Sequence record: SRR2962707_5410 | Length of the DNA stretch: 59,474 bases | Reading direction: 5' to 3' (one strand) | Shown: positions 1 through 59,474 of the stretch, piece after piece | Position numbering within the stretch: position 1 is the stretch's first letter | How the letters are laid out: every line of letters starts with the position of its first letter | Position numbers and translations under genes: made by a program | Notes under the pieces: generated by a model | What the model was told of the DNA's origin: nothing | What the model saw: only the letters and a program-made list of their open reading frames with translations | Database searches by the model: none

Positions 1-295
1 CGACCCGTAGCTGCAAACCTGAGCGAAGGGTCATGCCAGAGCCCAACAAAAACGCAGAGCCCATGAGATAGGCACTATATTCCCAGCCAATACCCGTTCC
101 GTTTGGCAGACTAGGAATGTGACGGCTTAAACCAGCAAGTGCGGTATCGATTAATACGAGAAGTGTCAGCCCGACGATGCACAGCCCTGCAATCCAAGCG
201 CCTAGAAGTGAAACCGCATCTGCGGCCCTTTGCAGGGCCGCAGGCAGTCCGACGGTCTCTGGTTCGTCAGTCGATCCGTTGGAGTTTTCGTTCAT
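1..295 (-). CDS. dctQ: TRAP transporter small permease (DctQ), 3' end runs off window
   Basis: Manual translation from ATG at 295: MNENSNGSTDEPETVGLPAALQRAADAVSLLGAWIAGLCIVGLTLLVLID...WEYSAYLMGSAFLLGSGMTLRSGLQLRV; hydrophobic helices; directly downstream of a TRAP SBP. Confidence 0.8.
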   Translation of the reverse strand, partial: MNENSNGSTDEPETVGLPAALQRAADAVSLLGAWIAGLCIVGLTLLVLIDTALAGLSRHIPSLPNGTGIGWEYSAYLMGSAFLLGSGMTLRSGLQLRV

Positions 296-307
296 AGTCT
301 CTCAATC

Positions 308-1288
308 TTATTTAGAGGCGCGATAGGCTTCAACGATTGGGAGTGCAGCAGGTACACGCTCAAAAAAGTCTGCCTGAACTGTCGCAGCTTTTTTCGCAAT
401 GTCAGCCTTCAGCTCATCCGAAAGCGAAACCAAGGTCATGCCATTCTCGGACATCGTCTTGATGCTGTCCAGATCGCCCTGACGTGACACGTCCCAAAAG
501 CCCGGCTCAAGATCGGCTGCCACTTTTTCAATCGCTGCGCGGTCTTCTTCGGAAATCGAGTTCCAAACGTCCAGGTTGATGGTCACCGCGTTCGAACCCC
601 AAGTGTGGTTGGTTGGGTAGATGTAGTCCAGGAATTCCCAGAACTTGCCGTCAACACCAGAAGTCGCCGACGTCGCAACACCATCTACACGGCCAGACGC
701 CAGGGCAGGAAGAAGCTCACCCCAAGGCATAACAACACCAGCCATACCAATAGCCGTTACGATATCAACAGTGTTTTTGTCTGCACCACGAACCGGGATA
801 CCGCGGAACTCATCAATTTCGTCTACTTCAACCTTAAGGTAAACGTATTGAGCAGGCGACGGCACCATATACAGGATTTTTTGGTTGTAGCGTTCTGCGA
901 GCTTTTCAAACTCTGGACGCAGGAATTCGTGGTAATCTTTCAACTCGTCCATGGAGCTGACGAGGAAAGGCACACCTTCTGCACCGAAGAGCGGGTTCAA
1001 ACCGACCTGCTGGCTGATGTTGATGTCCGCCATGTCAACAAGACCGTCACGGACTGCGCCCAACTGATCCGGCCCTTTAAAGCCCAAAGACCCAGCGGCA
1101 TTTACTGTGATCGTCACTTCGCCGTCTGTGGCTGTGGCGACAGCATCGGCAAATACTTTGGCGTTCTCAACCTGGAAGTTTCCTTCCGGAAGAACGTCTG
1201 ACAGCCGCAGTTTGGTTTCGGCGACTGCGATGTTGGAAAGCGCAAGAACGGTGGCGGCTCCCAAAGCAATGGATTTCAAGATAGTCAT
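308..1288 (-). CDS. dctP: TRAP transporter substrate-binding protein (DctP family)
   Basis: Signal peptide (MTILKSIALGAATVLALSNIAVA); 'GAVRDGLVDMA', 'VRG', 'MPWGELLPALASGRVDG' DctP motifs. Confidence 0.9.
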   Translation of the reverse strand: MTILKSIALGAATVLALSNIAVAETKLRLSDVLPEGNFQVENAKVFADAVATATDGEVTITVNAAGSLGFKGPDQLGAVRDGLVDMADINISQQVGLNPLFGAEGVPFLVSSMDELKDYHEFLRPEFEKLAERYNQKILYMVPSPAQYVYLKVEVDEIDEFRGIPVRGADKNTVDIVTAIGMAGVVMPWGELLPALASGRVDGVATSATSGVDGKFWEFLDYIYPTNHTWGSNAVTINLDVWNSISEEDRAAIEKVAADLEPGFWDVSRQGDLDSIKTMSENGMTLVSLSDELKADIAKKAATVQADFFERVPAALPIVEAYRASK

Positions 1289-1402
1289 TTACACATTTCC
1301 CTGTGTGGTTGGTTTTTGCCTGCCGAAATTATGAGTCTGTTCGGCTGTGGCAGAGGTTGTCGGTCGTGGATTTCTTGTCCAAGCAAACCGTAGCGCGTCA
1401 TA

Positions 1403-1415
1403 TAGCTGCTGACTA
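1403..1415. promoter_or_regulatory. Candidate LysR T-N11-A box (TAG-N7-CTA) in the dctP/LysR divergent region
   Basis: TAGCTGCTGACTA, dyad-symmetric T-N11-A between divergent genes. Confidence 0.3.
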
Positions 1416-1529
1416 AGATCACTTCGATCTGACGTAATTGCGTTTGTATATGTTACTGTCCTATTGTTGACATGACCCAGGCACGGCCATAGCGCAGGTA
1501 CTGCCAACCAGAGCAAGAAGGGGACCGAA

Positions 1530-2435
1530 ATGGACATCAGACGGCTCAACGCATTTGTTAAGATTGTCGACATCGGTAGCATCACCCGTGCCTCAGCTGT
1601 TTTGCACATTGCACAACCAGCTCTAAGCCAACAGATTGCGGCACTTGAAACTCATTTCGGCAGACCTTTGTTGCTGCGCTCAAAACGCGGTGTGGTTCCT
1701 ACTGAAGCAGGCAAGGTTCTCTATCGTCATTGCCAGTTGATTTTGAAACAACTTGATCAAACCGAACTGGAAATTGCCAGCGCTTCCGAAGAAATATCCG
1801 GCGTGGTTTGTGTCGGCCTCGCGCCATTGGGGCTAGGTTCTTTGCTCGCAGCACAACTGATCCAAACCGTGCGGGAAGAGTACCCTGGCATCATTCTCTA
1901 TATAAATGAGAACGTAGGCGGCGGCGCCATGAGCGAACTGGTCATGACCGGGAAAATGGATGTCGCTTTGCTCTTTGATCCAGGAACGATCCCCAGCCTG
2001 TCGTTCAAAAGGATTTGCACAGAAGAGCTGCATTTTGTAACGGCCGATGCCGAACTTCTTGACGGCAAAACAGAGATCCCACTGGCCGAGGCGATTAAGA
2101 CGCCACTTCTTTTACCCAGCAAAATTCACACCATTCGTCAGGTGATCGACACAACCTTGGCCCGCGCTGGACTGACAACCCAACCAATCGCCCAGACTGA
2201 GTCCATTTCAGTAGTGGCAAACGCCATTGGTGAAGGTTTAGGCGCAGCCATCCTGCCGCAGTCCGCCGCGCGCGCTGTGCAACGCCGTGTGCCAGAGGCG
2301 CGCAGCGTGCGGATTCACAAGCCCAACATGAAAGTTAACATGTCGATCTGCGTATCTGCCCAGCTGCCGCTGTCCGAAGCGGCGTCCTTGGTGCAGGATC
2401 ATTTGACCCGGCTGGCAAAAGAACTGTCTACTTAA
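1530..2435 (+). CDS. LysR-family regulator, Nac/TcuR-like
   Basis: N-terminal HTH 'MDIRRLNAFVKIVDIGSITRASAVLHIAQPALSQQIAALE' closely resembling Nac; LysR substrate domain. Confidence 0.9.
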   Translation: MDIRRLNAFVKIVDIGSITRASAVLHIAQPALSQQIAALETHFGRPLLLRSKRGVVPTEAGKVLYRHCQLILKQLDQTELEIASASEEISGVVCVGLAPLGLGSLLAAQLIQTVREEYPGIILYINENVGGGAMSELVMTGKMDVALLFDPGTIPSLSFKRICTEELHFVTADAELLDGKTEIPLAEAIKTPLLLPSKIHTIRQVIDTTLARAGLTTQPIAQTESISVVANAIGEGLGAAILPQSAARAVQRRVPEARSVRIHKPNMKVNMSICVSAQLPLSEAASLVQDHLTRLAKELST

Positions 2436-2560
2436 CCAGGGCGATTGGTTGCGCTAGGTTCCAAGAATAGGCTTACCTGTCTTTTCGAGCGGCGCCACGG
2501 TATCACCGTGACGCGAGATTTCAGCCGCGAAACCATACAGTCACAGTTCAGATATCAAGC

Positions 2561-2590
2561 TTGTCCGCTGGAAGTTATCGATATCATATA
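2561..2590 (+). promoter_or_regulatory. Orphan GntR(LacI)-type operator with sigma70-like promoter architecture
   Basis: AAGTTATCGATATCATAT matches 17/18 of the site at 4680-4697, and has the same TTG(-35)-N18-CATAT spacing. Confidence 0.5.
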
Positions 2591-2608
2591 ATGGGTCCAA
2601 ACTGGTGG

Positions 2609-3643
2609 TTATCCATCAAACCGAATTTGGGTTTTGATAGCTGACCGTCTGTCGGACGCAATCTTAAACGCATCTTCTGCAGTCGCCAACGATACCTCGT
2701 GGGTGATCAAAGGCTTTACGTCAATCCGTCCCTGACACATCGCAGCAACTCCTGTCGCAAACTCTTCGTGAAAGCGAAATGAGCCGCGCAGGTCCAGCTC
2801 TTTTGCTGTGACCAACATCATCGGCAACGCCATATCACCGCCTAACCCAAGCTGAACGACGACACCCCGGGGGCGCATGGCCGCAATGGCCGGAGCAATA
2901 GCCGCTGCAACCCCGGTGCATTCCATCAAGACGTCAAACGTGCCTTTTCCGGCACTATAAGACGCCAAACCATCTGGATTCGTGCCGGTATTGATCGTCA
3001 CATCCGCGCCAACGCGCCGAGCCATATCCAGAGTAAAATCACTCAGGTCGGTGGCGACAATTTCAGAAGCCCCTGCGTGGCGAGCAGACAGGATCGCAAG
3101 CAGACCAATTGGGCCGCACCCGGTTACCAATACGCGTTTGCCCAGCATTTCTCCGGCGCGCCGGACCCCGTGCAATGTCACAGCCAAAGGTTCTGCCATG
3201 GCGGCCTCCCCAGCCGTCAGCCCGTTCGCGACCGCGCATTGCGATGCCTTGGCGACAATATCCTGGCGGAACGCCCCTTGAATATGCGGGAACGGCATCG
3301 CCGATCCATAGAACCGCATGTTTTCACAATGGTTCGGCACCCCGGCGTGGCAATAGTCACAGGCCCCACAAGGTCGGGATGGCGACAAGGCGACCAGATC
3401 TCCCTTGGCCAAACCCACAACATCAGGCGCATAATCAACCACGTGACCGGACACTTCGTGACCCAGGATCATCGGCTCCTTCAGCCGCACGGTGCCAAAT
3501 CCACCATGGTTGTAATAGTGAAGATCAGAACCGCAAACCCCGCCAACAGCGGTTTTGATCCGGACCTCACCTGCACCGAGCGTCTGTTCCGCGCAGTCTT
3601 CAATCCGAAGATCTTTTTCTGCATGTATTACAATAGCTTTCAT
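2609..3643 (-). CDS. idnD: L-idonate 5-dehydrogenase (zinc-dependent MDR)
   Basis: Start re-assigned to MKAIVIH (ATG 3643); 'GGVCGSDLHYY', 'GHE', structural Zn CxxCxxC...C, 'GSAMPFPHIQGAF', 'GSFRF' as in IdnD. Confidence 0.85.
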   Translation of the reverse strand: MKAIVIHAEKDLRIEDCAEQTLGAGEVRIKTAVGGVCGSDLHYYNHGGFGTVRLKEPMILGHEVSGHVVDYAPDVVGLAKGDLVALSPSRPCGACDYCHAGVPNHCENMRFYGSAMPFPHIQGAFRQDIVAKASQCAVANGLTAGEAAMAEPLAVTLHGVRRAGEMLGKRVLVTGCGPIGLLAILSARHAGASEIVATDLSDFTLDMARRVGADVTINTGTNPDGLASYSAGKGTFDVLMECTGVAAAIAPAIAAMRPRGVVVQLGLGGDMALPMMLVTAKELDLRGSFRFHEEFATGVAAMCQGRIDVKPLITHEVSLATAEDAFKIASDRRSAIKTQIRFDG

Positions 3644-3650
3644 ATCACCC

Positions 3651-4598
3651 TCACAGAACCGGAGAAAACAGATCAAGACCTGCAAAATGCCGGGCCAGAT
3701 TGTCCCGAACGAGTGCACCCATCGCTTTTCGGGTTTCGACTGTGCCCGAAGCCTGATGTGGTTGAAGCAGGATGTTTGGGAGTGTCTTGAAACGTGGATC
3801 AAGGGCTGGCTCGCCCTCAAAAACGTCCAATGCCGCGCCGCCTAACGTTCCCGCTTCCAACGCGGCGATCAAAGCCGCTTCGTCCACGTTTGACGCGCGG
3901 GAGACGTTAATCAAGACACCTTCTGAACCAAGCGCATCGAGAACGTCCTTGTTGACAATGTGACGTGTCTCGGCAGACGCAGCGGCCGCAACAAAGAAGA
4001 AGTCACAATTTCTTGCCAACTCTATCGGGGTTTCTTGAAAAGCCCAATCAGCGGCATAGTCTTTGGGCGCTACATCTGAATAGGAGATATCCATTCCAAA
4101 CCCAGCCAGACGTTTGGCAATTTCAAAACCAATCCGTCCCATACCAAGCACGCCCGCCCGGCGGCCCCAGACACGGCGATTAAGGGGTAAATTGCCTTGG
4201 CTTTCCCAGCTTCCACTCCGCACCCAAGCATCCGCATCAACAATCCGCCGGGATGAAGCCAACATCATTCCGACCGCCAGATCTGCGACGTCGCCGGAAA
4301 GGACATCGGGGGTATTTGTGACGCGGACATCTCGTTCACGACACGCATCCAGATCAACAGCATCATAGCCAACACCATAGACGGAAATAATTTCGAGATT
4401 GGGACAGGCTTCAATCACGGCCCGCGAAGCCCCAAGCTCTCCGCGTGTTGCAATGGCCTGAACCTCTTTCCCGCAGGCAGTCAGAAACGCCTCTTTGTCG
4501 GTCGCTTCAAAATACCGCCGAACATCATATGCCTGTTCAAGGGGCTCTTCATCCCACGCAGGATAGCCGCCCATTTGAAGAATTACTGGCTTAGTCAC
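3651..4598 (-). CDS. D-2-hydroxyacid dehydrogenase (2-ketogluconate/hydroxypyruvate reductase-like)
   Basis: GTG start at 4598 with AGGAG RBS; 'GVGYD', 'TNTPDVL', GMGRIG, 'INVSR', 'LDVFEGEP', 'QPHQAS'. Confidence 0.85.
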   Translation of the reverse strand: MTKPVILQMGGYPAWDEEPLEQAYDVRRYFEATDKEAFLTACGKEVQAIATRGELGASRAVIEACPNLEIISVYGVGYDAVDLDACRERDVRVTNTPDVLSGDVADLAVGMMLASSRRIVDADAWVRSGSWESQGNLPLNRRVWGRRAGVLGMGRIGFEIAKRLAGFGMDISYSDVAPKDYAADWAFQETPIELARNCDFFFVAAAASAETRHIVNKDVLDALGSEGVLINVSRASNVDEAALIAALEAGTLGGAALDVFEGEPALDPRFKTLPNILLQPHQASGTVETRKAMGALVRDNLARHFAGLDLFSPVL

Positions 4599-4668
4599 TT
4601 TGGTTGTCTCCTGAAATAGTAACCCAACCCAAGTCACCTTGACGCGGAATCTTGAACCGCAGTGACCC

Positions 4669-4698
4669 TTGACTTGGTTAAGTTATCGATAACATATG
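4669..4698 (+). promoter_or_regulatory. GntR(LacI) operator palindrome GTTATCGATAAC within the putative idnO promoter
   Basis: Perfect 12-bp palindrome at 4682-4693 resembling the E. coli GntR box (TGTTACCGGTAACA); TTGACT upstream; lies in the divergent intergenic region. Confidence 0.75.
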
Positions 4699-4739
4699 GA
4701 ATGAAAATTGCGTTGTCGACACCGAATTGGAGAATCCTC

Positions 4740-5531
4740 ATGACTGCATCGAATGACTACCTACAAAGCACCTTTGGCCTGAGTGGTCGCACCGCGCTGA
4801 TCACCGGCTCGTCGCAAGGTATTGGGTTTGCCTTAGCGCGCGGCTTGGCCAAAGCCGGTGCCGCAGTTGTTCTGAACGGGCGCAACAAAGACCGCTTGAC
4901 CGAAGCGCGCGCTGAGCTGCAACTGGAGGTCCCCGAGGCGCAGATTTCAGAACTTGCCTTCGACGTGACAGACCATGACGCCGCGCGCGCCGCAGTTGAT
5001 CAATTCGAAGCCGAAAGCGGCCCTATCCATATTCTGGTCAACAATGCGGGCATGCAGCACCGCTCTGCGCTCGAAGATTTTCCTGCTGATCGTTTTGATG
5101 CGCTGCTTCAGACCAATATCGCGTCCGTTTTCCACGTTGGTCAGGCCGTAGGCCGCCATATGATCAAGCGTCAGTCCGGCAAAATCATCAATATCTGCTC
5201 CGTCCAAACAGCCTTGGCCAGACCAAGCATTGCGCCTTACACAGCAACCAAGGGTGCGGTTGCCAATCTCACAAAAGGGATGGCAACCGATTGGGCCCGC
5301 CATGGCCTGCAATGCAACGCGATTGCGCCAGGCTATTTTGATACCCCGCTGAATGCCGCGCTTGTTGCCGATCCTGAGTTTACAACCTGGCTTGAAAAGC
5401 GCACACCCGCAGCGCGTTGGGGTAAAGTTGACGAACTTGTCGGCGCTTGCATTTTCTTGTCTTCGGAATCGTCCAGCTTTGTGAACGGTCATACGATCTT
5501 TGTTGACGGCGCGATCAGCGTTTCTCTCTGA
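4740..5531 (+). CDS. idnO: Gluconate 5-dehydrogenase (SDR)
   Basis: ATG 4740 after GGAGA; TGSSQGIG, NNAG, YTATK, 'MATDWARHGLQCNAIAPGYF', 'RTPAARWG'. Confidence 0.88.
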   Translation: MTASNDYLQSTFGLSGRTALITGSSQGIGFALARGLAKAGAAVVLNGRNKDRLTEARAELQLEVPEAQISELAFDVTDHDAARAAVDQFEAESGPIHILVNNAGMQHRSALEDFPADRFDALLQTNIASVFHVGQAVGRHMIKRQSGKIINICSVQTALARPSIAPYTATKGAVANLTKGMATDWARHGLQCNAIAPGYFDTPLNAALVADPEFTTWLEKRTPAARWGKVDELVGACIFLSSESSSFVNGHTIFVDGAISVSL

Positions 5532-5541
5532 CGCGATCGGT

Positions 5542-5627
5542 TTTAGAGGAGCGGAAAAGCTTCGCGCGTTTAAGATCAGTCGCCCACCGGCTGGACAAGA
5601 AACGCCTGAGAACCCCGCTCCTCTAAA
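5542..5627. repeat. 13-bp perfect inverted repeat flanking a 60-bp spacer (MITE/REP-like)
   Basis: TTTAGAGGAGCGG (5542-5554) and CCGCTCCTCTAAA (5615-5627). Confidence 0.5.
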
Positions 5628-5796
5628 GACTCCACCGGTTGAACCAGTTTCAGCACAGGCCTCCCTGATCTTGGGCTGTCCACACCTAAAGGGCCCAATT
5701 GAAACTGCCAAATCCCTTGTAGACCAGCTGGTGGGTCCTGCATAAAGCTTCACAACATGGCTGCGAGGCTAGGCCAAGACACGAGCACACAGGTTT

Positions 5797-6825
5797 ATGA
5801 GCAAAAACACCCCCTCGAAAACGCTGAAAATGACGGATATCGCCAAAGCTGTCGGCGTGTCGGCCATGACAGTCTCACGGGCATTTCGCGGTGAGTCTGG
5901 GATCGACCCAAGAACCCGCGCAGCCATTCTCAAAGCTGCTGAGAAAATGGGGTATGTCTTTGATGCCACTGCTGCCAATCTGCGCCAAAACCGGACCGGG
6001 TTTGTTGCGGTGACGGTCCCTTCGCTTAATAACGCGAATTTTGCAGAAACCGTCAGACAGCTTTCCGCCGGGCTTTCTAAAAAGAACATCCAAATTTTAC
6101 TGGCGAACACAGAATACGATGCGGATGAAGAAGAACGCCTCATCGAACAATTGCTGCGCCGCAAGCCAGAAGCCATTGTGTTGACCGGTGGACAGCATAC
6201 CAAGCGCACCCAACAAATGCTGACCGCCTCTCCTATTCCAGTGGTTGAAATGTGGGACCTCCCAGAGGCGCCCATTCAACATGTGGTTGGGTTTTCAAAT
6301 GCCCTTTCGGTGCGTGGTTTGGTCGATCACTTCGTGAATACGGGTTACTCGAAGATAGGTTTTCTTGGTGGCGAATCTGCAAAAGACCCTAGGGGCGTTC
6401 AACGTCGTGCTGGTTTCGTAGATGCTTTGACCGATCACGGATTAGACACCACCCGATTGGTTCCAACGGGCGTTGCTCCTGTTGGAATGGCCGAAGGCGT
6501 CGCAGCACTTGATCTTTTGATAGAGCGGTTTCCAGACACTCAGGCAGTCATCTGCGTCTCAGATCTGATCGCCTTTGGTGTCCTATCGCAGTGCCAGAGA
6601 CGGGGCCTTCATGTACCACATGACCTCGCCGTTGCCGGGTTTGGGAATTATGAAATTGGTCAGGTCTGTGTTCCGAGCCTGACCACAATCGATGTCCACG
6701 CAGGCACAATAGGTGCTAGAGCGGCTGAATTGATCCTCGATCTTTTGTCCACGGGTCCGACGACGCAAGACCCCATCAAGGTCGCCATCAAACCCGATCT
6801 TATTCTGCGCGAATCTTGCAGATAA
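5797..6825 (+). CDS. gntR: LacI-family regulator, GntR/IdnR-like
   Basis: HTH 'MTDIAKAVGVSAMTVSRAF'; 'PSLNNANF', 'PVVEMWDL', 'VGFSN', 'PSLTTI' as in gluconate repressors. Confidence 0.85.
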   Translation: MSKNTPSKTLKMTDIAKAVGVSAMTVSRAFRGESGIDPRTRAAILKAAEKMGYVFDATAANLRQNRTGFVAVTVPSLNNANFAETVRQLSAGLSKKNIQILLANTEYDADEEERLIEQLLRRKPEAIVLTGGQHTKRTQQMLTASPIPVVEMWDLPEAPIQHVVGFSNALSVRGLVDHFVNTGYSKIGFLGGESAKDPRGVQRRAGFVDALTDHGLDTTRLVPTGVAPVGMAEGVAALDLLIERFPDTQAVICVSDLIAFGVLSQCQRRGLHVPHDLAVAGFGNYEIGQVCVPSLTTIDVHAGTIGARAAELILDLLSTGPTTQDPIKVAIKPDLILRESCR

Positions 6826-6858
6826 AAAACGCCGCTTAAGACAGGACTTAAGCGGCGT
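6824..6858 (-). terminator. Intrinsic terminator between convergent gntR and aldolase
   Basis: Stem ACGCCGCTTAAG/CTTAAGCGGCGT; the A-run at 6824-6829 gives a U-tail on the minus strand. Confidence 0.7.
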
Positions 6859-6911
6859 AGACTGCCTTGTGCTTAGCGAACACATGACATTGGGAAGAAA
6901 GTTCAACCGAT

Positions 6912-7586
6912 TTAAAGGTCCGTGGTCAGGCCTTTGGCTTTCAGCACAGCCTCCAGATTGCAGACATCGATAATCGTGCGGCCAGATTTGTAGGCCTCGA
7001 TATAGCCTGCTTCGTCATCTTCGCGTTTCTGAGATTTTTCCGCGACCTCTGCGGCATCTTCCTTGCGGATCATCACCAGACCATCCGCATCACCACGGAT
7101 CACATCCCCCGGCCGGATCGTTTCACCACCAACGATAACATCGCCGTTGATCTGTCCAAGGGTTTCCTTGACCGTGCCTTTGATGCAGACGCTAAGCGAG
7201 AAAACTGGCAAGCCAAGTTTGATCAGTTCTGCGGTATCGCGCACGCCTGTATCTGTCACAACACCCGCGATGCCTTTTGCGACGCAGGCGTTTCCGAGAA
7301 CGTCACCAAAACTACCGGCTTCTTCGTATTCGCCTGCCGAAACAACAATCACGTCACCTGGCTGTGCAAAATGAATCGCCAGCTGAAGCATCAGGTTATC
7401 GCGGGGCGCGCAAACAACGGTGAACGCCGGGCCACACAAAGACATATCCCGGTCAATGGGCTTGATCCGTGAACTGAGTGCCCCCAAACGACCCTGAGCT
7501 TCGTGAATGGTTGCACTGCCGAATTTGGACAATGCGTCCACATCCTTGGCGGCCGCCCGATCGAATTTGGTGATAATATGGGGCAT
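6912..7586 (-). CDS. 4-hydroxy-4-methyl-2-oxoglutarate / 4-carboxy-4-hydroxy-2-oxoadipate aldolase (RraA/LigK family)
   Basis: 'ATIHEAQGR', 'CGPAFTV', 'DNLM', 'FGDVL', 'GVRD', 'PGDVIRGDADG'. Confidence 0.85.
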   Translation of the reverse strand: MPHIITKFDRAAAKDVDALSKFGSATIHEAQGRLGALSSRIKPIDRDMSLCGPAFTVVCAPRDNLMLQLAIHFAQPGDVIVVSAGEYEEAGSFGDVLGNACVAKGIAGVVTDTGVRDTAELIKLGLPVFSLSVCIKGTVKETLGQINGDVIVGGETIRPGDVIRGDADGLVMIRKEDAAEVAEKSQKREDDEAGYIEAYKSGRTIIDVCNLEAVLKAKGLTTDL

Positions 7587-7809
7587 GTCAGTCCTTCAAT
7601 TCGGATAAGTTTTGCGACCCGTCAAAGGGCCGCATTGGCAGCTAGAATAGAAGAACCCACCCCCCAAGGATAAGAACACCTGCGTCTGACGTGATCGGCT
7701 TTTGCAATGCCTGAAAATGCCGGTCATCTGAAACCGCTCTGACATCATTGCCTTCGCACAATGCTAAGTTTGAAGGCAGAAAAACATTCAAGCGGGGATC
7801 TGCTTTTTC

Positions 7810-8238
7810 ATGCCGATCGAAATCGACGACATAATTGCAAAAATGGAATGGGCCGCGCGGCGCGGTGTTTCAAAATATTCCTTTAGTTTTGCGGGTACGC
7901 GCATCCATATCAGCCGGGATGAAGCGCCCAACGCCCCATCTGTCGTCTCACCAGAAGTCGCACAAGACGCCCAATCTGAACCTGCCACCGCTGATGATAA
8001 GAACGACATTGTTTTTGCCCCGATGGCCGGAATTTGTCATTTGCGCGAAGAGAGCGGCAGCGCGCCCTTTGTATCTGTGGGCGACAAAATCCAAATTGGC
8101 CAGACACTCTGCATGATCGAAGCCATGAAAGTGATGAGTGCAGTCACGGCAACAGAGGCTGGAACGGTCGGCTTAATTCTTGTCGAAGACGGCTCATCGG
8201 TCGACGCGGGCACGGCCTTGGTAAAGGTATCCCCATGA
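7810..8238 (+). CDS. accB: Biotin carboxyl carrier protein
   Basis: Ala/Pro/acidic linker, then biotinyl domain with the 'IEAMKVM' biotinylation lysine. Confidence 0.88.
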   Translation: MPIEIDDIIAKMEWAARRGVSKYSFSFAGTRIHISRDEAPNAPSVVSPEVAQDAQSEPATADDKNDIVFAPMAGICHLREESGSAPFVSVGDKIQIGQTLCMIEAMKVMSAVTATEAGTVGLILVEDGSSVDAGTALVKVSP

Positions 8239-9605
8239 CCCACGCCAAGAAAACAACGGTCCTAATCGCCAACCGTGGGGAAATTGCCCTTCGCATTATC
8301 CGGGCGTGCCGCCGTCTAGGGCTCAGATCTGTCTGCGCTTTTTCCGAAGCGGACCGCGGGGCGCAATACCTTGATCTGGCGGATGACTCGATCTGCATTG
8401 GCCCCGCGTCGGCGACAAAAAGCTATTTGAACATACCGGCAATTCTGGCCGCAGCCGACATAATGAATGCCGACATGATACATCCCGGATACGGATTTTT
8501 GTCTGAAAACGCGGATTTTTCGCAGGCCGTTGCAGATGCCGGACTTACCCTTGTCGGACCAAGCGCAGATGTCATGCGACGCATGGGCGACAAAGTCGCC
8601 GCCAAAAGTGCGATGATCGAAAGCGGTGTGCCCTGTGTGCCCGGCCCGGACACGGTCCTACCTGACGATATGGGCATGATCCGAGGTGTCGCTGACGAAA
8701 TCGGCTACCCCGTTATTCTTAAGGCAGCGGGCGGCGGCGGTGGACGCGGTATGCGCATTGTTAAATCATCCAACGACCTTGCCGACGCCTATATGCTGAC
8801 CAAACAAGAAGCCCAGCGGTTCTTTGGCAATCCAGACATCTACATGGAAAAGTTCCTCCAAAAGCCACGTCATGTTGAGATTCAGGTCATCTCGGATTCG
8901 CATGGAAACGCGCTGTGGTTGGGGGATCGTGATTGCTCTATGCAGCGCCGCCATCAAAAGATGATCGAAGAGGCCCCTGCCCCTGGAATCGACCGCGATA
9001 TCATCGCTCAGATCGGCGAACGTTGTGCCGCGTCTTGTCGGGAAATTGGCTATGTCGGTGCTGGAACTTTTGAATTCCTGTTCGAGAACGGCCAATTCTT
9101 TTTTATCGAGATGAACACCCGTATTCAGGTCGAGCATCCTGTGACGGAAATGGTCACGGGACTTGATATCGTTGCGATGCAAATCGACGTGGCACGTGGG
9201 GGGCGCCTGTCGATCCAGCAAGCCGATGTTCGAACACAGGGTCATGCCATAGAATGCAGGATCAACGCTGAAGATCCGACGACCTTTGCGCCAAGCCCTG
9301 GGCATATCGACTATATGCATGTCCCCGGCGGACCGGGAATACGCGTTGACTCCCACATCGCAACCGGGGCCGACGTGTCCGCCAGCTATGATTCAATGGT
9401 CGCAAAAGTCATTGCCTTTGGTGCGACCCGCAACGAGGCCCTTGCCCGCGCCCGCAGTGCATTGGCAGAAATGCGGATTGATGGCGTTAAATCAAACATC
9501 TCTCTACATTGCCAACTATTGGAAGACCCGGGGTTTTCCGAAGGTGGGGTCAGTATTCACCATCTGGAACACTGGCTAGAAGAACGGGAGTTGGGTCATG
9601 AGTGA
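8235..9605 (+). CDS. accC: Biotin carboxylase subunit (AccC paralogue)
   Basis: Start MTHAKK (ATGA overlap); ANRGEIA, HPGYGFLSEN, GGGGRG, RDCSMQRRHQK, EMNTRIQVEHPVTE. Confidence 0.92.
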   Translation: MTHAKKTTVLIANRGEIALRIIRACRRLGLRSVCAFSEADRGAQYLDLADDSICIGPASATKSYLNIPAILAAADIMNADMIHPGYGFLSENADFSQAVADAGLTLVGPSADVMRRMGDKVAAKSAMIESGVPCVPGPDTVLPDDMGMIRGVADEIGYPVILKAAGGGGGRGMRIVKSSNDLADAYMLTKQEAQRFFGNPDIYMEKFLQKPRHVEIQVISDSHGNALWLGDRDCSMQRRHQKMIEEAPAPGIDRDIIAQIGERCAASCREIGYVGAGTFEFLFENGQFFFIEMNTRIQVEHPVTEMVTGLDIVAMQIDVARGGRLSIQQADVRTQGHAIECRINAEDPTTFAPSPGHIDYMHVPGGPGIRVDSHIATGADVSASYDSMVAKVIAFGATRNEALARARSALAEMRIDGVKSNISLHCQLLEDPGFSEGGVSIHHLEHWLEERELGHE

Positions 9606-10251
9606 GACAAAGCTTTCACTGATTGGCAGTCGAGCAGTCCTGTTCGAAGCCGGCTGCCCATTCGACCTCGCCCACCAAGAACGGATTTGGGCGCTAGTTG
9701 CCGAAGCCTCCCAGTGGGAGGGGGTGTTAGAAGCCGTGCCGGGTATGACCAACCTGACCTTGCTGCTGGCCGATGTTCCGCAGGATCTCGACGGCTTGGA
9801 ACGCAATCTTAGCGCGCTTTGGGCGAAAGGTACGCGGCGAGAAGTGGACGGCAAACTTCTTGAAATCGATCTGACCTATGGGGGCAAAGGCGGACCACAT
9901 CTTGCCGACGTTGCGCAAATGACCGGCATGTCGATTGACGATGTCATCAAAGTACACTGCGCTCAAGACTACACCGTTTATGCCGTCGGAAGTCATGCCG
10001 GATATTGCTACCTTGGCGGACTCGACAAGCGACTTGAAACACCGCGCCGCAAAGTGCCCCTGGCGCGTTTGCCCGGCGGATCGCTTTCTGTCGCTGGCTT
10101 GCAAACCGGGGTCTCCGCATCCGCTGGCCCAAGTGGTTGGAACACAATTGGCTCTGCGGATATCTCTTTTTTCGATCCCGCAAAAACGCCTCCTGCCCTA
10201 CTGCAACCGGGTGATCGTATCCGCTTTTTGCCGGCCGAGGTGATCGCATGA
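9598..10251 (+). CDS. pxpB: PxpB / carboxyltransferase subdomain C-D (allophanate hydrolase subunit 1 family)
   Basis: 'EAVPGMTNL', 'YGG..GPHL..VA', 'YLGGLD..L.TPRR..P', 'GPSGWNTIG', 'LLQPGDRIRF'. Confidence 0.85.
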   Translation: MSETKLSLIGSRAVLFEAGCPFDLAHQERIWALVAEASQWEGVLEAVPGMTNLTLLLADVPQDLDGLERNLSALWAKGTRREVDGKLLEIDLTYGGKGGPHLADVAQMTGMSIDDVIKVHCAQDYTVYAVGSHAGYCYLGGLDKRLETPRRKVPLARLPGGSLSVAGLQTGVSASAGPSGWNTIGSADISFFDPAKTPPALLQPGDRIRFLPAEVIA

Positions 10252-11225
10252 TCGAAGTAATCGCACTTCCCCCGCTGGCAACCATTCAGGATCTTGGGCG
10301 CGACGGCTTTTGGAAACAGGGGTTGGGGCGCGCCGGTGCAATGGATCGTTTAGGTCATAGCCTTGCCAATATCCTGCTTGGCAATGATATCACCGCAGCC
10401 ACGCTAGAAATCCCGCTCACACCGGCGAAATTCAAATTCGTTGAACAGTCGGCATTTGCCCTTGTTGGGGCGGCCTGTGGTGCCCGTCTTGACGGCCATG
10501 TTTTGCCTCGTGTTTTCGCTGGGATCGCCGAAAAAGACCAAACACTTGAGTTGGGGCCGATGACCTCAGGCGCGCGAACCTATCTTGCCCTGGCAGGTGG
10601 CATTGACGTTCCCAAGGTGCTTGGCTCTCGCAGCACTCAGTTACGAGAGAGCTTTGGTGGATTGGAAGGTCGGGTTTTAGCGCCGGGAGACAGGCTCGCC
10701 CCTGCATCCGCGACCCTCCCGGAGATGCCCAAATCCGGTCTCAGCCTGACGATGCCACCGCTGCGTTATGAGCAAGAGTCGAGCATCGTGCTACGGGCTC
10801 TGCCATCCACCGAATATGACAGCTTTGACAAAGACGCGCTCATGGCTTTCTGGTCGCAACCCTATACCGTCACCCCTCAAAGCAACCGTCAGGGCTATCG
10901 CCTTGAGGGTCCCAAACTCGATAGAACCTCCGAAGGTGAATTGCGCTCTCATGGGATTGTTCCCGGCATTGTACAGGTTCCGGGCGGTGGTCAGCCGATC
11001 ATTCAACTTGCGGATTCCGCAACCATGGGCGGCTATCCAAAGATCGCTGCGGTGATAGAGCAAGATTTGTGGAAAATCGGCCAAGCTCGCCCCGGCGATA
11101 CAATTCGCTTTGAAAAGATCACGCTTGAAACAGCGACGCAGGCCGTCCGGGAAGAGGCGGAATTGTTGGCGCGGTTTGAAGCCGACCTGAAACACCTCAC
11201 CAAACAAATGACGAGCTGGAGTTAA
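10248..11225 (+). CDS. pxpC: PxpC / carboxyltransferase subdomain A-B (allophanate hydrolase subunit 2 family)
   Basis: 'TIQDLGR', 'GAMD', 'ANILLGN', 'GARTYLALAGG', 'LGSRST', 'SNRQGYRL', 'QVPGGGQPII..ADSATMGGYP'. Confidence 0.88.
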   Translation: MIEVIALPPLATIQDLGRDGFWKQGLGRAGAMDRLGHSLANILLGNDITAATLEIPLTPAKFKFVEQSAFALVGAACGARLDGHVLPRVFAGIAEKDQTLELGPMTSGARTYLALAGGIDVPKVLGSRSTQLRESFGGLEGRVLAPGDRLAPASATLPEMPKSGLSLTMPPLRYEQESSIVLRALPSTEYDSFDKDALMAFWSQPYTVTPQSNRQGYRLEGPKLDRTSEGELRSHGIVPGIVQVPGGGQPIIQLADSATMGGYPKIAAVIEQDLWKIGQARPGDTIRFEKITLETATQAVREEAELLARFEADLKHLTKQMTSWS

Positions 11226-11226
11226 C

Positions 11227-11631
11227 ATGTTTACGCAAGCAGAACTCGACCGTCTTATCGACGCCATGCGGGCAAATTCGGTGACCTGCCTTGAGGTAGA
11301 TGCCGAAGACATGTCGCTTGAACTTCACCTGCCGGTTGCGGCCGCAGCATCCACCGCTCCTTCGGAACCCGCTGAGAAGAAACCGGGCAAGCAAGTGGTT
11401 AAAAGCCCTGGCATCGGAACATTTCTACCGCGCGGGCAAGACGACGGTCTGGACAGGGTTGACCCGCAAACCAAAATCTCTGCAGGCGATACACTTGGTT
11501 ACATCGTTCAAGGTGTCGTCCGCGTTCCGGTCATCTCCCCGACTGAAGGCCGAATAATTGGCCCAACTCCTTCAGAAGGCGCGGTATTTGGATATGGCGA
11601 CACCGTTTTTAATCTGGAAGTGATACCATGA
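11227..11631 (+). CDS. BCCP-like protein lacking the biotinylation lysine
   Basis: AccB-like N-terminus (ELDRLIDAM...LEV), Ala/Pro linker, 'VKSPGIGTF', 'GDTLGYI', 'GYGDTVF'; EAMK replaced by VQGVV. Confidence 0.7.
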   Translation: MFTQAELDRLIDAMRANSVTCLEVDAEDMSLELHLPVAAAASTAPSEPAEKKPGKQVVKSPGIGTFLPRGQDDGLDRVDPQTKISAGDTLGYIVQGVVRVPVISPTEGRIIGPTPSEGAVFGYGDTVFNLEVIP

Positions 11632-12392
11632 AGATCGACATCAACTCTGATCTTGGCGAAGGCTTTGGCCCCTATACGATCGCCGATGACGCCGCGCTGA
11701 TGGAACTCATCAGCTCCGCCAACGTCGCCTGTGGCTATCACGCTGGTGATCCCGTCATTATGGACCGGACCATTCGTCTTGCCAAAGAGCATAATGTTGA
11801 TCTGGGCGCGCATGTCAGCTTTCCCGACATGATGGGATTCGGGCGGCGCAAAATTGATATGGCGATGCCCGAGCTTGAGGCCCATATCCTCTATCAACTC
11901 GGGGCACTTTATGCGCTAGCGCGCCGCGCCGACCATCGCATCACCCACATGAACCCGCATGGCGCCCTTGGAAACCTTGCGAGCTCTGACCCCATCGTTG
12001 CCCACTCCGTCGCTGCCGCAACAATGGCGTTTGACCCTGAAATTGCGTTTCTCGTCCTGCCGGGCAGCGCGCTTGAAAAAGCCGCGCTTGATATGGGCGG
12101 GCGGGTTGTCCAGTTATTTTTGGCGGATCGAGGGTATTTGCCCAACGGACAACTGGCCCCACGCGGACAAGCAGGCGCCGTAATCCATGATCCGGCCCAA
12201 GTTGCAAACCGGGTCTTACACGTCCTGAAATCAGCCACAGTTGAAACGGTCACCGGAGAGGTGATCGAGATGCCCGTACAATCCATCTTGGTTCATTCCG
12301 ACACAGCCGGCGCGGTTGAACTCGCAACACGCCTGAAACACGACATTACCAAGGCCGGCGGCTCCGTAACTCCGCTGTCCAAACAAAAATAG
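11628..12392 (+). CDS. pxpA: PxpA (LamB/YcsF family)
   Basis: 'IDINSDLGEGFG', 'SSANVACGYHAGDP', 'GAHVSFPD..GFGRR', 'PHGALGN', 'ADRGY', 'VHSDT'. Confidence 0.9.
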   Translation: MKIDINSDLGEGFGPYTIADDAALMELISSANVACGYHAGDPVIMDRTIRLAKEHNVDLGAHVSFPDMMGFGRRKIDMAMPELEAHILYQLGALYALARRADHRITHMNPHGALGNLASSDPIVAHSVAAATMAFDPEIAFLVLPGSALEKAALDMGGRVVQLFLADRGYLPNGQLAPRGQAGAVIHDPAQVANRVLHVLKSATVETVTGEVIEMPVQSILVHSDTAGAVELATRLKHDITKAGGSVTPLSKQK

Positions 12393-12432
12393 ATCGACGC
12401 GCACGATCGAGCGAAAAAATAAGGAAATTTAA

Positions 12433-13206
12433 ATGGCATTCTCAGATTACAAAACAGCGCTCGTAACAGGAGCCTCTAGCGGCATGGGCTGGGCGATTGC
12501 AGAACGTCTGCGTGCCAAGGGGCTATCCGTGCATGCTGTGGGGCGAAACGAGGAAAAGCTCCAAGAGCTGAAAGAGCTTTGCGGCGTTATCCCTCATGCG
12601 GTGGATGTCACGGATACCGCTGCCATCACGGAAATGGTGGATGGGCTGGAAATCGATGTGCTTGTGAACTGCGCCGGCGTATCTCGCCCTGGTAGCCTCC
12701 TGCAATCCGACGCCTACGACATTGACGAACAAATCGACGTCAATCTGCGTGCCGGCCTGCAACTATGCCGTTTGATTTTGCCTGGCATGATGGCGCGTGA
12801 TAGCGGCCACATCGTCAACGTCACGTCCATGGCGGCACATTACGAATTTGGCGGCCACATTGCCTACCACGCGACTAAAGCGGCGATGCACACCGTGTCG
12901 CGCCAGCTCCGTGTCGATGCTTTCGGCCGCCGCGTTCGGATCACCGAAATCAGCCCTGGCCGTGTCGAAACAGACATTTTTGCCCGCGTCGAAAAAATTG
13001 ATCCGGCGGAAGCCAAGCGCAAATATTTCGAAGGCTTTGAAATGCCCCAAACGTCTGACATCGCGGATGCCGTCGAATACGCGGTTGGCACGCCTCAGTA
13101 TGTGAATATCGGTATGATCGAACTGCTGCCCACACTGCAAGTTCCCGGCGGTCTGCGCACAGGGAAACGCGTCGGCGACGAAGTGATCTTGACCGGCAAT
13201 AAGTAA
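12433..13206 (+). CDS. SDR oxidoreductase (YdfG-like, probably NADP-dependent)
   Basis: TGASSGMG, NCAG, YHATK, 'VRITEISPGRVET'. Confidence 0.85.
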   Translation: MAFSDYKTALVTGASSGMGWAIAERLRAKGLSVHAVGRNEEKLQELKELCGVIPHAVDVTDTAAITEMVDGLEIDVLVNCAGVSRPGSLLQSDAYDIDEQIDVNLRAGLQLCRLILPGMMARDSGHIVNVTSMAAHYEFGGHIAYHATKAAMHTVSRQLRVDAFGRRVRITEISPGRVETDIFARVEKIDPAEAKRKYFEGFEMPQTSDIADAVEYAVGTPQYVNIGMIELLPTLQVPGGLRTGKRVGDEVILTGNK

Positions 13207-13363
13207 AACCTACGATCTCGTGGCCCCGGCGCACTGCTCATGCCGGGGCTGACCAAAACCGTCATCGCGATTGGCTATCGTGCCAGACCGAAACGAGCTG
13301 AGTGATCTGACCGTTGGCTTGATAAACTGGCTGAACCAACCCTCAATTTGCAGGAAGACGACC

Positions 13364-14572
13364 TTGAAACCTATTAAACTCGCCGCACGCGTCACCAATA
13401 TCAGAGTGTCGCCTTCGACCGCCGCCGCTCAGAAAGTGCGCGACCTAAAGGCCGAAGGACGCCAAATCCTGAACCTGACCGTGGGCGAACCCGATTTCGA
13501 TACACCAGACAGCATCAAAGCTGCGGCGATTGCCGCCATCCATGCTGGCGACACAAAATATACGCCTGTGAATGGCACAGTGGACCTTAGAAAAGCCATT
13601 CAGCACGACTTTAAATCACGCTTGAACATCGATGCCACGCTGGATGAAATCTGTGTTGGTGGCGGTGGGAAACAAGTGTTGTTTGTCGCCATGATGGCCA
13701 CCGTTGAAGAAGGGGATGAAGTCATCATCCCAGCGCCCTATTGGGTCTCTTACCCCGACATGGTCATTGCAAACGGCGGGACACCGGTGATTGTCGAATG
13801 TGGCGATGATGTCGGTTTCAAACTGACGCCAGACGCGTTGGAAGCCACCATCACCCCCAACACCAAATGGGTCATTTTGAATTCACCGTCCAACCCAACC
13901 GGTGCGGCCTATACAGCGGATGAGCTGCGCGCGCTTGGAGAGGTCATCCTGAAGCACCCGCATGTGCTTGTGATGTGCGATGAGATGTATGACCGCATCT
14001 GGTTTGCTGATTTTGATGCGACCAGCATTCTGGGGGTTGTGCCCGAACTCAAAAACCAGGCTTTGGTCTCGAACGGGATTTCCAAGTCCTTTGCCATGAC
14101 AGGTTGGCGGATTGGCTATGCGGTTGGGCCCCTTGATCTGATCAACGCGATCAACAAATTGCAGTCTCAAATGTCGTCCTGCCCATCATCGATCAGTCAG
14201 GCCGCAGCGGCGGATGCGCTGATGGGCGACCAGACCAGCGTTCAGGCCTCAGTGGACGTCTATCGCGCGCGCCGTGACCGCGCCCACGAGCTGATCAACG
14301 CCATTCCGGGACTAAGCTGCCGCCTGCCGGACGGCGCCTTTTACCTGTTCCCCAGCTGTGCTGGCGCCATCGGTAAAACCACTCCGGACGGTAAGAAGAT
14401 TGAAAACGATCTTGATTTCGGCCTCTACCTTCTTGAATCCGCAGGCGTAGCCTCCGTCCACGGCGGCGCCTACGGGTTAGAGCCCTATTTCCGCATTTCC
14501 ACAGCGACCTCGATGGAAGAAATCGAGGCCGCCTGTGCCGCCATCGGCGAGGCCATGGCCGCGTTGGTGTAA
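13364..14572 (+). CDS. Class I PLP aminotransferase (aspartate aminotransferase-like)
   Basis: TTG start after AGGAAG; 'GEPDFDTP', 'PAPYWVSY', 'NSPSNPTG', 'DEMY', 'SKSFAMTGWRIGY', 'GAFY'. Confidence 0.9.
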   Translation: MKPIKLAARVTNIRVSPSTAAAQKVRDLKAEGRQILNLTVGEPDFDTPDSIKAAAIAAIHAGDTKYTPVNGTVDLRKAIQHDFKSRLNIDATLDEICVGGGGKQVLFVAMMATVEEGDEVIIPAPYWVSYPDMVIANGGTPVIVECGDDVGFKLTPDALEATITPNTKWVILNSPSNPTGAAYTADELRALGEVILKHPHVLVMCDEMYDRIWFADFDATSILGVVPELKNQALVSNGISKSFAMTGWRIGYAVGPLDLINAINKLQSQMSSCPSSISQAAAADALMGDQTSVQASVDVYRARRDRAHELINAIPGLSCRLPDGAFYLFPSCAGAIGKTTPDGKKIENDLDFGLYLLESAGVASVHGGAYGLEPYFRISTATSMEEIEAACAAIGEAMAALV

Positions 14573-14594
14573 AACCACAGCTCCGAAAATCAGG

Positions 14595-14630
14595 AAAACC
14601 GCCAGGCACCGCACGTGCCTGGCGGTTTTT
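14595..14630. terminator. Bidirectional intrinsic terminator
   Basis: AAAACCGCCAGGCAC-cgcac-GTGCCTGGCGGTTTTT between convergent genes. Confidence 0.8.
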
Positions 14631-14667
14631 CTCGTGGCTATGTCAGCGTGGCGGACTTAATTGCCGT

Positions 14668-15603
14668 TCATTCATTGCGAATTTGTGCGTCCGGCCACAG
14701 TTTCAGTATCACATGGCGGCGCATTTCCATAGCCAAGGGATCATGGAATATTTCTAACGCACTCGTCGCCTGTCCAGCCGTTAACCAGCCATCTGACAAG
14801 CGCCACCGACGAAAGAAGAACCAATCGATACTGTTACTTCTTGAGGACGCTATGCCCCTACGTATCTGGTCCTCTGTATAAGGTGCCCCAAGCTTCGCTT
14901 TTGGGCCAAACCTTGCCCGCATTTCGATATTTGATGCTTTGCTTTGCGCCACTCCGGCTTGGATATCTGCCTCAGTTATTACTGTGAGGCGAGCCAACTC
15001 TTCTCGAATGTCGGCGGGGATCGTTTCACAGGCATTTGCCAGTGCATCAACAAAACGAGGGTCAGTTGAGATTGCCATGCCCCAAGTCATGGGTTGTACG
15101 CGCCAGAAAACCAGTTCTGCGCTTTTGGTCCAAATGCTAGCTTCATAGAGACCTAATGCACTAAAAACTTTAAGGATTTTTTCATTGGCATGTGCGGATC
15201 CAAGCCCGTTAGAACTTTTTACATTTACCCCAGGAAGAGGAGGACCACCTATTTGGGTTACAACGAATTGACCCTTCTTTGGCAGCGGCAAGCTTCCGTC
15301 AGCAAGCCTGAACGATAGTTCATGTCGCTGTCTTGCCAGAGAAATCACTGCGACGCAGATATCGTCCCAACGGGGCATTACAGCTGGTCGCTTAGGTTCA
15401 TCAAGAGGAACTGCGCCCCATTCGGTTTCACGGGCGTAGCCGAGTTTTGTGAGCGCCTCACAACCCATTTGATAGGCGCTCGAATAGCTGTGCTCCCAGC
15501 CTTCACCGTCGTGTGCCAACGGCAAGGCATTCGATATGTATTCGCAAGCCACCTCGGGCCATTCTGGGTTTAAGTTGTCGGAAGCTATTGCTGATCTGGA
15601 CAC
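14668..15603 (-). CDS. Hypothetical protein, Trp-rich, no recognised family
   Basis: 311-aa ORF filling the gap between two terminators; start uncertain; codons look more AT-rich than neighbours. Confidence 0.65.
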   Translation of the reverse strand: MSRSAIASDNLNPEWPEVACEYISNALPLAHDGEGWEHSYSSAYQMGCEALTKLGYARETEWGAVPLDEPKRPAVMPRWDDICVAVISLARQRHELSFRLADGSLPLPKKGQFVVTQIGGPPLPGVNVKSSNGLGSAHANEKILKVFSALGLYEASIWTKSAELVFWRVQPMTWGMAISTDPRFVDALANACETIPADIREELARLTVITEADIQAGVAQSKASNIEMRARFGPKAKLGAPYTEDQIRRGIASSRSNSIDWFFFRRWRLSDGWLTAGQATSALEIFHDPLAMEMRRHVILKLWPDAQIRNE

Positions 15604-15724
15604 TTATTGTGATTGAGATGACTCCTCTAAAACCATTTAAATAGCAAATGTCAATTTTGAGCGCGAACCCAAAACTGGGCAACGCAAAAATAGCATCACC
15701 GGAAATGACTAGAAAAGTAGATTT

Positions 15725-15759
15725 CGGGGCTCTACGACTTCGTCACAGAGCCCCGTTTT
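15725..15759. terminator. Stem-loop/terminator downstream of the isomerase gene
   Basis: CGGGGCTCT...AGAGCCCCG flanked by T runs. Confidence 0.55.
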
Positions 15760-15765
15760 CGTATT

Positions 15766-16572
15766 TTAGGCAAGGACCGATTTCAGATAGGCCATCGACG
15801 TTGGGAAGTCGTCCAATTCGTGGGGCTGACACGCGGCTTCAAGAACCAAAGTTCCTTTGTAATCATCCGCGATCAGGGCTTCGACTTGGCCTTTCACGTC
15901 TGTCACACCGGTGCCGTAGCGCATCCAGACCATTTTTCCGTCGACAACCGCACCGTCTTTCAGGTGCACATTGCGGATATATGGTTTGAGCTTTTCATAC
16001 CCCGCACGAAAATGGGCTTCTTCCGCTTCATAGAGGTTACCTGTGTCCCAAACGTACCCGAAATCAGGATGGTTCACGGCTTCGAGCAGGTTAAAACAGG
16101 CGTCCGAAGTGTCGGCCCAGCTGCCGGGCAGGTTTTCAAGCTGCACGGTGAATCCGCGCGCAACCGCAACTTCGACAGCGTTCTTGATCAACGCCACAAC
16201 CTGCTCAAACTCGCCTTCCGCTTCAACAGCTTCCCGTGTTGGCCCAAACAGAATAAGCGTTTTGATACCCAATTCATCCGCAAGATCCAGGCTCATTGGC
16301 AAAAGATAGTTGGTGTGAAGCGCCGTCAATTCGCTTTTCAACGGCACTTTGAACAGACCGGGTGAAACAGCTGTATAATTAATGTTGAAGGCCTTGGATT
16401 GTTCTTTCAACCGCGCCCAGGCATCCCCTTCGAACATCGGAAAGCGTTTTCCTTCAACGATGCGAAGCTCAAACGAGCTAATTCCCGCCTCTTTAGCGCG
16501 TCCAAAAATTTTGGGCAGCCCGTCTGATGAGGCATCTGGATAAACTTCGTTGGTGACGGCGGTGATAATCAT
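15766..16572 (-). CDS. Sugar phosphate isomerase/epimerase (xylose isomerase-like TIM barrel)
   Basis: Metal motifs 'LEN', 'WDTGN', 'HLKD', 'VLE'. Confidence 0.8.
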   Translation of the reverse strand: MIITAVTNEVYPDASSDGLPKIFGRAKEAGISSFELRIVEGKRFPMFEGDAWARLKEQSKAFNINYTAVSPGLFKVPLKSELTALHTNYLLPMSLDLADELGIKTLILFGPTREAVEAEGEFEQVVALIKNAVEVAVARGFTVQLENLPGSWADTSDACFNLLEAVNHPDFGYVWDTGNLYEAEEAHFRAGYEKLKPYIRNVHLKDGAVVDGKMVWMRYGTGVTDVKGQVEALIADDYKGTLVLEAACQPHELDDFPTSMAYLKSVLA

Positions 16573-16710
16573 CTGTGCTCTTTCTTAGTATGGGGTTCAT
16601 AGAGTTTTGCCCGCCACCTGACCGAGGTCACATGGCAGAGAAATGCCAGTGTCTGGCAAGAGGGTTTGACGTCTCAGTAAGCTGCTTAGCGGCCGGACGT
16701 AGCGCTCAGA

Positions 16711-17688
16711 TCAGCGGTCATAAAGGTGACAACTCACTGAGCGGCCTTGGTCTTGCATCTGCAATACGGGGGCCCGCGATTCACAAATGGCGCCGATGCA
16801 CCGATGGCAGCGCGGATGAAACGCACAGCCTGTCGGTGGGTTCAAAGGCGAAGGGACTTCGCCGTTCATGACGATCTCTTGGCGTTTTTCCGTTGGATCA
16901 GCGGACAACGCAGCAGACAGCAAAGCTTCGGTATAGGGATGCGCGGGGGTGTCGAACACGTCGTCGGTGGCCCCTTTCTCAATGATCTGACCCAAATACA
17001 TCACAGCCACCTGATCAGCGAGATACCGCGTCGTCGCGAGATCATGCGCGACAAGGATGTAACTCAGCCCGTATTCAGCTTGCAGATCTTTAAAAAGGTT
17101 AATGATCTGGGAACGAATTGAGACATCCAGTCCCGAAACAGGTTCATCCAGAATGATCAGCCGTGGTCTAGAAACAATTGCGCTGGCGATGGCAATACGT
17201 TGCCGTTGCCCCCCTGAGAATTCATGCGGGAACTTACGCGCATCCTGCGGACGCAGACCAACCGCATCCAAAGCCTCATGCACCCGACGGTCGACTTCGC
17301 CTGAAGTTAACTTTTCATTAACCACTAAAGGTTCCGCCACGAAATCGCGAATACGAACACGCGGATTGATCGAAGACCATGGGTCTTGAAACACCGCTTG
17401 AACACGTGATCGGTATGCCTTTAGCTCTGCGCCGGTAAGCTTATGAATGTCTTTGCCATCAAACCGTACGCTGCCACTTGTTGGCGTTTGCAAGCGCAAC
17501 AAAAGCCGCGTGGTTGTGGTTTTCCCGCAGCCGGATTCTCCGACAAGCGCTAGGGTTTCACCTGCCCGGACTTCAAAGTTGAGCCCTGTGACGGCGCGAA
17601 CCGTTCTGGTTTCGCGTTTTATAAACCCGGTTTGCATGTCGAAATGCTTGGACAGGTTTTCGACTTCGATAATTGGTGCGTTGTTCAT
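16711..17688 (-). CDS. Peptide/nickel-family ABC ATPase (DppF/OppF-like)
   Basis: GESGCGKT, FSGGQRQR, LDEP, C-terminal 'PSPLNPPTGCAFHPRC'. Confidence 0.92.
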   Translation of the reverse strand: MNNAPIIEVENLSKHFDMQTGFIKRETRTVRAVTGLNFEVRAGETLALVGESGCGKTTTTRLLLRLQTPTSGSVRFDGKDIHKLTGAELKAYRSRVQAVFQDPWSSINPRVRIRDFVAEPLVVNEKLTSGEVDRRVHEALDAVGLRPQDARKFPHEFSGGQRQRIAIASAIVSRPRLIILDEPVSGLDVSIRSQIINLFKDLQAEYGLSYILVAHDLATTRYLADQVAVMYLGQIIEKGATDDVFDTPAHPYTEALLSAALSADPTEKRQEIVMNGEVPSPLNPPTGCAFHPRCHRCIGAICESRAPVLQMQDQGRSVSCHLYDR

Positions 17689-18677
17689 GCGTCCACAATC
17701 CGCCAGCAGCTTGCTAAGTGTTCCCCATCTCCATCGGCGTCGACAGTGGGCGGTAGCTCTTTGAAACAGCGGTCATCCGCCTTCTCGCAGCGCGGTGCAA
17801 AAGGACACCCCGCAGGAAGCTCTGTCGGTGCGGGCGGCTGTCCTGTAATCGTGCGCAACCGGCCCTTGTGCCCCCGCAGCTTGGGAACAGCACCAATCAA
17901 CGCCTCGGTATACGGGTGCGCCGGTTTGGCAAAAATCCGTTCGACCGTGCCAGATTCAACGATCCGGCCAAAATACATCACCACGATCCGATGACACAAG
18001 TTGGCGACAATCCCAAAGTCATGGGTGATAAAGATAATCCCCATCCCTGTGTCGTCTTGAAGCTCTTTCAACAAGCGCAGGTATTGTGCCTGAACAGTCA
18101 CATCCAGCGAGGTGGTGGGCTCATCAGCAATGATGATTTTTGGCTCGCATGATATTGCGATCGCACCCACGACCCGCTGGCGCATCCCGCCGCTCAGCTC
18201 GCTTGGATAGTTGTCGACACGGTGTTCGGGCGCGGCCACTTTGACCTTGCGCAGCGCGTCGATAGCGCGTTCTCGCAAAGTGTTGCGCGGCCCCGGAGAA
18301 TGGAGACTCAGAGCTTCTGTGATCTGATTTCCGACGGTAAAAGCCGGGTTCAACGACGTCTGCGGGTCTTGTAAGATCATCGCGATCTCACTGCCGCGAA
18401 CTTTACGCATTTCCTTCTCGGAGAGGGTGAGCAGCTCGCGCCCTTCAAGCTTCACGCTGCCAGAACGGATATGCGCCGCATGTTTCGGTAGAAGGCGAAC
18501 CAGCGACATTGCGGTGATCGACTTTCCAGAGCCGGACTCGCCAACGATGCCAAGTGTTTCACCTGAGCGAAGTGTGAAGTTATGCCCGTTTACCGGGAAA
18601 AAGCTTCCGGCCTTAGTTGTGATTTCTACGCAAAGATCACTGACCTCGAGAAGCGGTGTGCCTTGTGAATTAGCCAT
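17685..18677 (-). CDS. Peptide/nickel-family ABC ATPase (DppD/OppD-like)
   Basis: Start MANSQG; GESGSGKS, LSGGMRQR, ADEPTT, 'GCPFAPRC'. Confidence 0.92.
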   Translation of the reverse strand: MANSQGTPLLEVSDLCVEITTKAGSFFPVNGHNFTLRSGETLGIVGESGSGKSITAMSLVRLLPKHAAHIRSGSVKLEGRELLTLSEKEMRKVRGSEIAMILQDPQTSLNPAFTVGNQITEALSLHSPGPRNTLRERAIDALRKVKVAAPEHRVDNYPSELSGGMRQRVVGAIAISCEPKIIIADEPTTSLDVTVQAQYLRLLKELQDDTGMGIIFITHDFGIVANLCHRIVVMYFGRIVESGTVERIFAKPAHPYTEALIGAVPKLRGHKGRLRTITGQPPAPTELPAGCPFAPRCEKADDRCFKELPPTVDADGDGEHLASCWRIVDA

Positions 18678-18678
18678 G

Positions 18679-19554
18679 TCAGATTTGCCTTTGCCTTGGG
18701 TCGAGTTGCACACGTAGCCAGTCACCAAGCATATTTGCGGACATAACGGTCAGCAGAATTGCCAGGCCGGGAAAGAAAGAGATCCACCAGTCCGTTGCGA
18801 TGAAATCCCGACCGTCCGAAACCAACAGGCCCCAAGTTGGCGTTGGTCTGGGAATACCAATGCCAAGGAAGCTAAGGCTTGCGTCCAACATGATGGCGAT
18901 GCCGACTTGTAACGTTGCCAAAACCACAATGGTGTTCATGACGTTGGGCAAGATGTGGCGGAACAGGATGCGCAGATGTGACGAACCTGCAACCTGAGAG
19001 CGCGCGACGAAATCACTGTTACGCAGCAAAAGAACCTCGGCACGCACCTGACGGGCGAAATAGGCCCATAGCGCAAATCCAACAACGATCACGACAGACA
19101 AAAAGCTTGCACCGATCGCAGCGGCTAGGGCCAGTGCCAAGAGCATTGCAGGCAAAGCCAGTGAAATATCCACAAGCCGCATTACCAACCCATCGAACCA
19201 ACCGCGCGCATAACCGGCAATCAACCCAAGAGTCGTCCCAACAACCACACCGACGGCGATCCCAATCAGTGAGACAGCAAGGACATACCAAGCGCCATGC
19301 AGAATCCGGCTCAGGATATCTCGGCCTAACCGGTCGGTGCCCAGCGCATATTCCCAGGTGCCGCCAAAGAATACGGGCGGCTGCAAGCGCGCGCGCAGGT
19401 TGGGGACATAAGGATCGTGCGGCGCGATGAAATCGGCAAAGAAGGCCGGAATGATGAAGACGATCAGCAATAGAATTATAGGAACAAGCGGCAAAGCGCG
19501 GGCGCGTTTCCAGAGGCTGGGTGTCGCGGGGAGTTTAGCAGAAAGCTCAGCCAT
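18679..19554 (-). CDS. ABC permease (DppC-like)
   Basis: 'LGTDRLGRDILSR', EAA-loop region 'FVARSQVAG...RHILPN', 'PTWG'. Confidence 0.9.
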   Translation of the reverse strand: MAELSAKLPATPSLWKRARALPLVPIILLLIVFIIPAFFADFIAPHDPYVPNLRARLQPPVFFGGTWEYALGTDRLGRDILSRILHGAWYVLAVSLIGIAVGVVVGTTLGLIAGYARGWFDGLVMRLVDISLALPAMLLALALAAAIGASFLSVVIVVGFALWAYFARQVRAEVLLLRNSDFVARSQVAGSSHLRILFRHILPNVMNTIVVLATLQVGIAIMLDASLSFLGIGIPRPTPTWGLLVSDGRDFIATDWWISFFPGLAILLTVMSANMLGDWLRVQLDPRQRQI

Positions 19555-20467
19555 GTCGGATCCTCGGATCAATGACGACGTAGAGCAGATCTACGACAAG
19601 ATTTGAGAGCATATAAATTACGGCGTAGGCGATGATCACAGCCTGAACGACCGGGAAATCACGACCGCGAATGGCTTCGATGGCCACCCACCCCATTCCG
19701 GGCCAGGAAAAGACCGTTTCGATCACAACCGATCCTGTCAGGATAGACGCCGCAAGGATGCCAAAATAGGTCAGCGGAACAACCGCCGCGTTTCGCAACG
19801 CGTGTTTCCAGACCACCTTTGTTTCAGAGACGCCCTTAACCCGTGCAAGCTTGATATATTCCGCATCCAGCACTTCGAGCATGGATGAGCGCGTCAGACG
19901 CGCGAGGGCGGAAATCTGAAACCAGGCGATTGCAATCGCAGGCAGAATGGCATGCGAGAAACTTCCCATGCCAGAGGTTGGAAGCCATCCGAGCCAGACA
20001 GAAAAGACCCAAATCAGAATAATCCCAAGCCAGAAACTTGGCATGGATTGTCCCAAAAGGGCAAACATCTGCGCACTGTTGTCAACGGGTGTGCCCTTAT
20101 AAACGGCTGCAGCAATACCCAATGGCAGCGCGATGACCACGCTCATCAGAATGGCAAGCCCCCCGAGTTGGAGCGTCGCTGGCATCCGGTCCAGAACAAA
20201 GCCCATGGCATCTTGGCCGGGCCATTTGAGTGAGGTGCCGAAATCACCTTGAACCGCGTTCCCGAGGAAGGTCAGATATTGTTGCCAAAGAGGTTTATCC
20301 AAACCCCATTCGCGAATGAAAGCATCAACCTGCTCTTTCGTGGCATCGTCGGGCAACAACGCGTCCACTGGATTTCCGGACAAATGCGAGAGAAAAAACA
20401 CGATGATCGAAATGATCAACAATGCAAATAAGCTAGAGGCGATCCTGCGTGCAAGATAGGTGAACAA
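19547..20467 (-). CDS. ABC permease (DppB-like)
   Basis: 'GLDKPLWQQY', 'GDFGTS', 'RSSMLEVL..EYIKLARVKG', 'HALRNA', 'ETVFSWPGMG'. Confidence 0.9.
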   Translation of the reverse strand: MFTYLARRIASSLFALLIISIIVFFLSHLSGNPVDALLPDDATKEQVDAFIREWGLDKPLWQQYLTFLGNAVQGDFGTSLKWPGQDAMGFVLDRMPATLQLGGLAILMSVVIALPLGIAAAVYKGTPVDNSAQMFALLGQSMPSFWLGIILIWVFSVWLGWLPTSGMGSFSHAILPAIAIAWFQISALARLTRSSMLEVLDAEYIKLARVKGVSETKVVWKHALRNAAVVPLTYFGILAASILTGSVVIETVFSWPGMGWVAIEAIRGRDFPVVQAVIIAYAVIYMLSNLVVDLLYVVIDPRIRHG

Positions 20468-20502
20468 TCTCGTATTCCTTGAGTTTCTTGCGCTGCTAAG
20501 AA

Positions 20503-20530
20503 TGATGGGGCCCGAGGTTCGGCCCCATCA
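20503..20530. other. Intercistronic stem-loop after the SBP gene (mRNA stabiliser/attenuator)
   Basis: TGATGGGGCC/GGCCCCATCA 10-bp stem. Confidence 0.5.
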
Positions 20531-20548
20531 CAAGAGTTTTCGACTTTG

Positions 20549-22177
20549 TTACTTCAAGTCGATCAGGTGGAAGTGGCTCAGACCTGAAGAGGTCGCACCA
20601 GGGAAGCTCCAGCCTTCAACAAGATCGCTATTCACAACAACCGAAGCCGGGACAGTCGCCATTGGCAGGTGCGCATATGTGTCAAAGATACGTGTGAACA
20701 TATTGCTCAGAAGCTCATCGCGTTTTGCCGGATCGGTTTCAGCTGCCAGTTGGCCGCCCCAATCGTTGACCTGCGGATCACCAATATCCAAATGCGGGCT
20801 TGCATGCTTGGTAAAGAAGATCTGCACACCAAGCGCACTTGGACGAACCGGAGCATTCCGCATTGGCGTAATGAAGTCAGCCGTAAAGCCGCGGATTGCC
20901 GTGTTACCTGTCGCCCAGTCCTGCTCACGCATTTCTGTTTTGATGCCAACCACGTCGAAATAGGCTTGTACCAGTTCCGCCATTTGAGCGAATTCCGGGT
21001 TCCCTGCGAGGCTCGTTACAACCAAAGGGATTTCCGCATTGTCAAAGGCATCTGGGTAGCCAGCTTCTGCCAACAGGGCCATCGCCTTTTCAGGATCATA
21101 ACCATAGGCGTCGTCGAAACGCGCGGCGACATCAGCAGAATAACCAGGGAAGCGAGGATCCATGGTGTAAACCGGCAGCGAACGAACGCCTTCGCCGTAC
21201 AACACTTCAAGAATTGCATCGCGATCCAATGCGCGGTTGGCCGCTTCACGTACACGCTGATCTGCCCAGGCATAGGTACGCGCATCGCGTGTTTCTTCCG
21301 CGTCTGGTCGCATGAACTGGCCCGTGAACAACATGGTTGTCTGCATGGCGCCTTCGCTGGAAGCCAGAACGGTTTCGCCTGCTTCGGCTGCGTCATCCTG
21401 AAGATCACGTGGCAATGTCACCGCGTGGGCTTCGCCAGCGGACAGCATGGCAAAGCGTGTCGAAGGTTCGCTCACCCAACGGAACTCAATCTCGTCAAAT
21501 TCTGGTTTAACCCCTGTCCAGTGGTCCTTGATGGTACTGAAGGTGATCGACTGACCTACTTCGCGGCCTTCATATTTGAACGGGCCAGACCCGGCAGGTG
21601 CGGCTTCCAAACCAGCCATACCTTCGGCGTCGAACTGAGCTTTACTATAGATCACCAACGAGCCGCGACCGGCGTTGGAGAAAAGAAAGTTTGGCGAGGG
21701 AGACGGTAAATCAAAGCGAACCGTATGCTCATCAACAGCCGTGATTGTGGCCGTTTTGAAAAGCTTGATCCCGCTCAACTTGGCATCATCGCCCGTGTGG
21801 ATGTTGAAACTGTGAACAACATCTGCTGATGTCACAGGACCCCAATCATCGTTGAACACCGCGTTCGGATGCAGTTTGAACGTCCACGAGGTGAAGTCCT
21901 CGTTGTGCTCCCAGCTTTCGGCCAGCTGACTGTTATCGTACTTACCTGTTGCAGGATCGTTTCCGACCAATGTCTGCATCGAGGGCAAGATGAATGCGCC
22001 AGTTGTCGTCCAGTAAAGGTTTGAATCTGCGCCAAGAGGGCTAACCGCGATTACGACTTTTTCTTGTGCTGACGCCGCATCTGCAAAACCACTTCCTGCC
22101 AAAATTGTTCCGGCAAGCAACACTGTTGCGATCATGCGCTTGGGCGCGTTTGTAAGATTTAGGTCCTTAATTAACAT
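20549..22177 (-). CDS. ABC substrate-binding protein, family 5
   Basis: Signal peptide; 'LAESWE..EDFTSWTFKL', 'VTSADVVHSF', 'GSGPFK', 'DQRVREAANRALDR'. Confidence 0.88.
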   Translation of the reverse strand: MLIKDLNLTNAPKRMIATVLLAGTILAGSGFADAASAQEKVVIAVSPLGADSNLYWTTTGAFILPSMQTLVGNDPATGKYDNSQLAESWEHNEDFTSWTFKLHPNAVFNDDWGPVTSADVVHSFNIHTGDDAKLSGIKLFKTATITAVDEHTVRFDLPSPSPNFLFSNAGRGSLVIYSKAQFDAEGMAGLEAAPAGSGPFKYEGREVGQSITFSTIKDHWTGVKPEFDEIEFRWVSEPSTRFAMLSAGEAHAVTLPRDLQDDAAEAGETVLASSEGAMQTTMLFTGQFMRPDAEETRDARTYAWADQRVREAANRALDRDAILEVLYGEGVRSLPVYTMDPRFPGYSADVAARFDDAYGYDPEKAMALLAEAGYPDAFDNAEIPLVVTSLAGNPEFAQMAELVQAYFDVVGIKTEMREQDWATGNTAIRGFTADFITPMRNAPVRPSALGVQIFFTKHASPHLDIGDPQVNDWGGQLAAETDPAKRDELLSNMFTRIFDTYAHLPMATVPASVVVNSDLVEGWSFPGATSSGLSHFHLIDLK

Positions 22178-22877
22178 GACTTTTCCCTGTTTTTAGAACT
22201 TCACATTTCGGCCTTAGCGACCCTGGTCTCGTTAATAGTTGGTGCCAGCAGTATGCGTGTCAGAGTCCAAAATCGGTAATAGCCATCTCAGTTGATGACA
22301 TTGCGATTGATTATGACGTCGCGTTCTTGCGCTTATGGAACGCACTTTCTCAAGCCCTGACGGCGGGAAGAAAATGGAGAAGTGGCTTTGATTTCGGAAT
22401 GCTTTCAAGCATGTCTTGAATGGCACTGATCGCACCACTTCTGATTGTTCACTCAAGGCGTAAATACTTGCCGACACGCAGGTGAAGCCCTCAATCCAAC
22501 TATCAAAAGGACAAAGCTTTTGTTTCGCACGCGTCTATGGCTCGCATGATTTTTCGACGAGTTCTTTAGAAATATGTTTGTTGTGACGACCACAGAAACT
22601 TATTGCTATCGCGCAAATTCGGGTAAGTAAGCTTCTGTTATCAAATGTAACAATCCTGACTTACAAAACGGCCCAGTAATTAGGCTTCCGAGTAGTTTTT
22701 GCAATTCCACCTTGCCAAGTCTATGCGCGATCTGTCTTCTGAGAACCAAGATCGGGCATTTTGTCATAACGGTTCTCCTTGTGGATTTTCGGATGCTAAC
22801 GCAAAAAATCTGCAACCGTGGGCAAAACGACCCTTCTTAAAAACCCGGCGTGGTTTCACAGGACGAGAGGGATACTT

Positions 22878-24155
22878 TTGACATCAGAACTTTCCGACAG
22901 CCTTTGGTTCGGGACCTGCAAAGAACCAATCTCTGCCCCCAAATTAATTGGTGATAACGACGTCGATCTTGTTGTGATTGGGGGCGGTTTCACCGGTTTG
23001 TCTGCTGCACTTCGGGCCAGAATTGAGGGCGCAAGTGTTTGCCTCATCGAAGCCAATCGCTTTGGGCACGGCGGTTCGGGCCGGAATGTCGGACTTGTAA
23101 ACGCCGGTTTGTGGCTGCCTCCAGAAAGAATAAATACCCAATTGGGAGAGTCCGCCGGAAATCATCTTTCTAGCGTTTTGGCCACTGCACCTGACTTGGT
23201 ATTCCGACTGATTGAAAAGCATGGGATAGTCTGTGAACCTGTTAGGAACGGTACGTTGCATTGTGCCCATGCCCCCAAAGCTATGGTCGACCTGACAGAC
23301 CGACACCGCCAATTGCATCAGCGTGGCGCGCCTGTCGAATTGATTTACCGTGACGAGGCCAAGGCGCGGGTCGGAACAGAAAAAGTACATGGTGCGTTGT
23401 TCGACCCACGCGCAGGGACGATCCAACCGTTGGCCTATGCCAAGGGACTGGCCAGAGCAGCACGTGACGCTGGCGCACAGCTATATGAATCAACCCCCGC
23501 CATATCGGTTAACAAAAACGGGCAAGATTGGCATGTGACAACCCCCAAAGGCCGGGTCGTCGCCAAGAAGTTAATCTTGGCCACCAATGGGTATACCGAA
23601 CACATTGATGGTCTAAAATCCCCCGAAACGATCCCAGTCCATTATTTCCAGGCGGCCACCGAGCCCTTATCGGCAGAACAGATCGAATCCATCCTTCCCG
23701 GTAAAGAGGGGTGCTGGGATACCGCGATGATCATGTCTTCCTGGCGCTTGGATCAAGCTGGCCGTTTGATCGTTGGCGCAATGGGAAACCTTGGCCACGC
23801 CCTTAGCAGTGCCCACACAAACTGGCTTAACCGCAAGCTGGTAGCCTTGTATCCAGCCCTGACTGGGATTGGGTTTTCTAAGACCTGGTATGGGCGCATT
23901 GCCATGACAACAGAATATTTGCCCAAGATTTTAGCGGTGGATCCGACGGCTCTGATCGCATTCGGTTACTCTGGTCGGGGGATCGGGCCGGGAACCCTTT
24001 TCGGACAACAGATGGCCTCTGCCCTTTTGGGCGGCTCGCTCTCTAACCTTCCCGTCGCACCTGTTAATCAGCATGATTTACCACTTGCAGGGTTACGACA
24101 GGCCTATTTTGAAACCGGCGCGACTTTGGTTCATCTGGCAAAAGATCGAATCTAA
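22878..24155 (+). CDS. FAD-dependent oxidoreductase (DAO/PuuB-like)
   Basis: TTG start after GAGAGG; 'VIGGGFTGLSAA', 'GGSGRNVG', 'GYSGRGIGPGT'. Confidence 0.88.
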   Translation: MTSELSDSLWFGTCKEPISAPKLIGDNDVDLVVIGGGFTGLSAALRARIEGASVCLIEANRFGHGGSGRNVGLVNAGLWLPPERINTQLGESAGNHLSSVLATAPDLVFRLIEKHGIVCEPVRNGTLHCAHAPKAMVDLTDRHRQLHQRGAPVELIYRDEAKARVGTEKVHGALFDPRAGTIQPLAYAKGLARAARDAGAQLYESTPAISVNKNGQDWHVTTPKGRVVAKKLILATNGYTEHIDGLKSPETIPVHYFQAATEPLSAEQIESILPGKEGCWDTAMIMSSWRLDQAGRLIVGAMGNLGHALSSAHTNWLNRKLVALYPALTGIGFSKTWYGRIAMTTEYLPKILAVDPTALIAFGYSGRGIGPGTLFGQQMASALLGGSLSNLPVAPVNQHDLPLAGLRQAYFETGATLVHLAKDRI

Positions 24156-24259
24156 AACAAGGGCATAGGTCGAGAGCCTTTTTTAGGCTGCCCCCCAAAA
24201 AGAAAACTCCGAACCGAATGGCACGAAGTTTCCAATAGTCGTTGACAGTGACTTTTCTG

Positions 24260-24751
24260 TTAGGTGTGGTGGCCAGCAACCATCGGGTGGTCATGGACGA
24301 GACCAACACGTTGAACGCCGTCCGGGCCATACTGGCCTTCTTCGAACACCTGCATTTCCGCCGGAAACAGGCTGCCTTGCCGGGCAGAGCTGGCAAAGAT
24401 CACCCGAGTGGTTTCCGGGGTAATTTTCACAACATTCGGATCATCCAAAGCTCCGGCAAAAACACCGACGACATTGGGCATGGCCTCGAACGTCAAATAT
24501 AAACGTGTCCCACAAGCTCCGCAAAAATTGATGGTCACCTGTTTTCCGCTCCCCTCGGATTGGTGACCATAGGTTGCCGCAGTCCCAGCCTCGACCGTCA
24601 GTGCGGTTTTCGGAAAAACCGCGTCGATCATAAAGGCAGAGCCCGTTGTCTTTTGGCAGAATTTGCAATGGCAAATCATAGTCCGTGCCGGATCTTCGGA
24701 CAAAGAAAAACGCTGAGCGCCACAAAGGCACCCCGCTGAATGCTTGGTCAT
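24260..24751 (-). CDS. GFA-family (Mss4-like) zinc protein
   Basis: 'GCLCG', 'CHCKFCQK.TGS', 'FCGACGT'. Confidence 0.85.
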   Translation of the reverse strand: MTKHSAGCLCGAQRFSLSEDPARTMICHCKFCQKTTGSAFMIDAVFPKTALTVEAGTAATYGHQSEGSGKQVTINFCGACGTRLYLTFEAMPNVVGVFAGALDDPNVVKITPETTRVIFASSARQGSLFPAEMQVFEEGQYGPDGVQRVGLVHDHPMVAGHHT

Positions 24752-24860
24752 AAGCTGTTCCTCCCATGGGCCATAGAATGGCTAGGCGCATTGTAGCGAC
24801 CTTTTTTGACCATAGGGAACTTTTTCCTGACCTGACGATTGATGAACTATAACTAACGCT

Positions 24861-24878
24861 TTAGGAAAGTTTTCCTAA
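24861..24878. promoter_or_regulatory. Inverted repeat operator upstream of the GcvA-like LysR
   Basis: TTAGGAAA-gt-TTTCCTAA. Confidence 0.4.
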
Positions 24879-24901
24879 GCAATGGAAAAGGTATCTTCAG
24901 A

Positions 24902-25906
24902 TTGGCGCGCGAACCCAGCCTAAACGCCTATCTCTATTTTGAAGCCGTCGCCCGGCGCGGGACCGTCACTTTGGCGGCCGAGGAATTGTTGGTATCCCCT
25001 TCGGCGGTTAGCCAGCAGATCAAATCATTGGAACAACAATTGGGTGTCCGATTGTTCCGCCGGGATGGCCGCGTTCTGAGCTTGACCCTCGAAGGAGAAC
25101 AACTGTTTCAGGCGTCTGCAACGGCGCTGCGTATGCTGCGTGATGCCCGGCGCAACTTGGGAAAATCGCATGAGGCACGCCGATTGAACCTGCGTGTATC
25201 GCCCAGTTTTGGGGTACGTTGGTTGGGGCCAAGGCTGTCGGACTTTGTGCACCAGCACCCTGATTGGGACTTGAGAATCGATGCCGCACCGGACCCAACG
25301 GATTTTGATCGCGAGATCATGGATTTTGATGTCCGTTACGGTTTTGGCACTTGGACAAGCCTGCATTGTACGCCGATCCTGTCTGATCACGTGCTGCCCT
25401 TATGTAGCCCGGCCTACAGAGAGAGCCTTATGGCTTGTGGTGATCCCGTGGAACAACTTCAAAAGGCCCGCCTGATTGATAGCGCGCGCGCCATGTGCCA
25501 ATGGGATGTATGGCTTATGCGGAACGGGATTAAGGCCATATCAAACCGGAAAAGCATCCTGATGGACCGGTCTTCTATGGCTTTGCAAATGGCACTGGAC
25601 GGAACAGGGATTGTCCTAGAATCGTTGGCATTGGCGGCGCCCGAGGTCGAAGCCGGGAAACTGGTCCCGTTCATGCCCGACCGCCCCGTTGTCACCTTTC
25701 CCGCTTATTGGCTCGTGTGTCCATCACGCTATCTAAACAGGCGCGCAGTACGCCTATTCTTGACGTGGATTCAGTCTCAAGCGACCAGCCACGATGAGCT
25801 GGTCGCTCAAATTTTGCGAAAACATGGGCTTTCGAAGGACCTGATTGATGCCGAAGAAGAATTCGCACAGGGCAAGATCAATACCCGTGGAGGCGATCGT
25901 TTGTAA
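24902..25906 (+). CDS. LysR-family regulator, GcvA-like
   Basis: 'PSLNAYLYFEAVARRG...AAEELLVSPSAVSQQIKSLE', 'PSFGVRWLGPRL'. Confidence 0.9.
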   Translation: MAREPSLNAYLYFEAVARRGTVTLAAEELLVSPSAVSQQIKSLEQQLGVRLFRRDGRVLSLTLEGEQLFQASATALRMLRDARRNLGKSHEARRLNLRVSPSFGVRWLGPRLSDFVHQHPDWDLRIDAAPDPTDFDREIMDFDVRYGFGTWTSLHCTPILSDHVLPLCSPAYRESLMACGDPVEQLQKARLIDSARAMCQWDVWLMRNGIKAISNRKSILMDRSSMALQMALDGTGIVLESLALAAPEVEAGKLVPFMPDRPVVTFPAYWLVCPSRYLNRRAVRLFLTWIQSQATSHDELVAQILRKHGLSKDLIDAEEEFAQGKINTRGGDRL

Positions 25907-25924
25907 TACGGTGCAGTCTTGCTG

Positions 25925-26677
25925 CTAGTGGATCAAAGCCCCCCCATTCACGTCGACTTCGGATCCAGTGACATAGGCTGACAGGTCGGATGCAAGAAAC
26001 AGAGCACAACCTGCAACATCACTCGCTTCGCCTGCACGTCCCAAGGGAATACCAGCCAGAATCTCGACCTTCATGTCAGGTGTTAATTTGCCCGCCGTTA
26101 TGTCGGTTGCGATAAAGCCCGGGCAAATCGCATTCGAACGAATGCCATCGGGGGCTAATTCACGCGCCATCGCCTTGGTCAGACCTAAGATGCCTGCCTT
26201 AGCCGCCGAGTAATGAGGGCCTCCAAAGATTCCCCCACCTCGTTGTGCAGACACAGAGGACATATTCACCAGCTTGCCCGTCTTGCGACCCCGCATATGC
26301 GGAATAACGGCCTGGCTCATATTCAAAGTCCCAAGCAGATTTACATCCATCACCGCATTGTAGTTTTCTTGACTGATGTCCATGATTTTCAACGGCTGCG
26401 TAATCCCCGCGTTATTGACTAGAATATCAACTTGGCTAAAGGCCTCTAGGATCTGTGCCATCGCAGCGTCGCAATCTGCTTTGACCGTCACATCACACGC
26501 CAAGCCAATATGCGCAGCACCCAAATCTGCTGCGGCATCTGCGGCCTGACCTGCATCCAAATCAAGAATTGCGATGCGGGCGCCATGTTCAGCAAAGAGC
26601 TGCGCCGTCGCCTTCCCCAACCCTCGTGGGCTAGCCGCCCCAGTGATAATCGCAACTTTTCCCTCAAGCAATTTCAT
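25925..26677 (-). CDS. SDR oxidoreductase associated with split transketolase
   Basis: Start MKLLEGK; TGAASPRGLG, NNAG, 'GGGIFGGPHYSAAK'. Confidence 0.88.
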   Translation of the reverse strand: MKLLEGKVAIITGAASPRGLGKATAQLFAEHGARIAILDLDAGQAADAAADLGAAHIGLACDVTVKADCDAAMAQILEAFSQVDILVNNAGITQPLKIMDISQENYNAVMDVNLLGTLNMSQAVIPHMRGRKTGKLVNMSSVSAQRGGGIFGGPHYSAAKAGILGLTKAMARELAPDGIRSNAICPGFIATDITAGKLTPDMKVEILAGIPLGRAGEASDVAGCALFLASDLSAYVTGSEVDVNGGALIH

Positions 26678-26691
26678 CTGTTGCGTCTCCC

Positions 26692-27738
26692 TTAAATCCA
26701 AGACCTGATACTTGCCGTGATCGCATCAACAGATATGCCATATTGATCGTGTAATGTCGGCAAAGCGCCGGCATCCAAAAACTCATCAGGTAAGGCGATC
26801 TGTTTGAACGGGACATGGACACCTTCGCGCATCAGCGCACCAGCGACAGCCTCACCCAATCCACCAACAATTGAATGATTTTCAGCAGTGACAACCAACC
26901 GACCGCTTTTGGCCGCCTCTGCCTTGATCGTTGCAATATCCAACGGCTTGATTGTCGGACAATGAAGCACGGCGCAATCGACTCCGTCCTTTTGCAGGCG
27001 CGCAGCTGCATCCAAAACGCGCATGGTCATGAACCCAGACGAAATGAACAAAACGTCCCGACCATCGCGGATCGTTTTGGCTTTGCCCAACTCAAACTGG
27101 TAGCCATATTCGCCCAAAACATCTGGGACTTTGCCGCGCAGCAAGCGCATGTAGACAGGTCCGGGGTGATCCGCGATGGCATGCGTGGCCTGAGAAATTT
27201 CGGTGGCGTCACAAGGATCTACAATCGTTAGATTCGGCATGCCCCGGAAAATCGCAATATCTTCTGTGGCTTGATGGCTGGGCCCGTAACCGGTGGTTAA
27301 ACCTGGCAAGGCACAGACGATTTTGACCGGTAAGTTCTCCTCTGCGACCGCCATAAAGATAAAGTCATAAGCCCGGCGCGATGCGAATACGGCATAGGTC
27401 GTGGCAAAAGGAGTGAAGCCTTCTCGGGCCAGCCCGGCCGCTGCGGATATCAACAATTGTTCCGCCATGCCCATTTGGTAGAAACGGTCCGGGTATTTGT
27501 TCGCGAAAACATGAAGATCCGTGTATTTTGACAGATCAGCCGTAAGCCCCACGATATCGTCTCGGGTTTTCGCGAGCTCACATAGGGCTTCGCCAAAGGG
27601 CGCGGCGACCGTCTGACGGCCCTCGGAATCCAAAGACGCGATCATGGCAGAGGTGCGCAAAGGCTCCCCAGTTTCGGACACAGGCACGGTGCGGGGTGCA
27701 AATTTGGATTTGCGGCGGGACAGAGATCCAATCGTCAT
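26692..27738 (-). CDS. Transketolase C-terminal (pyrimidine-binding) subunit
   Basis: 'LTADL', 'MGMAEQ', 'GPSHQATED', 'GPVYMRL', 'ENHSIVGGLG'. Confidence 0.9.
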   Translation of the reverse strand: MTIGSLSRRKSKFAPRTVPVSETGEPLRTSAMIASLDSEGRQTVAAPFGEALCELAKTRDDIVGLTADLSKYTDLHVFANKYPDRFYQMGMAEQLLISAAAGLAREGFTPFATTYAVFASRRAYDFIFMAVAEENLPVKIVCALPGLTTGYGPSHQATEDIAIFRGMPNLTIVDPCDATEISQATHAIADHPGPVYMRLLRGKVPDVLGEYGYQFELGKAKTIRDGRDVLFISSGFMTMRVLDAAARLQKDGVDCAVLHCPTIKPLDIATIKAEAAKSGRLVVTAENHSIVGGLGEAVAGALMREGVHVPFKQIALPDEFLDAGALPTLHDQYGISVDAITASIRSWI

Positions 27739-28586
27739 TGCGGTTTGTCCTCATCTAAAATGGTAAGCGCTTTGGCCCATTCGTCAACCTCAACCCGGAT
27801 GAAATGCGTGATCTCCCGCTCTTCCAGAAAGGGGATGCCTTTGCACATCTTGGTGTTACAGATAATGACGCGCGGCACGGATTCTGACAGGTTTCGCGCT
27901 GTGTCAAAGGCCTCAACCAAAGCCCCCATATCGTTGCCGTCCACGCTCTGCGCGTGCCAGCCAAAGGCGTTCCATTTGGCGGCCTCTGGCACCTGAGCCA
28001 GCGCCTGCGTCGTTGGACCATCCGCTTGCTGATTATTAAAATCCACGATGACGATCAGATTATCCAACTTGTGCTGAACGGCCGACATCACAGCTTCCCA
28101 AGTCGAGCCTTCGCCCAACTCGCCATCTGACATCATATTGTAAACAAAAGCCGGGTTGTTCTTGCGCTTCAACCCCATGGCTGCACCCACGGCGATACCA
28201 AGACCATGCCCCAGCGACCCGCCTGTGATTTCCATTCCGGGCGTATAGGCCGCCATGCCAGACATTGGCATCCGGCTGTCATCCATTCCGTATGTCCCGA
28301 TTTCATTTTCAGGCAGGATACCGGCTTCGATCAATGCAGAATACAGCGCTATGGCATAATGCCCGATCGACAAATAGAACCTGTCGCGCCCTTCCCATTC
28401 CGGATCTTCGGCGTTGAAATTGAGCGCGTGAAAGTAGGACACAGCCAAAACATCCGCCACTCCAAGCGCCTGACCGATATAGCCTTGCCCCTGAACCTCG
28501 CCCATCAAAAGCGCGTTGCGCCGTATCTGCCAAGCGCGTTGCGCCAGACTTGTGTTGGATACTGGCTTGTCTATTAAATCGCTCAC
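27735..28586 (-). CDS. Transketolase N-terminal (ThDP-binding) subunit
   Basis: GTG start with GGGGAGG RBS; 'RDRFYLSIGH', 'GSLGHGL', ThDP motif 'SDGELGEGSTWEA...N'. Confidence 0.9.
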   Translation of the reverse strand: MSDLIDKPVSNTSLAQRAWQIRRNALLMGEVQGQGYIGQALGVADVLAVSYFHALNFNAEDPEWEGRDRFYLSIGHYAIALYSALIEAGILPENEIGTYGMDDSRMPMSGMAAYTPGMEITGGSLGHGLGIAVGAAMGLKRKNNPAFVYNMMSDGELGEGSTWEAVMSAVQHKLDNLIVIVDFNNQQADGPTTQALAQVPEAAKWNAFGWHAQSVDGNDMGALVEAFDTARNLSESVPRVIICNTKMCKGIPFLEEREITHFIRVEVDEWAKALTILDEDKPQ

Positions 28587-28844
28587 CGCGCCCTCCCCTG
28601 CGTTGATGAAACCCGCCAATTCGCGGTTCGCTCAGAATGGCATAAGGGAAAAACGCGAACCACCAATTTTTCTTAATCGATAGATTAGCTTGCCTTAAGA
28701 CAAGGTTGGCAACGTCACGGCCTCTTGTACTGACAAATGCTGGCTTTTTCAGCGCTCAACGGATCCCAGAAATCTTGGGTTTACACCTGCAATTTTGAGT
28801 TGATAGCATCGTGGGATTACATTGGACAAAATGAGTATAATAAT

Positions 28845-29204
28845 ATGAAAAACTATCTTTTAGTTGCTTGTGCAGGTGTTTTTGTTTCGGCTTGCGTATT
28901 GCCCACTAAAGTAGGTGAGTTTGCCATTAATAACCGTAATTTCGCGATCTTTAAAATGGTCGCGCATGAGGCGTTTGAAGAAAGCACCGAGACGGTCGGA
29001 TTCTATGTCAACGTTGGATCCAAAGAAGTTAGGTGTGATGGCACGGTAGAAAACTGCCGAGCGCTCGTGCAGCAATACCTCGACGCACATCCCGACGCGC
29101 TTAAACGCCCATCACAACAAGATGACAATGACAGCTCGGGCGGATCAGGTGGGTCCGGTGGTTCGGACGGCGGTGGCGGCGGCGGCGGAACCGACGCAGC
29201 ATAA
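28845..29204 (+). CDS. Putative lipoprotein with Gly/Ser-rich C-terminal tail
   Basis: MKNYLLVACAGVFVSAC lipobox; internal Cys pair (RCDGTVENC); tail SSGGSGGSGGSDGGGGGGG. Confidence 0.6.
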   Translation: MKNYLLVACAGVFVSACVLPTKVGEFAINNRNFAIFKMVAHEAFEESTETVGFYVNVGSKEVRCDGTVENCRALVQQYLDAHPDALKRPSQQDDNDSSGGSGGSGGSDGGGGGGGTDAA

Positions 29205-29205
29205 C

Positions 29206-29237
29206 AAAAAAGCGCCGCACAAAGATGCGGCGCTTTT
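29206..29237. terminator. Bidirectional intrinsic terminator
   Basis: AAAAGCGCCGCA-caaaga-TGCGGCGCTTTT. Confidence 0.8.
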
Positions 29238-29260
29238 GAATTTCTGAAGACGTTGTCGGT

Positions 29261-30907
29261 TTACATATTCGGGTAATTTGGCCCGTCACCACCCTGCGGC
29301 ACCGTCCAGTTGATGTTCTGGCTTGGGTCTTTGATGTCGCATGTTTTGCAATGGACGCAGTTCTGGAAATTGATGATGAACTGATCTACGCCGTCTTTCT
29401 CGACAACTTCGTAAACACCTGCCGGGCAGTAACGCTGTGCCGGTTCAGCGAATTTTGGCAAATTGACCGAAATCGGCACAGAGGCGTCTTTCAGCTGCAA
29501 ATGCGCAGGCTGGCTTTCTTCGTGATTGGTAAAGCTGAAGCTGACATTGGTCAGACGATCAAAGCTAAGCTTTCCATCGGGTTTCGGATAATCAATCGGT
29601 TTGAAATCAGCAGCAGCACCTGTGGCCTGAGCATCCGTTTTCCCATGTTTAACCGTCCCAAGCAGAGAGAAGCCAAAGTTGTTGGTCCACATATCGAGAC
29701 CACCCAAAACCATTGACGTCATCATACCGTATTTCGACCAGAGCGGTTTGACGTTGCGTACTTTTTTCAGGTCTTTGCCGATCGCGCCTTCGCGGACATC
29801 TGCTTCATAAGCGGTCAGTTCATCGCTGGAGCGCCCCTCTTGTATCGCTGCATACGCCGCCTCAGCAGCGGCTTTGCCGGACAGCATGGCATTGTGGTTA
29901 CCCTTGATGCGCGGCACGTTGACCATACCGACGGAACAGCCCAGCAACGCAACACCCGGCGCAACCATCTTTGGCATGGACTGATAGCCACCTTCTGAAA
30001 TGGCCCGCGCGCCATAGGCCACACGCTTTCCACCCTTAAGCAGTTCAGCAACCATCGGATGATGCTTGAAACGCTGGAACTCCATGTAGGGGTAAAGATG
30101 CGGGTTTTGGTAATTCAAGTGAACCACAAAACCGACATAAACTTGGTTATTGTCCAGATGGTAGATGAATGACCCACCCCCTGCATTTGAATTCAAGGGC
30201 CAACCCATTGTATGGGTGACAGTACCTTCTTTGTGCTTCTCCGGGTCAATTTCCCAGATCTCTTTCATGCCAAGGCCAAATTTCTGAGGTTCTTTGCCAG
30301 AGGACAGGTCGTATTTCTCAATGACCTCTTTGGCGAGGGATCCGCGAACACCTTCGGACAGGAACACATATTTCCCAAGCAGCTCCATACCGGGCTCGTA
30401 GTTCGCTCCGTGGCTTCCGTCTGCTTCTTTACCAAATTCACCGGCAACCACGCCTTTGACTTCGCCATCATCGCCATAAATCAATTCAGAACAGGCCATG
30501 CCGGGAAAGATCTCGATGCCCAGCTCTTCGGCTTGTTCAGCCATCCAGCGGCAGACATTTCCCATCGAAACGATGTAGCTACCATGGTTATTCATCAAAG
30601 GAGGCATTGGGAAATTTGGAATGCGAATACCACCTGCCTCGCCCAACATGTAGAAATTGTCTTCTTTAACGGGCACAGAGATCGGCGCGCCTTTTTCTTT
30701 CCAATCTGGGATCAACGCATTCAACCCACATGGGTCCAGAACCGCGCCAGACAAAATATGTGCCCCAACTTCTGAACCTTTCTCAAGAACAACGACTTCA
30801 AGATCGGCATCAAGCTGTTTCAGGCGGATCGCAGCTGACAATCCAGCCGGGCCTGCGCCCACGATCACTACGTCGTACTCCATCGCTTCGCGCGTCACGT
30901 CGGTCAT
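29261..30907 (-). CDS. Electron transfer flavoprotein-ubiquinone oxidoreductase
   Basis: Start MTDVTRE; GAGPAG FAD motif, 'GAHILSGA', C-terminal 4Fe-4S 'YCPAGVYE...NCVHCKTCDIKDP'. Confidence 0.96.
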   Translation of the reverse strand: MTDVTREAMEYDVVIVGAGPAGLSAAIRLKQLDADLEVVVLEKGSEVGAHILSGAVLDPCGLNALIPDWKEKGAPISVPVKEDNFYMLGEAGGIRIPNFPMPPLMNNHGSYIVSMGNVCRWMAEQAEELGIEIFPGMACSELIYGDDGEVKGVVAGEFGKEADGSHGANYEPGMELLGKYVFLSEGVRGSLAKEVIEKYDLSSGKEPQKFGLGMKEIWEIDPEKHKEGTVTHTMGWPLNSNAGGGSFIYHLDNNQVYVGFVVHLNYQNPHLYPYMEFQRFKHHPMVAELLKGGKRVAYGARAISEGGYQSMPKMVAPGVALLGCSVGMVNVPRIKGNHNAMLSGKAAAEAAYAAIQEGRSSDELTAYEADVREGAIGKDLKKVRNVKPLWSKYGMMTSMVLGGLDMWTNNFGFSLLGTVKHGKTDAQATGAAADFKPIDYPKPDGKLSFDRLTNVSFSFTNHEESQPAHLQLKDASVPISVNLPKFAEPAQRYCPAGVYEVVEKDGVDQFIINFQNCVHCKTCDIKDPSQNINWTVPQGGDGPNYPNM

Positions 30908-30983
30908 CTTTCTCAATTCTCCCAGATGGCGTCTCGAAATATTATTGCGCACGTACCTAACGCGGCGCTGCGGCATAGGTCAA

Positions 30984-31010
30984 TTAAAAGACAATGATAT
31001 GGTCTTTTAA
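30984..31010. promoter_or_regulatory. 9-bp inverted repeat upstream of ETF-QO, candidate operator
   Basis: TTAAAAGAC-aatgatatg-GTCTTTTAA. Confidence 0.45.
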
Positions 31011-31354
31011 CCGCACGTGACGGTGCGTCTGTCGGTTTCACCGTTCATTTTCGAGACACTATTGCCGCAAATGCAAATTGACCTGCGAGTTTGAGAGCAG
31101 ACACTTCACAGCCCCATTACTGTTCTTGTATGCCCGCGTCACGCATTGGCACGTAATCCTAAAAGGTCTAATTTGGCGTCACTTACCCGTGACGCCAACC
31201 ATCAGCGTTTTCATGCCTAACATCCGCGAAATGAAACCACGCAATTAGAAATTTGCAGCTTGCATCCTCTATGCCCAGTAGGGCAAACTCCACGCCACGT
31301 TATGTACACTTTCTCCGCCACCCCAACAGGGTGGCGGTCCTGTATGGTAGGCCA

Positions 31355-31825
31355 ATGGAAAAATTCCCAATGACCCGCGCGGGCTTTACCGCGCTCGAGA
31401 TTGAATTGAAGAAGCTCAAATCGGTTGAGCGGCCGTCTGTGATTCAAGCAATCGCCGAAGCCAGAGAGCTGGGCGACCTGAAAGAAAACGCTGAATACCA
31501 CTCGGCGCGCGAAAAACAGGGCTTTATCGAAGGTCGGATAAAAGAAATCGAAAGCGTACTGAGCTTGGCAGAAGTAATTGATCCGACGAAATTGTCGGGA
31601 TCGATCAAGTTCGGTGCCACGGTCATCTTGGTCGACGAAGACACAGATGAAGAAAAGACCTGGCAGATCGTTGGGGAACACGAAGCCAACATCGAAAAGT
31701 CCTTGCTCAACATCAAGTCCCCCATCGCCCGCGCCCTGATTGGCAAGGAAGAAGGCGACAGCGTCGCCGTGCGCACACCTGGCGGCGGTAAGTCGTACGA
31801 AGTTCTGTCCGTCAAGTACGTCTGA
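31355..31825 (+). CDS. greA: Transcription elongation factor GreA
   Basis: MEKFPMT...'[21 protein letters not shown]', '[10 protein letters not shown]'. Confidence 0.96.
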
Positions 31826-31832
31826 GAAGGCC

Positions 31833-32840
31833 ATGGCAGACCAGCCCGTATCCAGCCCAACTCCTATTGGCATATACGACCGTCCGCATCAGCCCGGAAT
31901 TACAAGTATAGAGATTGCGGGCGGCGTGGTTTCGCTTGTCTGGCTCACCATAGTCATCGGGGTGCTTCTGTTTGGCGGCGAGCAAAACGCAGACGAAATA
32001 GCGCTGTTTTTAAAGCTCTTGGTGTTGGCACTTCCTATAGGAATGGTTTGGCTGATTGTTATTACAGTTCGCGCCAATCGGAGCATCCGGTCTGAAAGCG
32101 CGCGACTTCAAGCCGCTGTAGAAGGTCTGCGCAAAGCTTATGTTGCCCAGGCCCAGCAAGAGCGCAACAATCAGCCACAGACTATCGCGAAGAAGCTCGA
32201 CGATATTGCAGCGGCTCAGCTTAAAACTGAGTCCGCATTGGCGACGTTCACATCATCGCGCGCGACCCAGGCGGCAACGGCTAAAGTCATTGCCGCGACC
32301 ACCACGGGAGATGTCGATCGCGATCAGGCCAGTCTGGAACTTGGTACTCCGGCCGAGGCCTTGGAGCCACCGCTGCCAAATGACGAATTCGTCCGCGCCC
32401 TGAATTTCCCGGAAACCGCTGATGACGAAGAAGGTTTTACCGCTTTACGCCGCGCGTTGAAGCACCGGCAAACCGCTCAACTGATTCAAGCCGCCCAAGA
32501 CGTTTTAACGCTTCTCAGCCAAGACGGTATCTACATGGACGACCTGCGCCCAGACGTGGCCCGGTCTGAGATTTGGCGCAAGTTTGCCAATGGTGAACGC
32601 GGTCGGGCAATTGCCGCTTTGGGCGGTGTGCGCGACAGGTCTTCTTTGGCTCTGACAGCGGGCCGAATGAAGCAAGATCCGATTTTCCGTGACGCGGCCC
32701 ATCATTTCTTGCGCGTGTTCGATAAAACCTTTGCCGCTTTCGAAGCGGAAGCCAGTGATACGGATTTGAACAATCTGGGTAATACACGCACCGCTCGGGC
32801 ATTTATGCTTTTAGGGCGCATCGCAGGTACATTTGACTAA
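31833..32840 (+). CDS. Conserved hypothetical membrane-anchored protein
   Basis: Two N-terminal TM segments, coiled region, C-terminal 'ALNFP...LSQDGIYMDDL...RTARAFMLLGR..GTFD'. Confidence 0.75.
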   Translation: MADQPVSSPTPIGIYDRPHQPGITSIEIAGGVVSLVWLTIVIGVLLFGGEQNADEIALFLKLLVLALPIGMVWLIVITVRANRSIRSESARLQAAVEGLRKAYVAQAQQERNNQPQTIAKKLDDIAAAQLKTESALATFTSSRATQAATAKVIAATTTGDVDRDQASLELGTPAEALEPPLPNDEFVRALNFPETADDEEGFTALRRALKHRQTAQLIQAAQDVLTLLSQDGIYMDDLRPDVARSEIWRKFANGERGRAIAALGGVRDRSSLALTAGRMKQDPIFRDAAHHFLRVFDKTFAAFEAEASDTDLNNLGNTRTARAFMLLGRIAGTFD

Positions 32841-32976
32841 ACGTTTGGCCCGACAAGATTGATCGGGCTTCGCGATCCGTTGCGTTCTGAATGGACAACA
32901 AGATTTTGCTGCTGATAGCAGGCTTACATGAGCCGACAAGTTGTCTTACGATCTGACGGAGACTCAGGCCACCGGA

Positions 32977-35058
32977 TCAAAAGCTCGAAAACGGAATATA
33001 GCGCACTAAGTCTCCCGGCTTTATGTGTGCCGGACCGTCACCAAGTTCGACCAAACCTTCAGCCCAGCTAAGACCACTTATCCGCCCGGACCCTTCAGAC
33101 TTGAAAGCTTCGACCTTTCCGTCTCGCATGCGGGCGCGCAGATATTCCCGCCGACCCGGCTTTTTGCGTTTTTCAAAGGCCGCCGGAACCATAAAGCCCG
33201 CAGGTTGGGCCCATGCGCTGCCACTTAGAACGCGCAAAGCCGGACGGGCAAATATCAATGTACACACCAGTGCAGCAACCGGATTCCCTGGCAAGCCAAA
33301 AACAGGCGCGTTATCCCATAATCCCAATGCCAACGGACGACCGGGCTTCAACGCAATCCGCCATTCCTGCATCGAACCGGTTTCGCGCAAAAGCGCTGAC
33401 ACATGATCCTCATCACCGGCAGACGCCCCCCCCGAAGTCAGGATCACATCGGCTTGCTGCGCGGCCTTGTCCAGGGTTTGACGCAATGTATCGCGAACAT
33501 CCGGGACGCGCCCCATATCAATCGGATCATAGCCCCATTGGTGCAGCAGACTGAGCAACATAGGACGGTTGGCATCATAAATCTGACCGGGACCCGCCGG
33601 AGAACCCGCCTCAAGCAATTCATCCCCCGTGGACAGAACAGCGACTCTCAGACGGTCGCGAACTGGCAACGTCCCCTTTCCTACAGCTGCGGCCAAGGCC
33701 AGATCAGCGGGCGTCAATGTGCGCCCCTTGCGCAAGGCAACGTCCCCGGCTTGAACATCCTCACCTGCTTTGCGCGTATTGGCACCGGCTTTAACTGGAC
33801 CACGAAAGGCAATTTCTCCTTTGCCTATCGCGACGTCCTCTTCCAGCACAACCGTATCCACCCCCTCGGGTAACGCAGCGCCTGTCAGAATGCGGATCGC
33901 GTGGCCTTCAGGAACCACGCCCTCGAAACGAAGACCAGCGGCGGCCCTCCCCTCAATCAAGGGCAAGCGGTGCGGATCGCTGTCTGGAAACCCTCCGGCA
34001 AACCCATAGCCATCCACAGCGGTGTTCGGCAAAGGCGGGTTGGCACGGTCAGCAAGGACATCTTCAGCAAGAACCCGGCCTGCGGCGGCCATAACCGGTA
34101 CAGACTTTGCGGCCACAACAGGGGCGAGCCGCGCCTGCAAGAGCGCCATCGCCTCATCAACCGGCGTCCAGTCGACTCCTGGTGGCAGAGCAAAACAGTC
34201 ATTGCGCAACGGAGGCGGCTGCAATTGCATCGCTGCTTGACTCAAGACATCTTCGTGACCCAACCCAAAAATCCAACCTTCTTCTGGAGCATCGATCACC
34301 AATAGAGCATCCAACGTTTCTGCCCCAAGACCAGACATCGCGCGCGCCAATATTTGCACTTGATGAGCATCCCGTATGCCGCCCTCGGCCTCTGCAACCT
34401 TAACAACGCCGTTGATAAGGCCCGGCCAAATTTCGACAAAAGCGATGGGCGGCGCCAAAGCTTCGAACGGCCAAACGGCAACTTGACCTGCAAACTTTTT
34501 GCGCAACCGGTTCAACACCGGTAGTCCAGTCAGGATCTGACCACCGACAGCCCCAGCACCGCCGAGCTGCCAACAGGTAAAGGCCCCTTTGGCCAAGCTA
34601 TCGCAGTGCCGATTTTCAACCATACCGTGGTTTGACCGGGTGTCCTTGCGAGGCAAATCAGCGATTTCGTCTTTTACCGCATTGAACCAAAACGGGCCGA
34701 CACCAGGGAATTTGGCATTTATCTGGCCCGCAACCTGAAACCGATTATTCGCTTTGGGCGTATCTTCGATGTGGTCAGTCAGCCAGTCCCAGACCGCGAA
34801 AGGCGCATGTTCTCCGGTTAAAGCATCGGCAAAGCCCTTGGGATATCCAAAGGGAAAATCAAATCCGAACAAAATACGTTGCCTATTGTCTAAAGCGTCC
34901 TGCATCAACCGCGAGATTTCGGCTTCTGCCAGGGTTCTATTTCGCAGGTAAATTGGCTCATGTCCGGATTCACAGAGCCAAATCGCATCCTTGCGCGGCG
35001 TTGGACCCGTATCATTTCCCCCGGACCAATCGACCATCACAAAGCGGTCGAACATCAA
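32977..35058 (-). CDS. moeA: Molybdopterin molybdotransferase MoeA with a ~280-aa N-terminal DUF429/RNase-H-like extension
   Basis: C-terminal MoeA motifs 'PPLPNTAVDGY', 'ILTGA', 'STGDEL', 'TSGGASAGDED', 'KPGRP', 'LPGNPV'; N-terminal 'VDWSG', 'GFDFPFGYP', 'VEIWP'. Confidence 0.88.
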   Translation of the reverse strand: MMFDRFVMVDWSGGNDTGPTPRKDAIWLCESGHEPIYLRNRTLAEAEISRLMQDALDNRQRILFGFDFPFGYPKGFADALTGEHAPFAVWDWLTDHIEDTPKANNRFQVAGQINAKFPGVGPFWFNAVKDEIADLPRKDTRSNHGMVENRHCDSLAKGAFTCWQLGGAGAVGGQILTGLPVLNRLRKKFAGQVAVWPFEALAPPIAFVEIWPGLINGVVKVAEAEGGIRDAHQVQILARAMSGLGAETLDALLVIDAPEEGWIFGLGHEDVLSQAAMQLQPPPLRNDCFALPPGVDWTPVDEAMALLQARLAPVVAAKSVPVMAAAGRVLAEDVLADRANPPLPNTAVDGYGFAGGFPDSDPHRLPLIEGRAAAGLRFEGVVPEGHAIRILTGAALPEGVDTVVLEEDVAIGKGEIAFRGPVKAGANTRKAGEDVQAGDVALRKGRTLTPADLALAAAVGKGTLPVRDRLRVAVLSTGDELLEAGSPAGPGQIYDANRPMLLSLLHQWGYDPIDMGRVPDVRDTLRQTLDKAAQQADVILTSGGASAGDEDHVSALLRETGSMQEWRIALKPGRPLALGLWDNAPVFGLPGNPVAALVCTLIFARPALRVLSGSAWAQPAGFMVPAAFEKRKKPGRREYLRARMRDGKVEAFKSEGSGRISGLSWAEGLVELGDGPAHIKPGDLVRYIPFSSF

Positions 35059-35546
35059 AGACCGACCTCACGCAGAACAAAATCTGCAATAGAAGTCGTA
35101 TCGTCCAGATCAAAGACCGGACGGTCAATTTCCAAAGGTGTGTCACTGGCGATGGCTTTGATCGTGTCATCCTCAGGGGCAATCAACGGATTTCCCGTGA
35201 CCGCGCGATGTGCCTCGACTTTTGGATGGCGGTCGCGTTTGTATCCTTCGATCAACACCAGATCGACGGGGCTCAGACGCGCCAAAAGATCGCTAAGCAC
35301 AGGCTCTTCTTCGCCGCGCAGCTCTTGCATCAAGGCGACCCGATTACGCGATGCCAGCACGACCTCCCGGGCCCCGGCAACGCGGTGACGGTGACTGTCT
35401 TTCCCGGGGTGATCGACGTCAAAGCTGTGATGTGCGTGTTTGACCGTGCTAACAGAAATACCCCGACTGGAAATCTCGGCCACCAGACGCTCCATCAAAC
35501 CGGTTTTACCGGCATTCTTCCAACCGGTAACCCCATAAATCTTCAT
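35055..35546 (-). CDS. mobB: Molybdopterin-guanine dinucleotide biosynthesis protein B
   Basis: GWKNAGKT, 'KHAHHSFDVD..GKDS', 'LIEGYK'. Confidence 0.94.
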   Translation of the reverse strand: MKIYGVTGWKNAGKTGLMERLVAEISSRGISVSTVKHAHHSFDVDHPGKDSHRHRVAGAREVVLASRNRVALMQELRGEEEPVLSDLLARLSPVDLVLIEGYKRDRHPKVEAHRAVTGNPLIAPEDDTIKAIASDTPLEIDRPVFDLDDTTSIADFVLREVGL

Positions 35547-36181
35547 TCAACCATGCCTTGCGCCTGAACCAGATCCAACGGTGTATTGACGTTAAAAAAC
35601 GGGTCAGATTCCGCAGCGGGGAACACCGCCTCCTGGCCATTGTGCTGCTCTGTCCAAATCACCACCTTTGACAAGCCATCTGCCAAAGCCGCGCGCAGGT
35701 CATCCCGCAAAGCAACGGGCCAAAGTCCGAAAGTCGGGTGCCGGATCAGACCCGACTGCGACATGGATTTGGTTTCTTCCTCAGCGCTTCGCGGCGTCGC
35801 CGCCAAAGCCAGGGGATGCTCCATGCCATTAGCGGCCAGCAACAATTGCGGCACCAGATCACAAGGGAAAAACGGCGTGTCAGCGGCGACGGTCACAATA
35901 CTGTCGGCCCCTTTTTCGGCGGCCCAATCCAGCCCAGCCAGAACCCCCGCCAGTGGCCCGGGATAATTGGCTATACTGTCCGGAATAACGGGCAATGCGT
36001 AACTGGAAAACCGTGCCGGATCTCCGTTCACATTCAGCGCCAGTTCATCCACCTGCGGTGACAGTCTGTCGATCACATATTGTAGTAAGGTTTGGTCGCC
36101 CAAAGGTAACAAACCTTTGTCACCGCCGCCCATACGACGGGCCTGTCCACCTGCTAAAATCACGCCTAGCGGTTGTTTCAT
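35543..36181 (-). CDS. mobA: Molybdenum cofactor guanylyltransferase
   Basis: 'LAGGQARRMGGGDK', 'GPLAG', 'DTPF', 'FFNVNTP'. Confidence 0.94.
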   Translation of the reverse strand: MKQPLGVILAGGQARRMGGGDKGLLPLGDQTLLQYVIDRLSPQVDELALNVNGDPARFSSYALPVIPDSIANYPGPLAGVLAGLDWAAEKGADSIVTVAADTPFFPCDLVPQLLLAANGMEHPLALAATPRSAEEETKSMSQSGLIRHPTFGLWPVALRDDLRAALADGLSKVVIWTEQHNGQEAVFPAAESDPFFNVNTPLDLVQAQGMVE

Positions 36182-37086
36182 GTTTTTGCCCCCTTACGTC
36201 CAGACTTACGGGCTTCTTCAGGCACGCTATCTGGGTCCATATCCCGTATCAGTCTATCGTCCCCGGAAAGACATACAAACCGTTTTCCACGCATCCGCCC
36301 GATACATGTCAGGCCAACCTGACGAGCAATTTCGACACCCCACGCCGTGAATCCAGACCGCGAGGCCAATACCGGGATGCCCATCAAAGCCGTCTTGATA
36401 ACCATTTCAGAGGTCAGACGCCCGGTTGTGTAGAGGATCTTATCCCCCGCACTGACGTTGTGTTTCAGCATGTAACCCGCGATTTTGTCGACCGCATTGT
36501 GGCGCCCTACATCCTCCATATAAACCAGTGGCTTATCTTGCTGGCACAGCACAGTGCCATGAATGGCCCCGGCTTCTAGGTACAGTGAAGGTGTCGTATT
36601 GATCTTATGTGATAGCCCATAGAGCCATGACGTGCGCAACACTGCTTTCGGAAGGGTCTTGCCTTCAAGCCCTTCCATCATATCCCCAAAAACAGTGCCG
36701 ACGGCGCAACCGCTTGTCCGTGTTTTCTTTTTAAGCTTTTCTTCGTAATTGGTTTGAGACGCTGTGCGGACAACGACGACCTCGAGATCGTCATCATAAT
36801 CGACCTGCGTGATTTCATCGCCATCGTGCAACATGCCTTGGTTCCGTAAGAATCCAAGCGCCAAGTATTCCGGGTAATCCCCGATGGTCATCGCCGTCAC
36901 AATTTCCTGAGAGTTCAGGTAGATCGTCAGCGGCCTCTCTTCCACAACCGAAATGTCAACTTCAGCGCCGGTGTGGTCCGTTCCGGAAACCGCTCGCGTC
37001 AACCGTGGCGCCGCTGGGTCTGGCGCGATGAAATATGTCGTAGCGTCTTGTGTCACGGGCGATTGCATCTTTCGGATTTGGGGCAT
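36178..37086 (-). CDS. fdhD: Formate dehydrogenase accessory sulfurtransferase
   Basis: 'EERPLTI', 'TSGCAVG', 'EDVGRHNAVDK', 'TTGRLTSEMV'; start position uncertain. Confidence 0.92.
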   Translation of the reverse strand: MPQIRKMQSPVTQDATTYFIAPDPAAPRLTRAVSGTDHTGAEVDISVVEERPLTIYLNSQEIVTAMTIGDYPEYLALGFLRNQGMLHDGDEITQVDYDDDLEVVVVRTASQTNYEEKLKKKTRTSGCAVGTVFGDMMEGLEGKTLPKAVLRTSWLYGLSHKINTTPSLYLEAGAIHGTVLCQQDKPLVYMEDVGRHNAVDKIAGYMLKHNVSAGDKILYTTGRLTSEMVIKTALMGIPVLASRSGFTAWGVEIARQVGLTCIGRMRGKRFVCLSGDDRLIRDMDPDSVPEEARKSGRKGAKT

Positions 37087-37120
37087 AGGCCGAAGGCGAA
37101 TTAAAGTCAGAGGATAAGGG

Positions 37121-37834
37121 ATGGCACGCTCAAACGTAATGTCAAGCTACTGGCAAGGATTGATCCAGGGGATCCCGTTTAGTTTTGTCGTCGCGCCGTT
37201 TGGCGTTTTGTTCGGCGTTGTCGCAAGCGAAGCCGGCTTAAACATGTTTGAAGCTCTGGCCTTCAGTGCCGCTGTTATTGCTGGCGCGGCTCAGTTTACG
37301 GCGCTTCAGCTTTTGCAGGATCAAGCGCCAACATTTGTCGTGATCGCCTCTGCCCTCGCCGTCAACCTGCGTGTCGCCATGTATTCCGCGTCTCTGACCC
37401 CACATCTGGGCGAAGCAAAACTGTGGCAACGGGCCTTGGCTGCCTACTTTCTGGTGGACCAGACATATGCGCTTAGTTTTGCAGATGGTGAAGCCAACCC
37501 TGACCGCCCCATTGGCGAACGACTGGCCTTTTATTTCGGATCGGCAACGGTGATTTGTTTCCCATGGTTTCCGGCCACAATGATCGGCTCCTGGCTTGGG
37601 CACTCCATTTCATCCGACATGGGGTTGGATTTCGCATTGCCCTTGGCCTTTATCGCGATGATCGCGCCGATGCTGCGGACAACAGCCCACATTGTCGCTG
37701 CGGCAGTTGCCGTGCTCCTCGCGCTCGCCAGTGTTTGGGTCCCTTATAACCTTGGCCTGATAATTGGTGGCTTGGGAGGCATGATGGCCGGGGCACAAAC
37801 CGAATTGTGGATGAACCGGAGACATCAGACATGA
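37121..37834 (+). CDS. azlC: AzlC-family branched-chain amino acid exporter
   Basis: 'PFGVLFG', 'AGAAQF', 'VNLR', 'LVDQTYA', 'GLDFALP'. Confidence 0.88.
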   Translation: MARSNVMSSYWQGLIQGIPFSFVVAPFGVLFGVVASEAGLNMFEALAFSAAVIAGAAQFTALQLLQDQAPTFVVIASALAVNLRVAMYSASLTPHLGEAKLWQRALAAYFLVDQTYALSFADGEANPDRPIGERLAFYFGSATVICFPWFPATMIGSWLGHSISSDMGLDFALPLAFIAMIAPMLRTTAHIVAAAVAVLLALASVWVPYNLGLIIGGLGGMMAGAQTELWMNRRHQT

Positions 37835-38154
37835 TCGAGACAAGCACGCTTTGGATCGTTATGATCAGCTTAGGCATTGGCAGTTTTGCCCTGCGTTTTG
37901 CATTTCTGGGTATCGTTGGAAACCGGCCTTTGCCAGAATGGCTCTTGCGGCATCTTCGCTATACAGCCGTCGCAATCCTACCGGCCCTCATTGCGCCCAT
38001 CGTATTTTTTCCCGCTGCAACAGACGGTCACGCAGACCCCAAAAGGCTGGCCGCTGCCTTCATCACGTTTGTGATCGGCTATTGGACGAAGAACGTTTTG
38101 GGAGCGATGGCAAGCGGAGCAATCGTTCTAACTGCGCTTACCTATTTAACCTAG
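37831..38154 (+). CDS. azlD: AzlD-family membrane protein
   Basis: ATGA overlap with azlC; 'LRFAFL', 'LRYTAVAILPAL'. Confidence 0.85.
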   Translation: MIETSTLWIVMISLGIGSFALRFAFLGIVGNRPLPEWLLRHLRYTAVAILPALIAPIVFFPAATDGHADPKRLAAAFITFVIGYWTKNVLGAMASGAIVLTALTYLT

Positions 38155-38768
38155 TTCGAGTTGCCTAACTGCGCATCAAGGTTCTGAATAGCGACCGATT
38201 TATCGTCATCGTCGTTTTCATAGACGGTCGTTGTTACAACACCGGGCAAGGCACCAAACTGAGACGCAAGTTTCCCTGGAAACCATCCTGTTTTGATATT
38301 CTCAAAACCCGGCAGTTTCTTGAGAATTGAAGACGTAGACAGGGCACATTGCGCTTGAGACACCGCGCCGTTTTCTTGGACCAATTTCAAGGCCAGTTCC
38401 GCGACGTCTGGAGAGACCTCTATCTCTTGGATCACAACGTGATACGTCGAGCGTGCGTGCGCGCTCGCGTATGCGGTTTTGACCGCTGGAGTGATCCCGT
38501 ACAGGACGTCATTGCGTTCTGGTACGGCTGCGAACTTTACAGATCCAGCGGGATCAAACAGCACGCGTTGCGACGCATTAACCATCAAACTGGTGTGCGC
38601 CCCTTCGCCAGAACGGTTGTTGATCATCGTGTACAACGTCAAAGCCGTCGGCCCATTATGACGATAGGCAGCTCGGGCAACCACATCATCGGGCGCCCAA
38701 ACGGTTTCTGTTGCGCAACCACCCAACAAAGCCGCTGCGGCAAGCGCCAAGAAAACAGGCTTCAACAT
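38151..38768 (-). CDS. Conserved hypothetical lipoprotein
   Basis: Lipobox LGGC; 'GAHTSL', 'FDPAGS', 'ERNDVLYG'. Confidence 0.75.
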   Translation of the reverse strand: MLKPVFLALAAAALLGGCATETVWAPDDVVARAAYRHNGPTALTLYTMINNRSGEGAHTSLMVNASQRVLFDPAGSVKFAAVPERNDVLYGITPAVKTAYASAHARSTYHVVIQEIEVSPDVAELALKLVQENGAVSQAQCALSTSSILKKLPGFENIKTGWFPGKLASQFGALPGVVTTTVYENDDDDKSVAIQNLDAQLGNSN

Positions 38769-38796
38769 TTACGTACTTTCACTATTGATCGAAGGA

Positions 38797-38931
38797 TCAG
38801 CCGTTGACCAGCGCCAAGAAGATCAAAACACCGATCGAGAATGCCGCAACATAGGTTGATGCTTTGATAAATCCGTCGAACGTGGCTTCTTGAACAGATG
38901 TATCCATTTCGCCGTGCTTATGTTCTGCCAT
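38797..38931 (-). CDS. ctaH: aa3-type cytochrome c oxidase subunit IV (44 aa; absent from ORF track)
   Basis: Manual translation MAEHKHGEMDTSVQEATFDGFIKASTYVAAFSIGVLIFLALVNG; 'HGxMD...TFxGF' plus one TM helix; GAAGGA RBS. Confidence 0.88.
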   Translation of the reverse strand: MAEHKHGEMDTSVQEATFDGFIKASTYVAAFSIGVLIFLALVNG

Positions 38932-39021
38932 TTTTAAATCCTTCGCATTAGCTGTTGGCCGATTGATTAACGCATTTCACAAGGAGTGTCATCTGCTTCC
39001 AGCTGCGCAGTGTGTCGCGGG

Positions 39022-39471
39022 TCAGCTTGTTTTCAGACTATCCGCCAATTTAAAGCCAATTCGGCGGGCGACGGCCTGTTCGGGCTCTTTTGGCAGGGCG
39101 CGAAGCATGACGCTTAGCTGTGTAACATGCTGAATCAGCTGGGTGCGGGCACCATTCGAGTCAGAGCCGTAGAACGTAACGATATCCGGATCAAAAAAAC
39201 CCATTCCTTCGATGCGTAGAACCCCAGAAGCGTCCCCAGCAAAGCCCATCGCAACCTCTTGTTCGCCATCAAGCTGCTTTTCAAAGTTCTGAATATACAG
39301 GATCAAGCGTTCATACGCCCATTCCGCAGGGCTTTTCTGCTCGACTGGACGGCGGGTAACGTCCTCCGGCAAATCCTCAGACTCACTGTGGTTTTGGGGG
39401 CTAGTATGCACTTCGATTTTGCGGGGAATCGCACTGGCCTCATAGGCTTCGGCCGTGGTTTTGATAGGCAT
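39022..39471 (-). CDS. Conserved hypothetical protein (DUF6173-like)
   Basis: Start MPIKTT with AAGGAG RBS; 'SPAEWAYERLILYIQNFE', 'QLIQHVTQLSVML', 'RRIGF'. Confidence 0.75.
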   Translation of the reverse strand: MPIKTTAEAYEASAIPRKIEVHTSPQNHSESEDLPEDVTRRPVEQKSPAEWAYERLILYIQNFEKQLDGEQEVAMGFAGDASGVLRIEGMGFFDPDIVTFYGSDSNGARTQLIQHVTQLSVMLRALPKEPEQAVARRIGFKLADSLKTS

Positions 39472-39481
39472 TTCGTCTCCT

Positions 39482-39940
39482 TCACAGCGGCAATGCCGTT
39501 GTTTCCTTGATCTCTTCCATAACAAAGCTCGCCGAAATATCCGATAGGGGAACTTTGGCAATCACTCTTTTGTAAAATGCATCATAGGCCGGAACGTCCT
39601 TGACCCTAACCCGCAGCAGGTAATCCAGGTCGCCTGACATCCGGTAAGCGCCGACAACTTCTGGCATCGCGCGAATCGCCGATTGAAACCGATCCATCCA
39701 ATCGGAATCATGCTCGGAGGTGCGCACAAGCACCATAACTTCCAAAGGACAACCAACCTTGGCGGCATCGGCCAAAACAACGCGCCCACGAATTACGCCA
39801 GTTTGTTCCATCAACCGCATTCGGCGCCAACAGGCGTTTCGAGACAGATGAACACGTTCCGAGATTTCATCCACGCTCAGACTGGCGTCTTTTTGAAGAA
39901 TCTCAAGGATTCTACGATCAGTGTCATCAAGTTTACCCAT
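39482..39940 (-). CDS. Lrp/AsnC-family regulator
   Basis: 'LDDTDRRILEILQ', 'CWRR', 'SGDLDYLLRV', 'MEEIKETTALP'. Confidence 0.92.
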   Translation of the reverse strand: MGKLDDTDRRILEILQKDASLSVDEISERVHLSRNACWRRMRLMEQTGVIRGRVVLADAAKVGCPLEVMVLVRTSEHDSDWMDRFQSAIRAMPEVVGAYRMSGDLDYLLRVRVKDVPAYDAFYKRVIAKVPLSDISASFVMEEIKETTALPL

Positions 39941-40286
39941 TTCTTAGGATATTATCCCAAAAGATCATTTTCGCCAGTCAAAATTGGGATAACACAACTG
40001 CCTACGCGCGCTATCATGTTTCAATCCTTTTGACCGCCCGAGCTTTTCCATGACAAATGCTGCGCCAAGCGCGAAATTCTCCAACGCTTTCGAACCCGTT
40101 TTCCGCCCCACTCTCACCTATATAAGAACAGCGCAAATCGCTCTTGAAGCGGTGTCTTTCTGCGGATGTTTTCCGAGGGCGCGTTTGATGTGGACAAGAA
40201 CACAGCCCACAGCCTGCAGGCACCCAAACTCGAACGGTCACCTGCTGAATGCTCAGAACACCCCCCGACACGAGGTCCGTTAATTC

Positions 40287-41069
40287 ATGTGCCGAATCGC
40301 CGCCTATTCCGGCCCAGCCATCGCGCTAGAAGATATCATCGTTAAGCCTGCCCACTCTCTGCTGTCGCAATCTCAACATGCGAACGAAGCCAAACTGGCC
40401 GTGAATGGGGATGGCTTTGGCATCGCTTGGTACGGCGTGGGTTCAACACCCGGCCTCTATAGAGACGTGCTACCGGCATGGGCCGATGACAATCTGGTCA
40501 ACCTCTGCCGAATGGTTCACTCTCACCGTTTCGTTGCGCATATTCGCGCGTCAACGATGGGCGAAACAGCCCGGGCAAATTGCCACCCGTTTTCATGGAG
40601 GAACTGGGCCTTTTGCCACAACGGCCAAGTCCCGCATTTCCCGCGCATCCGTCGTATGCTTGAGGCGGCCTTACCCGACGACTTATACAACCACCGTCGC
40701 GGGACCACAGATAGCGAGATGATCTTTTTGACATTGCTGCGCCATGGATTAATGAACAATCCGAAGGACGCGCTTTTGAGAACGATTTCTGAGTTGTCGC
40801 CTGCGCCTGCAGACGCTCCATTGCGCATGACGACAGTGTTCTCTGACGGCGAGACGCTTTTTGGCCTCCGGCACGCATCGGACAACCATAGCCCCACGCT
40901 GTATGTTTCGGACCGTCAGAGTGATGGTGGCAGGATCCTGGCCTCTGAACCGCTCTGCGGCAATCCAGAAAACTGGCAACTGGTCCCGCCCGAAACTTTG
41001 TGCAGTGTCTCTCCCAATGGGACGGTCTGCTACGCAGCTCTGGACGAAACCGCGCGCCTTATTGCATAG
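40287..41069 (+). CDS. Class II (Ntn) glutamine amidotransferase, EgtC/YafJ-like
   Basis: N-terminal MCR, 'NGDGFG', 'AHIRAST', 'NCHPF', 'HNG', 'TTDSE'. Confidence 0.9.
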   Translation: MCRIAAYSGPAIALEDIIVKPAHSLLSQSQHANEAKLAVNGDGFGIAWYGVGSTPGLYRDVLPAWADDNLVNLCRMVHSHRFVAHIRASTMGETARANCHPFSWRNWAFCHNGQVPHFPRIRRMLEAALPDDLYNHRRGTTDSEMIFLTLLRHGLMNNPKDALLRTISELSPAPADAPLRMTTVFSDGETLFGLRHASDNHSPTLYVSDRQSDGGRILASEPLCGNPENWQLVPPETLCSVSPNGTVCYAALDETARLIA

Positions 41070-42108
41070 CCCTTTGGTACAACCAGGCACCATCGTCGCG
41101 AACGGAGCGGGTCACTTGCCCCAGCCTATACAAGTGATTGACGTGGCCAATCGCCTCGACAAGCGCCAGACCATACTCGGCATCACCAATTGACCGCTTA
41201 AACAAGGGGCCGAAACATTCTCCGGCGGCTTTGGGCGTCTCGAGAAACTCAAGAAGCCGGTCCAACGCGCTGTGATGGTTGTCGATCAGTTGGCGCATCC
41301 GAAAGGGTAATCCGGTAAAGGGCAGTTTATGCCCACCAAGGACAAGGTGATCCGTCCGGGCCAACAGCGCCAAACGCTCACACGCTTCGAGCCAATCACC
41401 GACAGGGTCCGCCATTGGCTCTGTCGCATAGGCCCCAAGGTTCGAACTGATCGACGGCAGGATCTGATCCCCGGCAAGCACGAGATTATCATCCCGGGAC
41501 CATAATGTTGCGTGCTCTGGAGCGTGACCATTTCCGATATGAACGTTCCATGTACGCCCGCCAATTTGAAGAACGTCGTCCTGTTGAATGCGCGTGAACC
41601 CCAATGGCATGTGGTACACGACATCGGCAAAATTCATCGGCCGTTCCTGCATGCGTTTATCCAAAATTGCGGGGTCCATGCCAGCGCGGCACCAAAATTT
41701 GCGCGTTTCTTCGGTCGGAACTTCTTGGACATCCAGATGCAGCATCCGCGAGAACAGCCAAGCAGTCCGGGTCGCCAAAAGTTCGGCGCCATGTTCCCGC
41801 TGGAACCATCCGGCTAAGCCAACATGGTCAGGGTGATGATGTGTGACCAACACGCGGCCGACGGGTTTACCCGCCAACGGACCCTCCAACAGGCTTTGCC
41901 ACACGGCGCGGGTTTTCTTGGTGTTCATGCCAGTGTCAATCACGGTCCAGCTATCGCCATCGTCCAGCGCATAGATATTGACGTGATCTAACTTCATCGG
42001 AAGCGGCAGGCGCATCCAAAGCACACCATCCGCGATCTCAATGGCTTCACCCGGTTTAGGCGGTTCGTCCCATGGGTAACGAATGCCGTCCAAAATCACA
42101 TCCTTCAT
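41059..42108 (-). CDS. MBL-fold metallo-hydrolase
   Basis: 'THHHPDHVG', 'GHAPEH', 'GDQ', 'GH'. Confidence 0.9.
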   Translation of the reverse strand: MKDVILDGIRYPWDEPPKPGEAIEIADGVLWMRLPLPMKLDHVNIYALDDGDSWTVIDTGMNTKKTRAVWQSLLEGPLAGKPVGRVLVTHHHPDHVGLAGWFQREHGAELLATRTAWLFSRMLHLDVQEVPTEETRKFWCRAGMDPAILDKRMQERPMNFADVVYHMPLGFTRIQQDDVLQIGGRTWNVHIGNGHAPEHATLWSRDDNLVLAGDQILPSISSNLGAYATEPMADPVGDWLEACERLALLARTDHLVLGGHKLPFTGLPFRMRQLIDNHHSALDRLLEFLETPKAAGECFGPLFKRSIGDAEYGLALVEAIGHVNHLYRLGQVTRSVRDDGAWLYQRAMQ

Positions 42109-43820
42109 CCGGCCAAATCCTCAGGTGTCACGGCGTACAAACCCTCAGCGCCACAACGTGCGTGGGCCAAAAGACCGATATGCTCTGGCAACAACCGGTT
42201 GATATAAAATCCTGCCAGCCGTTCACGCGCACCGCCTTTGTCTGCCATGGCTGCCTTAAGATGAACATACCCCCCCAGAACGCGGGCGAAAGCACGCAAA
42301 TAGGGCACCGATCCAGCAAACCGCGTGTTCATCTCAGATTGAGACAGCATCCATTCTGTCGTGTCCCGCAGCGTTTCACAGCTTTGCCAAAGTGCCTCAG
42401 CCAGCTCGGCATAGTCGCCGCGTGCCGAGTCCGCAAAATTCCGGATCTCTTTTAGAAGGGAAAAGGCTGCATCGCCGCCGTCCATCAATTTACGCCCCAC
42501 TAGATCCATGGACTGAATGCCGTTGGTCCCTTCATAGATCGCTGTGACCCGCACGTCCCGGTAATACTGGGCCGCGCCAGTTTCCTCGATGAAACCCATA
42601 CCACCATGGACCTGCACACCCATTTCGGACACTGCAATACCGGTATCCGTCCCAAATGCCTTTGTGATGGGCGTCAATAAGGCCGCGCGCGCCAGCCAGG
42701 CTTTATCACCAGTGGCGCGATGCATATCGATCGCAACAGCGCACATAAAGGCGATCGAACGGGCCGCAAAGGTATCCGCCTTCATCGTTGCCAACATTCT
42801 ACGAACGTCCGCATGATCGATAATGGTGCCACTGCCGTCTTTTACCGGTGTGCGCCCCTGTTTACGTTCTTGCGCATAGGCCAAGGCGTGTTGATATGCG
42901 CCTTCCGCTTGGGAAATCCCCTGAATTCCGACGCCGAGACGGGCGTTGTTCATCATTGTGAACATGCACTTCATTCCGTCGTTTTCATTGCCGATCATCC
43001 AGCCTATGGCCCCGTCATATTGCATGACAGCGGTCGGGCTTCCGTGAAGGCCCATCTTATGCTCAAGGCTGACCACCTTTAGCGAGTTGGCCACACCGGG
43101 GCTGCCCTTTTCGTCTGGTAAGAATTTGGGCACTAAAAACAGGCTGATCCCTTTGGTACCCGGAACACCGTCTGGCAGGCGTGCCAAGACCAAATGGCAG
43201 ATATTTTCGGTAACATCGCTGTCGCCCCAACTGATATAGATCTTTTGTCCTGTAATGCTGTAGGTGCCGTCCCCATTTGGTTCCGCTTTGCTGCTCAGTG
43301 CACCGACATCACTGCCTGCTTGTGGCTCTGTCAGGTTCATTGTCCCGGCCCACTCACCCGTCACAAGCTTGGGCAAATACAAATCCTTGATCGATTGAGA
43401 CGCGTGGTTTTCCAGCGCTTCGATCTGACCTTGAGTCATCAATGGGTTCAATTGCAGGGACAGGCAGGCCGACCCCATCATGTCATTCACGGCCATTGCC
43501 ATGGTCAGTGGCAACCCCATACCGCCATGATCTGGGTCTGCGGCAATAGCCACCCAGCCGCCGTCTGCAATCGCCTTATACCCTTCCACGAAACCGGGAG
43601 AGGTCCGCACAACACCATTTTCAAGATGAGCCGGATGCAGGTCTCCATTGCGCTGCAGTGGAGACAACACCTCTTCGCACATTTTTCCTGCCTCGGTCAG
43701 GATGGCAGTGACAATATCCGGCGTTGAATCGGCGAATAACTCGGTTTCCGTCATCTGAGGAAAATCAACGATTTTATCGAAAATAAATTGGAAATCAGAA
43801 ACGGGTGCGCGAAACGGCAT
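42105..43820 (-). CDS. Acyl-CoA dehydrogenase (long, DmdC-like clade)
   Basis: Start MPFRAP; 'TMNLTEPQAGSD', 'EHKMGLHGSPT', 'QVHGGMGFIEE', 'IYEGTNGIQ'. Confidence 0.92.
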   Translation of the reverse strand: MPFRAPVSDFQFIFDKIVDFPQMTETELFADSTPDIVTAILTEAGKMCEEVLSPLQRNGDLHPAHLENGVVRTSPGFVEGYKAIADGGWVAIAADPDHGGMGLPLTMAMAVNDMMGSACLSLQLNPLMTQGQIEALENHASQSIKDLYLPKLVTGEWAGTMNLTEPQAGSDVGALSSKAEPNGDGTYSITGQKIYISWGDSDVTENICHLVLARLPDGVPGTKGISLFLVPKFLPDEKGSPGVANSLKVVSLEHKMGLHGSPTAVMQYDGAIGWMIGNENDGMKCMFTMMNNARLGVGIQGISQAEGAYQHALAYAQERKQGRTPVKDGSGTIIDHADVRRMLATMKADTFAARSIAFMCAVAIDMHRATGDKAWLARAALLTPITKAFGTDTGIAVSEMGVQVHGGMGFIEETGAAQYYRDVRVTAIYEGTNGIQSMDLVGRKLMDGGDAAFSLLKEIRNFADSARGDYAELAEALWQSCETLRDTTEWMLSQSEMNTRFAGSVPYLRAFARVLGGYVHLKAAMADKGGARERLAGFYINRLLPEHIGLLAHARCGAEGLYAVTPEDLAG

Positions 43821-43943
43821 GGACTGCCTCCTACAAGGATGACTTGGCAATATCTCGGGACCCAAGTAAGCAAGGCCCGCATTGGTTTCGCAGAATTAGC
43901 CACCAGAGCCAAGCCATCAACCAAAACGCGGCGTCACAAGAAC

Positions 43944-44894
43944 ATGACAGAACACATTGCCACCCAGATATTTGCGCCAGATTCCGCTGGAATTGCCAAG
44001 GCTGTCAAGGCTCTGAGCACTGGTGCTTTAGTCGCATTTCCCACCGAAACGGTCTATGGGCTTGGCGCGGATGCCAGCAATGATCTGGCGGTGGCAAAGA
44101 TTTACGAGGCCAAGGGACGTCCAAGCTTCAACCCCTTGATCGTGCATTTGGCCCATCTGGAAGATGTCAAAGCGCTTGTTGAGTGGAATGATCTGGCCGA
44201 GCGCGTAGCTGCGAGTTTTTGGCCGGGGCCTTTGACGCTTGTCCTTCCCATTCGCCCCGATGCGAATATTTCCAAATTGGTCACAGCTGGCATGGACAGC
44301 CTCGCCGTCAGAATGCCATCGAACGAAACTGCACGGTCTTTGTTGACGGCTTTTGGTGGCCCGGTTGCCGCACCATCTGCCAATAGATCAGGACAGATCA
44401 GCCCGACACGTGCGGCGCATGTCGTTGAAGGCCTGTCCGGACGCATTTCAGCCGTGCTGGACGGCGGTCCCTGTCGCGAAGGGCTGGAGTCAACAATCCT
44501 TGGATTGGTTGAAACCCCCACCCTTTTGCGCCCTGGCACGGTCACCAAAGAAGCCTTAAGCCAAGCTTTGGGACAACCCATCGTGACCCGTAGCGAAGGG
44601 GCAGCGATTTCGGCACCGGGGCAACTCAGCTCCCATTATGCACCGAATGCCCATGTTCGTCTTAACGCAACTACTTGGCGCGCTAACGAAGCCAGACTGG
44701 GCTTTGGACCGGTTGAGTGTGATTTGAACCTGTCTCCTAGCGGCGACTTGGTCGAAGCTGCTGCCAACTTGTTTGAGTATCTGCACCGTCTTGATGCAAC
44801 AGGCCAAACCGGGATCGCTGTATCGGAAATTCCGGACACCGGGTTGGGTGTGGCGATCAACGACCGCCTGACACGGGCAGCGGCCCCCCGTTAG
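43944..44894 (+). CDS. tsaC: L-threonylcarbamoyladenylate synthase (Sua5 type)
   Basis: 'FPTETVYGL', 'KGRPSFNPLIVH', 'APSANRSG', 'PGQLSSHYAP', 'AINDRL'. Confidence 0.94.
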   Translation: MTEHIATQIFAPDSAGIAKAVKALSTGALVAFPTETVYGLGADASNDLAVAKIYEAKGRPSFNPLIVHLAHLEDVKALVEWNDLAERVAASFWPGPLTLVLPIRPDANISKLVTAGMDSLAVRMPSNETARSLLTAFGGPVAAPSANRSGQISPTRAAHVVEGLSGRISAVLDGGPCREGLESTILGLVETPTLLRPGTVTKEALSQALGQPIVTRSEGAAISAPGQLSSHYAPNAHVRLNATTWRANEARLGFGPVECDLNLSPSGDLVEAAANLFEYLHRLDATGQTGIAVSEIPDTGLGVAINDRLTRAAAPR

Positions 44895-45466
44895 GCACTC
44901 CCACCTTCGGCCGACAACACCAAAGAGGAAATTCCGAGCGATTCGAGCGCTTTTTCCCATTTTTCGGGATTGGGGATATCGTAAACCAATTCAGGAGATG
45001 CATCGCACATCAACCAGCCATTGGCCGCAATCTCAGACTCCAATTGGTTCGCGCCCCAACCGGCATACCCCAGCATCATCAACCGTTTGTCGGGCCCGTT
45101 TCCCGCGGCTATATCCTCCAGAATGTCCAATGTCGCTGTCATGCGAAAAGTTTCATCAACTTCCAATGTTGCGACCGGCGACGAATAATCTGGCGAATGC
45201 AAAACAAAGCCACGCCCCTGCTCAACGGGACCACCATAAAAAACAGGTTTGCCCCGCATGTCCGTCCCAACCTGAATATTCAGCTGCTCCAACAACATAT
45301 TCATTGTGATATCTGGTGTGGGCTTATTGATGATCAGACCCATTGCCCCCTCTTCAGAATGGGCGCAAACGTACACCAGACTGTGTTCGAATCGTGGATC
45401 TTCCATCCCCGGCATAGCAATCAATAGCTTGCCTGTTAAATCAGTGACGCCGGTTTCTTCTGCCAT
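44891..45466 (-). CDS. YqgE/AlgH family protein
   Basis: 'LLIAMP', 'GAMGLIINKP', 'GGPV', 'GYAGW...QLESEI..NGW'. Confidence 0.92.
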   Translation of the reverse strand: MAEETGVTDLTGKLLIAMPGMEDPRFEHSLVYVCAHSEEGAMGLIINKPTPDITMNMLLEQLNIQVGTDMRGKPVFYGGPVEQGRGFVLHSPDYSSPVATLEVDETFRMTATLDILEDIAAGNGPDKRLMMLGYAGWGANQLESEIAANGWLMCDASPELVYDIPNPEKWEKALESLGISSLVLSAEGGSA

Positions 45467-45608
45467 TCTGTACCTAATAGTGAGTCGATTTCGTCAAGGA
45501 TGCCCAGCACAGCGTTCGGCTGCAAGCTTTCTTCACCTCACGTTTGATGACACAGACTTCGCTGGATCGTGACTTGGCATTTCAGCAAAACAACGCCATT
45601 TGAATGAT

Positions 45609-46406
45609 ATGATGCAAAAAATTATCTCATCCGCTGTCTTGGCTTTCGGTCTTTGCACTGGCGTTCAAGCCGAAAATTTAGGCACATTGATCGAAGGGGA
45701 TCTGCGCCCCGGCTGGCGTTTGGCAAGCGGCGAGCATGTCGCCGCCCTGCATCTGACATTGGCCCCAGGTTGGAAAACCTATTGGCGCGCGCCAGGAGAT
45801 GCGGGCATTCCACCACTTTTCAATTGGAGCGGCTCGACCAACGCAGAGCGCGTGACGGTCAATTGGCCAACGCCAAAAGTGTTTGACCAATCCGGGATGA
45901 GATCCATCGGTTACTCCAAAGAAGTGGTTTTGCCGATCTATATCGCCCCCAACACGGCAGGCGACATCAAGTTAAACGGGGAAATGCAGTTGGGCCTATG
46001 CAAAGACATCTGTCTTCCGCATACGATCCATTTCAAAGCCACCCTACTCGGTTCAGAAAAGCGCGCCGACCCGGTAATCGCGTCAGCCCTTGCCGCCTTG
46101 CCCTATGATTCAAGCGAGGCTTCGGTCAAATTCGTCAAATGCAAAATCGCACCGGCACAGGGGGGATTGTCTTTGCGGGCTGAAATCTCGATGCCGAGCA
46201 CGGGCGGTCATGAGGTTGCGGTCATCGAAACCTCAAATCCCATGGTCTGGGTCGAAGAGCCGGAAACGCGCCGATCAGGCCGCATCTTAACCGCGCAAGC
46301 CACAATGATGCATATGGAAGGCGATGCCTTTGCTTTGGACCGCTCAAAGGTCCGCTTTACCGTCATCGGAAAACGCTATGCGGTCGATATTCAGGGCTGC
46401 GATTGA
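45609..46406 (+). CDS. Protein-disulfide reductase DsbD N-terminal-like domain protein
   Basis: Signal peptide; 'GWKTYWRAPGDAGIPP', 'CKDICLP'. Confidence 0.85.
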   Translation: MMQKIISSAVLAFGLCTGVQAENLGTLIEGDLRPGWRLASGEHVAALHLTLAPGWKTYWRAPGDAGIPPLFNWSGSTNAERVTVNWPTPKVFDQSGMRSIGYSKEVVLPIYIAPNTAGDIKLNGEMQLGLCKDICLPHTIHFKATLLGSEKRADPVIASALAALPYDSSEASVKFVKCKIAPAQGGLSLRAEISMPSTGGHEVAVIETSNPMVWVEEPETRRSGRILTAQATMMHMEGDAFALDRSKVRFTVIGKRYAVDIQGCD

Positions 46407-46421
46407 TCGCAGCCCCTCGCA

Positions 46422-49400
46422 TTAAGCAACCCGCTTTTTGCGCCCCATCAAATGCGCAACCGTCAGGACGACATACAAGACAAGAACCAGTGCCGAGACC
46501 CCTCCCATAAACAAAAGGAAGGCAGTCATCATTGGTGACAGGTTCGCGATCAGTGGCAAACCATCGAACAATTCACCGGTCGCTGCAACATATCCCATCG
46601 TCAGGCCCAGCCAGAGAATCACCCCAGACAACGCCAGATTCATCAGCCCGCGCAATGCAGGAACCCGGAAACGCAAAGCACGTTTGACCGCTGCAATTTG
46701 CTTTCCGATGTCATGCTGTATCGCGATCAGAGACGGCACGACCAAAAGCACAAGCAACATGCCAAAGCCGAGGCCGTAAACCAATGTAATCACAGTCGGT
46801 TTTAGAAATTGCGCGTCGCTGGAGCCTTCATAAAGCAGTGGCGCCAAACCCAGGACAGTTGTCAATGTGGTTAACATTACCGGTCTCAAGCGATCTACTG
46901 CCCCATCAATGATGGACGGCACCAGACCCCGGTCTTTAGCATAACTGTCAATCTGCGTCACAAGAACAATTGAATCGTTAATGATGATACCTGTCATCCC
47001 TAACAATCCAACAACGGTGAACATCGACATTGGGACGTTCCAAAGCGCGTGGCCATAGATGGTCCCAACCAATCCGAATGGAATGATCGCCATCACAACC
47101 AAAGGTCGGGTCCAACTTGCGAAAACCCAACTCAGGACAAGGAAAATTCCCGACAATACAAGAATCAGTCCGTTGCGCGCATCTATCAAAAAGTCATTCG
47201 CCTGTTCACTAAGGCCAACCATCTGCCAATCAACCTGACGCGTACTCGCAATGGCTGGCAGCAGTTCTTCCTGCAATGCCTTCTCTATTTCAGAAGCTCG
47301 CGCTGCGTCGTCCTCTGAAATGTCACCCGTTACTGATATCAACCGAATGCCATTTTCACGACGAACCGTCGAAAATCCAGTCCGCCGTTCAACGCTGACA
47401 ATATCGGCCAGCTGGACGTAATTCCCTGAGGGTGTTCTCATTTGCGTGCGCTCTAAGAAATCGGCCGTCAATTCGCCGGTTGGAAGTTCCACACGAATTG
47501 TCGCGCTGCGCGGACCATCTGGATAGGTGGCCGCTTCGACGCCACCCAATCGATTGCGTAACACACGGCCCAAACCATCAATAGTAAAGCCCAGCGCCTG
47601 ACCTTGCGGTGTCAGTTCGAGGATCAACTCTTCTTTGTCGTAGGACAAGTTATCTTCGACGGCGGACACCTCTGGAAAGCGCGCCAACGCATCTTTCAGA
47701 TCTTCTGACGCCGCCTTAAGAGTTGCTGAGTTAGCTCCAAAAAACTGTACGTCCAACGCGTCGCCGCCTGGACCAGATCGCCATCCCCGAAAACTAATCG
47801 TTTCAACCAAAGGTGTTCGGCGCACTGCATCCTGAAGTTCCGCCACCAAGGCAAAGCTAGAATAAGGTCTCAAATCCGCGGGAATGAGTTCAATCGAAAT
47901 CGCGCCCAGTTGGTCAGGTTCTTTTGTGTCTGCCCCTGCCAAACCTCGCCCAGCGTTCCCCCCAATTTCGGCAATGACATAGTCAATTGGGTTCAAACCA
48001 TAGCGTTCTTCGTATTGCTTACCCAATTCATCCGTAGCGCGCTGCATTTCACGCATCATGACCAACGTGTCTTCACGTCCAGCACCCGGAGCCATCGCAA
48101 AGTTACCGGTCACAGACGTCTGCTCGGGCGCGTTGAAAAACCGCCACTGAACATCGCCCTTGATCAGCAAAGTGGCCTGCGAAGCCAAAAGAACCACAGC
48201 CCCAGCAATCACGACATATCGAAAGGTCACGACCCCGGCCATGAACGGACGGAACAATTTTTCCCGGAACCAGATGAACACAATGTTCACGGTCCGCGAT
48301 GGGAAGTCATACCAGTGCTCCTTGGCCGATTTCGCCAATGCGTGTGACATGTGGTTCGGCAGGATCAGGAAGCATTCAACCAAGGATGCCAGCAACACCA
48401 TGATCACCGTAAAGGGGATATCTCCGATCAGGTCGCCAAATCGTCCGCTGATAGCTGTCAGGCCGAAAAAAGCGATAACGGTGGTCAGCGTGGCCGAAAA
48501 CACGGGCAGTGCCATACGTTTTGCTGCATTTTCAGCGGCAGTCACCGGATCCTCACCATTGCGAAAGCGTTGGTCTGCGTGTTCACCAACGACAATTGCG
48601 TCGTCCACCACAATGCCCAACGTAATGATCAACGCGAAAAGCGAAATCATGTTGATCGTAATGCCAGCCACATACATCAAGGCGATTGCCGCCAGCATCG
48701 CAGTTGGAATACCTGCTGCGACCCAAAACGCGGTTCGCGCGTTCAGAAAGAGAAATAACAGAAGCACGACAAGGCCAAGGCCCGTCAGTCCGTTCTCAAG
48801 CAGAATATTCAATCGGCCTGTAATGGCCTCAGCCCGTGTGCGGATAAGATCAATTGAAACGCCCCCCGGAAGGGTTGCCTGCAATTGCTCAGCAACATCT
48901 TCAACCTGTCGCTGGATGCCAATGGCATCGCCCCGATCACTACGATCCACACGAATGGAGATCGCAGGGTTATCGTTGACAAAATAACTTCTGGCCCGGT
49001 CTATCCCTTCAACCCGAATGGTTGCGACATCGCCAATCGTCAATTGAGAGCCGTCGGCATTCGTCCGAAGAACAATCCCCGAGATTTGATCGGCTGAGCG
49101 TTTCTCGACCCCGGTACGAACACGTGTCGCAGAACCAGAGACGTCCCCTGCCGGGTCGGCATCGACTTCTTGTGCAATCGCGTCAGAAATGTCGGCCATC
49201 GTCACGTCAAAAGCGATCAAATTCGAAGAGGGCACTTCGACAACAGTATTTGGTGCAGCAAGGCCGCGAATTGTTGTACGAGTGACGCCCTCTGCGAAAA
49301 GGCGAACAACCATTTCGTCGGCAAAGCGGGCCAATTGATCGACGCCCACCGGCCCCGTGATAACAAGATCAGTCACGCGGTCACGCCACTGGCCGCGACG

Positions 49401-49808
49401 AACACTTGGGTCATCGGCCTCTTCAGGCAATGACGACACGGCATCTACGGCGGACTGAACATCATCTGCCGCGCGGCTCATTTCCCAGCCTGGCTCAAAC
49501 TCAAGCTGAATACGTGCGGAGCCTTCGCTGGAGGTCGAGGATGAGCTTTCCACACCCTCTACCGCCAAAAGCGCAGGTTCCAATACCTGAACAATCGCCG
49601 TGTCGACATCTTCTGCACCCGCTCCATCCCAACGAACGCTTACGGTGACATTGTCGACAACGACGTCCGGGAAAAACTGCGACCGCATCTGCGGCAGTGC
49701 AAATAATCCCGACGTGATCAGGATGACCAGCAGTAAGTTCGCCAGGGTTTTATGACGGGTGAAATATGACAGGATACCGTTGGCACGAACTTCAAGCCCC
49801 TTTGCCAT
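46422..49808 (-). CDS. RND efflux transporter permease (AcrB family)
   Basis: 1128 aa; 'GIVVDDAIVVGE', 'GIIINDSIVLV', 'RLRPVMLTTLTT'. Confidence 0.94.
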   Translation of the reverse strand: MAKGLEVRANGILSYFTRHKTLANLLLVILITSGLFALPQMRSQFFPDVVVDNVTVSVRWDGAGAEDVDTAIVQVLEPALLAVEGVESSSSTSSEGSARIQLEFEPGWEMSRAADDVQSAVDAVSSLPEEADDPSVRRGQWRDRVTDLVITGPVGVDQLARFADEMVVRLFAEGVTRTTIRGLAAPNTVVEVPSSNLIAFDVTMADISDAIAQEVDADPAGDVSGSATRVRTGVEKRSADQISGIVLRTNADGSQLTIGDVATIRVEGIDRARSYFVNDNPAISIRVDRSDRGDAIGIQRQVEDVAEQLQATLPGGVSIDLIRTRAEAITGRLNILLENGLTGLGLVVLLLFLFLNARTAFWVAAGIPTAMLAAIALMYVAGITINMISLFALIITLGIVVDDAIVVGEHADQRFRNGEDPVTAAENAAKRMALPVFSATLTTVIAFFGLTAISGRFGDLIGDIPFTVIMVLLASLVECFLILPNHMSHALAKSAKEHWYDFPSRTVNIVFIWFREKLFRPFMAGVVTFRYVVIAGAVVLLASQATLLIKGDVQWRFFNAPEQTSVTGNFAMAPGAGREDTLVMMREMQRATDELGKQYEERYGLNPIDYVIAEIGGNAGRGLAGADTKEPDQLGAISIELIPADLRPYSSFALVAELQDAVRRTPLVETISFRGWRSGPGGDALDVQFFGANSATLKAASEDLKDALARFPEVSAVEDNLSYDKEELILELTPQGQALGFTIDGLGRVLRNRLGGVEAATYPDGPRSATIRVELPTGELTADFLERTQMRTPSGNYVQLADIVSVERRTGFSTVRRENGIRLISVTGDISEDDAARASEIEKALQEELLPAIASTRQVDWQMVGLSEQANDFLIDARNGLILVLSGIFLVLSWVFASWTRPLVVMAIIPFGLVGTIYGHALWNVPMSMFTVVGLLGMTGIIINDSIVLVTQIDSYAKDRGLVPSIIDGAVDRLRPVMLTTLTTVLGLAPLLYEGSSDAQFLKPTVITLVYGLGFGMLLVLLVVPSLIAIQHDIGKQIAAVKRALRFRVPALRGLMNLALSGVILWLGLTMGYVAATGELFDGLPLIANLSPMMTAFLLFMGGVSALVLVLYVVLTVAHLMGRKKRVA

Positions 49809-49811
49809 GGT

Positions 49812-51269
49812 CTAGCCCCCCATCCGAGATTCAAGACGCTCTACGGCTTCCGCCGGAACTTGGTCCTGTTTCAACTGGGATAAAATGCGCTCTTTTACTG
49901 CGCTTGGCATACGACCGTTGCTTTCAACAAAGGCAATCAGCTTGTCTCGGCGCTCTTGCGTCAGCTGCACCATTTTCGGGGGTTCTGGAACGGCGGCACC
50001 TTCGCCGCGCAGCGGGCGCACTTTTATACCTGCGCCTAATAGCGGGGTGCGTTCCGCAACAACTTCTTTGTCTCGCAGTTCCCGTGATCTCACCAAAACA
50101 TCATTGCCCTGTCGACGTTCGACCGTCACCTTGACCATTTCAAGCCGATCCTGCGCCCCGATCACCAGAACCTCTCCAGCCGCGTTGACAGCCGACGCCG
50201 GAAGACGGGCAACAAAAGGTAGGGCAGATTCTTCGATGGAGACGGTCACAAAGTCTCCAGGCTTAAAGCCACGCGATTCGCTCAACGATGCAAAGAGCAA
50301 ACGACCTGTTTGACCTTCTCCAACGGCCACACCATCGCGCACCAGAACCCCCTTAGCGGTTAGGTTCGTTCCAAAAGCATCCAAAGTCGCGGTAACCTTC
50401 GCCCGCTGCAATGTGCCATCATCAGCAAGAAGCCGACTGTATTGCTGCGTAGATACACGGAACGCGACCTCTAACGCAGACGCATCGACCAGCTGAGCCA
50501 ATTGTTCATTCGCTGAAACCAGGCGCCCTTCTACAACGTTCATATCGCTGAGCGTCCCAGTGAAATCTGCTCGAATTTCCGTATTCTTCAGTGCGCGCTC
50601 AGCTTCGGCCAAAGCGATATCTTGACGCGCGACAAGCGTGACGGCCTGATCAATGCGTGCCTCAGCCTGCGCCACGGCCTGACGACGTGACAAAATCTGT
50701 TGGCGGGCCGTTGAGGCGGCTAGTTCCGCGGTTTCAACCGCCGCTGCCGTACCCACGCCCCGCTCTTGCAGGTTCACTTGCCGCTCCAAGGCCTTATCAC
50801 GAAGCACCGATTGCTCTACAGCCGCCTGCAATTCATCCTGCGCCAAAATAAGCGCACGATTTGCTTCACGGGCTTCCGCCTCAGCATCCAACATTTGCGA
50901 TTTAACCCGATCCAGAGCGGATAAGGCATTTGCCGGGTCTGTCCGGGCCAAAAGCTGGCCCTCAGCAACGCGACCACCTTCTTGGAACTCGGGGGCGAAA
51001 TCCATCATAGCACCGCCAGAGGCCGCTCGAATTTCTAGCGTGCGTTGGCTTTGTACTTCACCAAAGGCGGTCAAAACAGGTGTAATTGTTTCAAATGTGG
51101 CTGGGACGACGTTCACTGCAAAGACACGCTCTCGCACATTGGGCGTACGGGCCTCTTGGGACATTCGCTCTTGTACGGCACCGCGGACCAACGAGCCGGC
51201 ATACACCATTAGCGCCAAAGTCAAAGCCGTCAGGAAAAGCCCTATCAGGCTTTGTCGTAAAAATCGCAT
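49812..51269 (-). CDS. RND efflux periplasmic adaptor (membrane fusion protein)
   Basis: Start MRFLRQ; N-terminal TM, lipoyl-like halves flanking a long coiled-coil hairpin; adjacent to the RND permease. Confidence 0.88.
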   Translation of the reverse strand: MRFLRQSLIGLFLTALTLALMVYAGSLVRGAVQERMSQEARTPNVRERVFAVNVVPATFETITPVLTAFGEVQSQRTLEIRAASGGAMMDFAPEFQEGGRVAEGQLLARTDPANALSALDRVKSQMLDAEAEAREANRALILAQDELQAAVEQSVLRDKALERQVNLQERGVGTAAAVETAELAASTARQQILSRRQAVAQAEARIDQAVTLVARQDIALAEAERALKNTEIRADFTGTLSDMNVVEGRLVSANEQLAQLVDASALEVAFRVSTQQYSRLLADDGTLQRAKVTATLDAFGTNLTAKGVLVRDGVAVGEGQTGRLLFASLSESRGFKPGDFVTVSIEESALPFVARLPASAVNAAGEVLVIGAQDRLEMVKVTVERRQGNDVLVRSRELRDKEVVAERTPLLGAGIKVRPLRGEGAAVPEPPKMVQLTQERRDKLIAFVESNGRMPSAVKERILSQLKQDQVPAEAVERLESRMGG

Positions 51270-51362
51270 TTCAGCACCTTTCGAGGATCGGCTGCCCACT
51301 TTAAATCATGTAGCTGGCGAAAGTGTTTTGCCAAGCCACAAAGGCTTGTACGCGCGATCTTG

Positions 51363-51905
51363 TTATTTCCGTCGCTGATGTTCGGCCAAACGTGGAAAAA
51401 TTTCTACGAAATTACAGGGACGATGGCGAAAATCGAGTTGTTTGCACAAAATTTCGTCCCATGCATCTTTGCACGCGCCGGGGCTGCCCGGCAAAGCAAA
51501 TAGATAGGTGCCTTGTGCAACGCCACCTGTCGCGCGGCTTTGAACAGCACTTGTCCCAATTTTCTGCATGCTGACGATTGTGAAAATGGTACCGAACGCG
51601 TCGATTTCTTTTTCATAAACATCACGATGCGCTTCGACAGTCACGTCCCGTCCAGTCAGCCCGGTCCCGCCCGTAGAAATCACCACATCAATGTCCGGAT
51701 TGGCGCACCAGTCGCGCAATTGACTGGAAATTTCGGCTCGTTCATCCTGAATGATCTGCCGGGCTGCAACAACATGACCGGCGCCTTCGATCCGTTTGAC
51801 CAAAGTATCGCCAGACCGATCCTCAGAAAGCGACCGTGTGTCGCTCACGGTTAAAACGGCGATGCGCACGGGAATGAATTCTTTCGTCTCATCAATGCGG
51901 GACAT
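51363..51905 (-). CDS. moaB: Molybdenum cofactor biosynthesis protein B
   Basis: 'IAVLTVSDTR', 'TGGTGLTGRDVT', 'QSRA', 'LPGSPGAC', 'RPCNF'. Confidence 0.94.
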   Translation of the reverse strand: MSRIDETKEFIPVRIAVLTVSDTRSLSEDRSGDTLVKRIEGAGHVVAARQIIQDERAEISSQLRDWCANPDIDVVISTGGTGLTGRDVTVEAHRDVYEKEIDAFGTIFTIVSMQKIGTSAVQSRATGGVAQGTYLFALPGSPGACKDAWDEILCKQLDFRHRPCNFVEIFPRLAEHQRRK

Positions 51906-51907
51906 GT

Positions 51908-52693
51908 TTAACGGTTCTCCAAACGGGCCTTCAGGGACAAAAGATCAGCCCAAGTTTCCCGTTTCGCGCTGGGTGTACGCAACAGGTAGGCCGGGTGAAA
52001 CATCGGCAAGCAAGGTTTTCCAAAAGCCTCGGCCCATTTTCCGCGAAGCCGCGTGATGCCTCGAACATTCAGGGCAGCCTGACAACTGATATTGCCCATC
52101 AGAACAATCGCCGTAGGGTCGACCAAAGCGACGTGACGCTCAAGAAACGGTAACATCATTGCAATTTCGACCGGCTTTGGATCACGGTTTTGCGGCGGAC
52201 GCCAAGGCAATACATTGGTGATATACACGGCGGACGCACCGTCTTGATCGCGACCCAAGTCGATCGCTCCCAGCATTTTGTCTAATAATTGCCCGGCCCG
52301 GCCCACAAACGGCTTTCCTTGCTGGTCTTCTTCGCGGCCCGGAGCCTCTCCGATGATCATCAGGCGCCCGTCCGGATTGCCGTCCGAAAAGACCAGATTG
52401 CGGGCGCCATGACGCAAATCGCAATGCGAGAAATCGGCCATAGCCACGCGCAATTCGTCCAAGGATGTCGCCGCTTTAGCCGCAAGCCGTGCCTCAGCCA
52501 CCGGGTCCAGCTTGGTTTGAACAACAGGTGTCGGCTGAGCGTTGGACCCCGTCTTGCCCAAAGTTTTTGCCGGAGCTTTTTCAGCAACCTCGTAACGGTT
52601 CACGGGTGCATCGCAAATGGTCTCGGTTACACCAAGCTCATACTGCCACTCCAATAGGGCCCGCGCCCCATGCCAATCTATTGCCGATTCCAT
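51908..52693 (-). CDS. Uracil-DNA glycosylase, family 4
   Basis: '[17 protein letters not shown]', 'WRPPQNRDP', 'FHPAYLLR'. Confidence 0.92.
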
Positions 52694-52763
52694 GCGCCAA
52701 CCCTACATCTCTGTTGCACTGGCGGAAAGCCAAGTGCTGCGCTTTCTATCTTCTTAAGCTTTC

Positions 52764-52812
52764 GCCCCCAAAAGTGCGCGGGATGGGCGGGTGGGCGCGC
52801 GCTTTTGGGGGC
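52764..52812. repeat. 17-bp hairpin whose loop is a G3 quadruplex motif
   Basis: GCCCCCAAAAGTGCGCG / CGCGCGCTTTTGGGGGC arms; GGGATGGGCGGGTGGG at 52780-52795. Confidence 0.6.
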
Positions 52813-52885
52813 CTGTCGTGTTCACACAGTCTTGCCGCCAATGCAGCTGCCGCCTATAACCCACCCGCGATAAAGGAGCCTGCCC

Positions 52886-53836
52886 ATGCGTTTTGATCAC
52901 CGCCACCTCCTGGGCATTGAACCCCTGCGCCCTGATGAGATTACCACCATACTGGACCTGGCGGATCAGTATGTGACTCTCAATCGACGACGTGACAAAC
53001 ATTCCAGTGTTTTGGCCGGTCTGACCCAGATTAATATGTTCTTCGAAAACTCAACGCGCACACAGGCCAGTTTTGAATTGGCAGGTAAACGTTTGGGAGC
53101 GGACGTCATGAATATGGCCATGCAGGCCAGCTCGATCAAAAAAGGCGAAACCCTGATCGACACTGCCATGTCCTTAAACGCTATGCATCCGGACCTTTTG
53201 GTTGTGCGCCATCCTCATTCAGGCGCTGTCGACCTCTTGGCGCAAAAAGTGAATTGCGCGGTCTTGAACGCAGGCGACGGACGTCACGAACATCCAACCC
53301 AAGCCTTGTTGGATGCCCTGACAATTCGCCGGGCCAAAGGTCGTTTGCACCGCCTGAACATCGCGATTTGCGGCGACATTTCTCATAGCCGCGTCGCACG
53401 CTCGAATATCCTGTTGTTGCATAAGATGGAAAACCGCATCCGCCTGATTGGTCCGCCCACCTTGATGCCTTCCGGAATCGAGCATTTCGGCGTCGAGGTC
53501 TATGATGACATGCGCAAAGGTCTGGAAGGCGTCGATGTTGTCATGATGCTGCGTCTCCAAAAAGAACGTATGGACGGCGGGTTTATCCCGTCTGAGCGTG
53601 AATACTACCACCGGTACGGTCTGGATGCGGACAAATTGTCTTGTGCCAAAGAGGATGCAATTGTGATGCATCCGGGGCCAATGAACCGCGGTGTCGAGAT
53701 TGACGGAACCTTAGCGGATGATATCAATCGGTCTGTTATTCAGGAACAAGTTGAAATGGGTGTCGCCGTGCGTATGGCGGCAATGGACATTCTGGCCCGA
53801 AATCTGCGGGCACGCCCTAATGAGGTCGTTGTATGA
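52886..53836 (+). CDS. pyrB: Aspartate carbamoyltransferase catalytic subunit
   Basis: 'FFENSTRT', 'KGETL.DT', '[10 protein letters not shown]', '[12 protein letters not shown]'. Confidence 0.97.
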
Positions 53837-54387
53837 GTGATATGATTTCCATCAGTGAAAGCGAAAATGGTGTCGTCCGGGTCTTTCACATCGACTTACC
53901 TCCGGAAGCCATTGAACGGTTTACCACACAAGCCGGAACCGGAGAATGGCCGCTAAAATATGGGTTGGGTGCAAAACATCTTTCCAACACGTTTGTTGAG
54001 GTGATCGATCTGCGGGATCTCGATGAGATGCCGCTGTCCCGCTACTTGATCGAGGCCCATGGCGTTTCCAGCGCGGCGCTCAAAGACAGGCAGAGCCGTT
54101 TGGACAGTCTAAAAGGCCATGTTTTGGTCCTGCCAACCCAAGCTTTTGGCCGCGTGCGTCAAGAGCTTGCAGTGCGCTCACCGATCAGGTGGATAGGCAC
54201 GTTCGCAGAAATACGCCCTGCCACCAAAGGCGTTAAGATTCAGAGCAAAGCTTCTGAAGGATTGATCGCTGGTGGCCCAGGGCAATCCGGCTCAGAGGTC
54301 TCTGGAAAAATAAAGCGCTTTGCCATCATCGCTATGGCTGTGGTTGCGGCATTGGTGGCCGTGACTCTGTTGGTGGGACGCGGGTGA
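53833..54387 (+). CDS. Hypothetical protein with C-terminal membrane anchor
   Basis: ATGA overlap with pyrB; hydrophobic C-terminus [19 protein letters not shown]. Confidence 0.7.
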
Positions 54388-54466
54388 GCGGCCCCATCGA
54401 ACATGTTTCTCATCAGGTCGAGCCTGATTTAACCGAGGCCCGTATCCGCACGAGGCAAGACAAACC

Positions 54467-55756
54467 ATGACTATGACCGTTTTTCACAATGCCCGTCTGA
54501 TCAACCCAGAAGCGGGAACAGACAACATAGGCGCGATCTTAGTTGTTGATGGCGTCATTCAGGACGTGATCAATGAGGAAGCTTTCCCACCTGTCCCCGA
54601 AGGGGCTTCGGTCATTGATTGTGGTGGAAAATGTCTGGCTCCGGGAATTGTCGACATCGGCGTCAAAGTCTGTGAACCCGGCGAGCGCCACAAAGAAAGC
54701 TATGGCTCAGCTGGGTTGGCGGCTGCGGCGGGTGGGGTTACCACCATCGCCACCCGGCCCGATACTGTCCCGACAGTGGACACGCCAGAAGCGCTCGAAT
54801 TCATTCGGCGGCGCGCCAATGAAGAAACTCAGGTCAACGTTCTGCCCATGGCCGCGCTTACCAAAAATCGCTTGGGTCGCGAAATGACAGAGCTTGGCTT
54901 TTTGTTGGATGCAGGAGCCGTCGCTTTCACCGATTGTGATCACGTGGTTACGGATACCAAGGTGCTGAGCCGCGCAATGACCTATGCTAGGTCTCTTGAC
55001 GCTTTGATCATAGCCCATCCTCAGGATCCGGGCTTGTCCAAAGGGGCCGCTGCGACCTCGGGCAAGTTTGCAAGCTTGCGCGGACTACCCGCTGTGACGC
55101 CGATGGCCGAGCGTATGGGCTTAGACCGGGACATCGCTTTGATTGAAATGACCGGGGCAAAATACCATGCGGACCAAATCACCACGTCGCGGGCCCTGCC
55201 CGCTTTGGAACGCGCAAAAAGCAACGGTTTTGACATCACGGCCGGAACTTCCATTCATCACCTGACCCTCAATGAGTTGGATGTCGCAGACTATCGCACC
55301 TTCTTTAAGGTCAAACCGCCTTTGCGCTCCGAAGAAGATCGTCAGGAAATCATCGAAGCTGTGCGGAGTGGATTGATCGACACGATCAGCTCGATGCACA
55401 CCCCTCAGGATGAAGAATCCAAACGTCTGCCCTTTGAAGAAGCAGCCAGCGGCGCGGTCGGTCTAGAGACCGCATTACCCGTTTTGCTGCGGCTTTATCA
55501 TGGCGACGCGCTAGACCTACCTACCTTGTTCCGTGCCCTTTCGTTAAATCCCGCAAAACGGCTGGGACTGGCTTGCGGGCGACTGACCAAAGGTGCGCCG
55601 GCCGATCTGGTTCTGTTTGACCCGGACAAGCCTATCATCCTTGACAGGTTCATGCTGCGATCAAAGTCCAAAAATACGCCATTTGACGGCGCCCGCCTTC
55701 AGGGTAAGGTTCTGTCGACCTATGTCGCTGGCCAAGAAATATATCGGAGCATTTGA
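54467..55756 (+). CDS. pyrC: Dihydroorotase-like subunit (PyrC/PyrC')
   Basis: 'CEPG..HKE', 'AAAAGGVTT', 'KVKPPLR', 'SKSKNTPF'; the HxH metal motif reads 'DIGVK', typical of the inactive PyrC'-type ATCase partner. Confidence 0.88.
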   Translation: MTMTVFHNARLINPEAGTDNIGAILVVDGVIQDVINEEAFPPVPEGASVIDCGGKCLAPGIVDIGVKVCEPGERHKESYGSAGLAAAAGGVTTIATRPDTVPTVDTPEALEFIRRRANEETQVNVLPMAALTKNRLGREMTELGFLLDAGAVAFTDCDHVVTDTKVLSRAMTYARSLDALIIAHPQDPGLSKGAAATSGKFASLRGLPAVTPMAERMGLDRDIALIEMTGAKYHADQITTSRALPALERAKSNGFDITAGTSIHHLTLNELDVADYRTFFKVKPPLRSEEDRQEIIEAVRSGLIDTISSMHTPQDEESKRLPFEEAASGAVGLETALPVLLRLYHGDALDLPTLFRALSLNPAKRLGLACGRLTKGAPADLVLFDPDKPIILDRFMLRSKSKNTPFDGARLQGKVLSTYVAGQEIYRSI

Positions 55757-56361
55757 TGCCACTCGTTGAAACGTCATTTGCTTTGCTTTTGATCTGGGCC
55801 GTAATTGGTTACCTGCTGGGGTCGATCCCATTTGGTATGATCCTGTCCAAATTGATGGGGCTGGGCAACCTGCGCGAGATCGGTTCAGGCAATATTGGCG
55901 CGACGAATGTTCTCAGAACCGGCTCAAAGCCTGCGGCAGCAGGCACGTTGATTTTGGACGGTGGCAAGGGGGCTTTTGCCGTGATCCTCGCCCGTCTGAT
56001 GGCGGGTGAAGATGCCGCCCAACTGGCTGGGCTCATGGCCTTTTTGGGTCATTGTTTTCCGGTTTGGCTGGGCTTCAAAGGGGGCAAGGGGGTTGCCACT
56101 TTTCTTGGTTTGATGTTGGCCTTGGCGTGGCCCGTCGGTCTGGCCTGTTGCGCAACTTGGTTGGCGACCGCCGCAATCGCCCGAATTTCGAGCCTTAGCG
56201 CGCTAGTCGCCGCGCTTTCAGCCGCCCTGTGGATGGCCCTATTGGGCTACACAACGGCCATCGCTTTGGCACTGGTTTTGTCGGCGATTGTTTTCATTCG
56301 CCATTCCGCCAATATTTCCCGACTCATGGCCGGTACAGAGCCACGAATCGGAAAGTCTTAA
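55756..56361 (+). CDS. plsY: Glycerol-3-phosphate acyltransferase
   Basis: 'YLLGSIPFG', 'GSGNIGATNVLR', 'GHCFPVWLGFKGGKGVAT', 'RHSANI.RL..GTE'. Confidence 0.96.
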   Translation: MPLVETSFALLLIWAVIGYLLGSIPFGMILSKLMGLGNLREIGSGNIGATNVLRTGSKPAAAGTLILDGGKGAFAVILARLMAGEDAAQLAGLMAFLGHCFPVWLGFKGGKGVATFLGLMLALAWPVGLACCATWLATAAIARISSLSALVAALSAALWMALLGYTTAIALALVLSAIVFIRHSANISRLMAGTEPRIGKS

Positions 56362-56364
56362 AGG

Positions 56365-56964
56365 TTATTTACCGGCGAGATGCGCCGCGAGATCAGCGAC
56401 CCGATCCTGTCCCCAAAACCGTTGATCATCGTCAGTGATGTAGAACGGCGCGCCAAAGACACCTGCCGACACCGCCTCTTCAAGGTTTCTGGCATAGGTC
56501 TCAGCGCCGGTGAGCAATCCTGAGTTCGTCAATTCCGGATCAAATCCAGATTTTTCAAGACAGTCCCGCACAACATCTTCTTGGGCAATGTCGCGGTCTT
56601 CTGCCCACACCGCCGTTAAAAATGACTGCACCAATCCCCCAACATCGCTTCCACCATTCGTGTTTTGCGCCGCGATGATGGCATAAGAAGAAGGCGCAGC
56701 ATTGGTTGGCCAATGTGCAGGCTTCAAGTTGAATGGCATATCCGCAGCTTTTGAGATGCGGAGCAGTTCCTGTGCGCGATATTCGATCCGAGATGGGTGC
56801 CGCTGCGGAGGGGGTGTCCCACCTGTGCGCCCCATCAGGGACACGATATCCACCGGTTTATAGGTCACCGATGCGCCGTTTTTGGCGACAACCTCTTCCA
56901 GACTGTTGCCAGCCAGATAGGTAAAAGGCGAAATTGTCGAAAAATAGTAGTCTATATGAGCCAA
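56365..56964 (-). CDS. 2-hydroxychromene-2-carboxylate isomerase / GST-kappa family
   Basis: 'IDYYFSTISPFTYL', 'GVFGAPFY', 'FWGQDR'. Confidence 0.88.
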   Translation of the reverse strand: MAHIDYYFSTISPFTYLAGNSLEEVVAKNGASVTYKPVDIVSLMGRTGGTPPPQRHPSRIEYRAQELLRISKAADMPFNLKPAHWPTNAAPSSYAIIAAQNTNGGSDVGGLVQSFLTAVWAEDRDIAQEDVVRDCLEKSGFDPELTNSGLLTGAETYARNLEEAVSAGVFGAPFYITDDDQRFWGQDRVADLAAHLAGK

Positions 56965-57069
56965 TTGGTCTCTCCTTGCCTCCGGGTACTTTGCGTCACC
57001 GTACGTGCATGTTAAGCGAAGTCACGTCACGAATCTGTCATTAATGACATCATCGGAGCTGCTGCCACC

Positions 57070-58080
57070 ATGCCGACCGTTGTTGAGCCCAAGCTAATCT
57101 CGGGCAATGCCAACCTTCCCCTAGCCACTTCAATCGCTCGCCGTATGTCTATGCATCGCGGCAAAAAGGTTGGACTTGTTGATGCGCGTGTAAAGCGGTT
57201 CAACGACCAAGAGATCTTTGTTGAGGTTTATGAAAATGTGCGCGGTGAGGATATGTTTATTCTCCAGTCCACATCAAACCCTGCCAATGATAACCTGATG
57301 GAACTGTTGATCATGGCAGACGCGCTCCGGCGTTCGTCTGCTGCGCGGATCACTGCGGTCATTCCCTACTTCGGCTATGCCCGTCAGGACCGTCGCACAA
57401 AGGCCCGCACGCCGATCAGCGCCAAGCTTGTCGCCAATATGATTGTCGAAGCGGGTGTCGAACGGGTTTTGACCCTGGACTTACACGCCGCGCAGATTCA
57501 GGGCTTTTTCGATATTCCGGTCGATAACCTCTATGCCTCTCCGATTTTTGCGATTGACGTCAAATCTCAGTTCAAAGACCGCCTGAATGACCTCATGGTT
57601 GTTTCGCCGGACGTTGGCGGCGTTGCACGTGCACGTGAACTAGCCAAGCGGATTGACGCGCCCTTGTCGATTGTCGACAAACGTCGTGAAAAAGCGGGTG
57701 AAGTCGCGGAAATGACTGTCATCGGTGATGTTTCCGGCAAGGTTTGCCTGATCGTCGACGACATGTGCGACACCGCGGGCACACTTTGCAAAGCCGCTGA
57801 AGTCCTCATGGAAAACGGCGCTTCAGAAGTTCATGCCTATATCAGCCACGGTGTTATGTCTGGCCCGGCGGTTGAGCGAGTGTCGAACTCAGTTATGAAA
57901 TCCTTGGTACTGACCGATTCCATTCAGCCAACAGAAGAAATTCTGAGCGCACCAAACATCAGAATTCTGCCAACTGCGCCGATCTTTGCCCAGTCGATCC
58001 TGAATATCTGGAATGGCACCTCTGTTTCGTCGTTGTTTGAAGCAGGCTCGCTTGGTCCGATCTACGAAGGCATTCTGTAA
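57070..58080 (+). CDS. prs: Ribose-phosphate pyrophosphokinase
   Basis: '[10 protein letters not shown]', '[11 protein letters not shown]', '[11 protein letters not shown]', '[11 protein letters not shown]'. Confidence 0.97.
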
Positions 58081-58089
58081 AATAAGGCC

Positions 58090-58437
58090 TCAGACGTCCC
58101 AATCGTCATTATGACCCAGCTCGCCGATCGCGAGCCAAGACATTCGGGCCCGCGCCACGCGCGTGTCCGACCAGGTTCGAAAGACCAGATCAAAACCAGA
58201 CGCGCTGATATTATCGGCGGTGGCGTCAATTCGGATGTTTGGACCGGAGTCCAAATCCCACATTGATATCGTCACATGTACCGCCGGTGGACTAGTGTAT
58301 TTCGTGTCGAACGCGACATGGCGACGGCGTTCACGGTCCCCCGACCCTGTCCACATTTCACCGCCCGTATCAAACTCAGAGAAGATTTCGACATCCCCCT
58401 GAGAGATGCCCACCGCCGCTTTTCTGATCCTTAGCAT
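58090..58437 (-). CDS. H-type lectin domain protein
   Basis: Start MLRIRK; 'F...PAVHVTISMWD', 'GFDLVFRTWSDTRVAR..MSWLAIG'. Confidence 0.8.
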   Translation of the reverse strand: MLRIRKAAVGISQGDVEIFSEFDTGGEMWTGSGDRERRRHVAFDTKYTSPPAVHVTISMWDLDSGPNIRIDATADNISASGFDLVFRTWSDTRVARARMSWLAIGELGHNDDWDV

Positions 58438-58497
58438 TCGTATCCGCCGCCTGAATTGGGTCTGGGATTGCCAACCTAACACGTGTGCCCACAAAAG

Positions 58498-58525
58498 AAA
58501 GGGCCGCGCAAAAGCGCAGCCCTTT
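58498..58525. terminator. Terminator downstream of the atp operon
   Basis: AAAGGGC-c-GCGC-aaaa-GCGC-a-GCCCTTT, A-rich run on the left gives a minus-strand U-tail. Confidence 0.65.
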
Positions 58526-58559
58526 GAAGAGTTTAGCGGTAGACCAGTAAGCGAATAAC

Positions 58560-58982
58560 TTACTTAGCTGTTAGACCGATGTGATCACCCATGGCGACCA
58601 TATCTGCCAACAACTTAGCCGCGTCATCAACGGGGCCAGGCTCGTTCGCAAAGGCTTCTTTCGCTTGACCGTAGAGGGTTTTCGCCTCTTCGACCAACGC
58701 ATCATACGTCGCTTGATCAACGTCCGTCTTTGGCAGCGCGCGTTCGGCCAGAACCGAAAGGCTCTCTCCCAACTCGGCAAAACCACCGGTAACGACGAAG
58801 TCCTCGGTACCCTTTTCGGTTTGAACCGACAGGATTCCGGGGCGCAGTGTGGTGATCAAAGGCGCATGGTTCGGCATTGCCGTCATGTCGCCATCAGCAC
58901 CGGGGATCTGCACCGAAATCACCTGACCGGACATCAGGTTACGCTCGGGGCTGACCAGATCGAATTGCATTGTCTCAGCCAT
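58560..58982 (-). CDS. atpC: F0F1 ATP synthase epsilon subunit
   Basis: 'QFDLVSPER', '[22 protein letters not shown]', 'VTGGFAE'. Confidence 0.95.
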
Positions 58983-59032
58983 GTGGGCCTCCTGTTAATC
59001 CGAGGGGCGCAAAGGCCCCCCGGCACGTCCCG

Positions 59033-59474
<442 letters not shown>

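Follow-up and report, generated by a model that had tools for sequence, protein, structure and literature searches.

A recurrent gene module joining biotin carboxylase, PxpABC and a lysine-less BCCP paralogue, a candidate split lactam-opening enzyme

In the window, the whole 59,474-nt stretch of DNA that was analysed, nine genes proposed by a first-pass annotation were confirmed in position using the ORF list, Pfam and NCBIfam (Table 1). Those on the plus strand, from 7810 to 14572, follow the order BCCP, biotin carboxylase (BC), PxpB, PxpC, a 134-aa BCCP-like protein, PxpA, SDR and aspartate-type aminotransferase, and an RraA-type CHA/HMG aldolase gene diverges from this operon. The tight coupling claimed from BCCP to PxpA holds at every junction, all of which overlap or abut: ATGA overlaps join BCCP to BC, PxpB to PxpC and the 134-aa ORF to PxpA, BC and PxpB overlap by 8 nt, and 1 nt lies between PxpC and the ORF at 11227–11631. 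A gap of 40 nt follows PxpA, and 157 nt holding a hairpin separate the SDR from the aminotransferase start (TTG 13364). As also claimed, no carboxyltransferase of the AccA/AccD or PCC-beta type occurs among the 50 window ORFs scanned, a scan that left out 13 ORFs of at least 150 aa, all shorter than 215 aa.

Table 1. Positions of genes and sequence elements at the locus, numbered along the window
Feature	Position	Strand	Basis
dctQ 5' part (TRAP small membrane subunit), gene cut by window edge	2..295	-	identity to L016 DctQ
dctP, TRAP substrate-binding protein	308..1288	-	Pfam DctP, NCBIfam TRAP_S1
Operator-like motif TCTGACGTAAT upstream of dctP	1428..1438	+	dyad ATTAC-N11-GTGAT on dctP strand
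LysR-family regulator, NAC-like	1530..2435	+	NF008410 NAC
Zn-dependent alcohol dehydrogenase, L-idonate-5-dehydrogenase-like, accessory	2609..3643	-	NF007375; inferred start
D-2-hydroxyacid dehydrogenase (glyoxylate/hydroxypyruvate-reductase-like), accessory	3651..4637	-	Pfam 2-Hacid_dh + 2-Hacid_dh_C
SDR, gluconate-5-dehydrogenase-like, accessory	4662..5531	+	PRK07523
LacI-family regulator (GntR/IdnR-like)	5797..6825	+	family profile matches
Terminator-like hairpin 3' of aldolase gene	6829..6858	-	12-bp stem, then TTTTTT
RraA-family class II pyruvate aldolase (CHA/HMG aldolase / oxaloacetate decarboxylase type)	6912..7586	-	Pfam RraA-like; NF006731
Two operator-like words, TCTGACGTGAT (7685) and TCTGACATCAT (7738), divergent promoter region	7685..7748	+	conservation
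BCCP, full-length AccB-like, biotinyl-lysine motif EAMKV	7810..8238	+	Pfam Biotin_lipoyl E 9e-18
Biotin carboxylase (ATP-grasp), housekeeping AccC paralogue	8235..9605	+	three BC domains; NF006367
PxpB/KipI-type subunit (CT subdomains C and D)	9598..10251	+	PF02682 E 3e-58; TIGR00370
PxpC/KipA-type subunit (CT subdomains A and B)	10248..11225	+	PF02626 (CT_A_B) E 2.5e-85
Lys-less BCCP paralogue	11227..11631	+	profile comparison, alignment, fold
PxpA (LamB/YcsF family), presumed amide-hydrolysing subunit	11628..12392	+	PF03746 E 1.3e-87
SDR, YdfG-like (3-hydroxy-acid / malonic-semialdehyde-reductase type)	12433..13206	+	NF007829, 3ASU
Class I (aspartate-type) aminotransferase	13364..14572	+	PF00155; NF004769 (PRK06107)
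Strong two-way terminator-like hairpin closing operon	14595..14629		15-bp stem between A and T runs

The BCCP motif reads EAMKVM in the window, and the biotinyl-lysine motif is retained in 6/6 cluster BCCPs aligned and in 6/6 distant loci. The BC matched the AccC subfamily model NF006367 (675 bits; cut-off 597) and is not the housekeeping AccC, a separate AccC-like gene with 51–53% identity being present in five of five related genomes. Its start was placed at ATG 8235, and a 523-aa TTG frame from 8034 was rejected. PxpB exceeded the PxpB equivalog TIGR00370 (184 bits; cut-off 146), with E. coli YbgJ (5DUD_B, E 1.6e-49) as its closest solved structure. Urea carboxylase was absent from the PxpB structure matches at E 0.001 or better, so that the catalytic lysine of that enzyme, K1605 (PMC5770610), could not be placed. 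PxpC scored 289 bits against the NCBIfam PxpC equivalog, below its cut-off of 500; its solved relatives are 5DUD_A (8.6e-68), 3MML (1.3e-38) and KlUC 3VA7 (1.7e-37), and its homologues bear the RefSeq name 'biotin-dependent carboxyltransferase family protein'. PxpA matched NF003814 (325 bits; cut-off 226).

Earlier described as BCCP-like, the 134-aa ORF proved so in fold (Foldseek, hhalign and alignment) but lacks the biotinyl lysine. It has no match in Pfam or NCBIfam, and comprises an AccB-like N-terminal helix, a Pro/Ala linker and a biotinyl-type barrel without the lysine. It aligns colinearly with the cluster BCCP, hhalign between the two gave a probability of 64% (E 6e-5), the AF2 model reached a pLDDT of 82.9, and the top Foldseek match was 1BDO, the E. 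coli BCCP biotinyl domain (target TM-score 0.85). Lysine occupies the EAMK column in 0/20 members of the family and, as judged from sequence, the Lys-less BCCP is a protein that cannot carry biotin. In a complex model it docked on PxpC with a score of 0.78 (best of three controls, 0.00), its hairpin 94–103 being predicted to contact PxpC 161–171 and 309–320, with at least 93% of contacts agreeing across runs and a partner pLDDT of at least 70. The model contains four chains, unlike the calibration set, in which 51 of the 78 solved complexes passed the docking mark, as did 2 of the 108 mismatched pairs, and was run without alignments made for this analysis; since similar complexes are already solved (3VA7, 9YX5), the pass may reflect model memory. 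In the available text on MSMEG_0435, a PxpC homologue, two BCCP domains are bound: the biotin of one is inserted in a position suited to carboxyl transfer, and in the other both lysine and biotin are disordered (PMC13012033). The Lys-less BCCP is probably a structural subunit seated on PxpC, either as a tether or standing in at a second BCCP site.

Recurrence elsewhere places the arrangement far beyond chance, the 19 loci compared spanning Rhodobacteraceae, Roseibium, six distant Pseudomonadota genomes, Paracoccus and Rhizobium johnstonii pRL10 (the window, L001–L004, L012–L017, L020–L025 with L028, L026 of pRL10 and L027 of Paracoccus); they are not independent, twelve being marine-type alphaproteobacteria, with several close relatives. 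All 19 loci have PxpA, PxpB, PxpC, the Lys-less BCCP and the aminotransferase; 18 have BC with BCCP, 18 the SDR (at least 55% identity) and 17 the aldolase (at least 68% identity). The aminotransferase gene varies in position and lies elsewhere in L015, L016 and L017, and at least five gene orders were recorded. The named genes thus co-occur across genomes and gene orders, contrary to the lack of co-occurrence that the first-pass annotation had named as refuting its proposal. L016 (genome G654) has no BC or BCCP in the cluster but retains PxpABC, the Lys-less BCCP and the SDR, indicating that a dedicated BC/BCCP is dispensable or supplied in trans; G654 has another BC+PxpA cluster. Plain BC+PxpABC operons stand beside the module in G001 and G654 with the extra genes missing; the one in G001 (L018) has a mini-BCCP that keeps its lysine, and lacks the Lys-less BCCP, aminotransferase, SDR and aldolase. 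A fused HyuA/B-type protein of ~1,200 aa, with the eukaryote-type 5-oxoprolinase architecture, occurs in G001, G003 and G004, so that plain 5-oxoproline may already be covered there; the LamB/YcsF gene of the module is the only one in G003 and in G004. According to the available part of an INSeq study, Rhizobium homologues of PxpB/C and BC/BCCP are needed in pea nodules, pRL100433-34 being nodule-general and pRL100436-37 nodule-bacteria-specific (bioRxiv 10.1101/2020.05.07.082560). What this analysis adds is the Lys-less BCCP subtype, together with the downstream enzymes linked to the module and the connection to a nodule phenotype.

The best NCBIfam match of the operon SDR was NF007829 YdfG, at 145 bits against a cut-off of 411; its closest solved structure, 3ASU (E 2.3e-35), is named only as an SDR in the PDB table, and we take it to be E. 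coli YdfG. Identity of this SDR across 17 other loci is 55–89%. The aminotransferase exceeded NF004769 (PRK06107; 660 bits, cut-off 617). Its longest frame runs from TTG 13271, and its most likely start, judged from the RBS aggaag and a length of 402 aa like that in L013 and L016, is TTG 13364. The aldolase exceeded NF006731 (CHA aldolase/OAA decarboxylase; 216 bits, cut-off 179) and fell below TIGR02798 (190 bits, cut-off 304.5); its closest solved structure is 3NOJ (E 2.4e-46), and its identity across 16 other loci is 68–87%.

The dctQ fragment, with no Pfam match of its own, shares 70% identity over 96 aa with the DctQ of L016, itself confirmed by Pfam, and a DctP homologue adjoins the module in eight loci. 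The closest solved relatives of DctP are 2PFY and 2PFZ (B. pertussis DctP6/DctP7; E 6e-30), solved with bound 5-oxoproline according to the available text (PMC13274462); the relationship is only distant, and ligand identity therefore cannot be transferred. The operator word upstream of dctP is the word found in the aldolase/BCCP intergenic region. The block containing ATCACGTCAGA upstream of dctP is kept in 7/7 loci aligned, the cores of the aldolase/BCCP words are nearly invariant in 10/10, and within each ~20-kb marine-type locus exact words occur in these two places only; across the whole window, allowing at most one mismatch, 10 matches were counted against 3.15 expected. This common motif ties the TRAP importer to the operon. 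A candidate regulator of the module is the NAC-like LysR protein (294.6 bits to NF008410 NAC, below the cut-off of 309), homologues of which occur in 16 of the 19 loci, the pRL10 orthologue being named nac in RefSeq. An ABC polar-amino-acid system replaces TRAP in other lineages, and the L022 ABC binding protein is nearest to Gln/Glu/Arg binders. The three dehydrogenases at 2609–5531, probably controlled by the LacI regulator, co-travel with the module. The alcohol dehydrogenase scored 344 bits to NF007375 (cut-off 469) from residue 60 of a 403-aa frame, the D-2-hydroxyacid dehydrogenase best matched glyoxylate reductase in NCBIfam (194 bits, cut-off 455), and the SDR at 4662–5531 reached 455 bits for the PRK07523 subfamily (cut-off 413) and 309 for the gluconate 5-DH equivalog, below its cut-off of 408. 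The TRAP transporter/LysR regulon link, the Lys-less nature of the second BCCP, the co-travelling dehydrogenases and the published Rhizobium cluster with its nodule fitness phenotype are absent from the first-pass annotation.

We favour, with evenly divided confidence, the reading that the module encodes a biotin-dependent enzyme for opening lactams, split into subunits and resembling urea carboxylase, whose product goes on to transamination and aldol cleavage. The region would act as a single catabolic unit, breaking down a lactam-type cyclic amide derived from an acidic or polar amino acid and imported via the co-regulated TRAP system. With ATP and bicarbonate, BC would charge the biotin of the EAMK-bearing BCCP with a carboxyl group, and the carboxybiotin would pass to PxpB/PxpC, homologues of the urea-carboxylase carboxyltransferase domain, which would most likely transfer CO2 to the ring nitrogen and activate the amide. 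PxpA would hydrolyse the activated ring and the carbamate would then lose CO2, the net outcome being ring opening driven by ATP. The released alpha-amino acid would be transaminated by the aspartate-type aminotransferase, the resulting 4-hydroxy-2-oxo acid would be cleaved by the RraA-type aldolase to pyruvate and an aldehyde or oxo acid, and the YdfG-like SDR, perhaps with the three accessory dehydrogenases, may handle the aldolase product or substrate hydroxyls. The class of substrate, carboxylation at nitrogen, the function given to the Lys-less BCCP and the sequence of the downstream reactions are all inferred. Pyroglutamates with a 4-hydroxy, 4-methyl or 4-carboxy substituent had been put forward in the first-pass annotation as possible substrates. 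The split-enzyme idea, already put forward from the sequence, gains partial support from co-occurrence, from the separate AccC and, in the available texts, from a PxpC homologue holding BCCP biotin (PMC13012033) and from P. putida PxpABC paralogues that each hydrolyse a lactam of their own, 5-oxoproline in the case of PP_4575-7 and butyrolactam in that of PP_2920-2 (bioRxiv 10.1101/2021.12.09.472016). Counted against it are the missing BC and BCCP of the L016 cluster, the lack of a urea carboxylase match for PxpB at E 0.001 or better, the greater closeness of PxpC to E. coli PxpC (YbgK; 8.6e-68) than to urea carboxylase (1.7e-37) and the unexplained role of the three dehydrogenases. The separation of the aminotransferase, with its intervening hairpin and its other sites in three loci, is likewise counted against this reading.

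An unlikely alternative is a biotin-assisted 5-oxoprolinase for 5-oxo-L-proline, in which TRAP would import pyroglutamate, the enzyme would yield glutamate, the aminotransferase would convert this to 2-oxoglutarate, and the RraA protein would serve as an oxaloacetate decarboxylase balancing the amino acceptor. PxpB and PxpA pass their equivalog and subfamily models, PxpC and PxpB are nearest to YbgK and YbgJ, DctP is nearest to 5-oxoproline binders, other LamB/YcsF genes are missing from G003 and G004, and the NCBIfam name of the aldolase family also covers oxaloacetate decarboxylase; yet PxpC stays below the PxpC equivalog, the SDR and aldolase, found in 18 and 17 of the 19 loci, would have no needed role, the fused HyuA/B-type enzyme is also present in G001, G003 and G004, and G001 and G654 possess plain operons beside the module. 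The absence of BC and BCCP from L016, which keeps the rest of the module, argues against a true carboxylase retaining CO2 in its product (from an amide, ureide, guanidine-like or activated carbon substrate), with PxpA then hydrolysing or decyclising, like allophanate hydrolase after urea carboxylase. BC, BCCP and a UC-type CT do constitute a carboxylase architecture, and the aldolase family acts on 4-carboxy-4-hydroxy-2-oxoadipate, so that an extra carboxyl could find use downstream. However, nothing in the module singles out any one carboxylated intermediate, the genetics of PxpABC paralogues indicate net hydrolysis in the available text (bioRxiv 10.1101/2021.12.09.472016), and we rate this reading as decidedly improbable.

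Urea catabolism by urea carboxylase and allophanate hydrolase is the reading printed for pRL100433-37 in the available part of the INSeq study (bioRxiv 10.1101/2020.05.07.082560), in line with the NAC-like regulator and with an older annotation as 'allophanate hydrolase subunits 1 and 2'. It is scarcely credible here: by Pfam and NCBIfam the cluster holds no amidase-signature allophanate hydrolase, TIGR02712 is matched only piecewise (478, 197 and 36 bits; cut-off 1304), and an amino-acid-type importer, aminotransferase, aldolase and SDR would be senseless for urea. The available text on the mycobacterial KipI/KipA-type pair likewise reports no urea carboxylase activity, and no detectable homology of such proteins to allophanate hydrolase (PMC13012033). 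Biotin is sequestered in that mycobacterial structure, and BADC proteins are described, in the text available, as inactive BCCP homologues that inhibit ACCase; by likeness to MSMEG_0435-0436, for which such a role on the mycobacterial LCC complex is proposed, and to plant BADC damping ACCase, PxpB/PxpC and the Lys-less BCCP might be regulators sequestering biotinylated BCCP to tune a carboxylase, as the predicted docking of the Lys-less hairpin on PxpC would allow. What makes such a regulatory role very unlikely is that the module brings its own BC and BCCP, and that the 50 window ORFs scanned include no further carboxyltransferase that could be regulated, together with tight coupling to PxpA and co-regulation with the importer and catabolic enzymes.

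The genes between 6912 and 14572 form a conserved functional unit. All those named by the first-pass annotation are present there according to ORF calls, Pfam, NCBIfam and translations, and the observation is real. The six leading plus-strand genes, from BCCP to PxpA, are joined by overlaps of 4 or 8 nt or separated by a single nt, in agreement with the tight coupling described earlier. The reported lack of AccA/AccD also holds, as no AccA/AccD- or PCC-beta-type carboxyltransferase occurs among the 50 window ORFs scanned; an amidase-type allophanate hydrolase was found neither in the cluster nor among those ORFs. Rfam returned no family in the window, so that no guanidine or other riboswitch is present, and the remaining window is ordinary chromosome (pyrB-like, prs, ETF-QO, MoeA, FdhD and an RND pump). 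Downstream of the SDR stop codon and ahead of the aminotransferase start, a GC-rich hairpin lacking a T-run might serve as an attenuator or for processing.

Features of the module and its surroundings (positions in the window unless a locus, genome or replicon is named)
Feature	Position	Strand	Remarks
dctP (TRAP system)	308-1288		dctQ cut at window edge
Dehydrogenase trio	2609-6825		
Dehydrogenase trio, L028	3678-6431		
Dehydrogenase trio, L004	13472-16322		
Dehydrogenase trio, Paracoccus L027	12711-16770		
Terminator-like hairpin	6829-6858		closes the aldolase gene
RraA-family aldolase	6912-7586	-	NF006731, 216 bits vs cut-off 179; nearest solved structure 3NOJ
BCCP, full-length AccB-like	7810-8238	+	EAMKV motif
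Biotin carboxylase (BC)	8235-9605	+	ATG start read from sequence; PF00289, PF02786, PF02785
PxpB	9598-10251	+	CT_C_D type; 184 bits vs 146
PxpC	10248-11225	+	CT_A_B type
134-aa ORF (Lys-less BCCP)	11227-11631	+	assigned by fold and alignment; no Pfam or NCBIfam match
PxpA	11628-12392	+	subfamily NF003814, 325 bits vs 226
YdfG-like SDR	12433-13206	+	
GC-rich hairpin	13224-13249		
Aspartate-type aminotransferase	TTG 13364 (probable start)	+	preceded by AGGAAG ribosome-binding site
Terminator-like hairpin	14595-14629		closes the operon
311-aa ORF	14668-15603	-	between operon terminator and TIM-barrel gene; no Pfam or NCBIfam match
ABC importer and TIM-barrel gene	15766-22177		peptide/opine/nickel type (SBP_bac_5); xylose-isomerase-like
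DAO-family FAD oxidase	22818-24155		AmaA-like, 425 bits vs cut-off 600
Simpler second operon L018, Pacificibacter maritimus	G001:C6, 6594-11993		LysR, then PxpA, mini-BCCP, BC, PxpB, PxpC
Hydantoinase_B matches in fused frames	G001:C1:1178891-1180411; G003:C22:78887-80407; G004:C6:58650-60170		eukaryote-type 5-oxoprolinase layout
Module on pRL10, Rhizobium johnstonii 3841	pRL100424-pRL100437		BCCP, BC, hypothetical, pxpB, 'biotin-dependent carboxyltransferase', PxpA, aminotransferase; nac; SDR, amino-acid ABC transporter, CHA aldolase

Conservation was judged from genomes and loci of relatives. A pattern scan with the Lys-less protein yielded four loci (Pacificibacter maritimus, P. marinus, a Marinosulfonomonas MAG and Roseibium algae), and another 400 genomes from the same family, searched with a profile, contributed six; a class-wide sample of 400 genomes gave no other strong match to the narrow profile. 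A broader profile including distant Lys-less proteins was unspecific, matching 372 of 401 genomes and mostly ordinary AccB; consequently, only its six best matches, in a sample of 400 further Pseudomonadota genomes, were followed and no frequency was drawn. All six lie in the same module, so that at least 6 of these 400 genomes carry it, and it also occurs on two annotated plasmids or chromids, those of Paracoccus sp. MA and Rhizobium johnstonii 3841 (pRL10). Across the 19 loci, which include the window and are not independent, several being close relatives, PxpA, PxpB, PxpC, the Lys-less BCCP and the aminotransferase are each present in 19/19. BC with BCCP occurs in 18, a YdfG-like SDR of at least 55% identity in 18, the aldolase (at least 68% identity) in 17 and the NAC-like LysR in 16, two loci ending too early and one being doubtful. 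Co-occurrence of the named genes in other genomes, on which the initial proposal had been made to depend, is therefore borne out. The Lys-less marker was also found in 168 plasmid records, mostly of Rhizobium, and separately in marine Rhodobacteraceae. The module is common.

Gene order varies among these loci. The Lys-less gene occupies the PxpC/PxpA interval in the window and L025, and the BC/PxpB interval in pRL10 and L021-L024. For the aminotransferase, the preceding gene is the SDR in the window and PxpA in pRL10; in L015 and L017 its neighbour is the aldolase. A separate operon in pRL10 and L022 unites the SDR and the aldolase with a four-gene ABC importer of the polar-amino-acid type. 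Plain operons of BC, mini-BCCP and PxpABC, such as L018, resemble the module in placing a dedicated BC and BCCP beside PxpA, PxpB and PxpC, but encode a single short BCCP (~78 aa, EVMKT) that retains the lysine, with no Lys-less paralogue, aminotransferase, SDR or aldolase. The absence of these additional genes from L018 indicates that aminotransferase, SDR and aldolase go with the Lys-less subtype.

Two words, TCTGACGTGAT and TCTGACATCAT, occupy the 223-bp aldolase/BCCP intergenic region, with nearly invariant cores in 10/10 loci aligned, including Roseibium and L016, a locus without BC that keeps both. Their reverse complement lies upstream of dctP in 7/7 loci, inside the dyad ATCAC-N11-GTGAT, and in each of the marine-type loci the exact words occur only at these two places; they were not found in the distant loci. 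Common words at both places put the TRAP system, the operon and the aldolase in one regulon, for which the adjacent NAC-like LysR is the candidate regulator. DctQ and DctM of the TRAP system were confirmed in L004 and L016.

The biotin-dependent components were compared with known families. BC contains the N-terminal, ATP-grasp and C-terminal domains and scores 675 bits against NF006367 (cut-off 597), and the carrier motif (A/V)MK(M/V/L) is present in the BCCP, its EAMK lysine being kept in 6/6 homologues and in 6/6 homologues of distant loci. The carboxyltransferase (CT) component is of urea carboxylase (UC) type, with CT_A_B in PxpC and CT_C_D in PxpB. Scores against the UC model TIGR02712 fall below its cut-off of 1304 bits (BC 478, PxpC 197, BCCP 36, PxpB no match), and PxpB aligned with none of the UC chains at E 0.001 or better, the comparison by which the CT catalytic lysine (KlUA K1605) and the residues that bind urea were sought. 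Among the PxpABC 5-oxoprolinase models, PxpB and PxpA pass and PxpC fails NF045499 (289 bits vs 500). An AccC-like gene lies elsewhere in 5/5 related genomes, 51-53% identical to the cluster BC and accompanied by PCC/MCC/PC-type paralogues, which makes the cluster BC an extra copy. The contrary locus is L016 of a Rhodobacteraceae genome (7816-8129), where the aldolase is followed by 315 bp and then by PxpB, PxpC, the Lys-less BCCP, PxpA and SDR, cluster BC and BCCP having been lost or never present; the genome of this locus holds another BC+PxpA cluster on contig 2.

The 134-aa protein had been called BCCP-like, a description that stands for its biotinyl-domain fold and not for the biotinyl lysine, which is absent. 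The AlphaFold (AF2) model (pLDDT 82.9) matches the E. coli BCCP biotinyl domain 1BDO in Foldseek (E 4e-5, target TM-score 0.85), and hhalign relates the protein to the cluster BCCP (probability 64%, E 6e-5). Cluster BCCPs align with it end to end, through an N-terminal helix, a Pro/Ala linker and a C-terminal barrel; EAMK is found in 6/6 aligned BCCPs and a lysine at the same column in 0/20 members of the Lys-less family, which show instead a nearly invariant arginine two residues further on. A search of 1.84 billion representatives with the family profile retrieved 240 proteins at E<=1e-10 and 36 at <=1e-30. The lysine is missing from 143 of the 158 relatives collected; the 15 that retain it are mostly ordinary (A/V)MK carriers. 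Such proteins are variously named 'hypothetical', 'acetyl-CoA carboxylase', 'biotin carboxyl carrier protein' or 'biotin/lipoyl-containing protein' in the sources. The Lys-less family is not rare.

A four-chain model of PxpA, PxpB, PxpC and the Lys-less BCCP scored 0.78, against 0.00 for the best of three controls, above a pass mark reached by 51/78 solved complexes and 2/108 mismatched pairs; this score was obtained with the prepared alignments unused, for four chains unlike the calibration set, and with like complexes (3VA7, 9YX5) already solved. Contact agreement between runs was at least 93%, partner pLDDT was at least 70, and the modelled contact places the lysine-free hairpin 94-103, including R99, on PxpC residues 161-171 and the C-terminal helix 309-320. 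The predicted arrangement shows a likeness to BCCP-on-CT docking rather than proof of it. A parallel is provided by the mycobacterial LCC structure, in which a PxpC/PxpB pair with the PxpC homologue MSMEG_0435 binds two BCCP domains; the biotin of one is inserted and 'positioned to participate in a carboxylation reaction', and in the other both lysine and biotin are unresolved (PMC13012033). There, in contrast, the BCCPs belong to AccA3 of another enzyme, a regulatory role is proposed, and the text consulted describes no PxpA, BC or BCCP beside the PxpC/PxpB genes (PMC13012033). By analogy, the two such sites on PxpC may here be filled by one live and one lysine-free BCCP, a pairing that recalls the mycobacterial one.

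We consider, as a rather unlikely reading, that the Lys-less BCCP serves as a tether built into the complex: BC would be held by its AccB-like N-terminus and a second BCCP site of PxpC filled by its lysine-free barrel, which would assemble a split enzyme for lactam opening via transient N-carboxylation from carboxybiotin. If this tether reading were true, the same chemistry might run in all PxpABC '5-oxoprolinases', and those without a BC of their own would borrow the housekeeping BC and BCCP, as hinted by the mycobacterial structure and BC-less L016; moreover, what Rhizobium needs in pea nodules as 'urea catabolism' would be the breakdown of a cyclic amino-acid derivative of plant origin, possibly hydroxylated.

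UC and urea amidolyase (K. lactis KlUC, 3VA7, and KlUA, 5I8I) resemble the module in their BC, BCCP and CT subdomains A-B (PxpC-like) and C-D (PxpB-like), and their logic of N-carboxylation with ATP and bicarbonate followed by hydrolysis (PMC5770610) is shared with the module as proposed. The module, however, is split into separate proteins, includes the additional Lys-less BCCP and has a LamB/YcsF-type PxpA as hydrolase in place of the amidase-signature allophanate hydrolase; its PxpC resembles E. coli PxpC more closely than UC, and the surrounding genes argue against urea as substrate. PxpA, PxpB and PxpC homologues are shared with the 5-oxoprolinases (E. coli YbgJKL, B. subtilis KipI/KipA/YcsF, C. 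glutamicum pxpTABC) and the P. putida butyrolactam hydrolase PP_2920-2, for which genetic work shows ATP-type lactam opening with paralogue-specific substrates; fitness data in P. putida show the PxpABC paralogues to be lactam hydrolases of distinct specificity, one acting on 5-oxoproline and the other on butyrolactam (bioRxiv 10.1101/2021.12.09.472016). Unlike the module, these operons contain no BC, BCCP, Lys-less BCCP, aminotransferase, SDR or aldolase, and the C. glutamicum and C. difficile Pxp papers do not mention biotin dependence. In Aspergillus nidulans, LamA is a urea-amidolyase-like BC-CT-BCCP fusion, and this fungal, fused system converts 2-pyrrolidinone to GABA. LamB is, by Pfam name, the founding member of the PxpA family, and both genes serve lactam catabolism under AmdR control (PMC8016842); the lam system differs in having no Lys-less BCCP and no alpha-amino-acid downstream steps. 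Plant BADC proteins, which inhibit plastid ACCase, offer an analogy only: these BCCP homologues likewise lack the biotinyl lysine and become part of a biotin-enzyme complex.

Evidence on the substrate comes from the transporters and downstream enzymes. The best solved relatives of DctP are B. pertussis DctP6 and DctP7 (E 6e-30), both solved with 5-oxoproline bound (PMC13274462), and for the ABC binding protein of L022 the nearest relatives are binders of the Gln/Glu/Arg type. Since the aminotransferase is of the alpha-amino-acid (aspartate) type, ring opening should yield an alpha-amino acid, and a 4-hydroxy-2-oxo acid is what the aldolase family requires; the aldolase matches P. putida HMG/CHA aldolase (3NOJ) at E 2.4e-46 and passes NF006731, but not the narrower TIGR02798 (190 bits vs 304.5). 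Beside the module in three related genomes (G001, G003 and G004), fused HyuA/B-type frames of ~1,200-1,240 aa carry a full Hydantoinase_B match, from which it might be argued, weakly, that the module serves another compound. These hints fit the substituted pyroglutamate suggested by the first-pass annotation and name no compound. The guesses considered, none of them claimed, include 4-hydroxy-5-oxoproline, 6-oxopipecolate derivatives, sugar-acid lactams, opine lactams, the 2-oxoglutaramate lactam and cyclic ureides.

The pRL10 genes of R. johnstonii 3841 constitute the same module at 40-70% identity, and the hypothetical protein encoded among them is the Lys-less BCCP (hhalign probability 98.6%); relative to the window, an ABC importer replaces the TRAP system and the Lys-less gene is inserted after BC, ahead of pxpB. 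In an INSeq study of this strain, pRL100433-34 ('allophanate hydrolase') are nodule-general and pRL100436-37 (biotin carboxylase) nodule-bacteria-specific, from which an importance of urea catabolism in nodules was deduced by its authors (bioRxiv 10.1101/2020.05.07.082560). We infer, on the basis of gene order and the wording of that paper rather than a table, that these pairs are PxpC/PxpB and BC/BCCP of the module. Urea is an unlikely substrate for it, given the lack of an allophanate hydrolase and the presence of an amino-acid importer, aminotransferase and aldolase; the fitness phenotype in Rhizobium-pea symbiosis was explained in print through an outdated annotation. The main text of the 2011 rhizosphere transcriptomics by Ramachandran does not mention the pRL10 genes.

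What is new at this locus is a distinct subtype marked by a lysine-free BCCP, with its fixed partnership with aminotransferase, SDR and RraA aldolase, an operator common with the importer and a link to a symbiosis phenotype. The literature searched contains no characterised enzyme combining BC, BCCP, PxpB/C and PxpA and no report of the module's chemistry, and to our knowledge the biotin-carboxylase family has few substrate classes. Knowing the substrate would reveal a nutrient that is exchanged both in nodules and in sea water, would let one test carboxybiotin as a leaving-group activator for amide hydrolysis, and would explain why a biotin enzyme keeps a carrier protein unable to carry biotin.

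Several neighbouring genes recur with the module. The dehydrogenase trio, often accompanied by a LacI regulator, comprises an L-idonate-5-DH-like Zn-ADH, a D-2-hydroxyacid DH and a gluconate-5-DH-like SDR, no member passing its named equivalog model. In 12/19 loci the retrieved range contains two or more of the three, at several positions; in genome G947 the trio directly follows the aldolase on the same strand, with a 35-nt gap, a 4-nt overlap and an 11-nt gap in turn. An unrelated insertion was considered for these genes and dropped, because the trio travels with the module across loci; it may be part of the pathway, in which case it would hint at a polyhydroxylated substrate. On the other side, the ABC block adjoins the module, in either orientation, in the window, L001, L003 and L012-L014 and partly in L016, and a 'sugar phosphate isomerase/epimerase' flanks it in pRL10 and Paracoccus too.
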